From: a virus | Direction: 5' to 3' (one strand) | Virus record (IMG/VR): IMGVR_UViG_3300045988_159064 | Coordinates: 1-42,765 of that record | Length of the DNA: 42,765 bases | Part shown: positions 1 to 42,765 of the stretch, piece after piece | How positions within the stretch are numbered: the stretch's first letter is position 1 | Layout of the letters: each line of letters opens with the position of its first letter | Made by a program: the position numbers and the translations under genes | Notes under the pieces: model-generated | What the model saw: the letters and a program-made list of their open reading frames with translations, nothing else | What the model was told of the DNA's origin: nothing | Databases searched by the model: none

Positions 1-119
1 GGATTTTCACAATCACCGAGGAAAAGAACGGCTGGGGCAAATTGAAATCCGGCGCCGGCTGGATTTGCCTGACGGTCAGCTGTGTAAAGAGGGTATAAAA
101 AGCAGCAGCAAAAAAAAAC
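1..119. repeat. Terminal direct repeat, copy 1 (identical to 42647-42765). Circular-assembly overlap carrying the last 98 nt of the endolysin CDS.
   Basis: Bases 1-119 match 42647-42765 base for base. The TAA at 96-98 corresponds to the endolysin stop at 42742-42744. Confidence 0.95.
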
Positions 120-144
120 TTATATATATAGAAGGAACGTGAAA

Positions 145-175
145 ACAGCGGCGCTTTTTGCCGCTGTTTTTTTTT
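145..175 (+). terminator. Rho-independent terminator after the lysis module
   Basis: Stem ACAGCGGC / GCCGCTGT with a 7-nt loop, followed by a run of 9 T. Confidence 0.8.
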
Positions 176-268
176 GAAAAATTCACAAAAAAAACACATT
201 TTGTTAGTTAAGACTAACCGAAAAATCAAGAATATTGACTTCAAATAAAAATTTGGAGGGCGTATTTT

Positions 269-1534
269 ATGGAAATGACGATGCAAGAACTGGTAAAATG
301 TGGTATAATCAGCATTGAGGATATAGAGAGAGCCGAGGCCTGTAAGAGGCAGGAGGTTCTAATGAATAAAGGTATAGAGACCCCAAAAATAACAAAACGC
401 AGCGAGACAAAATTTGTATGCTGTCTGCCGCGCAGGTATTCTCAGGACGGGAAACGCCGCCAGGTAGTAGGAAAAACAGAGGCAGAATGTATCAACAATT
501 ATCAGAAAATAGTTTATGAATATGTTACGGGAGAGGCCAAAAAGGCGAAAACCGTATCAGAATTGTTTACAGAATGGCTGCAGTCACGCCGCGGCGCTGT
601 TACGAACACAACCCTTGACGCATACAGAAATGTATATAAGAATCACATAAAAGAAACAGCATTCGGGCAATTACAATTAGGGGATGTAAAGCTGCCTGAA
701 TGCCAAGACTTCATAAAGACATTATACCACAAAAATCTGGCATATGGAACAATAAAATTCATCAGACGCATCACATCATCTGTATTATATTACGGCGTAG
801 TGCACGGCTACCTGGAAGAAAACCCGCTGCATAAGGTCAAAATCAACCCGAATATATGCAAAGGACAGAAGAAACATAGTCAGGACGCCTGGACAGATGA
901 GGAGCTGTCTAAGATATGGAGCGAGTCAGAACGGTTATGGAATGAGAGGAAAAAATACAGACACTCTGCTTTAATTATGCTGCTAAATTACACCGGCTGC
1001 CGTGTAGGTGAATTGCTGGCCGCAAGATGGAGCGACGTAGATTTTGAAAAGAAAACTCTGACGATAAGCAAAAACCGCGTAAGCTATCACGACCCGGACA
1101 CCGAGGAGAAACGCTTTGAGATGCATAACGCAAAGAGTATCAACAGCCGTCGGACGCTGCATCTGACAGACACAGCGCTGTACTGGTTAAAGGAGATTCG
1201 CCGCAGAAGCGAAGCCTCCGGCGTTTTAAATGATTTTATTGTTGTAGGACGTAACGGGCGCCCGATGGACCAGCCGCACATTGACGTAAGGATTAAAACA
1301 TTTTGCGAGGCCATAGGAATCACATACCGAAGCAGTCATGCGTGTAGGCGTACATATGCAACAACGCTTATTGACGGAGGAATCCCGATAAGTGACGTCA
1401 GCCGCGATTTAGGCCACAGCAGCGTAATTACTACACAGCAGCACTACTACAAACCGCGTGTAGAAAACATTGACCGCCAGACAGGTCAGAAAAATGAAAT
1501 TTTCTTGGCAACAGTTGGCAACAGGGTAGGATAA
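269..1534 (+). CDS. int: Tyrosine recombinase / phage integrase
   Basis: 421-aa ORF with GGAGG 9 nt upstream. Catalytic signature read by eye: TGCRVGEL (Arg), HACRRT (HxxR), GHSSVITTQQHYY (His...Tyr). Confidence 0.9.
   Translation: MEMTMQELVKCGIISIEDIERAEACKRQEVLMNKGIETPKITKRSETKFVCCLPRRYSQDGKRRQVVGKTEAECINNYQKIVYEYVTGEAKKAKTVSELFTEWLQSRRGAVTNTTLDAYRNVYKNHIKETAFGQLQLGDVKLPECQDFIKTLYHKNLAYGTIKFIRRITSSVLYYGVVHGYLEENPLHKVKINPNICKGQKKHSQDAWTDEELSKIWSESERLWNERKKYRHSALIMLLNYTGCRVGELLAARWSDVDFEKKTLTISKNRVSYHDPDTEEKRFEMHNAKSINSRRTLHLTDTALYWLKEIRRRSEASGVLNDFIVVGRNGRPMDQPHIDVRIKTFCEAIGITYRSSHACRRTYATTLIDGGIPISDVSRDLGHSSVITTQQHYYKPRVENIDRQTGQKNEIFLATVGNRVG
1505..1524 (+). repeat. Tandem decamers TTGGCAACAG x2 at the 3' end of int
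   Basis: Exact tandem repeat read from the sequence. A second pair lies at 1647-1667. Confidence 0.8.
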
Positions 1535-1646
1535 CCCGAAGAGCCCATAAATATGCGGCTCAGACGCCAAAAGGCAAAATATCAAAAATAATATTACTTT
1601 CATAAAAGCAGGCTAAAATAAAGGCTTTCTTAATCCTCAAAATCAT

Positions 1647-1667
1647 TTGGCAACAGTTTGGCAACAC
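1647..1667 (+). repeat. Second pair of TTGGCAACA(G/C) decamers, downstream of int
   Basis: TTGGCAACAG, then T, then TTGGCAACAC, 142 bp after the first pair. Confidence 0.8.
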
Positions 1668-1704
1668 CCCCTGCTGCCGATTCTCAAGGTCATAATAACG
1701 TATT

Positions 1705-1726
1705 CGCCGTCAAAGGCGTTTTTTTT
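1705..1726 (+). terminator. Weak terminator after int
   Basis: 4-bp GC stem CGCC/GGCG with a 6-nt loop, followed by 8 T. Confidence 0.45.
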
Positions 1727-1737
1727 ATGCAAAAAAA

Positions 1738-1772
1738 TTTTCAAAATATTTTTTTTTCTGCATATTAAATAT
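1738..1772 (+). promoter_or_regulatory. Phage-type promoter element P1 (TTTTCA-17-CATATTAAAT)
   Basis: Member of the 13-14 copy motif family. A-tract upstream; precedes the SNF2 operon. Confidence 0.6.
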
Positions 1773-1834
1773 AGGACGCGAAAGCGCCTCACAATATATG
1801 ACGACGTCAGATAAAAAATAGAGGAGAAAAGAAT

Positions 1835-3175
1835 ATGAAAAAACAGTTATATGATTTCCAGCGGCAGGCGCTGGATAAAATACAAGACCGCGACAATGCG
1901 GCGCTATTTTGGCAGATGGGCGCCGGAAAGACGGTTTCCGCAATAGAATTAACAGAACGAGAGACATGGAACACGCCAACGTTGATTTGCCTGGTATTAA
2001 AGTCCACCGTCAGCCAGTGGATAGACGAGTTGAAAGAGCAGACAGACCGGCAGGTGTTCAATGGCTATAAGAAGAGCAAAAAGGACGGAATACGGGCTTT
2101 TATAGATGCGACCGGTAGAAAAGCCTTGGTAATTGGTTACGACGCGTATAAAGCCAAATCAGCGGCTGAATTGAGGCAATATATCAATGATAACGCCGAG
2201 CAGGTTACGATGACGTGCGATGAGTCTAGTCTGATAGGACCTATGACCAGCGAAAGGACAAAGGCGGTTATGAAGACAAAAGTAAGACACCGGCTGCTAT
2301 TGTCCGGAACCCCGGCAACTGGGGGTAAACTCGAAGCAATTATTCCGACGGCCTGCATGCTGGGCTGGCATATTACGAAAGAGCAGTTTTTGCAGCAGTT
2401 CTGTCACATCTACGAGTGGACAGACCCGACCCGCCCCTGGATGACGATACCGATTATACAGGGCTATAAAAACATAGATAAATTGCGTGAGGGATTACAG
2501 GAGCACGGCGGCTCTTTCATAACTATGGAGGAGGCCGGGGTGCAGTTACCGGAGACAACCGAGCAGATAATCTCCATACAGCCCCCGCCGGAATACAGGA
2601 AATTTATGAAAAATGGCATTGTTAAAATTGGTGACACCGAGATTGTTGGCGAAAACAATCTGACAAAAATGCTCTATGCAAGGCAGATTTGCTCTGTATA
2701 TAACCCGGCCAAAGCTGCGGCTCTGGAAGAGTTATTGCAGCAGGCGGGCGACGAGCCCGTGGTAATTTTCTATAACTGGACGGCGGAGCTTTACGTTCTG
2801 CAAAAAATCAGAGAGAAATTGGGCCGCCCGATGTCAATAGTAAACGGGCAGAAAAAAGACCTTAAAGAGTATGAAAACGGAACACCAGGGACGGTTATTT
2901 TGTGCCAGTATCAGGCGGCCAGTATGGGGCTGAATCTACAAAAAAACGCGAGGATATGCGTTTTTTACAGCCAATGCCTCTCATACAGCGATTACGAGCA
3001 GGCGAAAGCAAGAATACACAGAATAGGGCAGAGTAGAAATTGCAATTTCTATAATCTCATATGCAGTGATAGCATTGAGGAGGACATCCTGGAGACGCTG
3101 GAACAGCGAAAAGATTACACCGAGCAGCTGTTTACAGAGAAACACGGCAGAAAGCGGGAGGTGAAGGCAGCATGA
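1835..3175 (+). CDS. SNF2-family (SF2) DNA helicase/translocase
   Basis: 446 aa with a GAGGAG RBS. Walker A QMGAGKT, DESS box, motif VI HRIGQ. Confidence 0.85.
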   Translation: MKKQLYDFQRQALDKIQDRDNAALFWQMGAGKTVSAIELTERETWNTPTLICLVLKSTVSQWIDELKEQTDRQVFNGYKKSKKDGIRAFIDATGRKALVIGYDAYKAKSAAELRQYINDNAEQVTMTCDESSLIGPMTSERTKAVMKTKVRHRLLLSGTPATGGKLEAIIPTACMLGWHITKEQFLQQFCHIYEWTDPTRPWMTIPIIQGYKNIDKLREGLQEHGGSFITMEEAGVQLPETTEQIISIQPPPEYRKFMKNGIVKIGDTEIVGENNLTKMLYARQICSVYNPAKAAALEELLQQAGDEPVVIFYNWTAELYVLQKIREKLGRPMSIVNGQKKDLKEYENGTPGTVILCQYQAASMGLNLQKNARICVFYSQCLSYSDYEQAKARIHRIGQSRNCNFYNLICSDSIEEDILETLEQRKDYTEQLFTEKHGRKREVKAA

Positions 3176-3291
3176 CATATCAGATAATAATAAGTCATCA
3201 GTTAATAAGCTACATTATAGGAACCGTAATTGGTCTTGCGATAGTACTACTGGTAGAGCTGATAATAGCGATTATTAAAAGCAGGAGGTGA
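3172..3291 (+). CDS. Small hydrophobic single-pass membrane peptide (39 aa)
   Basis: ATGA overlap with the SNF2 stop. Sequence MTYQIIISHQLISYIIGTVIGLAIVLLVELIIAIIKSRR. Below the ORF-track length cutoff. Confidence 0.35.
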   Translation: MTYQIIISHQLISYIIGTVIGLAIVLLVELIIAIIKSRR

Positions 3292-3296
3292 TAGAG

Positions 3297-3551
3297 ATGA
3301 ACGATTTTTTAAAATTCTTTAATGAAAAGAAAAATGATTTCCCGATGCATATGGAGATATATTACAGCAAGGTTATGGATTGGTGCATTTCAATCACAAA
3401 AAAGGGCTGTGCCAAAGATTACCCAGGAGCAAAAGCCTATAGGGATGATGTTGAAATTGTAAATGTTCAGGATGCAGACATGGAGTTATGTTTTGCAAGA
3501 GCCCATGTAGAACTGAAAGATTGGCTGTTAGAGTATAGGGGTGGATATTAA
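3297..3551 (+). CDS. Hypothetical protein, domain A (paralog of the N-terminus of 9392-10123)
   Basis: AGGAGG 8 nt upstream of the ATG. Shares the NDFL-F/Y-F...PMH-EIYYS-VMDWCI...AD...WL-E pattern with the 9392 ORF. Confidence 0.7.
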   Translation: MNDFLKFFNEKKNDFPMHMEIYYSKVMDWCISITKKGCAKDYPGAKAYRDDVEIVNVQDADMELCFARAHVELKDWLLEYRGGY

Positions 3552-3579
3552 ATTATGAAAAATATTAAAAAAGCTGATT

Positions 3580-3933
3580 TTGGCCTGTCCGTTAGTGGTA
3601 TTAGTATGGAACATAACTAAGGAATGGAAAGAGACCAAGGAACTGGAGGAAAGAGCCCGCCGAGATATGGCCGAGATAGACGCCGAAGAGAGAGAAAGAG
3701 AGGCGGAGCGCCGTAATATCCCGAGGCCGGAGAAGCCCGGGGATGTGGCGGTAGAAGAACGCGAGGGTACATTTATTACTATGGACAATAAGAAACACCA
3801 TCTGAGATTTATCGGACTATACTGCAAGGGAAAGTTTATAGATGAATATGCGACCAGGACAGAAGCCGAAGCGGCGCGGTTACAGTATCTATATGATAAC
3901 GGAGTTACAGACAAGGAGGATTTTGCATTATGA
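3580..3933 (+). CDS. Hypothetical protein, domain B (TEAEAARLQ-type C-terminus); start uncertain
   Basis: The ORF-track start is a TTG with no RBS. The first in-frame ATG is at 3667. The C-terminus is paralogous to 3930-4271. Confidence 0.5.
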   Translation: MACPLVVLVWNITKEWKETKELEERARRDMAEIDAEEREREAERRNIPRPEKPGDVAVEEREGTFITMDNKKHHLRFIGLYCKGKFIDEYATRTEAEAARLQYLYDNGVTDKEDFAL

Positions 3934-4271
3934 CACTCGATTTTACAGACGCCCCGATAATATATAGCTACGAAACGGAAGCGATGCGAAATACATATGC
4001 CAGTTGCTATGCTGCAACGCTAGGCATAAGCGCTGCCCGCCTGGTGGTAATGGAGCCGTGTCCTCTGCTGTTCTATGGCTTCCTCAAGCAGTTCGGCGAG
4101 GATTACTATCCAAGGCTAGAGGTGGCATTGCGGGCAAGTTTATGTATCAAGGACGAATGCGGCCACCTGATGGCCATTGCGTTCTATGACACAACTACTG
4201 AGGCCGAGGCGGCGAGGCTGCAATTTATCAAAGATTATAACATTGAGAATGAGGAGGATTTCACATTATGA
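3930..4271 (+). CDS. Hypothetical protein, domain B paralog
   Basis: ATGA-type overlap with the upstream gene. C-terminus TTTEAEAARLQFIKDYNIENEEDFTL compares with TRTEAEAARLQYLYDNGVTDKEDFAL. Confidence 0.7.
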   Translation: MTLDFTDAPIIYSYETEAMRNTYASCYAATLGISAARLVVMEPCPLLFYGFLKQFGEDYYPRLEVALRASLCIKDECGHLMAIAFYDTTTEAEAARLQFIKDYNIENEEDFTL

Positions 4272-4399
4272 GTATACTAATAGGATTTATTGCCGGATTG
4301 GTTACCGGCATTGCGCTAATGTTAGGTACATTTTTCTGTATTGCGACAGTGACACTGAAAAAAGAAAGAGACAAAAATAAAGACAAAGAGACCAAATAA
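4268..4399 (+). CDS. Small single-pass membrane peptide (43 aa) with a Lys-rich tail
   Basis: ATGA overlap with the upstream stop. Sequence MSILIGFIAGLVTGIALMLGTFFCIATVTLKKERDKNKDKETK. Its stop lies inside the terminator stem. Confidence 0.4.
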   Translation: MSILIGFIAGLVTGIALMLGTFFCIATVTLKKERDKNKDKETK

Positions 4400-4412
4400 G
4401 GTCTCTTTTTTT
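4387..4412 (+). terminator. Rho-independent terminator ending the first early operon
   Basis: Stem AGAGACC/GGTCTCT, loop AAATAA, then 7 T. Confidence 0.8.
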
Positions 4413-4415
4413 AGA

Positions 4416-4454
4416 GTAAATGTACACACGAAACGCGGTCGTGTGTATGTTTAC
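4416..4454 (+). other. Long hairpin (15-bp stem including two G.U pairs)
   Basis: GTAAATGTACACACG, a 9-nt loop, then CGTGTGTATGTTTAC. Lies between the terminator and promoter P2. Confidence 0.6.
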
Positions 4455-4461
4455 TAAAAAA

Positions 4462-4495
4462 TTTTCATTTTAAAAATTATTCTGCATATTAATAG
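4462..4495 (+). promoter_or_regulatory. Phage-type promoter element P2 (TTTTCA-17-CATATTAATA)
   Basis: Motif family member with no ORF downstream. Confidence 0.55.
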
Positions 4496-4581
4496 TGTAA
4501 GAAAAAAATGGAATAAACGCCCCGGCGTATAGTATAGAAGATGAAGAGATAAAAGAGCCCGGAGAGCGAAGCAAAAAGCGT

Positions 4582-4620
4582 TTTTTATTCTATAAATTTT
4601 TCAGCATATTATATATGTAA
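4582..4620 (+). promoter_or_regulatory. Phage-type promoter element P3 (TTTTTA-17-CATATTATATATGTAA)
   Basis: Motif family member with no ORF downstream. Confidence 0.55.
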
Positions 4621-4657
4621 AGACAAGGAAGAGTAAAAACAAAGTCTTTCAAAAAAA

Positions 4658-4692
4658 TTTTCATTTTCTAAATTATTTGGCATATTAATAAT
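4658..4692 (+). promoter_or_regulatory. Phage-type promoter element P4 (TTTTCA-17-CATATTAATA)
   Basis: Motif family member; duplicate of P2, about 199 bp downstream of it. Confidence 0.55.
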
Positions 4693-4761
4693 GAGAGATA
4701 AACGCAGGGGAATATAGATGAGATGAATAGAGGAGCCCCGGGAGCGATACAAAAAAAATGA

Positions 4762-4797
4762 TTTTTATTTCTCAAAAAATTTAGCATATTAATAACA
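4762..4797 (+). promoter_or_regulatory. Phage-type promoter element P5 (TTTTTA-17-CATATTAATA)
   Basis: Motif family member; duplicate of P3, about 180 bp downstream of it. Confidence 0.55.
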
Positions 4798-4834
4798 GAA
4801 GGAAAAGAAAAAAAACAACCAGCCGATAAGGCAT

Positions 4835-4876
4835 CAAAATTTTATTAAAAAAAATTGCATATACCATATATGCAAA
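4835..4876 (+). promoter_or_regulatory. Degenerate promoter-like element P6 (TTGCATATACCATATATGC)
   Basis: Shares only the GCATAT core and the A/T-rich upstream region. Lies immediately before the RBS of the 4895 gene. Confidence 0.3.
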
Positions 4877-4894
4877 AACTAGGAGGAAAAAGTT

Positions 4895-6121
4895 ATGAAA
4901 ACAAATAAATTTAAAGAAATGATTATGGCTGAGGCCGAAACAATAAAGAACGAAGAGGTAAGAAACCTTACTATCAGAGTAAGAACACAGCGAGCAATCG
5001 ACGCGCTGCACGACCAATGGAACCGTGTATGTATGCATATTGATAATGTGCCAGCAGAAGAAATGTCTGAAGAGTATGCTGAGTTTATTAGAAAAATAAA
5101 CTATGCTGACAGATTAATATCTAATGCATCAGGACAGGGAGAATTAACAGATATTAATTACGGAAGAAATATCTATGAAAAACAGGTAAGAACACATAGA
5201 GACAGTGAAGATATTCATATTCAGCAATTTATTAGCGAATGGGACAGAACAGAAAACGAGATAGCAGAAATCAGGGCAGAAATTCAGGAGCTGAGAGATA
5301 TGTGGAAAGCCGCAGGCGGTTATGATTTATGGGAACAGCACGATGAAGACGAATTAGCATTATCAGAAATCGACCTGGATACAGAGGAAACAATAGATGT
5401 GGAAACAGAAAGACAAGAGAGAGAATCACTAGAAAGAGGATGGGCTGAGTTAATTGAAATGGAAAAGGCAATGAATGAAGCAAAAGCACCAAGCAAAAAA
5501 GACGAGATGATTGAAACAGTTGAAAATACATATGACATGGTAGGAGCAGCAAGAACGATTAAGAACTACACAGGAATCAGTGATAATGAGATTGACTCTG
5601 ATTACGTTGAGTACATTGTAAGACATCTATTCAGCGACGATGAGACGCAGGAGCAGCGAAACAAAGAGAGACTAATGGAGTACTACGAAAAGCAGCCGGA
5701 AAAATTCTTTGATGATTTTGATTCAGAGGATTTAGTAATCCGTATGGCAGAGGACCTGGCTAAAATTCAGTATGATGATTTAATCAAACGATACGGTTTC
5801 AAGGAGCTGAGTTATGCCCCATATAACCCAGAATTTGCAGCAAGTGAGGCAAATTACAACCGGGAAATGTCATTAGAGCTGGCGGGTACAAAGTGCGAAA
5901 TTGTTGAATCAATGCCAGAATTAGAGGATGTGGTAAAGTCCAAAATAATCTCTGACAACAATTTTTGCAAATTAATCAATATGTATAAAAAATGTGGTTT
6001 TAAAGACTGGAAAGATAAGGTGATATTGCCGAACTATGTAGCACATGACGCAGTAAGATGTCACGACCAGGATTGGCTAGTAGATTATGTCATTAACAAA
6101 TCAGCAATCAGAGGTGAATAA
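4895..6121 (+). CDS. Highly acidic hypothetical protein (408 aa)
   Basis: AGGAGG RBS. Long Asp/Glu-rich central region. No catalytic motif recognised. Confidence 0.75.
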   Translation: MKTNKFKEMIMAEAETIKNEEVRNLTIRVRTQRAIDALHDQWNRVCMHIDNVPAEEMSEEYAEFIRKINYADRLISNASGQGELTDINYGRNIYEKQVRTHRDSEDIHIQQFISEWDRTENEIAEIRAEIQELRDMWKAAGGYDLWEQHDEDELALSEIDLDTEETIDVETERQERESLERGWAELIEMEKAMNEAKAPSKKDEMIETVENTYDMVGAARTIKNYTGISDNEIDSDYVEYIVRHLFSDDETQEQRNKERLMEYYEKQPEKFFDDFDSEDLVIRMAEDLAKIQYDDLIKRYGFKELSYAPYNPEFAASEANYNREMSLELAGTKCEIVESMPELEDVVKSKIISDNNFCKLINMYKKCGFKDWKDKVILPNYVAHDAVRCHDQDWLVDYVINKSAIRGE

Positions 6122-6122
6122 G

Positions 6123-7433
6123 ATGAAAAAATATTTAGAAAAGAATGTATATGAAGCAACAATGGAGCGAATAAAATTCATCTTTGATGAGTTTGACAAC
6201 GTGCTCGTAAGTTTCTCCGGAGGCAAAGACTCAACCGTATGTATGGATATGTGTTATGACTACGCTAAACAACACGATATGCTAGATAAATTGGCGATGT
6301 ATCATTTAGATTATGAGGCTCAGTATCAGATGACGACAGATTATGTAACAGACGCATTCAACAATTATCCAGAGATACGAAAATGGTGGTTATGTCTACC
6401 GATAGAGGCACAATGTGCGTGCAGGATGGACGGGGCGTTTTGGACGCCCTGGGCTCCTGAAAATAAAGATATTTGGGTTAGAGATATGCCAGATAATAAA
6501 TATGTTATCAACGAAAACAATGCACCATTTGAGGTAAAACGGGGATTGACAGACAATGAAATGCAAAGAACATTTACAGATTGGTTTATTAGTCAATACG
6601 GAAGAACAGCAATCGTCGTTGGGATTAGATGTCAGGAACCATACGACCGGTTACAGATAATCACGAGTACAGACCATAATTTGAGATACAAAGGTAAAAA
6701 ATGGACAATTACGTCTCATATTAAAAATACAACTCACGGAATCAGTACCTTTGCATACATAATCTACGATTGGCAGGTTGAGGATGTCTGGACATATTTT
6801 GGAATAACAGGATATAGATACAACAGATTATATGACCTGTTTTATCAGGCAGGATGCAAATTAGGAGATATGAGGGTTGCCTCACCATTCAATGATTGCG
6901 GTATACACAATCTAAAATTATATAAAGTTATAGACCCGAAGAACTGGGCTAAGATGGTCGGGAGAGTCAACGGGGCAAATTTCGCCGGACTATACGGAGG
7001 AACGACAGCGATGGGCTGGAGAAAAATAATCTTGCCGCCAGGACATACCTGGAAATCATATTGCTATTTCTTATTATCCACATTAGACGAGAAACTAAAA
7101 TCTCATTATGAAAGAATTCTTGCAACATCATTAAAATATTGGTGCGAAAAGGGCGGCTTTGTATGTGAGGATATTATGGATGAAGTGGAGGCTCTCGAGG
7201 CTGATTATGAAGATATGGGAACCAGCACTAGATACAATAATCAAAGAATATTAAAGTTCACACAATACCCCGACGATTGCAAAACAAAATCATTCGCAAA
7301 GCTGCCATCATACAAAAGAATGTGTATCTGTATTATGAAAAACGATTACTGCTGTACATATATGGGATTCGGAAAAACAAAAGAAGCAATAGAAAAAAGA
7401 AAAATCACAATGGAAAAATATAAAAATTTATAA
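6123..7433 (+). CDS. PAPS-reductase-family PP-loop protein, IbrA-like
   Basis: PP-loop motif VSFSGGKDS near the N-terminus, plus a long C-terminal extension. Start moved to the ATG at 6123 (GAGGTG RBS) from the track start at 6087. Confidence 0.8.
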   Translation: MKKYLEKNVYEATMERIKFIFDEFDNVLVSFSGGKDSTVCMDMCYDYAKQHDMLDKLAMYHLDYEAQYQMTTDYVTDAFNNYPEIRKWWLCLPIEAQCACRMDGAFWTPWAPENKDIWVRDMPDNKYVINENNAPFEVKRGLTDNEMQRTFTDWFISQYGRTAIVVGIRCQEPYDRLQIITSTDHNLRYKGKKWTITSHIKNTTHGISTFAYIIYDWQVEDVWTYFGITGYRYNRLYDLFYQAGCKLGDMRVASPFNDCGIHNLKLYKVIDPKNWAKMVGRVNGANFAGLYGGTTAMGWRKIILPPGHTWKSYCYFLLSTLDEKLKSHYERILATSLKYWCEKGGFVCEDIMDEVEALEADYEDMGTSTRYNNQRILKFTQYPDDCKTKSFAKLPSYKRMCICIMKNDYCCTYMGFGKTKEAIEKRKITMEKYKNL

Positions 7434-7446
7434 GAGGAAATGACTT

Positions 7447-7998
7447 ATGTTTAAATCACCAGTTTACAATATTAAAGCAATACCAATAGAAAAAATACAG
7501 GCGAACGCATACAACCCGAACAGTGTAGCACCGCCAGAGATGAAATTATTATATAAATCAATTTTAGAGGATGGATATACAATGCCGATTGTATGCTACC
7601 ACATACCAGAGACAGATACATATGAAATTGTTGACGGGTATCACCGATATCTCACTATGAAACAGCACAAAGATATCTACGACCGCGAGGGCGGTTGTCT
7701 GCCAGTATCTGTTATAGATAAGCCGTTATCAGACAGGATGGCTAGCACAATCAGACATAACAGAGCCAGAGGAACTCACAGTATAGAGCTAATGACAAAT
7801 ATAGTTGCGGAGTTAGTTGAAAGCGGGATGTCTGACGCGTGGATTATGAAAAATATAGGCATGGATGCAGAGGAGCTTTTAAGATTAAAACAAATAAGCG
7901 GGCTTGCAGCATTATTTAAAGACAAAGATTTTTCACACGCATGGACAGCAGGAGGTGATGAGGATGACAAAAACGGGGATGGCGATAATTGCCAATAG
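7447..7998 (+). CDS. ParB/Srx-fold N-terminal domain protein, IbrB-like
   Basis: Motifs NAYNPNSV and IVDGYHRY (DGxHR), immediately downstream of the PAPS-reductase-like gene. Confidence 0.8.
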   Translation: MFKSPVYNIKAIPIEKIQANAYNPNSVAPPEMKLLYKSILEDGYTMPIVCYHIPETDTYEIVDGYHRYLTMKQHKDIYDREGGCLPVSVIDKPLSDRMASTIRHNRARGTHSIELMTNIVAELVESGMSDAWIMKNIGMDAEELLRLKQISGLAALFKDKDFSHAWTAGGDEDDKNGDGDNCQ

Positions 7999-8596
7999 AG
8001 ACATTTCGGAGAAAATGCCGGAGGAAATCAAGCAGGCGGATTGCGTATACAGCAAGCCGCCGTGTAATTTCAACATGCTGGCAGGGTATTATTCCAGAGC
8101 CGGACAGGCAATGCCGGCAGCATATACCACATATGGAGAATTTATAAAAGCATACTTTGAGAGTATAGATTTTATAGAGCCGCAGTTACTATATATAGAG
8201 GTAACAGCGAGTAATAAGGAAATTATTGAACAGGAATGTAAAAAACGCTTTCCGTTCGTAGATACGGACGCCGCATATTTTAACAGAAACAGAAAATTCA
8301 AGTGCTGGATTATCCGATGCGGAACGGAGGAACCAGCGCCGGGTAGCTCGGATATAATTGAGGTCAACACATATATAAGGAGGCTTTGTAAAGATGTTGA
8401 TTTTAGATGTATGGCAGACCCGATGCTGCACATGGATGCGGCAGGGTTTTATTGTAACAAATACGAAAAGAAATTTTACGGTATTGGAGTTGACCGGCAT
8501 GTGACGGAGAAATTGACGACGCGCATAGAACAGTATGAGGAGAAGCAGGCGAAAAAGGAAAGAAAAAGATTGACAAAGCACAATAAGCAGCCGTAA
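7964..8596 (+). CDS. Methyltransferase-like protein with a degenerate catalytic tetrad (SKPPC in place of DPPY/DPPW)
   Basis: GGAGG 8 nt upstream of the ATG at 7964. Motif ADCVYSKPPCNF, and a DPxxxxxAAG...FYGIGVD stretch resembling an AdoMet-binding motif. The functional call is tentative. Confidence 0.5.
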   Translation: MTKTGMAIIANRDISEKMPEEIKQADCVYSKPPCNFNMLAGYYSRAGQAMPAAYTTYGEFIKAYFESIDFIEPQLLYIEVTASNKEIIEQECKKRFPFVDTDAAYFNRNRKFKCWIIRCGTEEPAPGSSDIIEVNTYIRRLCKDVDFRCMADPMLHMDAAGFYCNKYEKKFYGIGVDRHVTEKLTTRIEQYEEKQAKKERKRLTKHNKQP

Positions 8597-8607
8597 GGCT
8601 GCTTATT
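8582..8607. terminator. Bidirectional hairpin between convergent genes
   Basis: Perfect palindrome AATAAGCAGCC-GTAA-GGCTGCTTATT, which includes the TAA of the 7964 gene. Confidence 0.7.
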
Positions 8608-8611
8608 ATTT

Positions 8612-9253
8612 CTAAATACGTTTTAAAGAGTTTCTTTTTGCAATACCATCTTCATCTTCCTGCTTTTGTCTAACAGCCTCATCACCTAAAAAAAGACGGG
8701 CCTGATATAAAGACCGGGAAGCATCATGGCCTCCAGGACTCAGAGAGATTCCATATTCTCCCCGTGTTATAGAGAGGGTAGGGTCATAGCCTCCGAATTC
8801 CTTATAATAAGTCTTCAAATACCCACGGAGTTCAAACTCAAGAGCTCGGAGGAGCTCCATAGCCTGAGGTGTATTAATACTTGCATATCCATGTTCATTC
8901 AGGTTATAGAACCTGTCTCCGTGTTTGGTATGAAACAGAAATTTTGAAACAACGTTAATTCTAGGAGCAAAACCCAAAGAAATAAAATCGACAAAAATAT
9001 ATAGACAATCGTCAGAAGCAAATCGGCGTAAGTCATCAATAAGCTTTTGTCGGTTTCGCGCTTCAGCTCTTTCTTGCCGGCTACCAGATTCGGACAATTT
9101 CATTAAAAAGGCAGCATACACGAACGGCAAGAAGAGAAATGCTATCGCAAGAACAAATTCTGTCGCAGATTGAGCCGAGCCCAAATTAGTAACTACTGCA
9201 AACCAGAAAAATGCAATAATAACTGGTATAACTATATACAAAAGAACAAACAT
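8612..9253 (-). CDS. Membrane-anchored protein (two N-terminal TM helices plus a soluble domain of about 150 aa); moron candidate
   Basis: 213-aa ORF on the minority strand with GGAGG 7 nt upstream. Hydrophobic N-terminus MFVLLYIVIPVIIAFFWFAVV...LAIAFLFLPFVYAAFLM. Confidence 0.75.
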   Translation of the reverse strand: MFVLLYIVIPVIIAFFWFAVVTNLGSAQSATEFVLAIAFLFLPFVYAAFLMKLSESGSRQERAEARNRQKLIDDLRRFASDDCLYIFVDFISLGFAPRINVVSKFLFHTKHGDRFYNLNEHGYASINTPQAMELLRALEFELRGYLKTYYKEFGGYDPTLSITRGEYGISLSPGGHDASRSLYQARLFLGDEAVRQKQEDEDGIAKRNSLKRI

Positions 9254-9284
9254 ACAAAACCCTCCTTTTTTCTTTCTTACTATA

Positions 9285-9313
9285 ATTGTACGGTGAAAAT
9301 ATTTTTTTGGAAA
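9285..9313 (-). promoter_or_regulatory. Host-type sigma-A promoter for the minus-strand membrane gene (TTTCCA-17-TACAAT)
   Basis: Read on the minus strand: -35 complements 9308-9313, -10 complements 9285-9290, with a 17-nt spacer. Confidence 0.55.
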
Positions 9314-9341
9314 GAGCGATTTTCATAAAACACAAAAAAAA

Positions 9342-9376
9342 TTTCCAAAAAAAATTTTATTCGGCATATTAAATAC
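9342..9376 (+). promoter_or_regulatory. Phage-type promoter element P7 (TTTCCA-17-CATATTAAAT)
   Basis: Motif family member. Divergent from the minus-strand promoter; precedes the 9392 gene. Confidence 0.6.
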
Positions 9377-9391
9377 AAGGAGGAGATGCTT

Positions 9392-10123
9392 ATGACAGAA
9401 GAAAAGAAGAAAAGAAATAAGGAGGAAAAGAAGATAAAAAATAAAAATGATTTTTTACAATATTTTGAGAACGAACGTCATAGAACGCCAATGCACCTGG
9501 AGATATATTATAGTAGCGTTATGGATTGGTGCATAAAAATTTACAAAAAACGAATGGATAATACGTTTTCAGACATTAAAATCTACGATGAAGAGGTTGT
9601 TATTTGCGACATAGAAAATGCCGATTTAGCCGGGGGCATGGCAGAGGCAAGAGAGCAATTAGAAAAATGGCTTTTTGAGCAGAGAGCCATAGAGGAGTCA
9701 AGAGTGCAAAAATACAAGCTCCTTAGCCGAGAGTATGTAATCGGTAATAATATCGCATACGAGGATAGATTTCCAATGCAATATGAAAATGACCCCGAAG
9801 AGGGCAGGGCTGAAATGTTCATTCAGAGCATAGAACCCCAAAAAACAATTTATAGAGTACATATGGGTAACATCATAAATAATATCAAAATCAACCTTGA
9901 AGAGGAGCCGGTAAATGGAGGTCCAGACGTTTGCTACGGAGCCAATGTCATTATTGACACAGGAAGAGAGTCGTTTTCTATCGGGCGTATCGCTAATAAA
10001 TACACATTGGGAGCCGCATATGATAAGGCGGAAAAAATACAGTATGAGCTAATTAGAACCATTACAACAGAAGTAATGAAACAGATAAGGGAGCGTTGTA
10101 ATAAGGAGAAAAAGAAATGCTGA
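9392..10123 (+). CDS. Hypothetical protein, domain A plus a C-terminal extension
   Basis: The second ATG (9392) has GGAGG 8 nt upstream. The N-terminal region is paralogous to 3297-3551. Confidence 0.75.
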   Translation: MTEEKKKRNKEEKKIKNKNDFLQYFENERHRTPMHLEIYYSSVMDWCIKIYKKRMDNTFSDIKIYDEEVVICDIENADLAGGMAEAREQLEKWLFEQRAIEESRVQKYKLLSREYVIGNNIAYEDRFPMQYENDPEEGRAEMFIQSIEPQKTIYRVHMGNIINNIKINLEEEPVNGGPDVCYGANVIIDTGRESFSIGRIANKYTLGAAYDKAEKIQYELIRTITTEVMKQIRERCNKEKKKC

Positions 10124-10653
10124 TAAAATTACAAGAAAAAAAAGGATACCTCAATATAAAACCAAACGACATTAAGAGGATGATTATTACAAAAGACAGG
10201 GCCTTCGGGCTAGAGTTTGAGAGGATTCTAATATATACAGATTCAAGCACTGAATATGTGGCCAGATATCAAAACAAGCAGGATGCCGAGTCCGAGTTAG
10301 AGAGGTTCAAGAACGCGTTGGCAGCCGGCGATGAAGAGTTTGAGTTCACGACCGATGAAGAGTTAGTCAAAAAAATTGATGAGGCTCATGAGCAGTTTAT
10401 AAAATGGAAAAAACAAGAATATGAACAAAAGCATCAGGAACTGTATGAGCAGGTAAAGGAACAGGTTGAGGCCGATAACGCACTAACGAAATTTTTCTGC
10501 TATATAGGCGCTCTGCTTATATTTTGTCTGACTACATATGTCGGCTCCAGATGCATAGAATCACCGCAGCTGCTGGTATCAGCCGGTATCATTGCAGGCG
10601 CGATTGGCGGGGCGTTGATTTCACATGCGATGAGATGCGGAAAAGAGGACTAA
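10117..10653 (+). CDS. Hypothetical protein with a C-terminal double-TM region (domain B-like N-terminus)
   Basis: AAGGAG RBS. C-terminus FFCYIGALLIFCLTTYVG...LLVSAGIIAGAIGGALI. Confidence 0.7.
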   Translation: MLIKLQEKKGYLNIKPNDIKRMIITKDRAFGLEFERILIYTDSSTEYVARYQNKQDAESELERFKNALAAGDEEFEFTTDEELVKKIDEAHEQFIKWKKQEYEQKHQELYEQVKEQVEADNALTKFFCYIGALLIFCLTTYVGSRCIESPQLLVSAGIIAGAIGGALISHAMRCGKED

Positions 10654-10660
10654 CAAAAAA

Positions 10661-10702
10661 TTTTCAAAAAAATTTTTATTTGTCATATTATATATGTAAG
10701 TA
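10661..10702 (+). promoter_or_regulatory. Phage-type promoter element P8 (TTTTCA-17-CATATTATATATGTAAG)
   Basis: Motif family member. Followed by two GC hairpins in the leader (10710-10726 and 10750-10771). Confidence 0.6.
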
Positions 10703-10805
10703 TAGAAGAGCCCCGAGCCGAGGGGCGATTATAACTCATAGTACCTCAGCCCCGGGTGTAGCAACCCGGGGTAATATAAGAAAGAAAAAATACAGGAGGA
10801 AAGAT

Positions 10806-11174
10806 ATGTATTTATTAATAGAAGACAAAAACAAACGAATCACCGCATTTGGATTAGACCGTATTAAAAGAGTTATAGCATTCAAGCAAGATGAAAAGAC
10901 AGATAAATTTGAAATCATGCTCGAGGCAGACAGTGGCGAATGCATATTTCTAAAAAAACTCTATAGTGATTGGGCAGAGGCGAAAGAAGATATGCTTATG
11001 CTGATTCTGGGCGTAGAGGAACTAAACGCTCCAAGAACTGATATAAAAGAGGCATTCCAAATACCGCAGTTCGCCACTCCAGAAAAGGTAATAGAATATG
11101 CTAGAACGCGGTTAGGCAAACAGAGAAAAACGAAAGAGGAAAAGGAAAATGCAGAACATAGGATGCGAATTTAG
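10806..11174 (+). CDS. Hypothetical protein (122 aa), domain B-like
   Basis: AGGAGG RBS before the ATG at 10806. The track start at 10524 runs through the promoter and leader and was rejected. Confidence 0.7.
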   Translation: MYLLIEDKNKRITAFGLDRIKRVIAFKQDEKTDKFEIMLEADSGECIFLKKLYSDWAEAKEDMLMLILGVEELNAPRTDIKEAFQIPQFATPEKVIEYARTRLGKQRKTKEEKENAEHRMRI

Positions 11175-11862
11175 CGGAGTGTATGAATACAGCAAGATAA
11201 CCAGTAATGACGGAGAGCAATTCTACACTGGGCGTTTACGCAGAGACAACGGGAAATCAGAATCGTGGAGTAAGGATTGGACGCCATTTATTCCAGCAAG
11301 GGAAAATATTACTATTGAAAAGCTCAGATTAAAAAATGATATGCGAGATTATACATTTGCAAGTATTAAGGAAGAATGTGAAAAGTTCGGCATAGATGAG
11401 TTAGTTGTTGAAATACACTTCAATGTATCGGATTACGATGCGATATGCACAGGGGCAAATGTAAATATTTTATCATATAAAATGAGTGATGAAACTACTA
11501 CACTGACCTCAGGTGGGTTGTATAAAATCAAAGCCAATATTGAGGCAAAAACGGCAGCCTGGTATGGTGAAGACGGAAGACTGACGGCCTTCCTTAAAGA
11601 CTGGAGAAATTACGGGATGAGAAAAAGAATTATTAACATATGCGATTGGGAAACCGACCCGAAATTTATAAGGGCAGAGCCGAAGGATTTTTCAAATATG
11701 TCAGACGATGAAATTATTAGCTTCCACAGAATCCACGAGTCAACCGTCTCAGGAGCAGACATTGCGATTTCGGCTTATAAATTCGGCGGGGCAAGGCATG
11801 CTAACCGAATCATGGATATATTCTATCAGATGAGCAAATATCCCGTATACATTGATTGTTGA
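11149..11862 (+). CDS. Hypothetical protein (237 aa)
   Basis: Long ORF with coding-like composition. No motif recognised. Confidence 0.7.
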   Translation: MQNIGCEFSGVYEYSKITSNDGEQFYTGRLRRDNGKSESWSKDWTPFIPARENITIEKLRLKNDMRDYTFASIKEECEKFGIDELVVEIHFNVSDYDAICTGANVNILSYKMSDETTTLTSGGLYKIKANIEAKTAAWYGEDGRLTAFLKDWRNYGMRKRIINICDWETDPKFIRAEPKDFSNMSDDEIISFHRIHESTVSGADIAISAYKFGGARHANRIMDIFYQMSKYPVYIDC

Positions 11863-11863
11863 T

Positions 11864-12199
11864 ATGGCAGCAGAGAAGAGCTTTGAGAACAAAATAAAGG
11901 CCGAGCTACACACTAAAGGCGCTTGGCGAGTTAAATTCTTCGCGAACGCATACACCCCGTCAGGCATACCCGATGTGTTAGCCTGTTACAACGGGCGCTT
12001 TTTAGGCATAGAGGTCAAGGGAGGCACATCATACGGCCTGACCGAGCTGCAAAAATACAACTTGAGATGCATACGAGATGCCGGCGGTATAGGCATATGT
12101 GTATACCCGAGCGGCTGGGAACAATTCCTGCAGCTGCTGGACGACATACAGGCCGGGAGGGCAATAGATATTAACGATGATAATTACATTATGAAGTGA
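11864..12199 (+). CDS. VRR-NUC / PD-(D/E)xK family nuclease
   Basis: Motif GIPDVL...GIEVKGG...LTELQ. The ATG at 11864 abuts the upstream stop. Confidence 0.75.
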   Translation: MAAEKSFENKIKAELHTKGAWRVKFFANAYTPSGIPDVLACYNGRFLGIEVKGGTSYGLTELQKYNLRCIRDAGGIGICVYPSGWEQFLQLLDDIQAGRAIDINDDNYIMK

Positions 12200-12224
12200 C
12201 GCAGACACAAAGAGGGCTTGATAT

Positions 12225-12677
12225 ATGTACAACACAGAGCGCGAGCTGACAGAGGCAATACAAAAAGAATACGAAAAAAAAGGCATAAAAAAGCCTGAGC
12301 GGGACGAGCTGACGCCGGTAATCATCAGGGAGTATCTGAAAGCACTGATACTGAATTGTATGCAGATGTATATGGATACTAGGAATGCGGATTATGCGTG
12401 CACATTAAAGATATTACTTCGGCTGTTCTATGTGTCAGGATTTGACGGCAAGGCGAGACGGAGCCAAAGTATGGAGGCCGAGCTGATTATGGATATAGTG
12501 ATGCCGGAGTTATACGAGGAGAAACCACCTGCCGAGATTGCCGAGATGGCAGTAAGACTACTGCCAGAGATACGTGAAGAGCGCCGACGCGAGCTGCGAC
12601 AGCAGCGAGCGGAGGATGAACGCCGGCGAGGGCGTGAGAGATATTGGAGGAAGAAAAAAGCTAAGGAGAGCGAATAG
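12225..12677 (+). CDS. Hypothetical protein with an Arg/Glu-rich C-terminal tail
   Basis: 150-aa ORF with a GAGGG RBS. Confidence 0.7.
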   Translation: MYNTERELTEAIQKEYEKKGIKKPERDELTPVIIREYLKALILNCMQMYMDTRNADYACTLKILLRLFYVSGFDGKARRSQSMEAELIMDIVMPELYEEKPPAEIAEMAVRLLPEIREERRRELRQQRAEDERRRGRERYWRKKKAKESE

Positions 12678-12687
12678 CTCTTCTTTT

Positions 12688-12716
12688 AAGGAGGGTGAAT
12701 AACCCTTCTTTTTTTT
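12688..12716 (+). terminator. Rho-independent terminator
   Basis: Stem AAGGAGGG/CCCTTCTT (one G.U pair), a 7-nt loop, then a T-run. Confidence 0.7.
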
Positions 12717-12794
12717 ATGTAAACAAGAAATCTTCATTCTATAAGCAGCCGTGGAAAACATCACGGTGAATACAACAAAAGTGAGGAATGAAGA

Positions 12795-13715
12795 TTGAGC
12801 AATGCAAATCTAAACGCCGCGAAGAAGGCGAAAAACGATGAATTTTATACAATGTATGAGGACATAGAGGCAGAACTGCAACACTACCCCGGAGCATTTC
12901 AGGGCAAGGTGGTTTATTGTAATTGTGATAATCCGGAATGGAGCAATTTTTGGAGATATTTTCACGAGCATTTTGAGGAGTTGGGGCTGAAGAGATTAGT
13001 TTCAACTCACTACGAGAAAGACGTAGAGAGGAACGGCACCCCGTATAAGATGGAGTATGAAGGCGGAGACGATGCGAATATTGCAGCAGGCGTAAAAACG
13101 CCGCTGGAGGGCGATGGAGATTTTGCGAGTGAGGAATGCCTTGCAGTTTTAGAGGGAGCCGACATTGTGGTGACGAATCCACCGTTTTCCAAATTTCGAC
13201 GGTTCGTACAGACACTTTTTGATAATGAGAAGAGGTTCATAATAATAGGAAGTAGACAAGCTTCAACCTTAAAGAACGTTTTTCAACATATAAAAAAAGA
13301 ACAAGTAAGTCCCGGCTATACACACCCGAAAGCATTTTTGACGATTGATAAAAAAAGCCAGAAGGTTAGCACGGGATGGTGGGCTTGGATAGACGATTCA
13401 GGGCAAGGACATGTATTGCCGCGAAACCCTTTAAAATTATCAGAAAGATACAGCCCTGATAAATATAAAAGATATGATAACGTTGATGCGATTAATGTAG
13501 ACAGAGTAAAAGATATTCCGATTGACTACACAGGCATTATGGGAGTGCCATGTTCATTTATTGAGAATTATGACCCGAAACAATTTGAGCTGATAGGACA
13601 CACGCATGATATGAATGGAGACGGAGGGCAAGGCGTCCCCGGAGGTGGGTTGTATATCAACAGTAAGAAAATATACACGAGGATATTTATAAGAAGCCGT
13701 CACCCCAAGCCGTGA
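12795..13715 (+). CDS. N6-adenine DNA methyltransferase, EcoRI-methylase-like family
   Basis: TTG start with a GTGAGG RBS. N-terminal AKKAKNDEFYT...GKVVYCNCD and catalytic VVTNPPFS (NPPF). Confidence 0.85.
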   Translation: MSNANLNAAKKAKNDEFYTMYEDIEAELQHYPGAFQGKVVYCNCDNPEWSNFWRYFHEHFEELGLKRLVSTHYEKDVERNGTPYKMEYEGGDDANIAAGVKTPLEGDGDFASEECLAVLEGADIVVTNPPFSKFRRFVQTLFDNEKRFIIIGSRQASTLKNVFQHIKKEQVSPGYTHPKAFLTIDKKSQKVSTGWWAWIDDSGQGHVLPRNPLKLSERYSPDKYKRYDNVDAINVDRVKDIPIDYTGIMGVPCSFIENYDPKQFELIGHTHDMNGDGGQGVPGGGLYINSKKIYTRIFIRSRHPKP

Positions 13716-13763
13716 CGACTGGCGCCTCTTTATGTTATACTGTCAATATGGGAGGTGCAAAGC

Positions 13764-14381
13764 GTGAAGGAATATATGAAAAAACTAAAACAACAGCTCT
13801 TATTTGAAGGCTCTTGCGTTACCAGCAGATGCGGCCGCAGTGGCGGGGTTTATGAGTATGTTCAACGAGAATTTGCTTATAATGAATGCAAGATAGACGG
13901 TGGAGAGTTGTCACGACGCAATATAGGCAGCATGTTTGAGAGCGGTCTTATATATGTAGCCGAGGACGAGATGCTGTTTCGCGCCGAGGATATCATAAAT
14001 GCAGACAGGATTTTTGCGGCAATGCAGTATGCGGTTACAGAGTGCATGTATGATATGACAGGCGAGGATATACAGGAGATACAGAGACGGCTGGGAGCCG
14101 GGCAGAACATACCGGGCAAGATAGAAAAGCCGAAAACATTAAGAGACATTGCGGCGCGCCATATAGAGTGGATTAAAGCTGGAGGGGACAAGAAGTCTGC
14201 CCGTATAATTGCCTTTATGCAATGTCTACAGGCAGATATTGCCCCCTTTATCATACACGCCGAGAACAAAACGGAGTATGAAAGCCGACTGGATAGCCCG
14301 GAGCGGTTAGAGCAGTTTTTCAGAGTAGAACAGTGGCAATTCTACAGAGAAACCGAACCGATGGTGATTGACCAGGTATAA
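13764..14381 (+). CDS. Hypothetical protein (about 205 aa); start uncertain (GTG 13764 or ATG 13776)
   Basis: GGAGG at 13751-13755, 8 nt before the GTG. No confident motif. Confidence 0.6.
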   Translation: MKEYMKKLKQQLLFEGSCVTSRCGRSGGVYEYVQREFAYNECKIDGGELSRRNIGSMFESGLIYVAEDEMLFRAEDIINADRIFAAMQYAVTECMYDMTGEDIQEIQRRLGAGQNIPGKIEKPKTLRDIAARHIEWIKAGGDKKSARIIAFMQCLQADIAPFIIHAENKTEYESRLDSPERLEQFFRVEQWQFYRETEPMVIDQV

Positions 14382-14418
14382 GAGATATGCGGCGGGGAGC
14401 CAGGCAAGAAAGAATTTA

Positions 14419-14447
14419 CGGCGGGTTTCCCCGCCGCTTTCCTTTAT
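14419..14447 (+). terminator. Terminator-like hairpin
   Basis: 7-bp stem CGGCGGG/CCCGCCG, loop TTTC, followed by CTTTCCTTT. Confidence 0.55.
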
Positions 14448-14476
14448 ATAAGAAGTAAAATAGGGTATACCCGGGC

Positions 14477-14546
14477 GTTACATTGCTGACAACCCGAAAA
14501 GTGTAAAATGAAACCTGAAAAACCGCCAATTTTACACAATGTAAAC
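14477..14546. promoter_or_regulatory. Cluster of TGTAAA/TTTACA sites upstream of the serine recombinase (candidate res/crossover or operator region)
   Basis: GTGTAAAAT (14501-14509) and ATTTTACAC (14529-14537) form a perfect 9-bp inverted repeat 19 bp apart. They are flanked by GTTACATT (14477) and AATGTAAAC (14538). Another AATGTAAAG lies at 14675 inside the promoter spacer. Confidence 0.4.
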
Positions 14547-14668
14547 AACATCAAGAGCCTGTATTGACAGGTTATTTAAAAGCCCGTCTTAGACGGCGCT
14601 TCAAAAGCCCGCCCTGACAGGCTTTTTTTTGCGGATTTTTTAGCCAAAAAAACAGCCCCGATTACGTT

Positions 14669-14697
14669 TTGCAAAATGTAAAGCGCCCTGATATAAT
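14669..14697 (+). promoter_or_regulatory. Host-type sigma-A promoter (TTGCAA-17-TATAAT) for the serine recombinase
   Basis: -35 at 14669-14674, -10 at 14692-14697, with an exact 17-nt spacer. Confidence 0.7.
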
Positions 14698-14723
14698 ATG
14701 AACATAGAAAGGGGGCGGCAGAT

Positions 14724-15287
14724 ATGAGAGTGGCATATGTTAGAGTGTCAACGGCAGAACAGAACGAAGAGCGACAGCTGGAAGCACTGGAGCGGTTCAA
14801 CATAGAGCGCTGGTATACCGAAAAGGTCAGCGGTAAGAACGCAAACCGGCCAAAGCTGCAGGAGATGTTGGATTTTGTCAGAGAAGGCGACATTGTATAT
14901 GTTCACGATTTAAGCCGCCTTGCCCGTAGTACAAAAGACCTACTTTCTATAGTAGAACAACTGGACGCAAAGGGGGTACAGCTGGTAAGCAATAAAGAGA
15001 GCATTGATACGCAAACCGCCGCCGGAAAATTAATGCTGACTATGATTGGAGCGATTGCCGAATTTGAGAGGCAGAACCTGTTAGAGAGGCAGCGCGAGGG
15101 CATAGAGATTGCCAAGCGCGCGGGGAAATACCGCGGCGGGCATACGAAAGAGATTAATAAAGACGAATGGCAAAAAAATCTCTTCTTATATAAAACCCGT
15201 GAAATAAATAAAAGGCAGTTCGCCGAACGTCTACATATTTCCCGCCCGACGCTGGACAGGCTGCTGAAAAAGGAGGCCTCACAATGA
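14724..15287 (+). CDS. Small serine recombinase (resolvase/invertase family)
   Basis: N-terminus MRVAYVRVSTAEQNEERQ (catalytic Ser), 187 aa, C-terminal HTH QFAERLHISRPTLDRLL. Confidence 0.92.
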   Translation: MRVAYVRVSTAEQNEERQLEALERFNIERWYTEKVSGKNANRPKLQEMLDFVREGDIVYVHDLSRLARSTKDLLSIVEQLDAKGVQLVSNKESIDTQTAAGKLMLTMIGAIAEFERQNLLERQREGIEIAKRAGKYRGGHTKEINKDEWQKNLFLYKTREINKRQFAERLHISRPTLDRLLKKEASQ

Positions 15288-15526
15288 TAATCAACATTGA
15301 AAAAATAAGAGAAAAAAGACGCTTAAAAGAGCTGGCGACGGCATTAGACCTCACCCCGGAGGAAACAGCAATGATTTCCGAACGCTGCCGGGAGATGCAG
15401 GAAGAATTAAAGGAGCGAGCCGGCCGCGAGGATTACCCGTTCAACGTAGAGCTGCCGGATGGGACGATTGCGGCAGACCGTGACGAGGTTGAAGAGTGGT
15501 ACGCGAAGAACGGCGGCCGAATTTAA
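15284..15526 (+). CDS. Hypothetical protein (80 aa)
   Basis: ATGA overlap with the recombinase stop. Confidence 0.6.
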   Translation: MIINIEKIREKRRLKELATALDLTPEETAMISERCREMQEELKERAGREDYPFNVELPDGTIAADRDEVEEWYAKNGGRI

Positions 15527-15618
15527 AGGGCGCTCTGCCCGTATAAACTAACGCCCCGGACAAATTGAGGCCAGGTTTTTCTTCCTTTCCTTTCTTTGTT
15601 ACCTGGCCGCGGGGCGCT

Positions 15619-15656
15619 GGTTTATGCGGGCAAGTTTCCTGCATATTATATGTAGG
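15619..15656 (+). promoter_or_regulatory. Phage-type promoter element P9 (GGTTTA-17-CATATTATATGTAGG)
   Basis: The core is conserved. The upstream A/T block is missing. Confidence 0.45.
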
Positions 15657-15758
15657 CGGGAACAAATAAAAAATACATATTCCTTTCTTGAAACAACCCG
15701 CCTGTTGTTGTAGTTTTCTTTGACGAATTGCCCCGGTGAAAGCCGGGGTGATTTTTTT
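15655..15758 (+). ncRNA. Candidate sRNA of about 100 nt (P9 to terminator)
   Basis: No ORF. A 7-bp stem AGGCGGG/CCCGCCT closes a 36-nt A/U-rich loop. A U-rich linker follows, then the terminator CCCCGG-TGAAAG-CCGGGG plus T7 (15731-15758). Confidence 0.4.
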
Positions 15759-15767
15759 GCAAAAAGT

Positions 15768-15803
15768 GTTACACTTTCCGAATTTTTCAGCATATTATAT
15801 ATG
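15768..15803 (+). promoter_or_regulatory. Phage-type promoter element P10 (GTTACA-17-CATATTATATATGAG)
   Basis: Motif family member. The -35 region contains AAAAAGTGTTACAC, which resembles the iteron variant AAAAAGTGTACAC. Confidence 0.55.
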
Positions 15804-15873
15804 AGCCCGAACGAGGGCTGAATATAATTTCATGACGTTCTCCTGAGGCGCTCGGGCGAAGCCCGGCGCCTTT
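15803..15873 (+). ncRNA. Candidate sRNA of about 70 nt (P10 to GC hairpin)
   Basis: No ORF. Hairpin AGCCC-GAACGA-GGGCT, then an 11-bp GC stem (15846-15871) followed only by TTT and an A-run. Confidence 0.3.
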
Positions 15874-15884
15874 AAAAAAAGTGA

Positions 15885-15924
15885 TTTTTATTTTTTGAAA
15901 GATTTGTCATATTATATATGTAAG
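15885..15924 (+). promoter_or_regulatory. Phage-type promoter element P11 (TTTTTA-17-CATATTATATATGTAAG)
   Basis: Motif family member. Confidence 0.55.
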
Positions 15925-16218
15925 CATAAATGCTTATATGTAAGGGAGCGGCGTAATTACTACCATACGACAGACACCACCGCCCCGTTACATAGGCAGC
16001 AGGAGCAACACGGACGGCGACACATAGCAAGACACAAAAGCAAGATATGCAAAAAAACATATGCAAAAAAAACAAAGAAAAGAAATTTTCCTGCTGCCGC
16101 ACCTTTTTTCATATTTATTAAGCGCGGGAAGCATCTCCCGCGTGCGAGATAATCCCGCAAATCTTCCTCTATTTATTATATAAAGCCCTGCAGGTTCACT
16201 CCCTGCGGGGTGTTTTTT
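15920..16218 (+). ncRNA. Candidate structured non-coding RNA of about 300 nt (P11 to terminator)
   Basis: No credible ORF. AU hairpin at the 5' end (15915-15942). Long-range 9-bp stem GGCAGCAGG (15995) / CCTGCTGCC (16090). Hairpin at 16122-16143. Terminator CCCTGCAGG/CCTGCGGGG plus T-run at 16186-16218. Confidence 0.3.
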
Positions 16219-16347
16219 ATGTAAGCCAAAGCCGGCCGTACACCAAGGCCGTAAGCCGGCCGTGAACCCAGCTGCCAGAGGCAGCCGGGTATCCCGCATA
16301 CTAAAAATGCGGCGGAAAAAAGGACACAAAAAACGCCGCCAAAAAAA

Positions 16348-16383
16348 TTTTTATTTTTTTAATTATTCTGCATATTAAATATG
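16348..16383 (+). promoter_or_regulatory. Phage-type promoter element P12 (TTTTTA-17-CATATTAAATATGAGG)
   Basis: Motif family member. Precedes the helicase gene and is followed by hairpin GAGGATAA/TTGTCCTC. Confidence 0.6.
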
Positions 16384-16458
16384 AGGATAAAGAAACGCTT
16401 GTCCTCACGACGACAGAATAGAAAAAAAATGAGATATATGGAACAGGAGGAAAAAGCT

Positions 16459-18843
16459 ATGAAAGACATAGATTATCTAAATAAAATCAGTGAAATATCT
16501 GACAAAATAATAAAAATGGCGGAGCTTGGTAAAGATACGACCGCCCTGGAGCAGATGCTGCAGCAGATGATGGCAGCAGCAATGCAGCATCCGGAACCGG
16601 AAAAGGAGCCGGAAAAGGAGCCGATGGCATTACCCCCGGTAGAAAACATTGACGGGCTGCAGGTGATTACACTATCGAAAATGCCGAAAACGATGAGGGA
16701 TTGTTTTGAACGCGGTGATATCAGCCTTGTAACTACGAAAGAGCAATTTTACGAGGACGAGCTGTACGAGGCAGCCTGCAGGGTTGTGAGAGAGACAGAC
16801 AGAAATAAAATTAAATATATGCTGGAACAAAAGGCAAAAGAGCTTGGCGGAACGGCGCTCTGCAAGATGTTCACTCAGAGTTACGTGGCCAAAAAGAAAG
16901 AAATAAAAAAGAAACGAGAAGAAGAAGAAAGAAAGTTGGCAGAGGCGCTCAAGGAGCGGCAGGCAGCAGAGGCAGAGGAGAAGCGGAGAGCTGGCAACAA
17001 GACCAAGTTCACGAACATGCCCGAGTGGTGCACCGGCAATAAATACGTCGGTGAAGAATGGATTACCAATAACGACGAAGGCGTTTACAAGCTGGAAGAT
17101 TGTGGAAAGACGGTAAAACGAACCGAGGCCTGCGGCCGCCCTGTAGCTATAAATAGACTGCTGGAGCCAATAGATGAATCAGGCTGGGACGGCATAGAGC
17201 GAGTTGAGATTGTATTTGAAAGCGAAAGAGGCTGGAAGAGAAAAGTTGTAGAAAGAGAGACGCTCTTGAATAAAAATAAGGCGATTGCTCTTACAAATGA
17301 CGGTGTTGATATTACATCAGACCGGGCCGGCGCTTTTACAGGCTATATGTCCTCTATGCTGAAAGAGTCCTCTATAAGAGGGGCAATTCCGAGTAGGAAA
17401 TCTTCAAGAAAGATGGCTTTATATAAAGACGGACAAATACTTTTACCATACAGAGACCCGGAGTTTTATTTTGAAAAGAAAGCATCTATGCCAAACCTGG
17501 TAAATGCGCTACAGGCACACGGGGAGAGCGAGAAAATGGAAGAAAACCGCGATGCATGGTTTAAAGAGTTCAAGAAGATACGAGCAGAAAAGAACGGAAT
17601 GTTCAACTTCCTCACCGCATCTTCATTATGCGCACCGATTATTGGAATGATTGGGAACATTGACGGTTTTGTATGTAATGTTGTAGGAGTTACAGAATGC
17701 GGCAAGTCAGTCGCCGAGAGTGTTACAGCGACAATATGGGGCAGCTTCAAGACTTCTGATGGTTTTGTTATAGGGGCAAAAAATACATCAAATGCATTTG
17801 AGACATATGCGGATGTTCTGAATTGCCTGCCACTGACAATTGATGATTATAACAAACTGAAAGAAAAGGAAAAAGATGCATTTAAACAAATCATATATGA
17901 GATTGCGAACGGCATAGGAAAAGGAAGAGCCACGAAGGACATGGGACTGAGAGCAATGGCCTCTTATTCATTAAATCTGATAGTTACATCAGAAGAACCT
18001 TTGAGAGAAAGGGCCGGCGGCGGCGCTACAAACCGTCTGCTGACATATATGGCAGACAGTAAATGCCCTTGGACACCAGACAGAATCACCGAAATGATGA
18101 ACTTTTTTAGCACTAATTACGGGCACGCCGGAGTTGAGTACATAGAGATTTTAAACAATCTTGGACGCGGAAAGGTGCAAGACATGATTAAGACACACCG
18201 TGACGAGTTACTAGAGGCAGCAAAAGGTCAGAAAAAAACAATGAAACAGATAAACGCGATGGCGGTTCTGCTTACAGCAGATGAGATTGCAGCGAATATG
18301 CTTTTTAAGGATAAAATCAAAATCACCACCGAACAGGCGGTTGATATGCTTGAGAGCGAAGACGTGGTTCAGGCAGAGGCGCAGGCTTATGAGAAAATTA
18401 TAGATAAAATTTTCAGCAACAAACAGCACTTCCAGGGTTTGGTTGAGTGCGATAAATTAACCGGTGACCTGTGGGGCAAATTTGTCAGAGAGGACAAATA
18501 TGAGGACTACGTAGAAGTAGAGGAAGAAATAAAGACAGGAGAAAAAGACGAAACCGGAAAAGAAATTGTAAAAACAGAAAAAAGACAGGTCAAACCAACA
18601 ACGGCGGCAATGTTTAAATTTAAGCTACAGGAGCTGGCGGCAGAGGTCGGGGTTAGTTACGAAATGTTCATCGAATACCTCAGACGAAAAAAATTGTTAT
18701 ATACAGATGAAGGCAGAGATACAAAAAAAGTAATAATAAAGAGGACTGATGGAAAGAAGGGCCAGATTAGGCAGAGAATGGTAAAGTTTAGATTGCCGCA
18801 ACAGGACAATGTTCCGTTTTGCGAGGAGGATGACGAAGATTAA
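16459..18843 (+). CDS. Replicative P-loop NTPase / SF3-type helicase with a DUF927-like central domain (probable origin-binding replication protein)
   Basis: AGGAGG 8 nt before the ATG at 16459; the track start at 16381 lies inside the promoter. Walker A GVTECGKSV and Walker B LPLTIDDY. The DUF927-like assignment is from memory of the family pattern. Confidence 0.75.
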   Translation: MKDIDYLNKISEISDKIIKMAELGKDTTALEQMLQQMMAAAMQHPEPEKEPEKEPMALPPVENIDGLQVITLSKMPKTMRDCFERGDISLVTTKEQFYEDELYEAACRVVRETDRNKIKYMLEQKAKELGGTALCKMFTQSYVAKKKEIKKKREEEERKLAEALKERQAAEAEEKRRAGNKTKFTNMPEWCTGNKYVGEEWITNNDEGVYKLEDCGKTVKRTEACGRPVAINRLLEPIDESGWDGIERVEIVFESERGWKRKVVERETLLNKNKAIALTNDGVDITSDRAGAFTGYMSSMLKESSIRGAIPSRKSSRKMALYKDGQILLPYRDPEFYFEKKASMPNLVNALQAHGESEKMEENRDAWFKEFKKIRAEKNGMFNFLTASSLCAPIIGMIGNIDGFVCNVVGVTECGKSVAESVTATIWGSFKTSDGFVIGAKNTSNAFETYADVLNCLPLTIDDYNKLKEKEKDAFKQIIYEIANGIGKGRATKDMGLRAMASYSLNLIVTSEEPLRERAGGGATNRLLTYMADSKCPWTPDRITEMMNFFSTNYGHAGVEYIEILNNLGRGKVQDMIKTHRDELLEAAKGQKKTMKQINAMAVLLTADEIAANMLFKDKIKITTEQAVDMLESEDVVQAEAQAYEKIIDKIFSNKQHFQGLVECDKLTGDLWGKFVREDKYEDYVEVEEEIKTGEKDETGKEIVKTEKRQVKPTTAAMFKFKLQELAAEVGVSYEMFIEYLRRKKLLYTDEGRDTKKVIIKRTDGKKGQIRQRMVKFRLPQQDNVPFCEEDDED

Positions 18844-18849
18844 AAAAAA

Positions 18850-18875
18850 GGGACGCGAAAGCGCCCCTTTTTTTT
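18850..18875. terminator. Terminator after the helicase gene (A-run / hairpin / T-run, potentially bidirectional)
   Basis: GGGACGC-GAAA-GCGCCCC flanked by A8 and T8. Confidence 0.75.
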
Positions 18876-19345
18876 AATGGGGCAGAATACAAGATGCCCC
18901 GTTTTTTGCGGAGCAAAAGGCAGATGGCGCCCCGCCCTTGGAGCAGAAATTGCGGACGGCAGGGCGGAAAATACGGCACGGGGCGGCGTTTTTGCGGCAA
19001 AATTTGGAAATATTTACCAAAAGATACACATTGAAAAAAAGAAAAATTGGGCATATCGCCAGTGGTGCCCCGATGCCCCGCCCCGTCCAGTAAAAATGTT
19101 ATATATATATAGAAAATAAAAAAAGAAAAAAATATTTTTTTTTCTTTTTATTTCTCTATATAGGGTTATAAAATGCTGGGGCAGTTGGGGCAGTCGTTGT
19201 GGATATAGAATAAATATAATAAAATATACTATATATAGTATATAATATATATAAATATACAATATATTGTATATAAATAACTCTTTTATACAAAATACTC
19301 TGCCCCGAGATGTAGGGGCAGTGCTGGGGCGATTGGGGCTGTGGC
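18876..19345. other. Candidate replication origin: AT-only palindromic core flanked by GGGGCAG/CTGCCCC repeats
   Basis: Imperfect AT palindrome at 19111-19155. Perfect 18-bp palindromes TATACTATATATAGTATA (19225-19242) and TATACAATATATTGTATA (19256-19273). Tandem TGGGGCAGT x2 (19177-19193). GGGGC(A/G/T) or its complement at about 18879, 18895, 19067-19085, 19299, 19314, 19325 and 19334. Confidence 0.5.
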
Positions 19346-19638
19346 TATATGAAAGATATTGGTTACCAGTAATGTTATTGGCTACCGGTAGGTTGAGATA
19401 TTGCCCGTATAAAAGAAAAAATCTGCCGGCCGGAAGTTTGTTGGCGGAGGCGTTTCTTTTTTTCAGCCGGAAAGAGTGTTAGGTGTTGGCCGATGCAGTA
19501 ACGGCAGCCTCATACTTCTTTTTATACTGGCACCATCATTACCGGCAGCCATAACGTATATTCAAGGACGGCGGCGAAGCCGCCGGCCGGCCGATTTTTT
19601 GCGGATTTCTACACCACCAAAACGCAAGCTGCGAGCGG

Positions 19639-19667
19639 TTGGCTGCATACTTTCTATATGCTATAAT
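19639..19667 (+). promoter_or_regulatory. Host-type extended -10 promoter (TTGGCT-17-TGcTATAAT) with an iteron core TGCATAC in the spacer
   Basis: -35 at 19639-19644, TGC at 19659-19661, -10 at 19662-19667, TGCATAC at 19644-19650. Confidence 0.65.
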
Positions 19668-19697
19668 CTGCATATATACAGAGGAGGTGTACATATT

Positions 19698-20417
19698 ATG
19701 AGTGACGCATTACACGAGCACGCGAAGATGTTGGCAAGAAATTTATTGAGATTGCAGGTATGCACTATTGGAGAGATTGCCGAGACGCTGGAACTAGAAC
19801 CCCCGGAGGTACAAGAGCTAGCTGTTGAGGTCTATGATGAGCGGGCGGAGCAGCTGACGGCGCTGCGGCAAATTATGAATGATATAGGCGAGAAACGCGC
19901 GGGGCGGCAGCAACAAGAGGCCTTATTGTTTGATGCGATTGGTATTCTGAATCAGCTTTTGCATAGGAGAGAGCCCGGGCGCGGCGAGATTGCCGATATC
20001 AGAAACTGGATACATAATATGGCCGACCACGACCTGACGCTTTACCTTGATAAACTATATGCGGGCGGAAATGACAACGAGATATTGATTCACGGAGGGG
20101 CTTTTCTTGATGGCGTGTATGCACTTTTTATGCGTACACACTACGACGACCTGCGGCGAAATGATGATGGATTTGTTGAGCCTGACACCACCGCCGCCCC
20201 GCCCGCGCCGGATGCCGCGGCCGAGGCTTACGCGCGGGATGAAGCGCGCGATGATGCTTTCCTTGACGGTTATGACCACGGCCACCGAGACGCCAAAGAA
20301 GAGATTGCATCACGACTGCTGCAGCAGAGCCGGCTGCCTTTCCCGTCCATTGCCGGCTATACCGGGCTGACAGATGAAGAGGTGAGGACGCTTGCAGCGC
20401 GAGTTCTGAAACGGTGA
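19698..20417 (+). CDS. Putative DNA-binding protein with HTH-like motifs at both termini (239 aa)
   Basis: GAGGAGG RBS. N-terminal LLRLQVCTIGEIAETLELEPPEVQELA and C-terminal LLQQSRLPFPSIAGYTGLTDEEVRTLA resemble each other. The track start at 19476 was rejected. Confidence 0.7.
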   Translation: MSDALHEHAKMLARNLLRLQVCTIGEIAETLELEPPEVQELAVEVYDERAEQLTALRQIMNDIGEKRAGRQQQEALLFDAIGILNQLLHRREPGRGEIADIRNWIHNMADHDLTLYLDKLYAGGNDNEILIHGGAFLDGVYALFMRTHYDDLRRNDDGFVEPDTTAAPPAPDAAAEAYARDEARDDAFLDGYDHGHRDAKEEIASRLLQQSRLPFPSIAGYTGLTDEEVRTLAARVLKR

Positions 20418-20425
20418 AAATACGA

Positions 20426-21088
20426 GGTGCATACTTTTTCCCCTTCATATTTCAGGGTGCATACTTTATGTGTGCACCTTTTTTCATACCCCGGCGCGCC
20501 GTCATAATATGCATACCCAAGCCAGCCCCCGCCGCCTGCTGCGGCATAAAATGCATACACTACCCGGACACCCACTCCGCCCGCCGGCTGGCTATACCAG
20601 CCGCCGGGCTTCGCTTTTCGCACCATAAAGTGCATACACTAGGCGGAACGCTTTTCTTCCATAATGTGCATACATAAACCGCCCCTTCTTTTCTGCATTT
20701 TTTTTCTTCTTTCTTAAAAAAGTGCATACACTAGCCGGACACCAAAGGCAAAGCCGCAGCGGGCAAAAAGTGTGCATACTAGGCAGCCCCGTTTTGTTTG
20801 CAAAAAGTATGCATACAAGGCAGCCCCGGCTTTGCGGTTGATTGCGAAAAAGTGCATACACTAGCCGGACACCAGGAACAGGCCCGCAGTCGCCAAAAAG
20901 TGCATACACTAGGCCGCCCGCGTTTTGCTTTATTTTGTATGCATACTACCCGGACACAATTCGGCAAAAAGTGCATACACTAGCCGGACACCCTCCGGCA
21001 GTTCTGCGGGCAAAAAGTATGCATACAAGGCTGCCCCCAAACCGTTTCAGCTGCTGCCGGCATAAAGTGTACACCCAAGCCAGCCCCC
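20426..21088 (+). repeat. Iteron array: 15 same-orientation copies of (A)nGTGCATAC plus a GC-rich tail; consensus AAAAAGTGCATACACTAGCCGGACACC
   Basis: Core positions are about 20427, 20458, 20510, 20552, 20631, 20667, 20723, 20773, 20810, 20853, 20901, 20940, 20972, 21020 and 21067. Three perfect 27-mers lie at 20717-20743, 20847-20873 and 20966-20992. Confidence 0.9.
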
Positions 21089-21197
21089 AGGCTGGCAGAC
21101 GCCGCCACCACTCTCCGGCCGCCTGAACCCTGCTGAGCGGCTAAGCCGTAGATTTCGGCCCGCCAGCCCTTCTTTTTTGCCTTTTTTTCATTTTTTC

Positions 21198-21231
21198 TTT
21201 TGGTTTTGTAGGCCGCGGAGCGGCCGTCTGC
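21198..21231 (+). repeat. 34-bp repeat copy 1 (TTTTGGTTTTGTAGGCCGCGGAGCGGCCGTCTGC) containing the palindrome GGCCGC-GGA-GCGGCC
   Basis: 33/34 identity with 21507-21540. Preceded by a polypyrimidine tract. Confidence 0.85.
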
Positions 21232-21506
21232 CCCGTTTTTGCGGGCATACTTTACCAGCGGCAGCAGGTTTTGCCCCGGTTTAGGTACATACTCAAAGCG
21301 GGCAACGGTAAACCGCCGCACGCTTTTCGGTGGTTTTATTCTTCCCGCCAGGCCACGCGGCCGGACGCTGCCCGCCCGCACGGCCAGGCTCTCTTTATGC
21401 ATACTTTTTTGTATTTGTAGTACATCTTTTCTTTTCCTCTTTCTTTCCTTTTTCTTTTGTTTATTTATAGGTGCATACTTTTTTCGGCCTTTCTTTTAGC
21501 CTTCTT

Positions 21507-21540
21507 TTTTGGTTTTGTAGGCCGCGAAGCGGCCGTCTGC
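21507..21540 (+). repeat. 34-bp repeat copy 2
   Basis: 33/34 identity with 21198-21231, 309 bp downstream. Preceded by a polypyrimidine tract and by GTGCATAC at 21471. Confidence 0.85.
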
Positions 21541-21629
21541 ACCACCGGAAAAAGCCCGGAAGCCCGCATAAGCAGCGGCTTTGCGAGGGTTTGAGAGGAA
21601 TATTTTTAAAAATATTTTTAAAAAGTTGT

Positions 21630-21668
21630 TTTTTATTCTACATATTTTTCGGCATATTATATATGTAA
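21630..21668 (+). promoter_or_regulatory. Phage-type promoter element P13 (TTTTTA-17-CATATTATATATGTAAAGG)
   Basis: Full-length motif family member pointing toward the packaging operon. No credible ORF for about 800 nt downstream on this strand. Confidence 0.55.
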
Positions 21669-21832
21669 AGGAAATGAAAGACGTAAGCCGGATTCGCCGG
21701 CGAGCCTCCTTTTCTCTACAATTTTTTTATATACTGTCGTTGAGACGGCTGCAGCCCTGCAGGTGTAATCCCGGGGTTGTGGCTGTTTCTATTTTTGTGG
21801 AGAAAAAAGAAAAAAAGAAAAAGAAAGAAAAT

Positions 21833-21888
21833 GGCGCGGGAGTGTCTCTAAAAAAGAGATATTTTTCGCGCCTTAATTTTTGTTATTT
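21833..21888 (+). terminator. Two-tier hairpin plus U-rich tract in the P13 leader (candidate attenuator/terminator)
   Basis: Outer stem GGCGCG/CGCGCC and inner stem TCTCT-AAAAA-AGAGA, followed by TTAATTTTTGTTATTT. Confidence 0.45.
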
Positions 21889-22008
21889 GGATTGTCGCAA
21901 CCTTAAATGTGATTTTGGTAAAGCAAGTTTACCAAAAATGATTTACCAGAAATTTTCGGCAGGAAAAGAGTTTGTTTCATTACGGGCAGTTCACAGTGTA
22001 ACGGCCGC

Positions 22009-22075
22009 AAAAAGTGTACACCTTTAGGAGACACTTGGCGGCGCCAATTAAAAAGTGTACACGCTAGCCGGGCAC
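22009..22075 (+). repeat. Two outlying iteron variants (AAAAAGTGTACACCTTTAGGAGACAC and AAAAAGTGTACACGCTAGCCGGGCAC)
   Basis: At 22009-22034 and 22050-22075. The second abuts the stop codon of the minus-strand gene. Confidence 0.7.
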
Positions 22076-22350
22076 TAACGCCAGAGCCCCTCCAATAGAT
22101 ATTCCTGCAGCGAGAACAGCTCATCGAGCGTCATTCCCCCTCTGCCGAATGCGTCTTTCGCCCGTGAATATAAATGCATCGCTTCGCCCTGTATGCTGAA
22201 AAACAAATCCGGGTCATGATTGTTTGACCAGCTCTCTCTGACATCACCGCTCTCATCATATACATATTTTCGTTTCTGCTCCATTAGCTCTTCGTAGTTC
22301 ACATCCCCTGGCCAGTTCATAAATTTTATTAGTTCGTCTATCGTTCGCAT
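22075..22350 (-). CDS. Hypothetical 91-aa protein on the minority strand (moron candidate)
   Basis: AAGGAGG RBS before the ATG whose complement is at 22348-22350. The track start at 22410 was rejected. Has its own near-consensus promoter. Confidence 0.7.
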   Translation of the reverse strand: MRTIDELIKFMNWPGDVNYEELMEQKRKYVYDESGDVRESWSNNHDPDLFFSIQGEAMHLYSRAKDAFGRGGMTLDELFSLQEYLLEGLWR

Positions 22351-22371
22351 ATCATAACCTCCTTTCTTCTT

Positions 22372-22400
22372 ATTATAACGCAGCATTTTATCCAGGACAA
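22372..22400 (-). promoter_or_regulatory. Host-type sigma-A promoter (TTGTCC-17-TATAAT) for the minus-strand 91-aa gene
   Basis: -10 complements 22372-22377 and -35 complements 22395-22400, with a 17-nt spacer. Confidence 0.6.
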
Positions 22401-22415
22401 GAAAACGCATATTAA
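22385..22415 (+). promoter_or_regulatory. Weaker phage-type promoter-like element P14 (ATTTTA-17-CATATTAACT) just upstream of the HNH/terminase operon
   Basis: Same geometry as the family and shares the GCATATTAA core. Overlaps the divergent minus-strand promoter. Confidence 0.35.
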
Positions 22416-22489
22416 CTTTAAGCGGTAGAGCCGCAACGACATAATAAAAAAATGCAATGCGTGTCAGGCACGCAAGGAGAGAAAGGAGT

Positions 22490-22948
22490 ATGAGTTATGA
22501 AGAAAATCTAACACCAGAACAAATTATTAAGAAGAATCAGATATCAACCGCGATATGCGAGGAGGTTATGAGAGTTGATGCTCAGGACAAGCGCTGCACG
22601 GATTTCTATAACAGTAAGGAATGGAAGGCCGCCAGGGCGATGACTATAGCAAGAGATGACGGCATTGATATATGGGAGTATATGAAGACAGGCCGAGTTC
22701 AGCCTGGTAATGTTGTTCATCATATTGTCAGTGTAATTGATAACCCTGAATTGAAATGCACGTTATCAAACCTGATAACAGTATCACCTCAATCACACAG
22801 AGAGATTGAGAAACTATATAACAAAGGAAATAAACAGTTAGTCCAGACTATCTTACAAGGAGAGGCGGACAGGCGAACAGAACTCTTTATGCCACAGACG
22901 CAGCCGCCGGTTGATACAGGACTAGGAGAAGGCGAATCTTATATATGA
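22490..22948 (+). CDS. HNH endonuclease (packaging-associated), copy 1
   Basis: AAGGAG RBS before the ATG at 22490. Motif VVHHIVSV...NLITVSPQSHREIE. Confidence 0.8.
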   Translation: MSYEENLTPEQIIKKNQISTAICEEVMRVDAQDKRCTDFYNSKEWKAARAMTIARDDGIDIWEYMKTGRVQPGNVVHHIVSVIDNPELKCTLSNLITVSPQSHREIEKLYNKGNKQLVQTILQGEADRRTELFMPQTQPPVDTGLGEGESYI

Positions 22949-23373
22949 CACGAATAATGCATATTTGTAATAGATGCGGGAAGCCACTGCCGGTCGGGCA
23001 GCGCTGCAGCTGTCAGCCGGCATACCGCAAGGACTACAACAAGTTCAGAAGAGACAGGAAAATTGCCGAGTTCAGGGCATCTCCGGAATGGCGCTCTATT
23101 CGGCAAATGATAATTGATAGAGATGACGGGCTAGACCAGTACCTGCTGCATACGACAGGCGAAATGCGGCGCGGCATGTCTGTTCATCACATACTGCCGC
23201 TGTCCACCCCGGAGGGTTGGACGAGACGTAGTGACCCTGACAATCTCATCACACTATCAGACGATACACACAGCAGCCTTGAATATAGATACAAAGGGCA
23301 GCAGCGAGAGCAAACAATAAAGAAACTTCAGGAGATTGTGAAAAAAATATCAGACGGGCACGACCTCTCATAA
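22945..23373 (+). CDS. HNH endonuclease, copy 2 (paralog with an N-terminal CxxC...CxC cluster)
   Basis: ATGA overlap with the upstream gene. CNRCGKPLPVGQRCSC and SVHHILPL...NLITLSDDTHSSLE. Shares the EW(K/R)..R...I.RDDG.D pattern with copy 1. Confidence 0.8.
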   Translation: MTRIMHICNRCGKPLPVGQRCSCQPAYRKDYNKFRRDRKIAEFRASPEWRSIRQMIIDRDDGLDQYLLHTTGEMRRGMSVHHILPLSTPEGWTRRSDPDNLITLSDDTHSSLEYRYKGQQREQTIKKLQEIVKKISDGHDLS

Positions 23374-23492
23374 GGGAGGGGGCGGGTATAAATGTTCAAA
23401 ATATTTACACAGAAAGCCCATGTCCAGATTAGCTTTTACAAATTTCCGAATAGAACCTATTTTTAGAAAATTCACGAGGAGGTGAGGCTCAT
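23374..23492. other. Candidate cos region (between the HNH and small terminase genes)
   Basis: Position is inferred from the HNH-terS-terL arrangement of HK97-like cos phages. A G-rich run GGGAGGGGGCGGGT lies at 23374-23387. No direct end evidence. Confidence 0.3.
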
Positions 23493-23963
23493 ATGGGAGC
23501 AAAAAAGCCAATGGAGCTGCATACAAGCCATCATACAAAAGCAGAAATCGCGGTGATGGAGGCCGAAACGGCAAACGCAACCTGCGACCGTAAATGCCTG
23601 TCAGGTACACCGCCAAGAGAGTTAATAGACGCGCGGGCAAAAGCCGAGTGGAGACGCATTGCCGGAATCTTGGAGCCAATGGAAATCATTGGTGACCTGG
23701 ACAAGGCGGCGCTGATTGGCTATTGCAACGCGTTTTCGCTGTATAGAAGAGCGACCGAAGAATTGGCGGCGGCGCCGTTGATATTAGAGACAGAAAGGGG
23801 CAGCGTTAAAAACCCTCTCATATCAGTTCAGGACACATATGCAAAGCAGATGAGGGATTTTGCTATGAAGGCCGGGTTGTCTGTTGATACACGGTTGAAG
23901 TATGCAGCTCTTAAAACGAAAAACGACACCGCGGAACTCGAGGATGAGTTCGGCGACATATAG
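23493..23963 (+). CDS. terS: Terminase small subunit (P27-like)
   Basis: GAGGAGG RBS, 156 aa, directly upstream of terL. Family pattern recognised by eye. Confidence 0.8.
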   Translation: MGAKKPMELHTSHHTKAEIAVMEAETANATCDRKCLSGTPPRELIDARAKAEWRRIAGILEPMEIIGDLDKAALIGYCNAFSLYRRATEELAAAPLILETERGSVKNPLISVQDTYAKQMRDFAMKAGLSVDTRLKYAALKTKNDTAELEDEFGDI

Positions 23964-23974
23964 AGGTGAAATAA

Positions 23975-25750
23975 ATGACGCGTAAAGAGATTATAACGCA
24001 TTATGCCCGTGATTGTCTCAATGATGTAATACCGGCCTGTGTTAAACACAAGAACGCCTGCCGGCGGTTTTTGCGTGACGTGGAACGTATGGAAACAGAA
24101 CCTGATTACCCGTATTATTGGGACGAAGCGGGTGCTGACAATATTGTGTCTTGGTTCAAGAATCTAAGACACCGTAAAGGCGAGCTTGCGGGGCAACCAA
24201 TAAATCTTACTGAATGGCAGCAATTTCATCTCTGTCAGTTGTATGGGTGGAAAAGAAAAAAAAATGACCGAAGAAGATTCAAAAAAATGTTCATAGAAGT
24301 CAGCCGTAAAAACGCGAAATCTCAAGAGCTGGCGGGCATTATCCTCTATGAGATGTCTGTAACAGCAACAAAAAACGGTGAGTTGGCCGAGATTTACACG
24401 GCGGGTACAAAATCACAGCAGAGCCGTATTTGCTTTAAAGAGGCCGGATTGATGCTGAATGGGTCTAAATTGCGGTCGAAATTTAAGATAACAGAAAGCA
24501 GCATAGAGCATATAAAAACAGGTTCCTATGTTAAGCCTCTCAGTAAAGATGACGGGAAGAACGGAGATGGTACGAACCCGGCCGTTTTGGTACTAGATGA
24601 ATATCACCAGCATAAAACAACAGAATTTTACGACCTCAGCATTGGTTCTAACACAAAAGAGCCGCTGCTGTGCATTATTACCACGGCAGGTGTAGACCTA
24701 AACGTTCCGTGTTACCGCGAATACGAGTTTTGCAGCAATATTATTGACCCTGACATTGACATTGAAGATGAGGAATACCTCATTGATATATGCGAACAGG
24801 ACAAAGAAGAGGCTGAAGACCCGCGCCTGCTAATGGATGAGGATAGATGGCTGAAAAGTAACCCTGTCAGAGCAACTTATCCGGAAGGTCGTGAAAAAAT
24901 CCGTACTACATATGAAAAGGCGCTGAAAATGCCGGAAGATATGCCGTCGGTTCTGACAAAGAACTTTGACATATGGGTACAGGCCAAGGAATGCGGATAT
25001 ATGGATATGAAAAAATGGAAAGCCTGCGAGGCTGAGGAGCTGCCGGTTGACATAAAAGGCCTTCAATGCGTTGTCGGTATAGATATGTCGTCCAAAATTG
25101 ACCTTACCTCTTGCTCTATTGTAATCCCCTATAAGGACACCGAAGAGACAGACGCGGACGGAGAACCGGTCGTAAAATATATCATTTTTTCGCATTCTTT
25201 CATTCCAAACCGCGAGAAATTGATTGAGAGAGTAAATGTGGACAAAGCCCCCTATGACGCCTGGGAGATGCAGGGCTATCTAACTATTACTGACACCCAA
25301 ATTGTAGACCAGGCGGCGGTTATGGTGTGGGCTATGGGTTTCGCGAAAGAACACGGGCTAGAGATTGCCTGTTGGGCGGTTGACCCGGCGAACGCAAGCA
25401 TGTTTATGCAGACATTATCAGACCGCGGAGAGACGGTTTATGACGTAACACAAAGCTACGGCGGACTGAATGACGCAACAGTCGGCTTACGTGAAGAAAT
25501 TTTTGCCGGAAGTGTACGGTTTCAGCCGAATCCGGTTTTGTCTTTTGCTATGGGCAATGCGGTAATCAGGAAGAGCAATGGACTCATCAAGATTGATAAA
25601 GACGCTGTGAGACAGCGAATTGACCCGGTTGACGCGCTGATTTGTGCATTTAAGCTGTCAAGAGTCATAGACCAGGCCTATGTGAGCCAGCGTCAGCAGG
25701 AAGAAGCAAACCGGGCATGGTTAGAGTATATGGATAAGTATTATTCATAA
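23975..25750 (+). CDS. terL: Terminase large subunit
   Basis: 591 aa. Walker A-like SRKNAKS and Walker B VLVLDEYH. Position before the portal gene. Confidence 0.9.
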   Translation: MTRKEIITHYARDCLNDVIPACVKHKNACRRFLRDVERMETEPDYPYYWDEAGADNIVSWFKNLRHRKGELAGQPINLTEWQQFHLCQLYGWKRKKNDRRRFKKMFIEVSRKNAKSQELAGIILYEMSVTATKNGELAEIYTAGTKSQQSRICFKEAGLMLNGSKLRSKFKITESSIEHIKTGSYVKPLSKDDGKNGDGTNPAVLVLDEYHQHKTTEFYDLSIGSNTKEPLLCIITTAGVDLNVPCYREYEFCSNIIDPDIDIEDEEYLIDICEQDKEEAEDPRLLMDEDRWLKSNPVRATYPEGREKIRTTYEKALKMPEDMPSVLTKNFDIWVQAKECGYMDMKKWKACEAEELPVDIKGLQCVVGIDMSSKIDLTSCSIVIPYKDTEETDADGEPVVKYIIFSHSFIPNREKLIERVNVDKAPYDAWEMQGYLTITDTQIVDQAAVMVWAMGFAKEHGLEIACWAVDPANASMFMQTLSDRGETVYDVTQSYGGLNDATVGLREEIFAGSVRFQPNPVLSFAMGNAVIRKSNGLIKIDKDAVRQRIDPVDALICAFKLSRVIDQAYVSQRQQEEANRAWLEYMDKYYS

Positions 25751-25765
25751 CGAGGAGGTGATATT

Positions 25766-27067
25766 TTGAATATCTTTGATGTTATTAATGGAGCATCTGC
25801 TATAAAGGACGAATTGAGGCCGGCTGCCGATACTGTATCTCTCAGCGAGCAGAGGCTGCTTGATTACCTGGGCATAGATTCAGGGGCAACACCGAGAGAC
25901 GCTCTGTCTCAGGTTACATATTTTGTCTGTTTGAAAAAATTGTCAGAGTCTGTTGGTGAGCTTCCGGTTAAATTATACAAAAAGACGACCGATAACGGCA
26001 TTATTAAGCCCCCGATGACAGCCACATCAAGGCTGCTGGCACTACGTCCTAATCCCTATCAGACATCAGTTGCATTTTGGACGATGTCAGAGTATTTCCG
26101 TCAGCATTACGGCAACTCATATGTCTATATTGACCGGAAATTCAAAAGAGGCAAAAAATGGGGCGGAAAATATGAAATCAAGGGGCTGTATCCTATGCAT
26201 CCCGATTCTGTAGAGATTTGGGTTGATGATGCCGATATCTTTGATACTCCGGATTATCTGTATTATAAGTACACAAACCCTAACACTGGCGAAGTCAGCT
26301 TTTTCCCGGGTCATAATGTGATGCATTTTAAGAACTGGCTGACATCAGAAGACGGGTTGTATGGTTTACCTGTAAGACAGATTTTAAAGAGGACTTTTGC
26401 CGGAGTTTCTGCCGCCGATGAGTACCTCAGCAATTTATATCAGAATGGCATGATGGCGAAAATGGTGGTGCAGTATTCCGGGAATCTCTCAGACCCTCTA
26501 ACTAAAGAGGTTCAAGAGCGATTTTTAAGCCAGCTGCAGGGGCCGAAGGCGGCCGGAAAGGTCATCCCAGTCCCTACACAATTCCAATTGGTGCCGTTAA
26601 GTCAATCACTGGTTGACTCTGAATTTTCTACATTAAAGAAATACTCGGCCGTCCAGATAGCATCCTGTTTTGGCATTTTTCCGAGCCAAATAAACGATTT
26701 TGAGCATACCCGCTATGCCAGCAGTGAGGCCGAAGGCCTTGCATTCCTTACGGGTACTCTTGGCTATATATTGCGTGCATATGAGGCAGAAATAAACAGC
26801 AAGATTTTAACACCTGAAGAATTTGATGAAGGCTATTACTACAAATTCAATGAAAAGGCGCTGCTGAGAGTTGACTCTAAGACACAGGCTGAGATTTTAC
26901 AGATGGAAACTGATAGCGGTATGATTTCACGAAATGAAGCGCGTGAGATTTTGGACTATCCGAACAAAGAAGGCGCCGATGAGTTACTCGTTAACGGAGC
27001 ATACATCCCGGTAAATAAAGCGGGCTTACCGTATGCAGACAAAGACACCGGAGGTGAAAACGAATGA
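25766..27067 (+). CDS. Portal protein (HK97-type)
   Basis: 433 aa, TTG start with a GAGGAGG RBS. Conserved order terL, portal, protease. Confidence 0.88.
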   Translation: MNIFDVINGASAIKDELRPAADTVSLSEQRLLDYLGIDSGATPRDALSQVTYFVCLKKLSESVGELPVKLYKKTTDNGIIKPPMTATSRLLALRPNPYQTSVAFWTMSEYFRQHYGNSYVYIDRKFKRGKKWGGKYEIKGLYPMHPDSVEIWVDDADIFDTPDYLYYKYTNPNTGEVSFFPGHNVMHFKNWLTSEDGLYGLPVRQILKRTFAGVSAADEYLSNLYQNGMMAKMVVQYSGNLSDPLTKEVQERFLSQLQGPKAAGKVIPVPTQFQLVPLSQSLVDSEFSTLKKYSAVQIASCFGIFPSQINDFEHTRYASSEAEGLAFLTGTLGYILRAYEAEINSKILTPEEFDEGYYYKFNEKALLRVDSKTQAEILQMETDSGMISRNEAREILDYPNKEGADELLVNGAYIPVNKAGLPYADKDTGGENE

Positions 27068-27768
27068 AAACGGTGAATATTAATGGAGATATCATTTGTA
27101 CTGATATGAAATGGATTTACGACTGGCTTGAATATGAGTCCTGCTGTCCAGCAGATGTCAAAAGCGTCATCACCGAACTAAAAGATGAAAGCGAGGAATT
27201 AAAGGTAATCATCAACAGCCCGGGCGGAGACGTGCAGGCTGGCCAGGAAATCTATTCTGTCCTTAAAGACGTGAAAAATCACGTAACAATTGAGGTGCAG
27301 TCAATGGCAGCGAGTGCTGCATCTATGATTGCAATGGCCGGCGATACAGTGAGAATGTCCCCGGTCTCCCTGCTAATGATTCATAACGCGAGTACCCGCG
27401 CAGCTGGTGATTACCGTGATATGCAGCATACAGCAGAGGTTTTACAGACCGTAAATGCGGCAATTATGCAGGCATACATTGCAAAAACCGGTAAGACAGA
27501 AGACGAGCTGAAGGTGATGATGGACAAAGAGACCTGGCTGACAGCTAATCAGTGCCTGGAGTATGGTTTTGCTGATGAAATTATCAAGGATGAGACTCCG
27601 GCAGTTATCACAAATGCGATGATTGGCCGATTATCCGTAACCCCTGAAATGATTGCAAAAGTCAAGGCAGAAAAAGCAGCAGCAGACGAAAAGAACCGCG
27701 CTAACGCCGAGGCAAAAGAGCTGTTAAAAGCCTCTATGCTGTCTAAATTAAAAAATTATGGAAAGTAG
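27064..27768 (+). CDS. ClpP-like (S14) prohead maturation protease
   Basis: INSPGGDVQAG, MAASAASMIAMAGD (Ser) and LLMIHNAS (His). Confidence 0.9.
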   Translation: MKTVNINGDIICTDMKWIYDWLEYESCCPADVKSVITELKDESEELKVIINSPGGDVQAGQEIYSVLKDVKNHVTIEVQSMAASAASMIAMAGDTVRMSPVSLLMIHNASTRAAGDYRDMQHTAEVLQTVNAAIMQAYIAKTGKTEDELKVMMDKETWLTANQCLEYGFADEIIKDETPAVITNAMIGRLSVTPEMIAKVKAEKAAADEKNRANAEAKELLKASMLSKLKNYGK

Positions 27769-27869
27769 TTAACCAAAACGAACTTTCTGTATTTAGTGAG
27801 AAACGTGAAAAATTCATACTAAAAGAAAACAAAGCCCCGCGAGGAAATGCGGGCGAGGAGATGACTATA

Positions 27870-29036
27870 ATGGATAGATTACAGACATTATTAAACACAA
27901 TCAATGAAAAATCTGCAGAATATGAGAACCTCATTAATCAGGAGAAATTTACCGAAGCTGTACAGCTTGGCCGCGAACTGGATGACCTGCAGAACCAGTT
28001 TGACGAATTAAACGCAAGAGAGGACAAGCAGGCGAACGCTAAGCCTCAGACTGCAAGACCGGCAAAACCGGTCGTAAAAGATGATGCGGTGAAAAAATTC
28101 CTTAACGCAGCGCGTACTGGATTCAGTAATATTATGACATCCACAGAAAAGAAAGATGGCGGCTATACCGTTCCGGAAGACCTGGACTACGAAATTCATC
28201 AGTTCAAGGACGCTTCCTTCAACCTTGAGTCTCTTGTAACTGTTGAGAGCGTATCAACACCAAGCGGCAGCCGTGTATTCCAGAAAAAAGGCCACTCTGC
28301 CGGTTTTGCGGAAGTCGGAGAAAACGGCAAAATCCAGGCAACAGACCAGCCGGAATTCCTCACAATGTCCTACAAAATCAAAAAGTATGCAGGTTACCTT
28401 CCGGTTACAAACGAGCTGTTAGACGACAGCGATGCGGCAATTAGAAGTGTCATTACTAAATGGCTTGGCGATGGGTCCCGAGTTACACGTAACAAACTCA
28501 TTCTGAAGGCTCTTGCTGATGGTAAGACAGCAGAGGCTGCCGAGGCTCCTACATACACAGTAATTAAGGGCATTGATGACATCACAAAAGCAATCAATGT
28601 TACTCTTGGTGCTGCATACAAAAACGGCGCGAAAATCATCACAAATGACAACGGTCTGCAGATTTTATGCGAGCTGAAAGACGGTAACGGCCGCCCGATG
28701 CTGAACCCAAATCCGGCCGACCCGATGAAAATGCAGCTTGCAGCCGGCCCGCTTGTAATCCCGGTTGAGGTTCTGCCGACATCAGATTTTCCGAATGTAA
28801 CAGACAGCAAATCAGCGTCTCATGCCCCATTCGTAATTGGTGACCTCAAGGAGGCAATCACCCTCTTTGACAGAAAACATCGTACAATCACTGCATCCGA
28901 TACTGCATCTGTTACAGGCTACAATGCATACGAGCAGGACGGCGTGCTGTTTAAGGCGATTGAAAGAGAATGCGTAGAAGTTAAGGATGCCGACGCCTAT
29001 ATTTACGGGTATTTTTCAGCAACCGTAACAGCCTAA
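27870..29036 (+). CDS. Major capsid protein (HK97 fold)
   Basis: About 388 aa after the protease. N-terminal coiled delta-like region. The ATG at 27870 is better spaced from GAGGAG than the one at 27861. Confidence 0.88.
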   Translation: MDRLQTLLNTINEKSAEYENLINQEKFTEAVQLGRELDDLQNQFDELNAREDKQANAKPQTARPAKPVVKDDAVKKFLNAARTGFSNIMTSTEKKDGGYTVPEDLDYEIHQFKDASFNLESLVTVESVSTPSGSRVFQKKGHSAGFAEVGENGKIQATDQPEFLTMSYKIKKYAGYLPVTNELLDDSDAAIRSVITKWLGDGSRVTRNKLILKALADGKTAEAAEAPTYTVIKGIDDITKAINVTLGAAYKNGAKIITNDNGLQILCELKDGNGRPMLNPNPADPMKMQLAAGPLVIPVEVLPTSDFPNVTDSKSASHAPFVIGDLKEAITLFDRKHRTITASDTASVTGYNAYEQDGVLFKAIERECVEVKDADAYIYGYFSATVTA

Positions 29037-29058
29037 CTAATACAGGAGGTGCCGGCCC

Positions 29059-29382
29059 ATGACGACCGAACAAAAAGAAAAAATCCTAAAAAAAGTCAAA
29101 AAAGCAGCCGGCATTCCGGAGACTGTCACGGTCTACGACGAGCGAATCAGCGACCTGGTGCAGGACGCGATAATTGAGATGAGGACGGGCGGCGTATCTC
29201 AGGCCGTTATGGATGAGGCCAGCCCCGCCGTCATTGAAGTTATCTCTATTTATGTCAAGTCTGGATTGCGTGCAGATGCGGGCGATACAACTAACGCGAA
29301 ATGGGCTCAGAAGCGGTTTGAAGACCGGGTCTTTAAGCTGTCTTTGACCCCGGACGGCGCTACACTGGAGGGATTTTTATGA
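29059..29382 (+). CDS. Head-tail connector (gp6-like)
   Basis: 107 aa with an AGGAGG RBS. Position and size. Confidence 0.65.
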   Translation: MTTEQKEKILKKVKKAAGIPETVTVYDERISDLVQDAIIEMRTGGVSQAVMDEASPAVIEVISIYVKSGLRADAGDTTNAKWAQKRFEDRVFKLSLTPDGATLEGFL

Positions 29383-29705
29383 AAAGATTGACTTCAATAA
29401 AGCTGCCGCTTTCAGCTATGGCCGAGTATGACCGCGAAGGATTCCGAACCGATAACATCCGATGGCAGGAGTCTATACCGGCGACCGCCCGGGAGGCTAC
29501 ACGCCGCGAGCAGGTGCAGGCCAGCCAGGCCGGCTATAATATCAGCTTGATTTTTGAGACGCGGTTTTATGAGGGGCAATCAATGTTGATTGATGATGCT
29601 GACGGTCAGCTGTATGACATAAAGCAGGTGACGGTGTCATCCGGCGGTGTGTCTCTTGACTGTACACGTAGAGAGCCGGGCAGCGGTTATCCGATGGAGG
29701 TGTGA
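29379..29705 (+). CDS. Head closure / head-tail adaptor protein
   Basis: 108 aa with an ATGA overlap. Position. Confidence 0.6.
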   Translation: MKRLTSIKLPLSAMAEYDREGFRTDNIRWQESIPATAREATRREQVQASQAGYNISLIFETRFYEGQSMLIDDADGQLYDIKQVTVSSGGVSLDCTRREPGSGYPMEV

Positions 29706-29709
29706 TGTC

Positions 29710-30186
29710 TTGGCAATTTTAAAAGATGAACGAAGTGGAATCACGTTAACTCTGTCAGGTTATGACGAATTATTGAAAAGGTTAGATGACACTAACAAAA
29801 CCAAGATGTCAGAAACCCTGCTGCTGGCCGCTGAGCCGATTATAAAGGCCGCCCTGGATGCCGAGATGACCCGGCATCCAGGCCCGCTGCAGCAAAGCCT
29901 CAGGTCTACCGGAGCGCGTAGAAATTCAGCCGGGCAGTGGTATCTGGCATACAGAGCCACAAACGGTAACGAAAGAGAAAGTGACAACAGAAGAAACACC
30001 GAAAAGATGGTTTTTCTTATCAATAGAGAGTACATCCGGCGGAGAGTAACGCGAGATGGAAGGCAGATTAAAGAGTATGCAATTCCCGCGGATGACGTCA
30101 TTGAGAAGGCCGTGAAACGGTGTGAAGCGGCGGTCACAAATGCAATGCAAGAAGCTTTTAACCGGGCTCTTGACGAGATTTGGTAG
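29710..30186 (+). CDS. HK97 gp10-like tail-completion/neck protein; TTG start inferred
   Basis: GGAGG 9 nt before the TTG at 29710. The track start at 29647 overlaps the upstream gene. Confidence 0.5.
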   Translation: MAILKDERSGITLTLSGYDELLKRLDDTNKTKMSETLLLAAEPIIKAALDAEMTRHPGPLQQSLRSTGARRNSAGQWYLAYRATNGNERESDNRRNTEKMVFLINREYIRRRVTRDGRQIKEYAIPADDVIEKAVKRCEAAVTNAMQEAFNRALDEIW

Positions 30187-30198
30187 GAGGGCGAGCAG

Positions 30199-30534
30199 AT
30201 GGAGCAAATCAGGCCACTGGAGAAATTGCGAGAAATCGCGGAAAAGCTTGGTGTCCCGTATGCTATAGATAAGTACATTGGCTCTGCCGAATCTTATGTA
30301 GTATACCGGATGACCGGTATGGATGGAGAGGCGTATGCAGATGACAGAGCACAGGCACATATTGCTCATGTCAGATTTGACTACATACAGCCAATACAGA
30401 AATCATACAACGATGTTATGTTCAACATCATTGATATGTTTATAGAGGCCGGTTTTTCGGAGCCGGACATAGTCATAGTAAATGACGACAACAAAGATAT
30501 CATACTGCAATTTACAGCAGAATTTGTGATATAG
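30199..30534 (+). CDS. Tail terminator-like protein
   Basis: 111 aa with a GGAGGG RBS. Position immediately before the major tail protein. Confidence 0.5.
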   Translation: MEQIRPLEKLREIAEKLGVPYAIDKYIGSAESYVVYRMTGMDGEAYADDRAQAHIAHVRFDYIQPIQKSYNDVMFNIIDMFIEAGFSEPDIVIVNDDNKDIILQFTAEFVI

Positions 30535-30547
30535 GAGGTAAGACGAA

Positions 30548-31114
30548 ATGGCAAAATTTGGTTTAAGTTACCCGGTAGTTGCAAAGTTAGACGTAACAAC
30601 CGGAACACACTCAGGCGGTAAGGTTCTTTCTAAGGCTTGCGCGGTTACAGTAACCCCTCAGTATGCGGAAACATCCCTTGAGGCTGATGACGACGCCGAG
30701 GCGGAGCACGTAAAGGACTTTATAAAAGCTGACGTTTCCCTTGAGGTTTCTAACCTTACAGCGGAGGATGAGACCCTGCTTTTTGGTCACCAGGTTGAGA
30801 CTGATGATATTGTCTATGGCGGGGCAGACCAGGGCTACTATGTAGGTCTTGGGTATATTACGAGACGTAGAGTAGACGGAAAGACTACTTACCAGCCGGT
30901 ATGGCTGCCTAAAGTATTGTTTTCCGAGGGCGCGGACGAAAATAAGTCATCCGGCGAAAATCTTACCCTGGAGTCTCATAAACTTTCAGGAACTGCATCT
31001 GTTGGTAAAGACGGACAGTGGAAGAGAGCGTCAAAGGACCCATTTGACACAAAGGCTGAGGCCCAGGCTTGGCTGAAGAAAAAAGCCGGCATCACCGAAG
31101 ATGTTGCGGCGTAA
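30548..31114 (+). CDS. Major tail protein
   Basis: 188 aa with an AGGAGG RBS. Position upstream of the chaperone pair and the tape measure. Confidence 0.75.
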   Translation: MAKFGLSYPVVAKLDVTTGTHSGGKVLSKACAVTVTPQYAETSLEADDDAEAEHVKDFIKADVSLEVSNLTAEDETLLFGHQVETDDIVYGGADQGYYVGLGYITRRRVDGKTTYQPVWLPKVLFSEGADENKSSGENLTLESHKLSGTASVGKDGQWKRASKDPFDTKAEAQAWLKKKAGITEDVAA

Positions 31115-31132
31115 TAGCGCTTGAAAAATACA

Positions 31133-31164
31133 GGCGAGCGAACAAAGTTTTCGCCCGCCTTTCT
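31133..31164 (+). terminator. Partial terminator after the major tail gene
   Basis: 10-bp stem with one mismatch (GGCGAGCGAA/TTCGCCCGCC), followed by TTTCTT. Confidence 0.45.
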
Positions 31165-31198
31165 TCATATAAAAATATATCAAAAAGAGGCGAAAAAA

Positions 31199-31636
31199 AT
31201 GAATGATTTAAGCACGATAGATTTACAGGGAGACAAAATCCCGATTTTATGCACTATGGAAGTCCTGGAAGATATCCAGAATGAGTTTGGAACAATCCCC
31301 GCATTTATTGAGAAATTGGCGCCGACAGTGAAGAATGAGGACGGCGAAACAAAGATAGATGAAAACGGTTACCCGGTTTTTTCCGGCGAGGTTCCTGACC
31401 TGCATACTCTGACATTTGCTCTGCCGAGACTGATTCAGAACGGAATTGAGGTCTACAACAGTCATCATAATATCAAGATACCATTTATGACAAAAACCGA
31501 GATTTGGCAGAAAAATGAGAACTCCGTGTTCTCTACGGCATCAACAATCTATGTTGAGGTGATGAGGTCTATCCACGCCCCAAAACCGCAGCCGTCCACC
31601 GGAACGACCAATCAGGCGGCGGTGAAGAGCAAATAA
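31199..31636 (+). CDS. Tail assembly chaperone, short form (gpG-like)
   Basis: GAGG RBS before the ATG at 31199. Position before the tape measure. Confidence 0.7.
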   Translation: MNDLSTIDLQGDKIPILCTMEVLEDIQNEFGTIPAFIEKLAPTVKNEDGETKIDENGYPVFSGEVPDLHTLTFALPRLIQNGIEVYNSHHNIKIPFMTKTEIWQKNENSVFSTASTIYVEVMRSIHAPKPQPSTGTTNQAAVKSK

Positions 31637-31857
31637 ACTTTGAGGCCTGCTATTTATGGGCTATGAAGATGGGACTTTCATCCGATGAAGCGAAAAAGCT
31701 AACGCTTGGCCGGTGGACGGATTTATTTGAAGAATATAAGAAAATTCATAACATCATTGTCACAGGAACGACCTTTTCACAACCAAAGGAAGAGGCGGAC
31801 AGCGTGGAGGCGTTTTTCGCCGATATGCGATTTGACGGTGAGGATTATGTGGAGTAA
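31199..31857 (+). CDS. Tail assembly chaperone, long form (gpGT-like) via a -1 programmed frameshift at 31579-31585
   Basis: The -1 frame is open from 31558 to 31857. The heptamer C CCA AAA is in the correct zero-frame register. Confidence 0.5.
31579..31585 (+). other. -1 slippery heptamer CCCAAAA
   Basis: X XXY YYZ in register with the 31199 frame (gcC CCA AAA). Confidence 0.55.
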
Positions 31858-31871
31858 CTGGAGGTGAGATA

Positions 31872-34800
31872 ATGGCAGGAAGGCGACAAATTGGAGCCAT
31901 CATAAAATTGGACGGCGAGCAGCAATTCAAAGCATCAATTACAAGCTGCAAAACATCAATTTCGTCATTGAAGTCAAGTCTGAAGCAGATTCAGGCATCA
32001 TACAGCGGCAATGCGAACAGCCTGGAGGCCCTTTCAGCGGTGCAGAATCAATACATGCAGATTCAGAAAAAAGCCCGCGAGTCAATAGAAAAAACGCAAA
32101 ATGCCTATCAAAAATCTAAAGAAAAACAGGACGACGTAAAGAAAAGTATGCAGTCTATGAAGGACGCATACGAGGCAGCAGAAAAGAAGCTGAAAGAAAT
32201 GAAAAATTCTGGCGAAGCGTCAGCCGATGCGATAGAGGAGCAGTCAAAAGCGACCGAGGAGGCATATACCGCATACCAGAACTATTCTGAAGCGGTTGAA
32301 AAGTGTGAAGCCCGGACAAACCGCTTTCAGAAGGCGATTACGGACGCAAAAACCGAGGAAATTAATGCCTCAAACGCTGTAAGGCAGTATGCCGAGTACA
32401 TAGAGGAAGCGAGACAGAGCGCTGACGGTACAGCGTCCAGCCTGGACGAATACGGGAAAGCAGTTAAAGAAGCGGGGGAAAGCGCATCCGATGCAGGCGG
32501 AAAACTTGGCATCTTTTCAGGTATGCTGAGTGCAAACCTGGCAACAGCAGGGCTGCAGAAGGCGTGCGATTTACTAAAAGCAGGCGCGTCCTATGCGGTT
32601 GATGTGGGAAGTAATTTTGAGGCCGCAATGAGTCAGGTACAAGCAATTTCAGGCGCTACTGGGGCGGATTTAGAGGCGCTGACGGCTAAGGCAAGCCAGC
32701 TTGGCCGAGATACTATCTATTCGGCCACCGATGCCGGAAACGCCCTGTATTACATGAGCCTTGCAGGGTGGGACACAAAACAGATGCTGGATTCAATAGA
32801 CGGGGTACTTAATTTGGCCGCTGCTTCTAATATGGATTTGGCGAATGCGTCAGACATTGTAACGGACGAAATAACAGCCTTTGGTCTTAAAGCGAGCGAT
32901 GCAGCACATTTTGTTGACGTTATGGCATATGCTCAGGCAAACTCTAACACGACAACCGAGGCGCTCGGTGAGGCATATAAGGAAGTTGCCTCTACGGCTG
33001 GAAAATTTAATATATCTGTTGAAGATACTACGTCAGTTCTGATGACAATGGCCAATGCCGGAGTAAAGGGAAGTACCGCCGGAAACGCCCTAAACACCGT
33101 CCTCACACGATTGATGACAAATACCAAAGATTGCGCGACAGAGCTGAAAAAGTACGGCGTTTCTATCTATGATTCAAACGGTCAGATGAGGAGCATGAGC
33201 TCTATTCTGGAGGGCATCACAAACGCCTTTTCCGGTCTCAATCAGGAGGAACAGGCAAACCTGGCAAAAGTTATTGCCGGGCAAAACCAGTACACGGCGT
33301 TCTTAACAATTCTTTCAGGTCTAAGCGATGAGGCCAAAAAGGGCGGGCAGAGTTTCGGGGACTATACAGCGCAGCTGGAGAAATGCGACGGAACCGCCGC
33401 AAAAATGAGCGCCACAATACAGGATAATTTAAATGGCAAAATGAAGGAGTTATCAAGTGCCGCCGAGGGATTCGGCAACGCAGTCTATAACTACGTAAGA
33501 GGGCCGCTTTCAGACCTGGCAGAGGGAGCCGCAGATGTCATCAATGCGGTAACAGACGAACTGCAGCCGGCGACAACCGAGATTGACGGCTTTGTTGAGT
33601 CTGTAAAGGCTGCTGCCGATGAGGTGCAAAACACCCTGAATAATGCCGATATGAGTTATACGAACAGCGCCGCAGACGCATCAAAGATTGAAGCGTATAT
33701 GCAGGTTATAGAGGAGGCAAGAAGTAAGACAAGCCTGACCTCATACGAGACGTATCAATTGAACAACGCCGTAAAAGAGTTAAGCTCTAACGTGCCCGAA
33801 CTGAATGATTATATTGATGATACGAGTAAAATCTTGCAGATGAATTCTGAAGATTTCTTCAACCTCAAAACGACAATCAGGCAATCATACCGGGACACTA
33901 TGGCCGATGCAGTAATTGCCAAAAGGCAGGCCTATATGCTGGCAAAAGCGGACGCCGAGGTCAACAAAAAGGCGGCGAGCGATGCGATGGACGAGGCTGC
34001 AGCCCGCATAGACGAGCAAAAACAGACAATTGAGAGGATGGAAGCTTTTTATAAAAGAACCTCTCACACGCTGGCCGAGGACGTAGAGCATCAAGCATAT
34101 AAAAGAAAAGAGCTGGAAACCCTGCAGGCGCTGCAAGATGCATATGACGACAGTGTGGACTCATACGGAAAGATGAGTGACGCACAGAAAAAAACGGACA
34201 GGGCTTTACAGGATTTTGAAGAGCATGTTGAAGAATGGCAAGGCTCTTACGGAATCATTATAGATAAAAACGGAGAGTGGACGACCGCGAGCGAGAAACT
34301 GGCTAAAGCCACAGACGCGCAAGCAGCCGCTGCCGATAATGCAGCCGATGCGGCGGATGATGTACAGGATGCGGTCGGTGAGGCCGTCACGGCTTATGTA
34401 CAAAAGACAGAAGAAATTAAAAACGCCGGGCTGGCTGAAACTGTCAGAAACCAGCTGGCAGCAGCAGGCGAAGAGGTTTTTAATTTTAGAGAAAGCATTA
34501 AGAGTAATCTCTCTTCAATTTCTCTTTTCGGTGACCGGTCAAGCATGGTTGAGGCATACACCTCAACGAACCGCGATGAAATGAGGCGTAATATGTCATG
34601 GAATTTATATGCTATGAAAACATATACCGAAGAGCTGGATAACCTAAAAAAGAGGGGCGTCTCTAATGACTTCGTGGACTACTTAGTTAGCCAGGGTGAC
34701 GCCGGCATGAATTATGTACACTCTCTGTCTATGGCTACGGATGAGGAATTGAAGAAATTTCAGGCGGCGTTTTTGGAGTATCAGAGGTACAGAAACGGAA

Positions 34801-35246
34801 CAAAAGAAAACGTAAAAGCATTGATGGAGGATTACACACAGACGGTTCTGGACGGTATACCGGAAGGCAAGAGAATGTGGGAAAAATATGGAGCTGGTAC
34901 AATGCAGGGATTTTTCGATAAAGTTAACGAGGCCGCAGATGCTATCAGAAGCGGAGCGATTACAGGAACAATCAATGATGCGATGCAAGTTGTGTTACAG
35001 CAAAGCTTGAACAGTTACACGGCGGCTGTAAACACGCAGACGCAAAACAATTTGCCTAATATTGCCGCGCGTAATACACAGACACAGACAACCGCACCGG
35101 AGCCTACAACGCGAAGCAATGTTGCTTTGCCGAACCTTCATACTCACGACACCATATCAATTGACCTGAATATTGACGGGGAAAAGATGGCGAACCGGAC
35201 CGTGCAGGTTATACGTAACCGCGGAAAGATTACAGGCAGGAGGTGA
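31872..35246 (+). CDS. Tail tape measure protein
   Basis: 1124 aa, alpha-helical and Ala/Glu/Lys-rich. Core motif AMSQVQAISGATGADLEAL...DAGNALYYMSLAGW. Confidence 0.92.
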   Translation: MAGRRQIGAIIKLDGEQQFKASITSCKTSISSLKSSLKQIQASYSGNANSLEALSAVQNQYMQIQKKARESIEKTQNAYQKSKEKQDDVKKSMQSMKDAYEAAEKKLKEMKNSGEASADAIEEQSKATEEAYTAYQNYSEAVEKCEARTNRFQKAITDAKTEEINASNAVRQYAEYIEEARQSADGTASSLDEYGKAVKEAGESASDAGGKLGIFSGMLSANLATAGLQKACDLLKAGASYAVDVGSNFEAAMSQVQAISGATGADLEALTAKASQLGRDTIYSATDAGNALYYMSLAGWDTKQMLDSIDGVLNLAAASNMDLANASDIVTDEITAFGLKASDAAHFVDVMAYAQANSNTTTEALGEAYKEVASTAGKFNISVEDTTSVLMTMANAGVKGSTAGNALNTVLTRLMTNTKDCATELKKYGVSIYDSNGQMRSMSSILEGITNAFSGLNQEEQANLAKVIAGQNQYTAFLTILSGLSDEAKKGGQSFGDYTAQLEKCDGTAAKMSATIQDNLNGKMKELSSAAEGFGNAVYNYVRGPLSDLAEGAADVINAVTDELQPATTEIDGFVESVKAAADEVQNTLNNADMSYTNSAADASKIEAYMQVIEEARSKTSLTSYETYQLNNAVKELSSNVPELNDYIDDTSKILQMNSEDFFNLKTTIRQSYRDTMADAVIAKRQAYMLAKADAEVNKKAASDAMDEAAARIDEQKQTIERMEAFYKRTSHTLAEDVEHQAYKRKELETLQALQDAYDDSVDSYGKMSDAQKKTDRALQDFEEHVEEWQGSYGIIIDKNGEWTTASEKLAKATDAQAAAADNAADAADDVQDAVGEAVTAYVQKTEEIKNAGLAETVRNQLAAAGEEVFNFRESIKSNLSSISLFGDRSSMVEAYTSTNRDEMRRNMSWNLYAMKTYTEELDNLKKRGVSNDFVDYLVSQGDAGMNYVHSLSMATDEELKKFQAAFLEYQRYRNGTKENVKALMEDYTQTVLDGIPEGKRMWEKYGAGTMQGFFDKVNEAADAIRSGAITGTINDAMQVVLQQSLNSYTAAVNTQTQNNLPNIAARNTQTQTTAPEPTTRSNVALPNLHTHDTISIDLNIDGEKMANRTVQVIRNRGKITGRR

Positions 35247-35251
35247 TTCCT

Positions 35252-35701
35252 ATGGCATACGAAGGATGGTTAATCAAAATCGGAACTTGGCCGGTTCCTC
35301 ATAAATACATCAAGCCCGAGACGTACAAGGTAACGCCCGGGAAAACAAAACTGTATGAGTGGACAGACTACGACGGCGGGCGTCATGTTGTATACAATCT
35401 GCAATCTCAGACAAAGATTTCTTTTGACACAAGGGAAAGTAAGCGGTTGAGCAATGTGGATGTGGCGATGTTTCACGAGGCTCTTGAAGCCGCCCGGTGT
35501 AGTAATGTTGCGCCGGGTCTCAATGCGGACACTTACCGGATTCAGTATTATAACCCAATGACTGACGCATACGAGGATAAAACTTTTACTATGGATGACA
35601 TTGATTTTGTGATTGAGAGAGTAACAAGGGAAGAACCGAAGTTAGTCATATACAACCCGATTACATTTTCATTCACGGAGGCGAAAGATTTAGACCTATG
35701 A
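35252..35701 (+). CDS. Distal tail protein (Dit-like), short
   Basis: AGGAGG 8 nt before the ATG at 35252. Position after the tape measure. Confidence 0.5.
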   Translation: MAYEGWLIKIGTWPVPHKYIKPETYKVTPGKTKLYEWTDYDGGRHVVYNLQSQTKISFDTRESKRLSNVDVAMFHEALEAARCSNVAPGLNADTYRIQYYNPMTDAYEDKTFTMDDIDFVIERVTREEPKLVIYNPITFSFTEAKDLDL

Positions 35702-37164
35702 GTTATTACGAATATTACCCGATTAAACATTACCGAAACGAGCACTTTTCACCGGATTACATACGAGATAATCCGGTGCTCATCAATATCATTTCGCCCG
35801 ATAATAAATTTGAGCCGCTGTCAATCTACACTATCAAGCAGGGCTCTATAAAATTAAAGCAGACTCTATGCAGCGAATCTTACTTTTTATGGGGCGGCAT
35901 GAATGCCTCTAAATTAGAGTTTGAATGCTGCACGAAAGATATGGTGGATAAATCTCCTGACGGCCTCATACAGTTACGGATAACCCCGACAAGATACGAA
36001 AAAGGAAAGCTAAAAGAAGTCCTGACGGATGAGGCGGTCAATCTTTTTACCGGCTATATAGAGGGCGCTGAAAAGACGAAACTGCCGGGGATGTGGAAGA
36101 TTACAGCCTATGACAGGCTTTACAGAATGCGAAATGTAAAGTGTGCTTCCTGGCTGAATTCATACGTAAAAACGCTGATAAGCGGCGGCCAGCACGCGTC
36201 CTGGAATGATATCTGTTCTTTTGTAGAGACGCAGCTTGGCTTTGGAACGTGTATTCACCCGGATTGGATGAGTGAGATATATTTCCCCGATAATACCGAC
36301 ATTGTAGAACAAAACGGCGTTGATTTATTGAAACAATTCGCCTTTTTTATGCAGTCTTTCGGTATGGTAGACGGTGACGGTCATCTGCAATACGTACAGG
36401 TTCAGGACAGTAATAATTTCGGCGAAAGCTATTATGCAATATGTGAATTTGACCCGGAAAATCTGTCATATGAAAGCGGGCATATCTGGCTGCCGAAGCT
36501 CTTTACATCAGAACCGAGAACGAACATTTTCTATACTACGGGCGAGACAACGCCCGATGCGGATTACTACAATAATATCTATACCGTAAAGAACAGCGCC
36601 CTTTTGGGTAATGAGGACTGGATTGAGCAGATGTATGAGTGTGACGCATATGGCGCTCCGAGCAGTAAATATAACGCGGCGAATATGCCGAAAGGCCTCT
36701 TTGATACGAAAAGACTTTGTCTTACTAACGGGGAGGAGTTTTCACAGCAGCAGTACAGCATAAAATGCCTTGGCGACCCGACGATTGAGATGGGTTCTGT
36801 GCTCTTTATAGACCAGATGGGGCGAGACGACGCGGGCAATATGACCGGGTGGGAGCAATTAGTGAGGTCTTATATTATGGAGCGAACGGTTACCTTTATA
36901 AGCACTCAGTGTATTCAATGCGAATACAGCGCCAATAATGAACCCTACAACCCGGTTGTTTCAGAGAATGAATACGGGGTGCAGAACGCGAACGCATTGG
37001 CCAATCTTGCTTATAAGAATTTGCCGTTTATAGTAGACGGCAGCAGCCTTACTAAACTGAAAGCCGTCAGGACGATTTCAGCCGACGATTACAAGAACCT
37101 CACGAGCGATGAAAAAAGGAGCGATACAATCTTTTATGTAAGAGGGGAGGTGAGCAGTTCATGA
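35698..37164 (+). CDS. Tail-associated / baseplate hub protein (Tal-like)
   Basis: 488 aa with an ATGA overlap. Position. Confidence 0.55.
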   Translation: MSYYEYYPIKHYRNEHFSPDYIRDNPVLINIISPDNKFEPLSIYTIKQGSIKLKQTLCSESYFLWGGMNASKLEFECCTKDMVDKSPDGLIQLRITPTRYEKGKLKEVLTDEAVNLFTGYIEGAEKTKLPGMWKITAYDRLYRMRNVKCASWLNSYVKTLISGGQHASWNDICSFVETQLGFGTCIHPDWMSEIYFPDNTDIVEQNGVDLLKQFAFFMQSFGMVDGDGHLQYVQVQDSNNFGESYYAICEFDPENLSYESGHIWLPKLFTSEPRTNIFYTTGETTPDADYYNNIYTVKNSALLGNEDWIEQMYECDAYGAPSSKYNAANMPKGLFDTKRLCLTNGEEFSQQQYSIKCLGDPTIEMGSVLFIDQMGRDDAGNMTGWEQLVRSYIMERTVTFISTQCIQCEYSANNEPYNPVVSENEYGVQNANALANLAYKNLPFIVDGSSLTKLKAVRTISADDYKNLTSDEKRSDTIFYVRGEVSSS

Positions 37165-38381
37165 AGTCATATACATACGAAATCAAGATAAACGACCAAA
37201 CAGTAGAACCAGCCGACGAGAGCGTCAATGAAATCTATGCCGGCAGCAAACTTATATGGAAGAGAAAAGATAAGCAAGAGCTTTTCGCCGATATTACCTT
37301 TGCCCGCTGTAAATTTACGCGGCGCGGGCTTATTGTCCCGGCATATCTAAGCGCGGCTGAAAAGGACATCTATGAAAAAACCGGCCAAAAAGTTTCGGAG
37401 TTTGATATAACTAACCTGCTCAGCGAGCACGAGACCGGTGGCTTTGTATACAGCGACACCCCCGCATATACGATATCATCTACAGAGGGCACGGTGTATG
37501 CGAGGGATTTGTACGATTTTCTCTATACAGCCGGAGCGGCTGAAAACGTTCTAACCCGAAGCGCGCTTAACATCACCGACACAAACAGCCAGTGGAACGG
37601 CTACTATAACAGTATTGCAGAATATTTAAGAGCGTACAAAACTACAATTGCCAGCCCCGGCGGCAGCGGTATTCTGCCTCTATCAAGACCACTTGGAGCC
37701 CCCGCCGGCGCCGAGAAATTCGGCCCTTTATGCTATGTAAAAGACGGCAAATTGGTCACAGATGCGGGCTATGTGGTGCTGTCAGTATGCGGCGACAGTC
37801 TGATATGCGCCGAAGATATTATCATGAGCAATAAGAACAGGCGGGCGTCTGGATATATCACTGAAAGAACACTGACCGGCGAGAAAGTGCGACAATTTTT
37901 CACCGCCCGCCAGCGTCTGCTATCATATCCAGACTATCCAGGCGGGTCAGTATCAGGCAGCGAGAACCCGAGACACTACTACAAAGCCGGAAACGCGCTC
38001 TTTTATTATGCGCTACGAAGCGGGGTTTCACGCCTGAACGCGCTGAACCTGGACAGCAACATCTCTGCTGAATGCGGAATATCAACGGAACCTGAATGCG
38101 TTTTCTATTATAACGGCAAGTATTATGCGGTATGCGGCTCTGCTATCTATTACAGCGCCGACCCGATGCTGCCGGCAGACAGCGCCAAGATAGAGCTGCC
38201 GACGGACGAATATGGCAGCTACAACATCAATTATGTATCAGCCGGCGGCTACTATGTAGACCAGGAAAGCGGCATATTATATACGATTATAGAGAGCGTT
38301 AATTCATTTCCAACCAGAGAGGGTGGAAAGGCGAAAAATTACAAGTTAATCACAATTAACTTAAACAACACGGAGGCTTAG
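37161..38381 (+). CDS. Tail/baseplate structural protein, function unknown
   Basis: 406 aa with an ATGA overlap. Confidence 0.6.
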   Translation: MKSYTYEIKINDQTVEPADESVNEIYAGSKLIWKRKDKQELFADITFARCKFTRRGLIVPAYLSAAEKDIYEKTGQKVSEFDITNLLSEHETGGFVYSDTPAYTISSTEGTVYARDLYDFLYTAGAAENVLTRSALNITDTNSQWNGYYNSIAEYLRAYKTTIASPGGSGILPLSRPLGAPAGAEKFGPLCYVKDGKLVTDAGYVVLSVCGDSLICAEDIIMSNKNRRASGYITERTLTGEKVRQFFTARQRLLSYPDYPGGSVSGSENPRHYYKAGNALFYYALRSGVSRLNALNLDSNISAECGISTEPECVFYYNGKYYAVCGSAIYYSADPMLPADSAKIELPTDEYGSYNINYVSAGGYYVDQESGILYTIIESVNSFPTREGGKAKNYKLITINLNNTEA

Positions 38382-38382
38382 A

Positions 38383-38712
38383 ATGGAAGCACTGAAAATC
38401 ATACTGACCGCGGCGGCAATCCCGTCTGCCGTTGTCGCGTTCTGTTTCTGGCTGTTACAGCGTAGAATCACCAAAAATGAGGAGAGAGCCGAGGAAAAGG
38501 CCAAGCAGCAGGAGCGGCTACAGATAATCATCCTTGACAGTGTAAACGGCTCAATCAGGCTGTCAGAGGCGACCGCCCGAGCGGTGCAACGCATCCCAAA
38601 TGCACGCTGTAATGGCGATATGCATGCGGCATTAGATGACATAGAGCGAACCCGGCAGCGGCAGCAGCGGCTAATTACAGAGGCAGGTATACACGATATC
38701 CTACATGAATAA
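38383..38712 (+). CDS. Membrane-anchored coiled-coil protein (109 aa)
   Basis: GGAGG RBS. N-terminal TM AAAIPSAVVAFCFWLL followed by a charged helix. Confidence 0.6.
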   Translation: MEALKIILTAAAIPSAVVAFCFWLLQRRITKNEERAEEKAKQQERLQIIILDSVNGSIRLSEATARAVQRIPNARCNGDMHAALDDIERTRQRQQRLITEAGIHDILHE

Positions 38713-38796
38713 CTAAGCCCGGCCGGCTCTACGTCAGCCGGGCTCTTAAAAAACACACGAAAAAAGCATACTAAAATAAAAACAGGAGGTGTTGAT

Positions 38797-39414
38797 ATGA
38801 CACCACAAACAGGAAGAATGGTTAAAGAAGACGGAACAACGGCGAACATTGCCGACCTCATAGGCGGAACAGATACCGGCGAGAGGGTCAATATTGATAT
38901 GATGGCGCCGAAAAGCGGCCGTTTTGTTAAGGAAGACGGCAGCGTCGTAAATATTGCCGATGTTATAGAGGAATTTCTGGCAGGCCTGGCAGGCGGCGGT
39001 TCAGGTTCTGGTGGAAGCGTATCCCTTAAAGCGCTCACGATTACCGTTGACGGCAAGGCGTATACATACGACGGAAAGACCGCAATATCTATACCAATCA
39101 CAACCGGAGGCGGCGGCGCTGCAGCCGGTCAGCCGTTACAAATCACAATTGGAGAGACAACATACACATATACCGGCGCGGAGCCGGTCACATTAGAGAT
39201 TCCGGCAGCAGCAGAGCTGCAGGCGCTCTCTATTAAAGCGGGCGGCAAAACGTACAGCTATGACGGAAAGAGCCCGGTTTCTATTGAGATTCCGGACGCA
39301 ACCCCGGCGGCAAATAAAGCTCTTAATATTAATCTCGGCGGGCAGTCTTACTCATACGACGGCAGCGCACAGGTTGATATCTCTATACCGGCAGCAGAGG
39401 GGGTGACGTTCTAA
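38797..39414 (+). CDS. Repeat-containing tail fibre-like protein
   Basis: Two GR(M/F)VKEDG..(A/V)NIAD(L/V)I repeats, a Gly-rich linker, then four (T/S)Y(T/S)Y(D/T)G...(I/L)(S/E)IP repeats. Confidence 0.7.
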   Translation: MTPQTGRMVKEDGTTANIADLIGGTDTGERVNIDMMAPKSGRFVKEDGSVVNIADVIEEFLAGLAGGGSGSGGSVSLKALTITVDGKAYTYDGKTAISIPITTGGGGAAAGQPLQITIGETTYTYTGAEPVTLEIPAAAELQALSIKAGGKTYSYDGKSPVSIEIPDATPAANKALNINLGGQSYSYDGSAQVDISIPAAEGVTF

Positions 39415-40668
39415 ATGTACACAGTAAAAAATGAGTCTCTTACGAGCATTGCCGATTCTATAAGAAAAAAGGCAAAAAAGACAGAAAAATTAAGCTTTCC
39501 CGCCGGCTTTGTGTCAGCGATTGACGGCATAGAGACGGGAGGAGACGGCGCCCCGGTAGTAGTTGAGGAGCCGGAAGAAAAAGACGTTAATTTTTACGAC
39601 TACGACGGCCGCCGATTGTTTAGTTATACGGCAGAGGAGGCGGCGGCGCTGACAGAGCTGCCGACGCCGCCGGCGAGAGATGGGCTGGTGTTTCAGGAAT
39701 GGAACTGGACGCTTGCAGAGGTAAAGAAAGCGAAAGCGGCCGATATTGGGGCGAATTATACAACGGCCGACGGAAAAACCCGCCTCTATATAAAGGTAGA
39801 CAATCAGGCGCGAAGAGACATGACCCTGAATCTATATCAGAACAGCGCGGGCGATATCAGCGTGGACTGGGGAGACGGCAGCGCGGCGGAGACATCCGAC
39901 ACGGTGGGAGATATCAGCCTGCCGCACACATACGAGAGCGCCGGCGAGTACACAATCACCCTCACTGTAAAAACGGGTGCAAAAGCCGGCTTAGGGCATT
40001 TCTCATCACCATACAAGCAAGTGTTCACCGGCAGCGGAACTAACCCGGACAGCGACACATTCAACAGCAATGTTCATACAAACGCTCTTATAAGAGCGGA
40101 GATTGGAAATGATATTGCGGATATAGAAAGTGAGGCGTTTTATGGTTGCGAAAACCTTGAAAGCGTCAACATCCCGACGTCTATAACATACATCAAGGGT
40201 GATGCGTTTTTGGACTGCCGAAAGCTGCAGTGGATATCTAACAAGCACGTATTGATGATGTACAGCTTTGCATTGACAGAGAACGGTTTACAGCGGGCGA
40301 CGTTTGGGGGCGGTGGTTATGCATACGGTTCATCTTCTGCATTTCAGAAAGATAAAAACCTGAAGCGCGCCGTATTACCGACTCATTACAGTATGATATT
40401 GTCCAGCGATTACAACGGATGCACTGCCCTGGTAGAGGTAATTTGCAACAGCAACATTAAAAAGATTGGCTCTATGGCGTTTTTTGGCTGTTACTCACTG
40501 AAAAAGCTAGACCTGACAAAGAACACCGAGATTGCAACCCTGGAATCATACAACGCATTTCAGAAAACCGCGGCAGACCTGGAAATCCTGGTACCTGCAT
40601 CATTGGCGGAGGAATGGAAAAAAGCCACGAACTGGACAACATATGCAGACAATATAAAAGGGATATAA
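39415..40668 (+). CDS. Receptor-binding protein candidate: PKD-like domain plus BspA-type leucine-rich repeats
   Basis: ISVDWGDGS...HTYESAGEYTITLTV (PKD signature). IESEAFYGCENLESVNIPTSITYIKGDAFLDCRKLQ and IGSMAFFGCYSLKKLDL (LRR). Confidence 0.8.
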   Translation: MYTVKNESLTSIADSIRKKAKKTEKLSFPAGFVSAIDGIETGGDGAPVVVEEPEEKDVNFYDYDGRRLFSYTAEEAAALTELPTPPARDGLVFQEWNWTLAEVKKAKAADIGANYTTADGKTRLYIKVDNQARRDMTLNLYQNSAGDISVDWGDGSAAETSDTVGDISLPHTYESAGEYTITLTVKTGAKAGLGHFSSPYKQVFTGSGTNPDSDTFNSNVHTNALIRAEIGNDIADIESEAFYGCENLESVNIPTSITYIKGDAFLDCRKLQWISNKHVLMMYSFALTENGLQRATFGGGGYAYGSSSAFQKDKNLKRAVLPTHYSMILSSDYNGCTALVEVICNSNIKKIGSMAFFGCYSLKKLDLTKNTEIATLESYNAFQKTAADLEILVPASLAEEWKKATNWTTYADNIKGI

Positions 40669-40682
40669 GGAGGTCTACAACC

Positions 40683-40955
40683 ATGATTATTTCAGAGACA
40701 GTAACATTAAACGACAAAAATTATACCAAAACATATTCAGATGCCGGCTATTACATAGAACGAAACGGCATCAATTATGCCGAGGCGATTGACATGTTAG
40801 GCAGCGGCAAAGAATACACCGAGACCTCAATCCTCATTGAGACCGAGTCAGCTACTACCGAGGAGCAGCTGAGACAGGTTACAGAGAAAACGGCCAAAAA
40901 TTCAGCTGATATTGAATACTTGGCGATGATGACCAATACAGACCTGGAGGTGTGA
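40683..40955 (+). CDS. Hypothetical protein (90 aa)
   Basis: AAGGAGG RBS before the ATG at 40683. Confidence 0.6.
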   Translation: MIISETVTLNDKNYTKTYSDAGYYIERNGINYAEAIDMLGSGKEYTETSILIETESATTEEQLRQVTEKTAKNSADIEYLAMMTNTDLEV

Positions 40956-40959
40956 TTAA

Positions 40960-41100
40960 ATGAGTAAAAATTATGCAAAAGTAAAAGGCTTTTATGACCG
41001 CGGGCTCTGGAGCGAGGCGAGAGTAAAAAATGCGGTAAAAATGCGATGGATTACACCGGCAGAATACGAATTGATTACCGGTGAAAAATACGAAGAGTAA
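40960..41100 (+). CDS. XkdX-family small protein (46 aa)
   Basis: MSKNYAKVKGFYDRGLWSEARVKNAVKMRWITPAEYELITGEKYEE. Below the ORF-track cutoff. Typical position before the holin. Confidence 0.65.
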   Translation: MSKNYAKVKGFYDRGLWSEARVKNAVKMRWITPAEYELITGEKYEE

Positions 41101-41117
41101 ACAGGAGGTAGAGCACT

Positions 41118-41333
41118 ATGAAGAAAAGATGGAATTGGAAACAGTGGGGCAAAGCAGCCGGCGTTAGAGCCGTGAAAACGATGGCTCAGACCGCAATCGC
41201 ATTAATCCCGGCGAGCGTTATGATAAGTGCTGTTGACTGGAAAACGGTGCTTGGAACCGCGGCGCTGGCTGGTGTAGTATCTATTCTGACGAGCCTGGCC
41301 GGCATCCCGGAGGTGGATGAAAATGAAGATTGA
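41118..41333 (+). CDS. Holin
   Basis: 71 aa with an AGGAGG RBS. Two hydrophobic segments and an acidic C-terminus. Directly upstream of the endolysin. Confidence 0.8.
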   Translation: MKKRWNWKQWGKAAGVRAVKTMAQTAIALIPASVMISAVDWKTVLGTAALAGVVSILTSLAGIPEVDENED

Positions 41334-42744
41334 TTCTACATATATCAGCAATAATAACAGCTATGCGAACGTCACCCCGCGCTGGATTGTTATTCATAAT
41401 ACAGATAACTACGCGGCCGGGGCGAACGCCCGAGCTCATGCTAGGGCGCAGCACGACGGCAATTTCAGCGGTTACAGCGCTCACGTTTTTGTTGATGATT
41501 CAGAAGCATACCAGGCAACCCCGTATAATAGAGGCTGCTGGCATGTTGGTGTAAATTATGGTTCTCATAATCTTTTTGGAACATGTTCAAATCATAATTC
41601 AGTAGGTATTGAGATGTGTGTAAATTCCGGCTATAACTACGAGAAGGCGTTTCAGAATACCGTTCAAGTATGCCGGCAATTAATGCAGCAGTTAGGCATT
41701 GACGCTGACCACGTGGTACAGCATTACGACGTATGCACCAAAAATTGCCCGTCTGCAATTAGAGCAAAGGGCGATTGGCAGCGATTCAAAAAGTTAATCA
41801 GTGCTAACCAAGCACCCTCATACGGCCAGAATCCGGCGAAACTATACCGAGTAAGAAAAACCTGGAAGGACAGCAAGAGCCAAATCGGCGCGTATGCAGT
41901 TCTGGGCAACGCAAAGAAAAATTGTCCGAGCGGGTACTCTGTATATGATGAAGCCGGCAAAGTTATCTATACAAACAAAAGCCACGAGCCCGTAAGAAGG
42001 AATGGAATGCAGGCGACAGAACTGAAAGGGTTGACCGCAAAAGAACTTATCTCCAAAGTCGGCCCGCTATTTACGGCAGACCAGAAAAAAAGCGGCGTTC
42101 TTGCCTCCGTGTCTATGGCACAGTTCATCCTTGAATCAGGTTGGGGAAAATCCGGACTGACCCAAAAGGCCAATAACTGTTTTGGTATGAAGAAAAACCT
42201 TTCCGGCAACACCTGGCCGGGTAGCACATGGGACGGAAAATCTGTTATCTCTATGAAAACCGGTGAGGAGACAGAGGACGGAAAGCCGTATACAATTACG
42301 GCCGAATTTAGGAAGTATGCCTGTATTGAGGACAGCATTGCAGACCACTCAGCATATCTGACCGGCGCGAAAGATGGCGACGAGTTACGTTATAAGGGGC
42401 TGAAAGGCTGCAAAAAGTATAAGCAGGCCGCACAAATTATCAAAGCCGGTGGCTACGCTACGAGCACCTCATATGTAAAAGCCCTCTGTGACATCATCAA
42501 AGAGTACAGCCTCACCGATTATGATGTGAAGAAAAAGGCGACAAAACCGGCAGCAAAGACATTTAAGGTACAGGTTACGGCCGATGATTTACGTATCCGA
42601 AAGACTCCGAGCCTGCAGGGCGAGATTGCAGGCTATACCGGCAAGGGGATTTTCACAATCACCGAGGAAAAGAACGGCTGGGGCAAATTGAAATCCGGCG
42701 CCGGCTGGATTTGCCTGACGGTCAGCTGTGTAAAGAGGGTATAA
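41317..42744 (+). CDS. Multi-domain endolysin: N-acetylmuramoyl-L-alanine amidase, then glucosaminidase, then an SH3-like C-terminus
   Basis: WIVIHNTDN, VGIEMC and HYDVCTKNCPS (amidase_2). SMAQFILESGWGKS and NNCFGMK (glucosaminidase). GWGKLKSGAGWI C-terminus. Confidence 0.9.
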   Translation: MKMKIDSTYISNNNSYANVTPRWIVIHNTDNYAAGANARAHARAQHDGNFSGYSAHVFVDDSEAYQATPYNRGCWHVGVNYGSHNLFGTCSNHNSVGIEMCVNSGYNYEKAFQNTVQVCRQLMQQLGIDADHVVQHYDVCTKNCPSAIRAKGDWQRFKKLISANQAPSYGQNPAKLYRVRKTWKDSKSQIGAYAVLGNAKKNCPSGYSVYDEAGKVIYTNKSHEPVRRNGMQATELKGLTAKELISKVGPLFTADQKKSGVLASVSMAQFILESGWGKSGLTQKANNCFGMKKNLSGNTWPGSTWDGKSVISMKTGEETEDGKPYTITAEFRKYACIEDSIADHSAYLTGAKDGDELRYKGLKGCKKYKQAAQIIKAGGYATSTSYVKALCDIIKEYSLTDYDVKKKATKPAAKTFKVQVTADDLRIRKTPSLQGEIAGYTGKGIFTITEEKNGWGKLKSGAGWICLTVSCVKRV

Positions 42745-42765
42745 AAAGCAGCAGCAAAAAAAAAC
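42647..42765. repeat. Terminal direct repeat, copy 2 (identical to 1-119)
   Basis: See copy 1. Confidence 0.95.

What the first reader, a model, noticed from the sequence alone, without database searches (positions are those of the whole stretch)
18876..19345. Ori-like element directly downstream of the helicase gene: AT-only palindromes bracketed by GGGGCAG repeats
Immediately after the terminator of the DUF927/P-loop helicase gene there is a block of about 200 bp that is almost pure A/T.

- **Palindromes:** it contains an imperfect 45-bp palindrome (19111-19155) and two related perfect 18-bp palindromes, TATACTATATATAGTATA (19225-19242) and TATACAATATATTGTATA (19256-19273).
- **Interrupting and flanking repeats:** the AT block is interrupted by a tandem TGGGGCAGT x2 (19177-19193). 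C-rich copies (TGCCCCG, GCCCCGCCCCG at 19060-19085) lie on its left. G-rich copies (AGGGGCAG, TGGGGCG, TGGGGCT at 19314-19340) lie on its right, so the flanks have inverted polarity.
- **Further palindromic sites:** two TTGG(T/C)TACC(A/G)GTA sites follow at 19350-19385.

Initiator-binding repeats flanking an AT-rich unwinding element, next to the gene for the initiator helicase, is the organisation known for SaPI rep-ori modules and several phage replicons.
Basis: partly seen in the sequence, partly recalled or inferred. Interest (0 to 1): 0.62.

Follow-up and report, generated by a model that had tools for sequence, protein, structure and literature searches.

The report
Phage replication origin with iterons
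The repeat-flanked, AT-rich stretch just after the helicase gene of this gut-bacterial phage is very probably its replication origin, built like those of staphylococcal pathogenicity islands, so it is well supported but of a known kind.

Summary

**Statistics.** GGGGC/GCCCC occurs 14 times in 480 bp, against 0.93 expected. The AT block is the least stable DNA in the 42.7-kb phage genome.

**The helicase.** The adjacent gene (16459-18843) encodes a DUF927 helicase with a C-terminal winged helix. By profile and by predicted fold its nearest solved relatives are SaPIbov1 Rep (8TCH) and SCCmec Cch (5DGK). Both are self-loading initiator-helicases, and the SaPI origins lie directly 3' of rep.

**Comparative evidence.** Relatives from gut metagenomes and Blautia/Ruminococcus prophages keep one fixed scaffold: 3 inverted iterons, an AT palindrome, 2 iterons, a second AT block, then 1 inverted and 3 direct iterons. 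The repeat word changes with the helicase clade. Seven words occur in the ~800-aa clades, plus GGTTAC in distant homologues.

In mosaic genomes both flanks and the AT blocks stay homologous. Only the helicase core/C-terminus and the iteron segments are replaced.

**Verdict.** This is a SaPI-type rep-ori module in a complete temperate phage, a new member of a known kind. This scan has reported the same kind on other DNA many times.

The parts
16459..18843 (+). Initiator-helicase gene (794 aa). It has a DUF927 core, Walker A GKS at residues 415-417, and a C-terminal winged helix (Pfam HTH_56). The longer ORF starting at 16381 begins inside a promoter-like repeat and is probably not used.
   Evidence: Pfam DUF927 E 5.9e-27 and HTH_56 E 4.4e-8, both above their cut-offs. 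PHROG 8841 primase/helicase. Database homologues start at the equivalent of 16459. Profile hits to 8tch_A (1.4e-23) and 5dgk_A (5.3e-17). Foldseek top hits are 8TCH and 5DGK.
18839..18878 (.). Symmetric terminator-like hairpin (A8-stem-T8) that closes the helicase gene and bounds the origin on its left.
   Evidence: Inverted repeat I11, 94% complementary. The same element is present in relatives.
18879..18986 (.). Distal, looser iteron cluster: GGGGCAG 18879 (+), TGCCCCG 18895 (-), GCCCC 18929 (-), CGGGGCGG 18979 (+). It is an accessory part and is less conserved.
   Evidence: In L001 the corresponding stretch carries CTGGGCG/CGGGCG words instead. L006 has lost the first pair.
19066..19085 (-). 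Left iteron set: three copies of YGCCCCG, that is CGGGGCR read on the minus strand.
   Evidence: Three minus-strand copies occupy this position in every ~800-aa clade, each clade using its own word.
19090..19168 (.). AT block 1: the palindrome TATATAG-(A-rich) / (T-rich)-CTATATA, arms 19104-19131 and 19135-19162. It is the probable primary melting and loading site.
   Evidence: It is conserved across clades with different iterons (70-94% identity). It is recognisable even downstream of ~25%-identical homologues.
19177..19194 (+). Central iteron pair, TGGGGCAGT x2.
   Evidence: The pair is replaced by CTGGGCAG-CTGGGCGG in L001 and by each clade's own word elsewhere.
19201..19298 (.). AT block 2, the genome-wide minimum of G+C and of duplex stability. 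It holds two perfect 18-bp palindromes (19225-19242 and 19256-19273) whose centres are 31 bp apart.
   Evidence: Identity is 72-99% across loci whose helicases are only about 41% identical.
19300..19340 (.). Right iteron set: CTGCCCC (-, 19300-19306), then GGGGCAG (19315), GGGGCG (19326) and GGGGCT (19335) on the plus strand. The first two form an inverted pair with an 8-bp spacer.
   Evidence: The same 1-inverted-plus-3-direct layout, with clade-specific words, is found in relatives.
19357..19390 (+). Two TATTGGYTACCRGTA sites 19 bp apart, adjacent to the origin. They are not helicase-specific and their binder is unknown.
   Evidence: They are conserved in L001, L021 and L113, whose helicases and iterons differ.

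Best explanation
Window 18879-19345 is the vegetative replication origin of a complete temperate siphovirus-like phage of gut Lachnospiraceae. Relatives of this phage are prophages in Blautia.

**Proposed mechanism (inferred by analogy to SaPI Rep).**
- The gene immediately upstream encodes a self-loading initiator-helicase of the SaPIbov1 Rep / SCCmec Cch (DUF927, MCM-like) family.
- Hexamers dock through the beta-hairpin wing of their C-terminal winged helix onto the short iterons, YGGGGCR.
- The iterons are spaced 8-11 bp apart, apart from one overlapping pair in the left set (19074 and 19079, 5 bp apart), and lie in opposite orientation on the two sides of an AT palindrome.
- The AT-rich DNA melts, two hexamers load, and they move apart 3' to 5'. 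This starts bidirectional replication.

**What is shown here.**
- The anatomy and its statistical significance.
- The family of the helicase, by sequence profile and predicted fold.
- Conservation of the scaffold downstream of this helicase family.
- Concerted change of the iteron word with the helicase core and C-terminus.

**What is inferred.**
- Binding of the wing to the iterons.
- Melting at AT block 1 rather than AT block 2.
- Double-hexamer loading.
- Use of a host primase and polymerase.
For: **1. Anatomy.**
- There are 14 GGGGC/GCCCC words in 480 bp against 0.93 expected.
- Their orientations are inverted around the AT blocks.
- The AT block is the genome-wide stability minimum.

**2. 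Helicase family.**
- Pfam finds DUF927 and HTH_56.
- The profile hits 8tch_A at E 1.4e-23 and 5dgk_A at E 5.3e-17.
- The AlphaFold2 model has mean pLDDT 76.6.
- Its best PDB matches are SaPIbov1 Rep 8TCH (E 2e-18, TM 0.64 on the target) and Cch 5DGK (E 6e-16).

**3. Published architecture.** SaPI origins lie immediately 3' of rep. They hold 6-12 penta- or hexanucleotide iterons oppositely disposed around an AT-rich centre, and the Rep C-terminal winged helix binds them (PMC9371898; bioRxiv 10.64898/2026.10.17.759575; PMC7581432).

**4. Co-variation.**
- 19 loci from eight helicase clades keep the same scaffold but use GGGGCR, CTGGGC, TGGGCC, GTCGGAC, YTGGGAT, YTGGGAA or GGGGAG.
- The word-by-locus matrix is essentially block-diagonal, with only isolated single-copy off-diagonal hits and 1-2 copy cross-hits between the closely related TGGGAT and TGGGAA words.
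- The labels need the minimum possible 7 changes on the helicase tree.

**5. Mosaics.**
- L001 and L021 are homologous to the window on both sides: 15283-17130 at about 75% and 19094-21235 at about 82%.
- They differ in helicase residues from about 250 to the end, and in the iterons.
- Within the homologous right half, the iteron segments are the diverged islands. Central iterons are 24-33% identical, against 70-76% for the AT blocks.

**6. Reciprocal case.**
- L111 has a different downstream flank and a different N-terminal 200 residues (31-45% identity).
- It keeps the core at 66-84% and has the same GGGGCRG iterons.

**7. Wing residues.** Residues on the modelled beta-hairpin wing (strands 756-761 and 769-779) are constant within an iteron group and differ between groups:
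- GGGGCAG: DTKKV / R(Q/P)R(M/V)VKF.
- TGGGCAG: TTRKT / RPRLVNIK.
- TGGGAA/T: NQTK / ER.IKL.

**8. Generality.**
- In 71 distant (~25% identical, ~630 aa) homologues in Clostridia genomes, the 500 bp after the gene has the highest short-repeat count of all windows in 49.
- It has the lowest G+C in 57. About 6 would be expected by chance.
- The layout is the same.

**9. Persistence.** The block is present in all six further close relatives examined or listed.
Against: - There is no experimental evidence of binding, melting or replication for this element.
- GC skew shows no sign change at the site. Nearly all genes are on one strand, which dominates the skew.
- No primase gene was recognised nearby, unlike the pri-rep arrangement of SaPIs.
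- Co-variation among relatives can partly reflect inheritance of a linked cassette. The mosaic and reciprocal cases reduce this objection but do not abolish it.
- One distant clade (L029/L027, 29% identity) lacks the block downstream of its helicase.
Confidence: 0.85

Rival explanations
1. The repeats and palindromes are a transcriptional control region: operators for a phage regulator at the boundary between early replication genes and the next regulatory gene. On this reading the site is not where replication starts.
For: - The two perfect 18-bp palindromes look like operators for a dimeric protein. They are conserved irrespective of helicase type.
- The region lies between a terminator and a near-consensus promoter at 19639-19667.
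- A separate regulator-type repeat array lies 1.1 kb downstream (earlier finding e1-2908500).
Against: - The GGGGC-type words track the helicase core and C-terminus, not any neighbouring regulator. The flanking genes stay homologous while the words change.
- The same scaffold follows DUF927 helicase genes across Clostridia.
- This rival could still hold for the AT-block-2 palindromes alone, alongside an origin function.
Confidence: 0.06
2. The iteron words are passengers of a recombining helicase cassette, or a recombination hotspot at a module junction. They would then have no binding function, and the co-variation would reflect linkage only.
For: - Mosaic breakpoints fall at 17130 and at 19094-19102, inside or next to the element.
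- Relatives share labels by descent.
Against: - The central and right iteron sets lie inside the segment that stays homologous. Yet every copy is rewritten to the new word, while the intervening AT blocks are kept.
- Number, order and orientation of the copies are preserved across seven words.
- That pattern is not expected of neutral passengers.
Confidence: 0.04
3. The element is a partition (centromere-like) site or a packaging site, not an origin.
For: - Iterated short repeats around an AT-rich centre also occur in plasmid centromeres.
- The phage encodes a ParB_N-domain protein at 7447-7998.
Against: - The ParB_N protein sits 11 kb away, next to a PAPS-reductase/DUF3440 protein. From my own knowledge this is an IbrA/IbrB-type pair, not a ParAB system. 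No ParA was seen.
- The phage has a tyrosine integrase, and relatives are integrated prophages.
- The small terminase gene is 4 kb downstream.
- The repeats co-vary with the helicase.
Confidence: 0.03

Closest known systems
SaPIbov1 / SaPI2-type Rep-ori replicon of Staphylococcus aureus pathogenicity islands (Rep structure PDB 8TCH)
   Same: - The initiator is a self-loading, MCM-like DUF927 helicase with a C-terminal winged helix.
- The origin lies directly 3' of the gene.
- It has short iterons in opposite orientation around an AT-rich centre, with an inverted iteron pair on a flank.
- Iteron specificity varies between elements.
(PMC9371898; bioRxiv 10.64898/2026.10.17.759575.)
   Different: - The host element is a complete 42.7-kb temperate phage of Lachnospiraceae, not a satellite.
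- The helicase carries an extra, independently exchangeable N-terminal region of about 200 aa.
- Sequence identity to Rep in the structural alignment is only about 14%.
- No adjacent primase gene was recognised.
- A central iteron pair splits the AT region into two blocks, and the second block carries conserved perfect palindromes.
SCCmec Cch helicase (PDB 5DGK) and the Cch2 putative origin
   Same: - It shares the DUF927/MCM-like fold and the HTH_56 C-terminal domain.
- For Cch2, the C-terminal domain binds direct repeats in the intergenic region just after the gene (PMC7581432).
   Different: - SCCmec is a chromosomal cassette.
- I found no origin described for Cch itself in the papers I read.
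- The Cch2 origin has three AAGTG repeats rather than a two-sided scaffold of 9-14 copies.
Iteron origins of lambdoid phages and iteron plasmids (lambda O/ori-lambda, RepA-type plasmids)
   Same: Both have initiator-binding repeats next to an AT-rich unwinding element, with specificity that differs between related replicons (PMC4980987 for plasmids; lambda from my own knowledge).
   Different: - There the initiator is a separate protein that recruits the host helicase through a loader.
- In lambda the iterons lie inside the initiator gene.
- Here initiator and helicase are one polypeptide and the origin is intergenic.

Membership tests
SaPI-type Rep-ori replicon (SaPIbov1 Rep / Cch, DUF927) | The initiator is a helicase homologous to SaPIbov1 Rep / Cch. 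| tested here: met
   Pfam DUF927 E 5.9e-27. Profile against PDB sequences: 8tch_A 1.4e-23 and 5dgk_A 5.3e-17. Foldseek: 8TCH E 2e-18 and 5DGK E 6e-16.
SaPI-type Rep-ori replicon (SaPIbov1 Rep / Cch, DUF927) | A C-terminal winged-helix DNA-binding domain. | tested here: met
   Pfam HTH_56 (Cch HTH) scores 33.6 bits against a cut-off of 26.2. The AlphaFold2 model shows two helices (720-729 and 734-743) followed by a beta hairpin (756-761 and 769-779). This is in silico evidence only.
SaPI-type Rep-ori replicon (SaPIbov1 Rep / Cch, DUF927) | [quoted passage not shown] | tested here: met
   The helicase stop codon ends at 18843, and the first iteron is at 18879, directly after the terminator hairpin. 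The same position is used in relatives.
SaPI-type Rep-ori replicon (SaPIbov1 Rep / Cch, DUF927) | Six to twelve short (5-7 nt) iterons on both sides of an AT-rich region, in opposite orientation, with at least one inverted pair. | tested here: met
   The core has nine copies: 3 minus, 2 plus, then 1 minus and 3 plus. Four or five looser distal copies precede them. Inverted pairs lie at 19300/19315 and at 18879/18895. Variation: there are two AT blocks rather than one.
SaPI-type Rep-ori replicon (SaPIbov1 Rep / Cch, DUF927) | Rep binds its cognate iterons specifically. | not testable with these tools
   Only indirect support is available. The iteron word co-varies with the helicase core/C-terminus and with wing residues.
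SaPI-type Rep-ori replicon (SaPIbov1 Rep / Cch, DUF927) | rep plus ori supports autonomous replication. | not testable with these tools
   This needs a plasmid replication assay or marker-frequency analysis. The public-run depth check was unavailable.
SaPI-type Rep-ori replicon (SaPIbov1 Rep / Cch, DUF927) | A primase gene (pri) upstream of, or fused to, rep. | tested here: inconclusive
   No primase domain was found in the helicase or in the ten neighbouring ORFs by Pfam or PHROGs. Several of those ORFs have no hits at all, so a novel primase cannot be excluded.
Phage satellite (PICI / SaPI) as the host element | A small island that lacks its own structural and packaging genes and depends on a helper phage. 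| tested here: not met
   The record is a 42,765-bp virus genome rated 100% complete, with terminal repeats. It has an integrase, a small terminase and a long run of plus-strand ORFs up to 1,124 aa. It works like a SaPI replicon but is not a satellite.

The most novel reading that the evidence does not exclude
Gut Lachnospiraceae phages may share one rigid origin scaffold in which only the iteron word is rewritten. The rewriting would occur in concert with a few residues on the winged-helix beta-hairpin of the helicase.

This would give at least eight mutually orthogonal origin specificities. They could act as replicon incompatibility or anti-hijacking groups among co-resident prophages. They would also amount to a natural recognition code for the Cch/Rep winged helix.

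In addition, the helicase-independent TATAC-N8-GTATA palindromes in AT block 2 may bind a second conserved factor that gates origin firing.
Probability: 0.3. Interest if true: 0.6.

Novelty: new member of a known kind. Interest (0 to 1): 0.4.

Why it matters
- It locates the replication origin and initiator of a widespread, uncultured family of temperate gut Blautia/Lachnospiraceae phages. One close helicase variant is listed in 179 blocks of the sequence collection.
- The clade-by-clade series of iteron words in an otherwise fixed scaffold, paired with changes in the wing residues, is a ready-made set of natural specificity swaps. It could be used to test how SaPI Rep/Cch-type self-loading helicases read their origins.
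- The series could also supply orthogonal replicons for genetic tools in gut Firmicutes.
- The design itself is already known from SaPIs, and this scan has met it repeatedly.

Tried and rejected
- **Reference phage collection:** the helicase-plus-origin DNA found no match by distant blastn.
- **IMG/VR:** scans gave only one relative. Relatives had to come from metagenome and genome contigs and by exact-protein look-ups.
- **Rfam:** only chance-level hits on 15-22 kb.
- **GC skew:** positive throughout, with only a change of slope near 20.1 kb. It is uninformative because nearly all genes share one strand.
- **DnaA box:** TGTGGATAT at 19198-19206 is box-like, but it is TGGGGATAT in L006 and TGGGAATAT in L008. 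It was rejected as chance.
- **Small ORF:** some relatives have a 57-aa gene call in the distal-left part. The open frame shifts between the window and L114, and it is absent in L111 and L001. It was rejected as non-coding.
- **The 27-bp repeat array at 20426-21088 as the true origin:** it uses a different word (GTGCATAC...) and stays conserved in L001 despite a different helicase. Rejected.
- **Structured RNA in 19346-19700:** the predicted fold is strong, but only 1 of 91 pairs co-varies because the sequences are 90% identical. Unresolved.
- **N-terminal 200 residues as the specificity determinant:** rejected.
- **Single-sequence search of PDB sequences:** no hits. The profile search was needed.

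Full report
**What the window is.** The 42,765-bp window is a complete virus record rated 100% complete, with direct terminal repeats. The repeat is 119 bp long, a length that fits an assembly overlap of a circular or permuted genome.

Recognised genes are:
- a tyrosine integrase (269-1534);
- an SNF2 helicase (1835-3175);
- a PAPS-reductase/DUF3440 protein next to a ParB_N protein (6087-7998);
- an EcoRI-type methylase (12795-13715);
- a small serine recombinase (14724-15287);
- a small terminase (23493-23963).

A long run of plus-strand ORFs follows. Relatives of the helicase lie in human-gut metagenome contigs of 41-44 kb, and in genomes of Blautia glucerasea, Blautia schinkii and a Ruminococcus sp.. 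The element is therefore a temperate phage of gut Lachnospiraceae.

The full layout, left to right, is:
- a symmetric terminator-like hairpin at 18839-18878;
- a loose cluster of GGGGC-type words at 18879-18986;
- three minus-strand copies YGCCCCG at 19066-19085;
- AT block 1, with a palindrome whose arms are 19104-19131 and 19135-19162;
- TGGGGCAGT x2 at 19177-19194;
- AT block 2, with perfect 18-bp palindromes at 19225-19242 and 19256-19273, centres 31 bp apart;
- GGGGCAG, GGGGCG and GGGGCT at 19315-19340.

GGGGC/GCCCC occurs 14 times in 480 bp against 0.93 expected (P about 2e-12). The next densest window has 5. The AT block is the genome-wide minimum of G+C (12% over 100 bp). It is also the minimum of nearest-neighbour stability, at -92 kcal/mol per 100 bp against a mean of -136 (sd 8.9). 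AT block 1 folds as a hairpin at -15.1 kcal/mol, z = -6.7.

**The neighbouring gene.**
- The ORF 16381-18843 matches DUF927 (E 5.9e-27) and the Cch C-terminal HTH_56 domain (E 4.4e-8), both above their curated cut-offs.
- It also matches PHROG 8841, a primase/helicase family.
- Database homologues begin at the equivalent of 16459.
- The ATG at 16381 lies inside a promoter-like repeat. I therefore take 16459-18843 (794 aa) as the gene.
- A single-sequence search of PDB sequences found nothing.
- A profile of 14 homologues hit 8tch_A at 1.4e-23 and 5dgk_A at 5.3e-17.
- An AlphaFold2 model built on 29 homologues has mean pLDDT 76.6.
- Its best PDB matches are 8TCH, described as the SaPIbov1 initiation-of-replication protein with helicase activity (E 2e-18, target TM 0.64), and 5DGK, SCCmec Cch (E 6e-16). 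Other AAA+/SF3 proteins follow far behind.
- The model ends in two helices followed by a beta hairpin (strands 756-761 and 769-779), which is a winged helix.

**What is published about that family.**
- Cch contains DUF927 and is related to SaPIbov1 Rep (PMC7581432).
- SaPI Reps are self-loading initiator-helicases.
- Their origin lies immediately downstream of rep and holds 6-12 penta- or hexanucleotide iterons.
- The iterons sit on both sides of an AT-rich centre, with at least two on each side pointing in opposite directions.
- The C-terminal winged helix binds the iterons (PMC9371898).
- A 2026 preprint shows PriRep5 reading its iterons with the beta strands of the wing in the major groove. 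One C-terminal domain swings out to reach an inverted iteron (bioRxiv 10.64898/2026.10.17.759575).
- The window's element has all these features.

**Comparative test.** I collected loci through metagenome and genome scans and by exact-protein look-ups. In every ~800-aa clade with enough downstream sequence the scaffold is the same. It runs: three minus-strand repeats, the TATAG-A-run/T-run-CTATA palindrome, two tandem plus-strand repeats, a second block, then one minus and three plus repeats. The repeat word differs by clade:

| Loci | Helicase identity to window | Repeat word |
|---|---|---|
| window, L006, L008, L111 | 59-100% | GGGGCR |
| L001, L021, L113 | 41-44% | CTGGGCAG |
| L112 | 46% | TGGGCCA |
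| L012, L013, L028 | 42% | GTCGGACA |
| L016, L031 | 35% | YTGGGAT |
| L017, L018, L032, L033 | 33% | YTGGGAA |
| L025, L026 | 30% | TGGGGAG |

The word-by-locus count matrix is essentially block-diagonal. The off-diagonal entries are isolated single copies, plus 1-2 copies shared between the closely related TGGGAT and TGGGAA words. On a maximum-likelihood helicase tree the eight labels, GGTTAC of the distant outgroup included, need 7 changes, the minimum possible. The shuffled mean is 15.0, and none of 200 shuffles is as low.

**Is this more than linkage?** Three observations say so.

1. L001 and L021 are homologous to the window on both sides, at 15283-17130 (about 75%) and 19094-21235 (about 82%). 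The break covers only helicase residues from about 250 to the end, and the left iterons.
2. Inside the right-hand homologous segment, the diverged islands are exactly the iteron segments.
   - Central iterons are 24-33% identical and right iterons 56%.
   - AT block 1 is 70% identical, AT block 2 is 72-76%, and the downstream stretch is 73-78%.
   - Every copy reads TGCCCAG where the window reads TGCCCCG.
3. L111 is the reciprocal case.
   - Its downstream flank and its N-terminal 200 residues differ (31-45% identity).
   - Residues 227-676 are 66-84% identical, and the iteron is again GGGGCRG.

The N-terminal 200 residues are therefore not the specificity determinant. They are 65-96% identical in L001 and L113, which have a different iteron.

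Within the C-terminal winged helix, the residues on the two modelled wing strands are constant within an iteron group and differ between groups:
- GGGGCAG group: DTKKV and R(Q/P)R(M/V)VKF;
- TGGGCAG group: TTRKT and RPRLVNIK;
- TGGGAA/T groups: NQTK and ER.IKL.

This matches the PriRep5 mode of recognition, but it is inference.

**Generality.** Among 71 distant homologues (~630 aa, 23-29% identical) in Clostridia genomes, the 500 bp after the gene has the highest short-repeat count of all 500-bp windows of the locus in 49. It has the lowest G+C in 57. About 6 would be expected by chance. Their commonest word is GGTTAC/GGTAAC, and the layout is again inverted sets around a TATA-A-run/T-run-TATA palindrome. 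Close relatives all keep the block. One helicase variant, 89% identical, is listed in 179 blocks of the collection. One distant clade (L029, 29% identity) does not show the block.

**Mechanism proposed.** Helicase hexamers dock by their winged-helix wings on the left triple and on the central and right sets. Within a set the copies are mostly 8-11 bp apart, about one per helical turn. The exception is one overlapping pair in the left set (19074 and 19079, 5 bp apart).

AT block 1 is conserved family-wide and is flanked by inverted iterons. It is the likeliest first melting and loading site. Its A-run/T-run symmetry would give each outward-moving 3'-to-5' hexamer an A-rich tracking strand. That point is my own inference.

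AT block 2 is the least stable DNA in the genome. Its two perfect palindromes are conserved irrespective of helicase type and occur nowhere else in the genome. They may extend the bubble or bind a second factor. Priming is presumably done by a host enzyme, because no primase was recognised.

**Rivals.**
- *Pure transcriptional operator region.* This does not explain the co-variation with the helicase, though it may apply to the AT-block-2 palindromes.
- *Neutral passenger repeats.* These would not keep number, order and orientation across seven words.
- *Partition or packaging site.* The ParB_N protein is paired with an IbrA-like protein 11 kb away, no ParA was seen, the phage integrates, and the terminase gene is 4 kb away.
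- *The 27-bp repeat array at 20426-21088.* It uses another word and is conserved in L001 despite the different helicase, so it is not this helicase's origin. This agrees with earlier finding e1-2908500.

**Limits.**
- No experiment supports binding or firing.
- GC skew is uninformative.

**Novelty.** This is a SaPI-type rep-ori module in a complete temperate phage, not a satellite. It differs from the SaPI pattern in having an extra N-terminal helicase region and a two-block AT centre. It is a new member of a known kind.

This scan has already reported the same kind on other DNA many times: 132 notes in at least 127 genomes match the key words. These include gut Clostridia and Ruminococcus gnavus prophages. 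The added value here is the clean series of specificity swaps.

Noticed in passing
window 19346-19640: A roughly 300-bp non-coding block right after the origin is 90% identical across loci whose helicases are only 41-87% identical. It holds the two TATTGGYTACCRGTA sites and two further TAACGG/TTACCGG-CAGCC words (19496-19509 and 19537-19550). It also has long inverted repeats (GTATAAAAGAA/TTCTTTTTATAC, and 19416-19433 with 19583-19600) and a terminator-like hairpin at about 19565-19603. The predicted consensus fold is -88 kcal/mol, but only 1 of 91 pairs co-varies. Whether it is a structured RNA or a protein-binding region is unresolved.
   Followed up: partly
window 19361-19367 and 19380-19386: The two sites next to the origin contain GGTTACC and GGCTACC. 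GGTTAC/GGTAAC is the commonest iteron of the distant ~630-aa DUF927 helicases in Clostridia. They could be relic iterons or cross-talk sites. The word is not enriched genome-wide: 8 copies against 5.4 expected.
   Followed up: partly
window 16459-17130 (helicase residues 1-225 of the 794-aa protein): The N-terminal ~200 residues are exchanged independently of the rest of the helicase. In the model they form a low-confidence head followed by one 70-residue helix, 112-181. They have no Pfam match, and their function is unknown.
   Followed up: partly
window 16345-16385; also 4458-4495, 4580-4612, 4655-4692, 4755-4795, 15775-15802 and 15880-15920: There is a family of promoter-like repeats of the form ...TTTTCA(T)TTT..AAATTATTCTGCATATTAAT... 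One copy sits directly before the helicase gene and contains the ATG at 16381. This argues that translation starts at 16459.
   Followed up: partly
L012/L013/L028 at about 500-640 nt, and L016/L031 at about 380-540 nt, after the helicase stop: These clades carry a second cluster of their own iteron word 150-300 bp beyond the core origin. In the window the extra, looser cluster lies on the other side, at 18879-18986.
   Followed up: no
L029 and L027 (helicase 29% identical): There is no iteron/AT block after the helicase gene. A terminator is followed directly by another gene. The origin of this clade must be elsewhere or of another kind.
   Followed up: no
L053, L068 and L088 (distant homologues), within 300 nt after the helicase stop: A conserved box of about 25 bp (...CTAG.ATTTTATGCGGGTTTGAG-like) occurs twice in each origin. 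One copy lies left of the left iterons and one lies between the central and right iterons, where the window has AT block 2.
   Followed up: no
window 6087-7998: A PAPS-reductase/DUF3440 protein lies next to a ParB_N-domain protein. From my own knowledge this resembles an IbrA/IbrB-type pair, not a partition system.
   Followed up: no
window 1-119 and 42647-42765: There is an exact 119-bp direct terminal repeat. This length fits an assembler overlap of a circular or circularly permuted genome rather than a biological end.
   Followed up: no

What the first reader, a model, noticed from the sequence alone, without database searches (positions are those of the whole stretch)
20426..21088. One-orientation array of at least 15 iterons (AAAAAGTGCATACACTAGCCGGACACC) in a gene-free, GC-rich block
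About 660 bp with no credible ORF contains 15 copies of a composite motif, all in the same orientation. Each copy has a short A-tract, the core (G/A)TGCATAC (one GTGTACAC variant), and then a GC-rich tail.

- **Perfect copies:** three 27-mers are identical (20717-20743, 20847-20873, 20966-20992).
- **Tail classes:** the tails fall into recurring classes: CTAGCCGGACACC, (T/A)AGGC(A/T)GCCCC and CCAAGCCAGCCCCC.
- **Higher-order period:** the last nine copies form three triplets with internal offsets of about 0/48/86 bp, giving a period of about 120-130 bp.
- **Spacing:** core-to-core spacing is irregular, 31-79 bp.
- **Outlying copies:** further core copies lie at 19644 (inside the promoter of the adjacent HTH gene), 21397, 21471, 22009 and 22050.
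- **Enrichment:** a random 7-mer is expected about 2.6 times per strand in 42.7 kb. I noticed only about three TGCATAC copies elsewhere (12068, 23147, 28613).

The architecture recalls plasmid and phage iteron origins (P1, F, R6K) and tandem-repeat centromeres (F sopC, 12 x 43 bp). No ParA-type NTPase is present and the phage also carries an integrase. Other possible roles are a terminase-recognition array, a titration sink for a regulator, or something not yet described.
Basis: partly seen in the sequence, partly recalled or inferred. Interest (0 to 1): 0.82.

Follow-up and report, generated by a model that had tools for sequence, protein, structure and literature searches.

The report
Phage regulator-binding repeat array
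A gut-bacterial prophage carries a conserved, non-coding cluster of about 13-15 copies of a 27-bp DNA motif right after an uncharacterised helix-rich gene; it is most likely a docking array for that phage protein at the switch between early and late genes, and it is neither the replication origin nor the packaging site.

Summary
The array is real. TGCATAC occurs 40 times in the window against 5.5 expected, with 14 plus-strand hits in 600 bp and three identical 27-mers. No frame stays open in nine relatives.

Two corrections. Thirteen units (20509-21088) share one orientation; the first two are inverted, and one forms the upstream gene's terminator hairpin. Outside the cluster the 7-mer occurs 18 times, at background rate.

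The window is an integrated HK97-like prophage of Lachnospiraceae. More than 15 related loci in three lineages keep this order: DUF927 helicase, origin-like region, 19698-family gene(s), terminator, array, conserved promoter-like element, convergent 91-aa gene, HNH, cos, TerS.

Two readings are disfavoured. A separate iteron set around an AT-rich stretch (18843-19340) changes with helicase type, as at SaPI origins; the array core does not. Adapter-tagged contig ends place cos at 23417-23426, 2.3 kb away.

Best reading (about 0.4): recognition repeats for the adjacent protein, as with the direct repeats just downstream of rinA/ltrC/arpU. The protein matches no known family or fold, and binding is untested.

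Interest is moderate; I rate it a new variant of a known kind.

The parts
20509..21088 (+). Core array. Thirteen co-oriented composite units, each with an A-tract (AAAAA or ATAAA), an alternating purine-pyrimidine core (G/A)TG(C/T)A(C/T)AC and a GC-rich tail (CTAGCCGGACACC, or (T/A)AGGC(A/T)GCCCC). Spacers are GC-rich and units lie 32-92 bp apart, most often 48 bp.
   Evidence: Motif columns are more conserved than spacers. No frame is open.
20425..20490 (+). Two inverted motif copies (minus-strand reading AAAAAGTATGCACC). The second pairs with GTGTGCACC to form the hairpin 20454-20480. With the following T-run this is the intrinsic terminator of the 19698 gene.
   Evidence: One search lists it as a terminator-like site. 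The same motif-built hairpin plus T-run follows the homologous gene in L009, L012, L014 and L041.
19698..20417 (+). The 239-aa gene ('g239') and candidate binder. It has an N-terminal all-helical domain (residues 1-160), a Pro/Ala-rich linker and a C-terminal HTH-like module.
   Evidence: No Pfam, PHROG or NCBIfam family matches. The family is very narrow: 24 hits among 1.84 billion representatives. The AlphaFold model has pLDDT 91 but no fold match. The C-terminal module resembles repeat proteins that hit Sigma70_r4 and KorA.
19639..19667 (+). Promoter-like site of g239 (TTGGCT, 17 nt, TG-TATAAT). The core CTGCATAC overlaps the -35 hexamer and spacer. A second core-like word, GTGTACAT, lies over the ribosome-binding site at 19686-19693.
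   Evidence: scores it 10 of 12 with an extended -10. The core reads TGTATAC in L004 and L009 and is absent in L014. Its status as an operator is therefore weak.
20115..20129 (-). Perfect 15-mer copy (AAAAAGTGCATACAC) on the minus strand inside g239. A weaker copy lies at 19758-19770.
   Evidence: (I21-I24). It is present in L003 but not in L004 or L001.
21395..21483 (-). Two inverted motif copies (21395-21409 and 21469-21483) within a T-rich block to the right of the array.
   Evidence: (D8). In L014 and L041 the equivalent copy lies about 30 bp upstream of the conserved promoter-like element.
21591..21700 (+). Conserved promoter-like module (TTTTTCGGCATATTATATATGTAA) followed by a short GC hairpin (GCCGG-ATTCG-CCGGC). 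It is the best-conserved stretch of the non-coding block.
   Evidence: One search shows the invariant columns across three lineages and a compensatory change in the hairpin. It belongs to a class of about 11 such modules in the window.
22009..22076 (+). Two further quasi-palindromic motif copies (AAAAAGTGTACAC...) abutting the stop codon of the convergent 91-aa gene.
   Evidence: They are present at the same place in every lineage.
22075..22350 (-). Convergent 91-aa gene of unknown function with its own sigma-70-like promoter (22400-22372). It always accompanies the module.
   Evidence: It is 73% identical in L009, where g239 is only 31% identical.
18843..19340 (.). Context: the candidate true replication origin. 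GGGGCAG iterons flank AT-rich DNA directly 3' of the DUF927/HTH_56 primase-helicase (16381-18843).
   Evidence: The iteron word co-varies with helicase type. The SaPI precedent is described in PMC7581432.
23417..23426 (.). Context: the cos cleavage site. The 10-nt cohesive end CCCATGTCCA lies between HNH (ends 23373) and TerS (starts 23493).
   Evidence: A related 46.5-kb contig carries Illumina adapters at both ends and lacks exactly these 10 nt. Two further contigs end at the same base.

Best explanation
The array is a cis-acting cluster of double-stranded DNA recognition repeats for a phage-encoded protein. The most likely binder is the product of the adjacent 19698 gene, a member of an uncharacterised helical family.

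The gene is the last one of the replication/early block. Behind its own terminator sit 13 co-oriented 27-bp sites, bracketed by inverted copies. To the right lie a conserved promoter-like element and the HNH-cos-TerS packaging operon.

Proposed mechanism (inferred): many copies of the protein load on the array and build a nucleoprotein complex. That complex sets transcription across the early/late boundary. It could activate the downstream promoter and/or block read-through and the convergent 91-aa gene's transcript.

This parallels the way RinA, LtrC and ArpU bind direct repeats just distal to their own genes to switch on terS transcription.

**Shown here:**
- the array's existence;
- its conservation;
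- its non-coding nature;
- its fixed position;
- its independence from the helicase, TerS and resolvase.

**Inferred:**
- the identity of the binder;
- the transcriptional output.
For: **1. Real and selected element.**
- Enrichment is strong.
- Pairwise identity among five close relatives is 0.94 for the A-tract, 0.86 for the core and 0.88 for the tail, against 0.83 for spacers (p = 0.005).
- Whole units are gained and lost while the motif is kept.

**2. Conserved core.** The word A5-GTGCA(C/T)AC is kept in lineages whose g239-family proteins share only 21-33% identity. The CCGGACAC tail appears in all of them.

**3. Fixed synteny.** In more than 15 loci the order is helicase, origin-like region, one to three g239-family genes, motif-built terminator, array, promoter-like element, 91-aa gene, HNH, TerS.

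**4. Local target.** The extended motif occurs essentially only between 19770 and 22062. This fits a regulator with a single target.

**5. Published precedent.** Ltr activators lie just after the replication module. [quoted passage not shown]

**6. DNA-binding potential.**
- The protein has HTH-like modules.
- It also has a confidently predicted helical domain.

**7. DNA rather than RNA.** A terminator separates the gene from the array, which argues for a DNA-level role.
Against: - No binding data exist.
- g239 matches no RinA, ArpU or Ltr model and no known fold.
- The array is far larger than Ltr sites: 13 x 27 bp against 2-4 x 7 nt.
- It ends about 560 bp before the nearest conserved promoter-like element and 1.4 kb before the first packaging-side gene. 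A convergent gene lies in between.
- That promoter belongs to the same class as about 10 promoters in the early region. It is therefore not obviously activator-dependent.
- The core motif changes little while g239 diverges to about 25-30% identity and triplicates. A more conserved binder is possible, either a host factor or the 91-aa protein.
- g239 and the 91-aa gene never separate in the data, so co-variation cannot name the binder.
Confidence: 0.4

Rival explanations
1. Replication element. The array is a second origin or an origin-control locus bound by an initiator. Models are P1 incA, P4 crr and R6K iterons. It would fire with, or throttle, the nearby helicase origin.
For: - The array is iteron-like and irregularly spaced, and sits next to a gene that could encode the binder.
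- A T-rich, AT-rich block (21150-21530) lies beside it.
- It lies 1.1 kb from the origin-like region. A copy of the core overlaps the g239 promoter.
Against: - The helicase-associated iterons are a different word (GGGGCAG) and change with helicase type. The array core stays the same where the helicase is only 41% identical.
- The array motif is absent from the AT-rich origin-like region.
- g239 resembles no Rep or initiator family or fold.
- The family is absent from 72,556 plasmids.
- There are no DnaA boxes nearby.
Confidence: 0.12
2. Segregation or genome-organising site. The array is a centromere-like platform for an NTPase-independent partition or positioning protein, as with R388 StbA/stbS or pSK1 Par.
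For: - A direct-repeat array lies next to a roughly 240-aa protein with an HTH-like start, long helices and a disordered linker.
- Partition systems without an NTPase exist (bioRxiv 10.1101/2022.04.29.490116).
Against: - The element is an integrated prophage in integrase-to-lysin order and sits inside a 161-kb contig.
- No ParA, ParM or TubZ was found.
- There are no plasmid homologues.
- There is no fold match to known centromere-binding proteins.
Confidence: 0.1
3. Host-directed array near the first-entering DNA end. The co-oriented sites would act on a host enzyme or factor. One version is a Chi-like signal that tames AddAB entering at the right cos end. Another is a sink for a host DNA-binding protein.
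For: - The array lies 2.3-3.0 kb from the right genome end. By analogy with lambda this is the last-packaged end, which should enter the cell first.
- All 13 units point the way a Chi site would need to for an enzyme entering from that end (inference).
- The core is conserved across phage lineages whose own proteins diverge strongly.
- The reverse complement GTATGCACT matches the DnaA box TTATNCACA at 6 of 8 specified positions.
Against: - The conserved unit is 13-27 bp with an A-tract, much longer than known 5-8 nt Chi sites.
- The core shows no enrichment or strand bias in the rest of the phage.
- The resemblance to a DnaA box is lost in the GTGCACAC lineages. No canonical boxes are nearby.
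- No host genome was available to test for skewed over-representation.
Confidence: 0.1
4. Packaging signal. The array is bound by TerS or HNH as an accessory cos element, comparable to cosB or cosQ.
For: - The array sits in the non-coding block upstream of HNH-TerS-TerL.
- TerS proteins recognise repeated sites in some phages (own knowledge).
Against: - cos maps to 23417-23426, between HNH and TerS. That is 2.3 kb from the array, with three genes in between.
- The motif is unchanged in L006, where TerS is 59% and TerL 56% identical.
Confidence: 0.06
5. RNA-level element. The array is transcribed, and the repeated AAAAAGUGCAUAC words bind or sponge an RNA-binding protein or antiterminator.
For: - The terminator hairpin of g239 is itself built from the motif in every lineage.
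- The plus strand folds better than shuffles, z = -4.7 against -1.7 for the minus strand.
Against: - The z-score rests on only 20 shuffles and is inflated by near-palindromic repeats pairing with each other.
- No per-unit hairpin recurs.
- An intrinsic terminator lies upstream, and no conserved promoter precedes the array.
- Inverted copies flank the array, as expected for double-stranded DNA sites.
- Rfam gives no match.
Confidence: 0.06

Closest known systems
Direct repeats bound by the late activators RinA, LtrC and ArpU of Gram-positive temperate siphoviruses (PMC3753634)
   Same: - The regulator gene is the last gene after the replication module.
- The repeats lie immediately distal to that gene, after its terminator and upstream of the packaging operon.
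- The repeats are direct, not inverted.
- There is a single target locus per genome.
   Different: - Here there are 13-15 units of 27 bp spread over 660 bp, against 2-4 units of 7 nt in about 59 bp.
- The protein matches none of the Ltr families.
- The first packaging-side gene is 1.4 kb away, behind a convergent gene.
- Binding and activation are untested.
Plasmid and phage iteron control loci (P1 incC-repA-incA, R6K, F, P4 ori/crr)
   Same: - An irregularly spaced array of asymmetric sites lies downstream of a candidate binder gene.
- A core copy lies at that gene's promoter.
- There is a higher-order repeat of about 120-130 bp containing three sites, as recalled for P4 crr (own knowledge).
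   Different: - The phage's helicase has its own, different iterons around an AT-rich region, and these co-vary with the helicase.
- The array motif is absent from that region.
- g239 is not Rep-like.
- The family is absent from plasmids.
SaPI and SCCmec origins: iterons directly 3' of a self-loading DUF927/Rep helicase (PMC7581432)
   Same: This describes the neighbouring element at 18843-19340, not the array. It lies directly downstream of the DUF927/HTH_56 helicase, has short iterons flanking AT-rich DNA, and its specificity tracks the helicase.
   Different: The array lies 1.1 kb further on, behind another gene. It uses another word and does not track the helicase.
NTPase-independent partition sites (R388 StbA/stbS, bioRxiv 10.1101/2022.04.29.490116; pSK1 Par, own knowledge)
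   Same: Arrays of direct repeats are bound by a single HTH protein that also regulates transcription. No motor gene is present.
   Different: The host element here is an integrating prophage. There is no homology or fold similarity and no plasmid relatives.
cos regions of lambda and HK97 (cosQ-cosN-cosB)
   Same: The phage is an HK97-like cos phage with HNH, a Terminase_4-type TerS and 10-nt cohesive ends.
   Different: The cleavage site is 2.3 kb from the array. The array does not vary with TerS.

Membership tests
Iteron-type replication origin or control locus | The iteron sequence is the recognition word of the element's initiator and co-varies with it. | tested here: not met
   The helicase varies (41-45% identity) along with a different iteron set (GGGGCAG, CTGGGCAG, GGACCGA, TGGGATTCTGGGA). 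The array core is unchanged between the window and L004/L005.
Iteron-type replication origin or control locus | The iterons adjoin an AT-rich unwinding element and, usually, DnaA boxes. | tested here: inconclusive
   A T-rich block lies at 21150-21530 beside the array. There are no DnaA boxes. A stronger AT-rich region flanked by iterons exists at 19100-19280.
Iteron-type replication origin or control locus | The adjacent gene encodes a Rep or initiator protein. | tested here: not met
   No Rep family or fold matches. There are no plasmid homologues.
Plasmid partition centromere (sopC, parS, parC, tubC) | A cognate NTPase motor (ParA, ParM or TubZ) is encoded with the centromere-binding protein. 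| tested here: not met
   No such domain appears in any sizeable ORF scanned. The only ParB_N protein (7447-7998) is paired with a PAPS-reductase/DUF3440 gene 12 kb away.
Plasmid partition centromere (sopC, parS, parC, tubC) | The element is maintained extrachromosomally. | tested here: not met
   The window runs from a tyrosine integrase (269-1534) to the lysin (41317-42744), which is prophage order. A relative sits inside a 161-kb contig.
Terminase recognition site (cosB or pac) | The site lies next to the terminase cleavage site or within or beside terS. | tested here: not met
   cos lies at 23417-23426, shown by adapter-tagged ends and two further contig ends. The array ends at 21088.
Ltr-type late-activator repeats (RinA, LtrC, ArpU) | Direct repeats lie immediately distal to the regulator gene, after its terminator, at the replication/packaging boundary. 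| tested here: met
   The definition comes from PMC3753634.
Ltr-type late-activator repeats (RinA, LtrC, ArpU) | The regulator belongs to the RinA, ArpU, LtrA, LtrB or LtrC protein families. | tested here: not met
   No NCBIfam, Pfam or PHROG match at E <= 0.1 for 11 family members.
Ltr-type late-activator repeats (RinA, LtrC, ArpU) | The repeats sit just upstream of the terS-operon promoter and are required for its activation. | not testable with these tools
   A conserved promoter-like element lies about 560 bp downstream in the window lineage and about 30 bp from the last inverted copy in L014/L041. Activity cannot be computed.
CRISPR array or type III toxin-antitoxin RNA repeats | Near-identical repeats occur at a fixed period, with cas or toxN genes nearby. 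| tested here: not met
   Spacing ranges from 32 to 92 bp. Tandem Repeats Finder reports no array. There is no Rfam match and no such genes are present.
res sites of a serine resolvase | The sites co-occur with the cognate resolvase. | tested here: not met
   The resolvase gene 14724-15287 is missing from L004 and L005, which keep the array.

The most novel reading that the evidence does not exclude
The array, the g239-family protein or proteins and the convergent 91-aa gene together form a previously undescribed control device. It sits at the last-packaged end of HK97-like Lachnospiraceae phages, which by analogy with lambda should enter the cell first.

On this reading a polar, multi-copy protein-DNA barrier or landing pad governs what happens to the entering or replicating genome. 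Possible roles are protection from end-dependent nucleases, a polar block to replication forks or transcription next to the origin, or a convergent-transcription switch. It would be more than a simple promoter activator site.
Probability: 0.2. Interest if true: 0.8.

Novelty: new variant of a known kind. Interest (0 to 1): 0.55.

Why it matters
Regulation in temperate phages of gut Lachnospiraceae (Blautia and the 'Ruminococcus' group) is almost unstudied.

This 1.65-kb non-coding block is conserved across at least three lineages and seen in many gut metagenome samples. It probably holds the early-to-late switch.

If the adjacent protein family binds the array, this defines a new family of phage regulators together with its operator. 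That would help with prophage annotation, with predicting induction behaviour, and as an orthogonal protein-DNA pair.

The work also gives concrete, testable maps for this phage group:
- the origin (18.85-19.35 kb);
- cos (23417-23426);
- a promoter class.

Tried and rejected
**No matches found**
- GenBank phages and PLSDB plasmids hold nothing similar, by DNA or by protein.
- GTDB representative genomes gave nothing with the protein.
- A two-copy DNA pattern found one true relative, a Blautia glucerasea prophage. The rest were unrelated regular tandem repeats.
- The same pattern in metagenomes returned five more copies of the same module and many unrelated arrays. None showed the array without the module.
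- Rfam gave nothing at gathering threshold or at E <= 1. No tRNAs were found.

**Protein identity**
- The first AlphaFold run on the full protein was poor, with pLDDT 60.
- The N-domain with a deeper alignment gave pLDDT 91. Foldseek then gave only non-significant TetR-like hits (E >= 0.25, TM about 0.3).
- A PDB profile search gave nothing.

**Readings rejected**
- *Resolvase res sites.* The 0/48/86 offsets recall the 0/53/87 of gamma-delta res. The resolvase is absent from relatives that keep the array.
- *DnaA-box cluster.* The match is 6 of 8, is lost in other lineages, and no canonical boxes lie nearby.
- *Promoter array.* The units have no -10 element at a proper distance.
- *Phage RNA polymerase promoters.* No RNA polymerase gene is present.
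- *Genome-wide enrichment of the 7-mer.* It is explained by its sub-words.

**Inconclusive**
- Co-variation of the core with g239 against the 91-aa gene or HNH could not be resolved, because all travel together.
Full report
**1. The observation**

- TGCATAC occurs 40 times in the window against 5.5 +/- 2.2 in dinucleotide shuffles.
- Fourteen plus-strand hits fall in 20428-21026. A GTGTACAC variant lies at 21067.
- The 27-mer AAAAAGTGCATACACTAGCCGGACACC is perfect at 20717, 20847 and 20966. Shuffles give none.
- Repeat finding recovers families of 8-11 copies and a 73-nt higher-order unit 130 bp apart.
- The block is GC-richer (0.53) and loses the positive GC and AT skews seen across the gene-bearing rest of the window.
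- All six frames are interrupted in the window and in eight relatives.

Four corrections are needed.
- Orientation is best defined by the A-tract and the tail. On that basis 13 units (20509-21088) are co-oriented.
- The two leftmost copies (20428, 20458) and two copies at 21398 and 21472 are inverted.
- The 20458 copy pairs with GTGTGCACC to form a hairpin followed by a T-run. This is the terminator of the upstream gene.
- Outside the cluster the 7-mer occurs 18 times, not about 3. That equals its maximum-order Markov expectation of 17.2.

Only the extended motif is truly local. It is confined to 19770-22062.

**2. Genomic setting**

The window is a prophage in integrase-to-lysin order.
- It starts with a tyrosine integrase (269-1534) and ends with an amidase/glucosaminidase lysin (41317-42744).
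- The local order is:
  - DUF927 primase-helicase with a C-terminal HTH_56 domain (16381-18843);
  - an 850-bp intergenic region;
  - the 239-aa gene at 19698-20417, called g239 here;
  - 1.65 kb without genes, containing the array;
  - a convergent 91-aa gene (22075-22350, minus strand);
  - two HNH genes;
  - a Terminase_4-type TerS;
  - TerL.

**3. Relatives**

g239 has about 100 close homologues (at least 78% identity) in gut metagenomes. One is annotated from Ruminococcus sp. TM10-9AT and others from Caudoviricetes MAGs.

An exhaustive profile search of 1.84 billion representatives found only 24 hits. Among them are 150-184-aa proteins that match the N-terminal 155 residues.

Contigs carrying these distant relatives keep the same architecture. 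This holds for L009, L012 and L014, for the Blautia glucerasea MSK.18.94 prophage L041, and for L074-L079, L149 and L195. L014-type phages carry two or three tandem paralogues of the gene.

In every lineage the gene or genes end in a hairpin built from the motif. After that comes an array of 5-12 units by a strict count. The core is A5-GTGCA(C/T)AC, and a CCGGACAC tail appears in all lineages.

Among five close relatives whole 48-bp units come and go. Motif columns are nevertheless more conserved than spacers: 0.94, 0.86 and 0.88 against 0.83, p = 0.005.

The array is therefore a selected, non-coding DNA element.

**4. It is not the helicase's origin**

Directly 3' of the helicase gene lies a different repeat system.
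- GGGGCAG words at 18879, 19178, 19187, 19300 (minus strand) and 19315 flank AT-rich stretches and an AT tandem repeat.
- In L004 the helicase is 41% identical and the words become CTGGGCAG, although the surrounding DNA is 82% identical.
- In L009 they are GGACCGA, and in L014/L041 TGGGATTCTGGGA.
- This is the layout described for SaPI origins, where a Rep helicase recognises iterons directly downstream of its gene through its C-terminal domain. DUF927 Cch is related to SaPIbov1 Rep (PMC7581432).

The array core is identical in the window, L004 and L005 despite the helicase swap. The array motif does not occur in the origin-like region.

**5. It is not the packaging site**

A related 46.5-kb IMG/VR contig begins CTACACGACGCTCTTCCGATCT|GATTAGC... 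and ends ...GTAGAAAG|AGATCGGAAGA. Both ends therefore carry Illumina adapters.

In the window the two ends correspond to 23427 and 23416. They are separated by CCCATGTCCA.

Two further contigs from other samples end at exactly the homologous base. Loci that span the site continue with CCCAT(G/A)....

The cos cleavage site thus lies between HNH and TerS, with a 10-nt cohesive end. Its absence from both adapter-tagged ends suggests a 3' overhang removed by end-repair (inference; HK97-like by my own knowledge).

The array is 2.3-3.0 kb from the right end. It is unchanged in L006, where TerS and TerL are 59% and 56% identical.

**6. Other exclusions**
- The small serine recombinase (14724-15287) is absent from L004 and L005.
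- No partition NTPase is present.
- The family is absent from plasmids.
- There are no DnaA boxes nearby.
- Rfam and tRNA searches are empty.
- The plus strand folds better than shuffles (z = -4.7, 20 shuffles), but no per-unit structure recurs. Near-palindromic cores pairing with each other explain the score.

**7. The adjacent protein**
- g239 has no Pfam, PHROG or NCBIfam family.
- Its C-terminal 50 residues weakly resemble the C-terminus of Rpn-type 'transposases' (phrog_3300, E = 0.003). They also resemble repeat proteins that hit Sigma70_r4 and KorA.
- The N-domain gives a confident model with seven helices (pLDDT 91, pTM 0.78). It has no significant structural neighbour. The best hits are TetR-like regulators at E of about 0.25-1 and TM of about 0.3.
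- It has its own strong sigma-70-like promoter with an extended -10.
- DNA binding is plausible but unproven.

**8. Best explanation**

The closest documented arrangement is that of the late activators RinA, LtrC and ArpU.
- Their genes lie just after the replication module.

Gene position, terminator, direct repeats and packaging operon follow the same order here. I therefore read the array as the recognition repeats of the g239-family protein, forming a large nucleoprotein complex at the early/late boundary.

Downstream lies the best-conserved stretch of the block, TTTTTCGGCATATTATATATGTAA, with a GC hairpin that shows a compensatory change between lineages. It belongs to a class of about 11 promoter-like modules in the window.

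In L014/L041 an inverted motif copy sits about 30 bp upstream of this element. Two more motif copies abut the stop codon of the convergent 91-aa gene in all lineages.

The complex could:
- activate this promoter;
- act as a roadblock between the early and late units;
- arbitrate the convergent transcription.

Which of these applies is inference.

Confidence is about 0.4, for these reasons:
- The array is much larger than Ltr sites and further from the target genes.
- The protein is unrelated to Ltr families.
- The core barely changes while g239 diverges to 21-33% identity.
- The binder cannot be separated from the 91-aa gene by co-variation.

**9. Rivals**
- Origin-control locus: 0.12.
- NTPase-independent segregation or organising site: 0.10 (precedent StbA).
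- Host-directed, Chi-like or sink array near the end that probably enters first: 0.10.
- Accessory packaging signal: 0.06.
- RNA sponge or antiterminator target: 0.06.

**10. Verdict**

This is a genuine, conserved and uncharacterised cis-element. It is best filed as a greatly expanded variant of the 'direct repeats distal to the regulator gene' theme, linked to a new protein family. Interest is moderate (0.55). It would be higher if the array proves to do more than activate a promoter.

Noticed in passing
window 18843-19340: Probable true replication origin. GGGGCAG iterons flank AT-rich DNA and a 31-bp AT tandem repeat, directly 3' of the DUF927/HTH_56 helicase. The iteron word differs in relatives with different helicases (CTGGGCAG, GGACCGA, TGGGATTCTGGGA).
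   Followed up: yes
window 23417-23426: cos site. A related contig carries Illumina adapters at both ends and lacks exactly CCCATGTCCA. Two more contigs end at the same base. This implies 10-nt cohesive ends between HNH and TerS, as in HK97.
   Followed up: yes
window 1756, 4480, 4600, 4676, 9360, 10679, 15637, 15786, 15903, 16366, 21648 (+ strand): A family of about 11 promoter-like modules: an A-tract, TTTTCA, about 17 nt, then CATATTATATATG(T)AAG. Most are followed within about 30 nt by a short GC-rich hairpin. All lie in the early region except 21648. They may be a phage-specific promoter class with nut-like or 5'-stabilising hairpins.
   Followed up: partly
window 21169-21234 and 21478-21543: A 66-nt direct repeat (77% identity) containing the hairpin GGCCGCGRAGCGGCC. 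It brackets a 243-bp segment that is missing in L001 and L004. This looks like a duplication or deletion polymorphism.
   Followed up: partly
window 21917-21950: The inverted repeat TGGTAAAGCAAGTTTACCA is invariant across all three lineages and is followed by further TTTACCA words. Its function is unknown.
   Followed up: no
window 21800-21831 versus 21170-21201 and 21428-21466: A polypurine run (GAGAAAAAAGAAAAAAAGAAAAAGAAAGAAAA) is complementary to polypyrimidine runs 340-610 bp upstream. Similar tracts occur in L009. They could form triplex DNA or long-range RNA pairing.
   Followed up: no
window 22075-22350 (- strand): A convergent 91-aa gene has its own sigma-70-like promoter (22400-22372) and no family match. 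It is 73% identical in L009, where g239 is 31% identical, and it is always present between the array block and HNH.
   Followed up: partly
L006, L007 and L008 (homology starts at window ~19791): In one lineage the homology to the window begins inside g239, giving a 198-205-aa product. Upstream lie an asparagine synthase gene, an AraC-like fragment and a direct repeat GGGTCYGACCCTATGAAGTA. This points to a rearrangement or an alternative junction.
   Followed up: partly
window 6087-7998: A PAPS-reductase/DUF3440 gene sits next to a ParB_N-domain gene. From my own knowledge this is an IbrA/IbrB-like pair. It is the only ParB-like protein in the window and lies 12 kb from the array.
   Followed up: no
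L014 4638-6159; L041; L074-L079: Blautia-type relatives carry two or three tandem paralogues of the g239 N-domain family (166, 183 and 163 aa) in place of the single 239-aa gene.
   Followed up: partly
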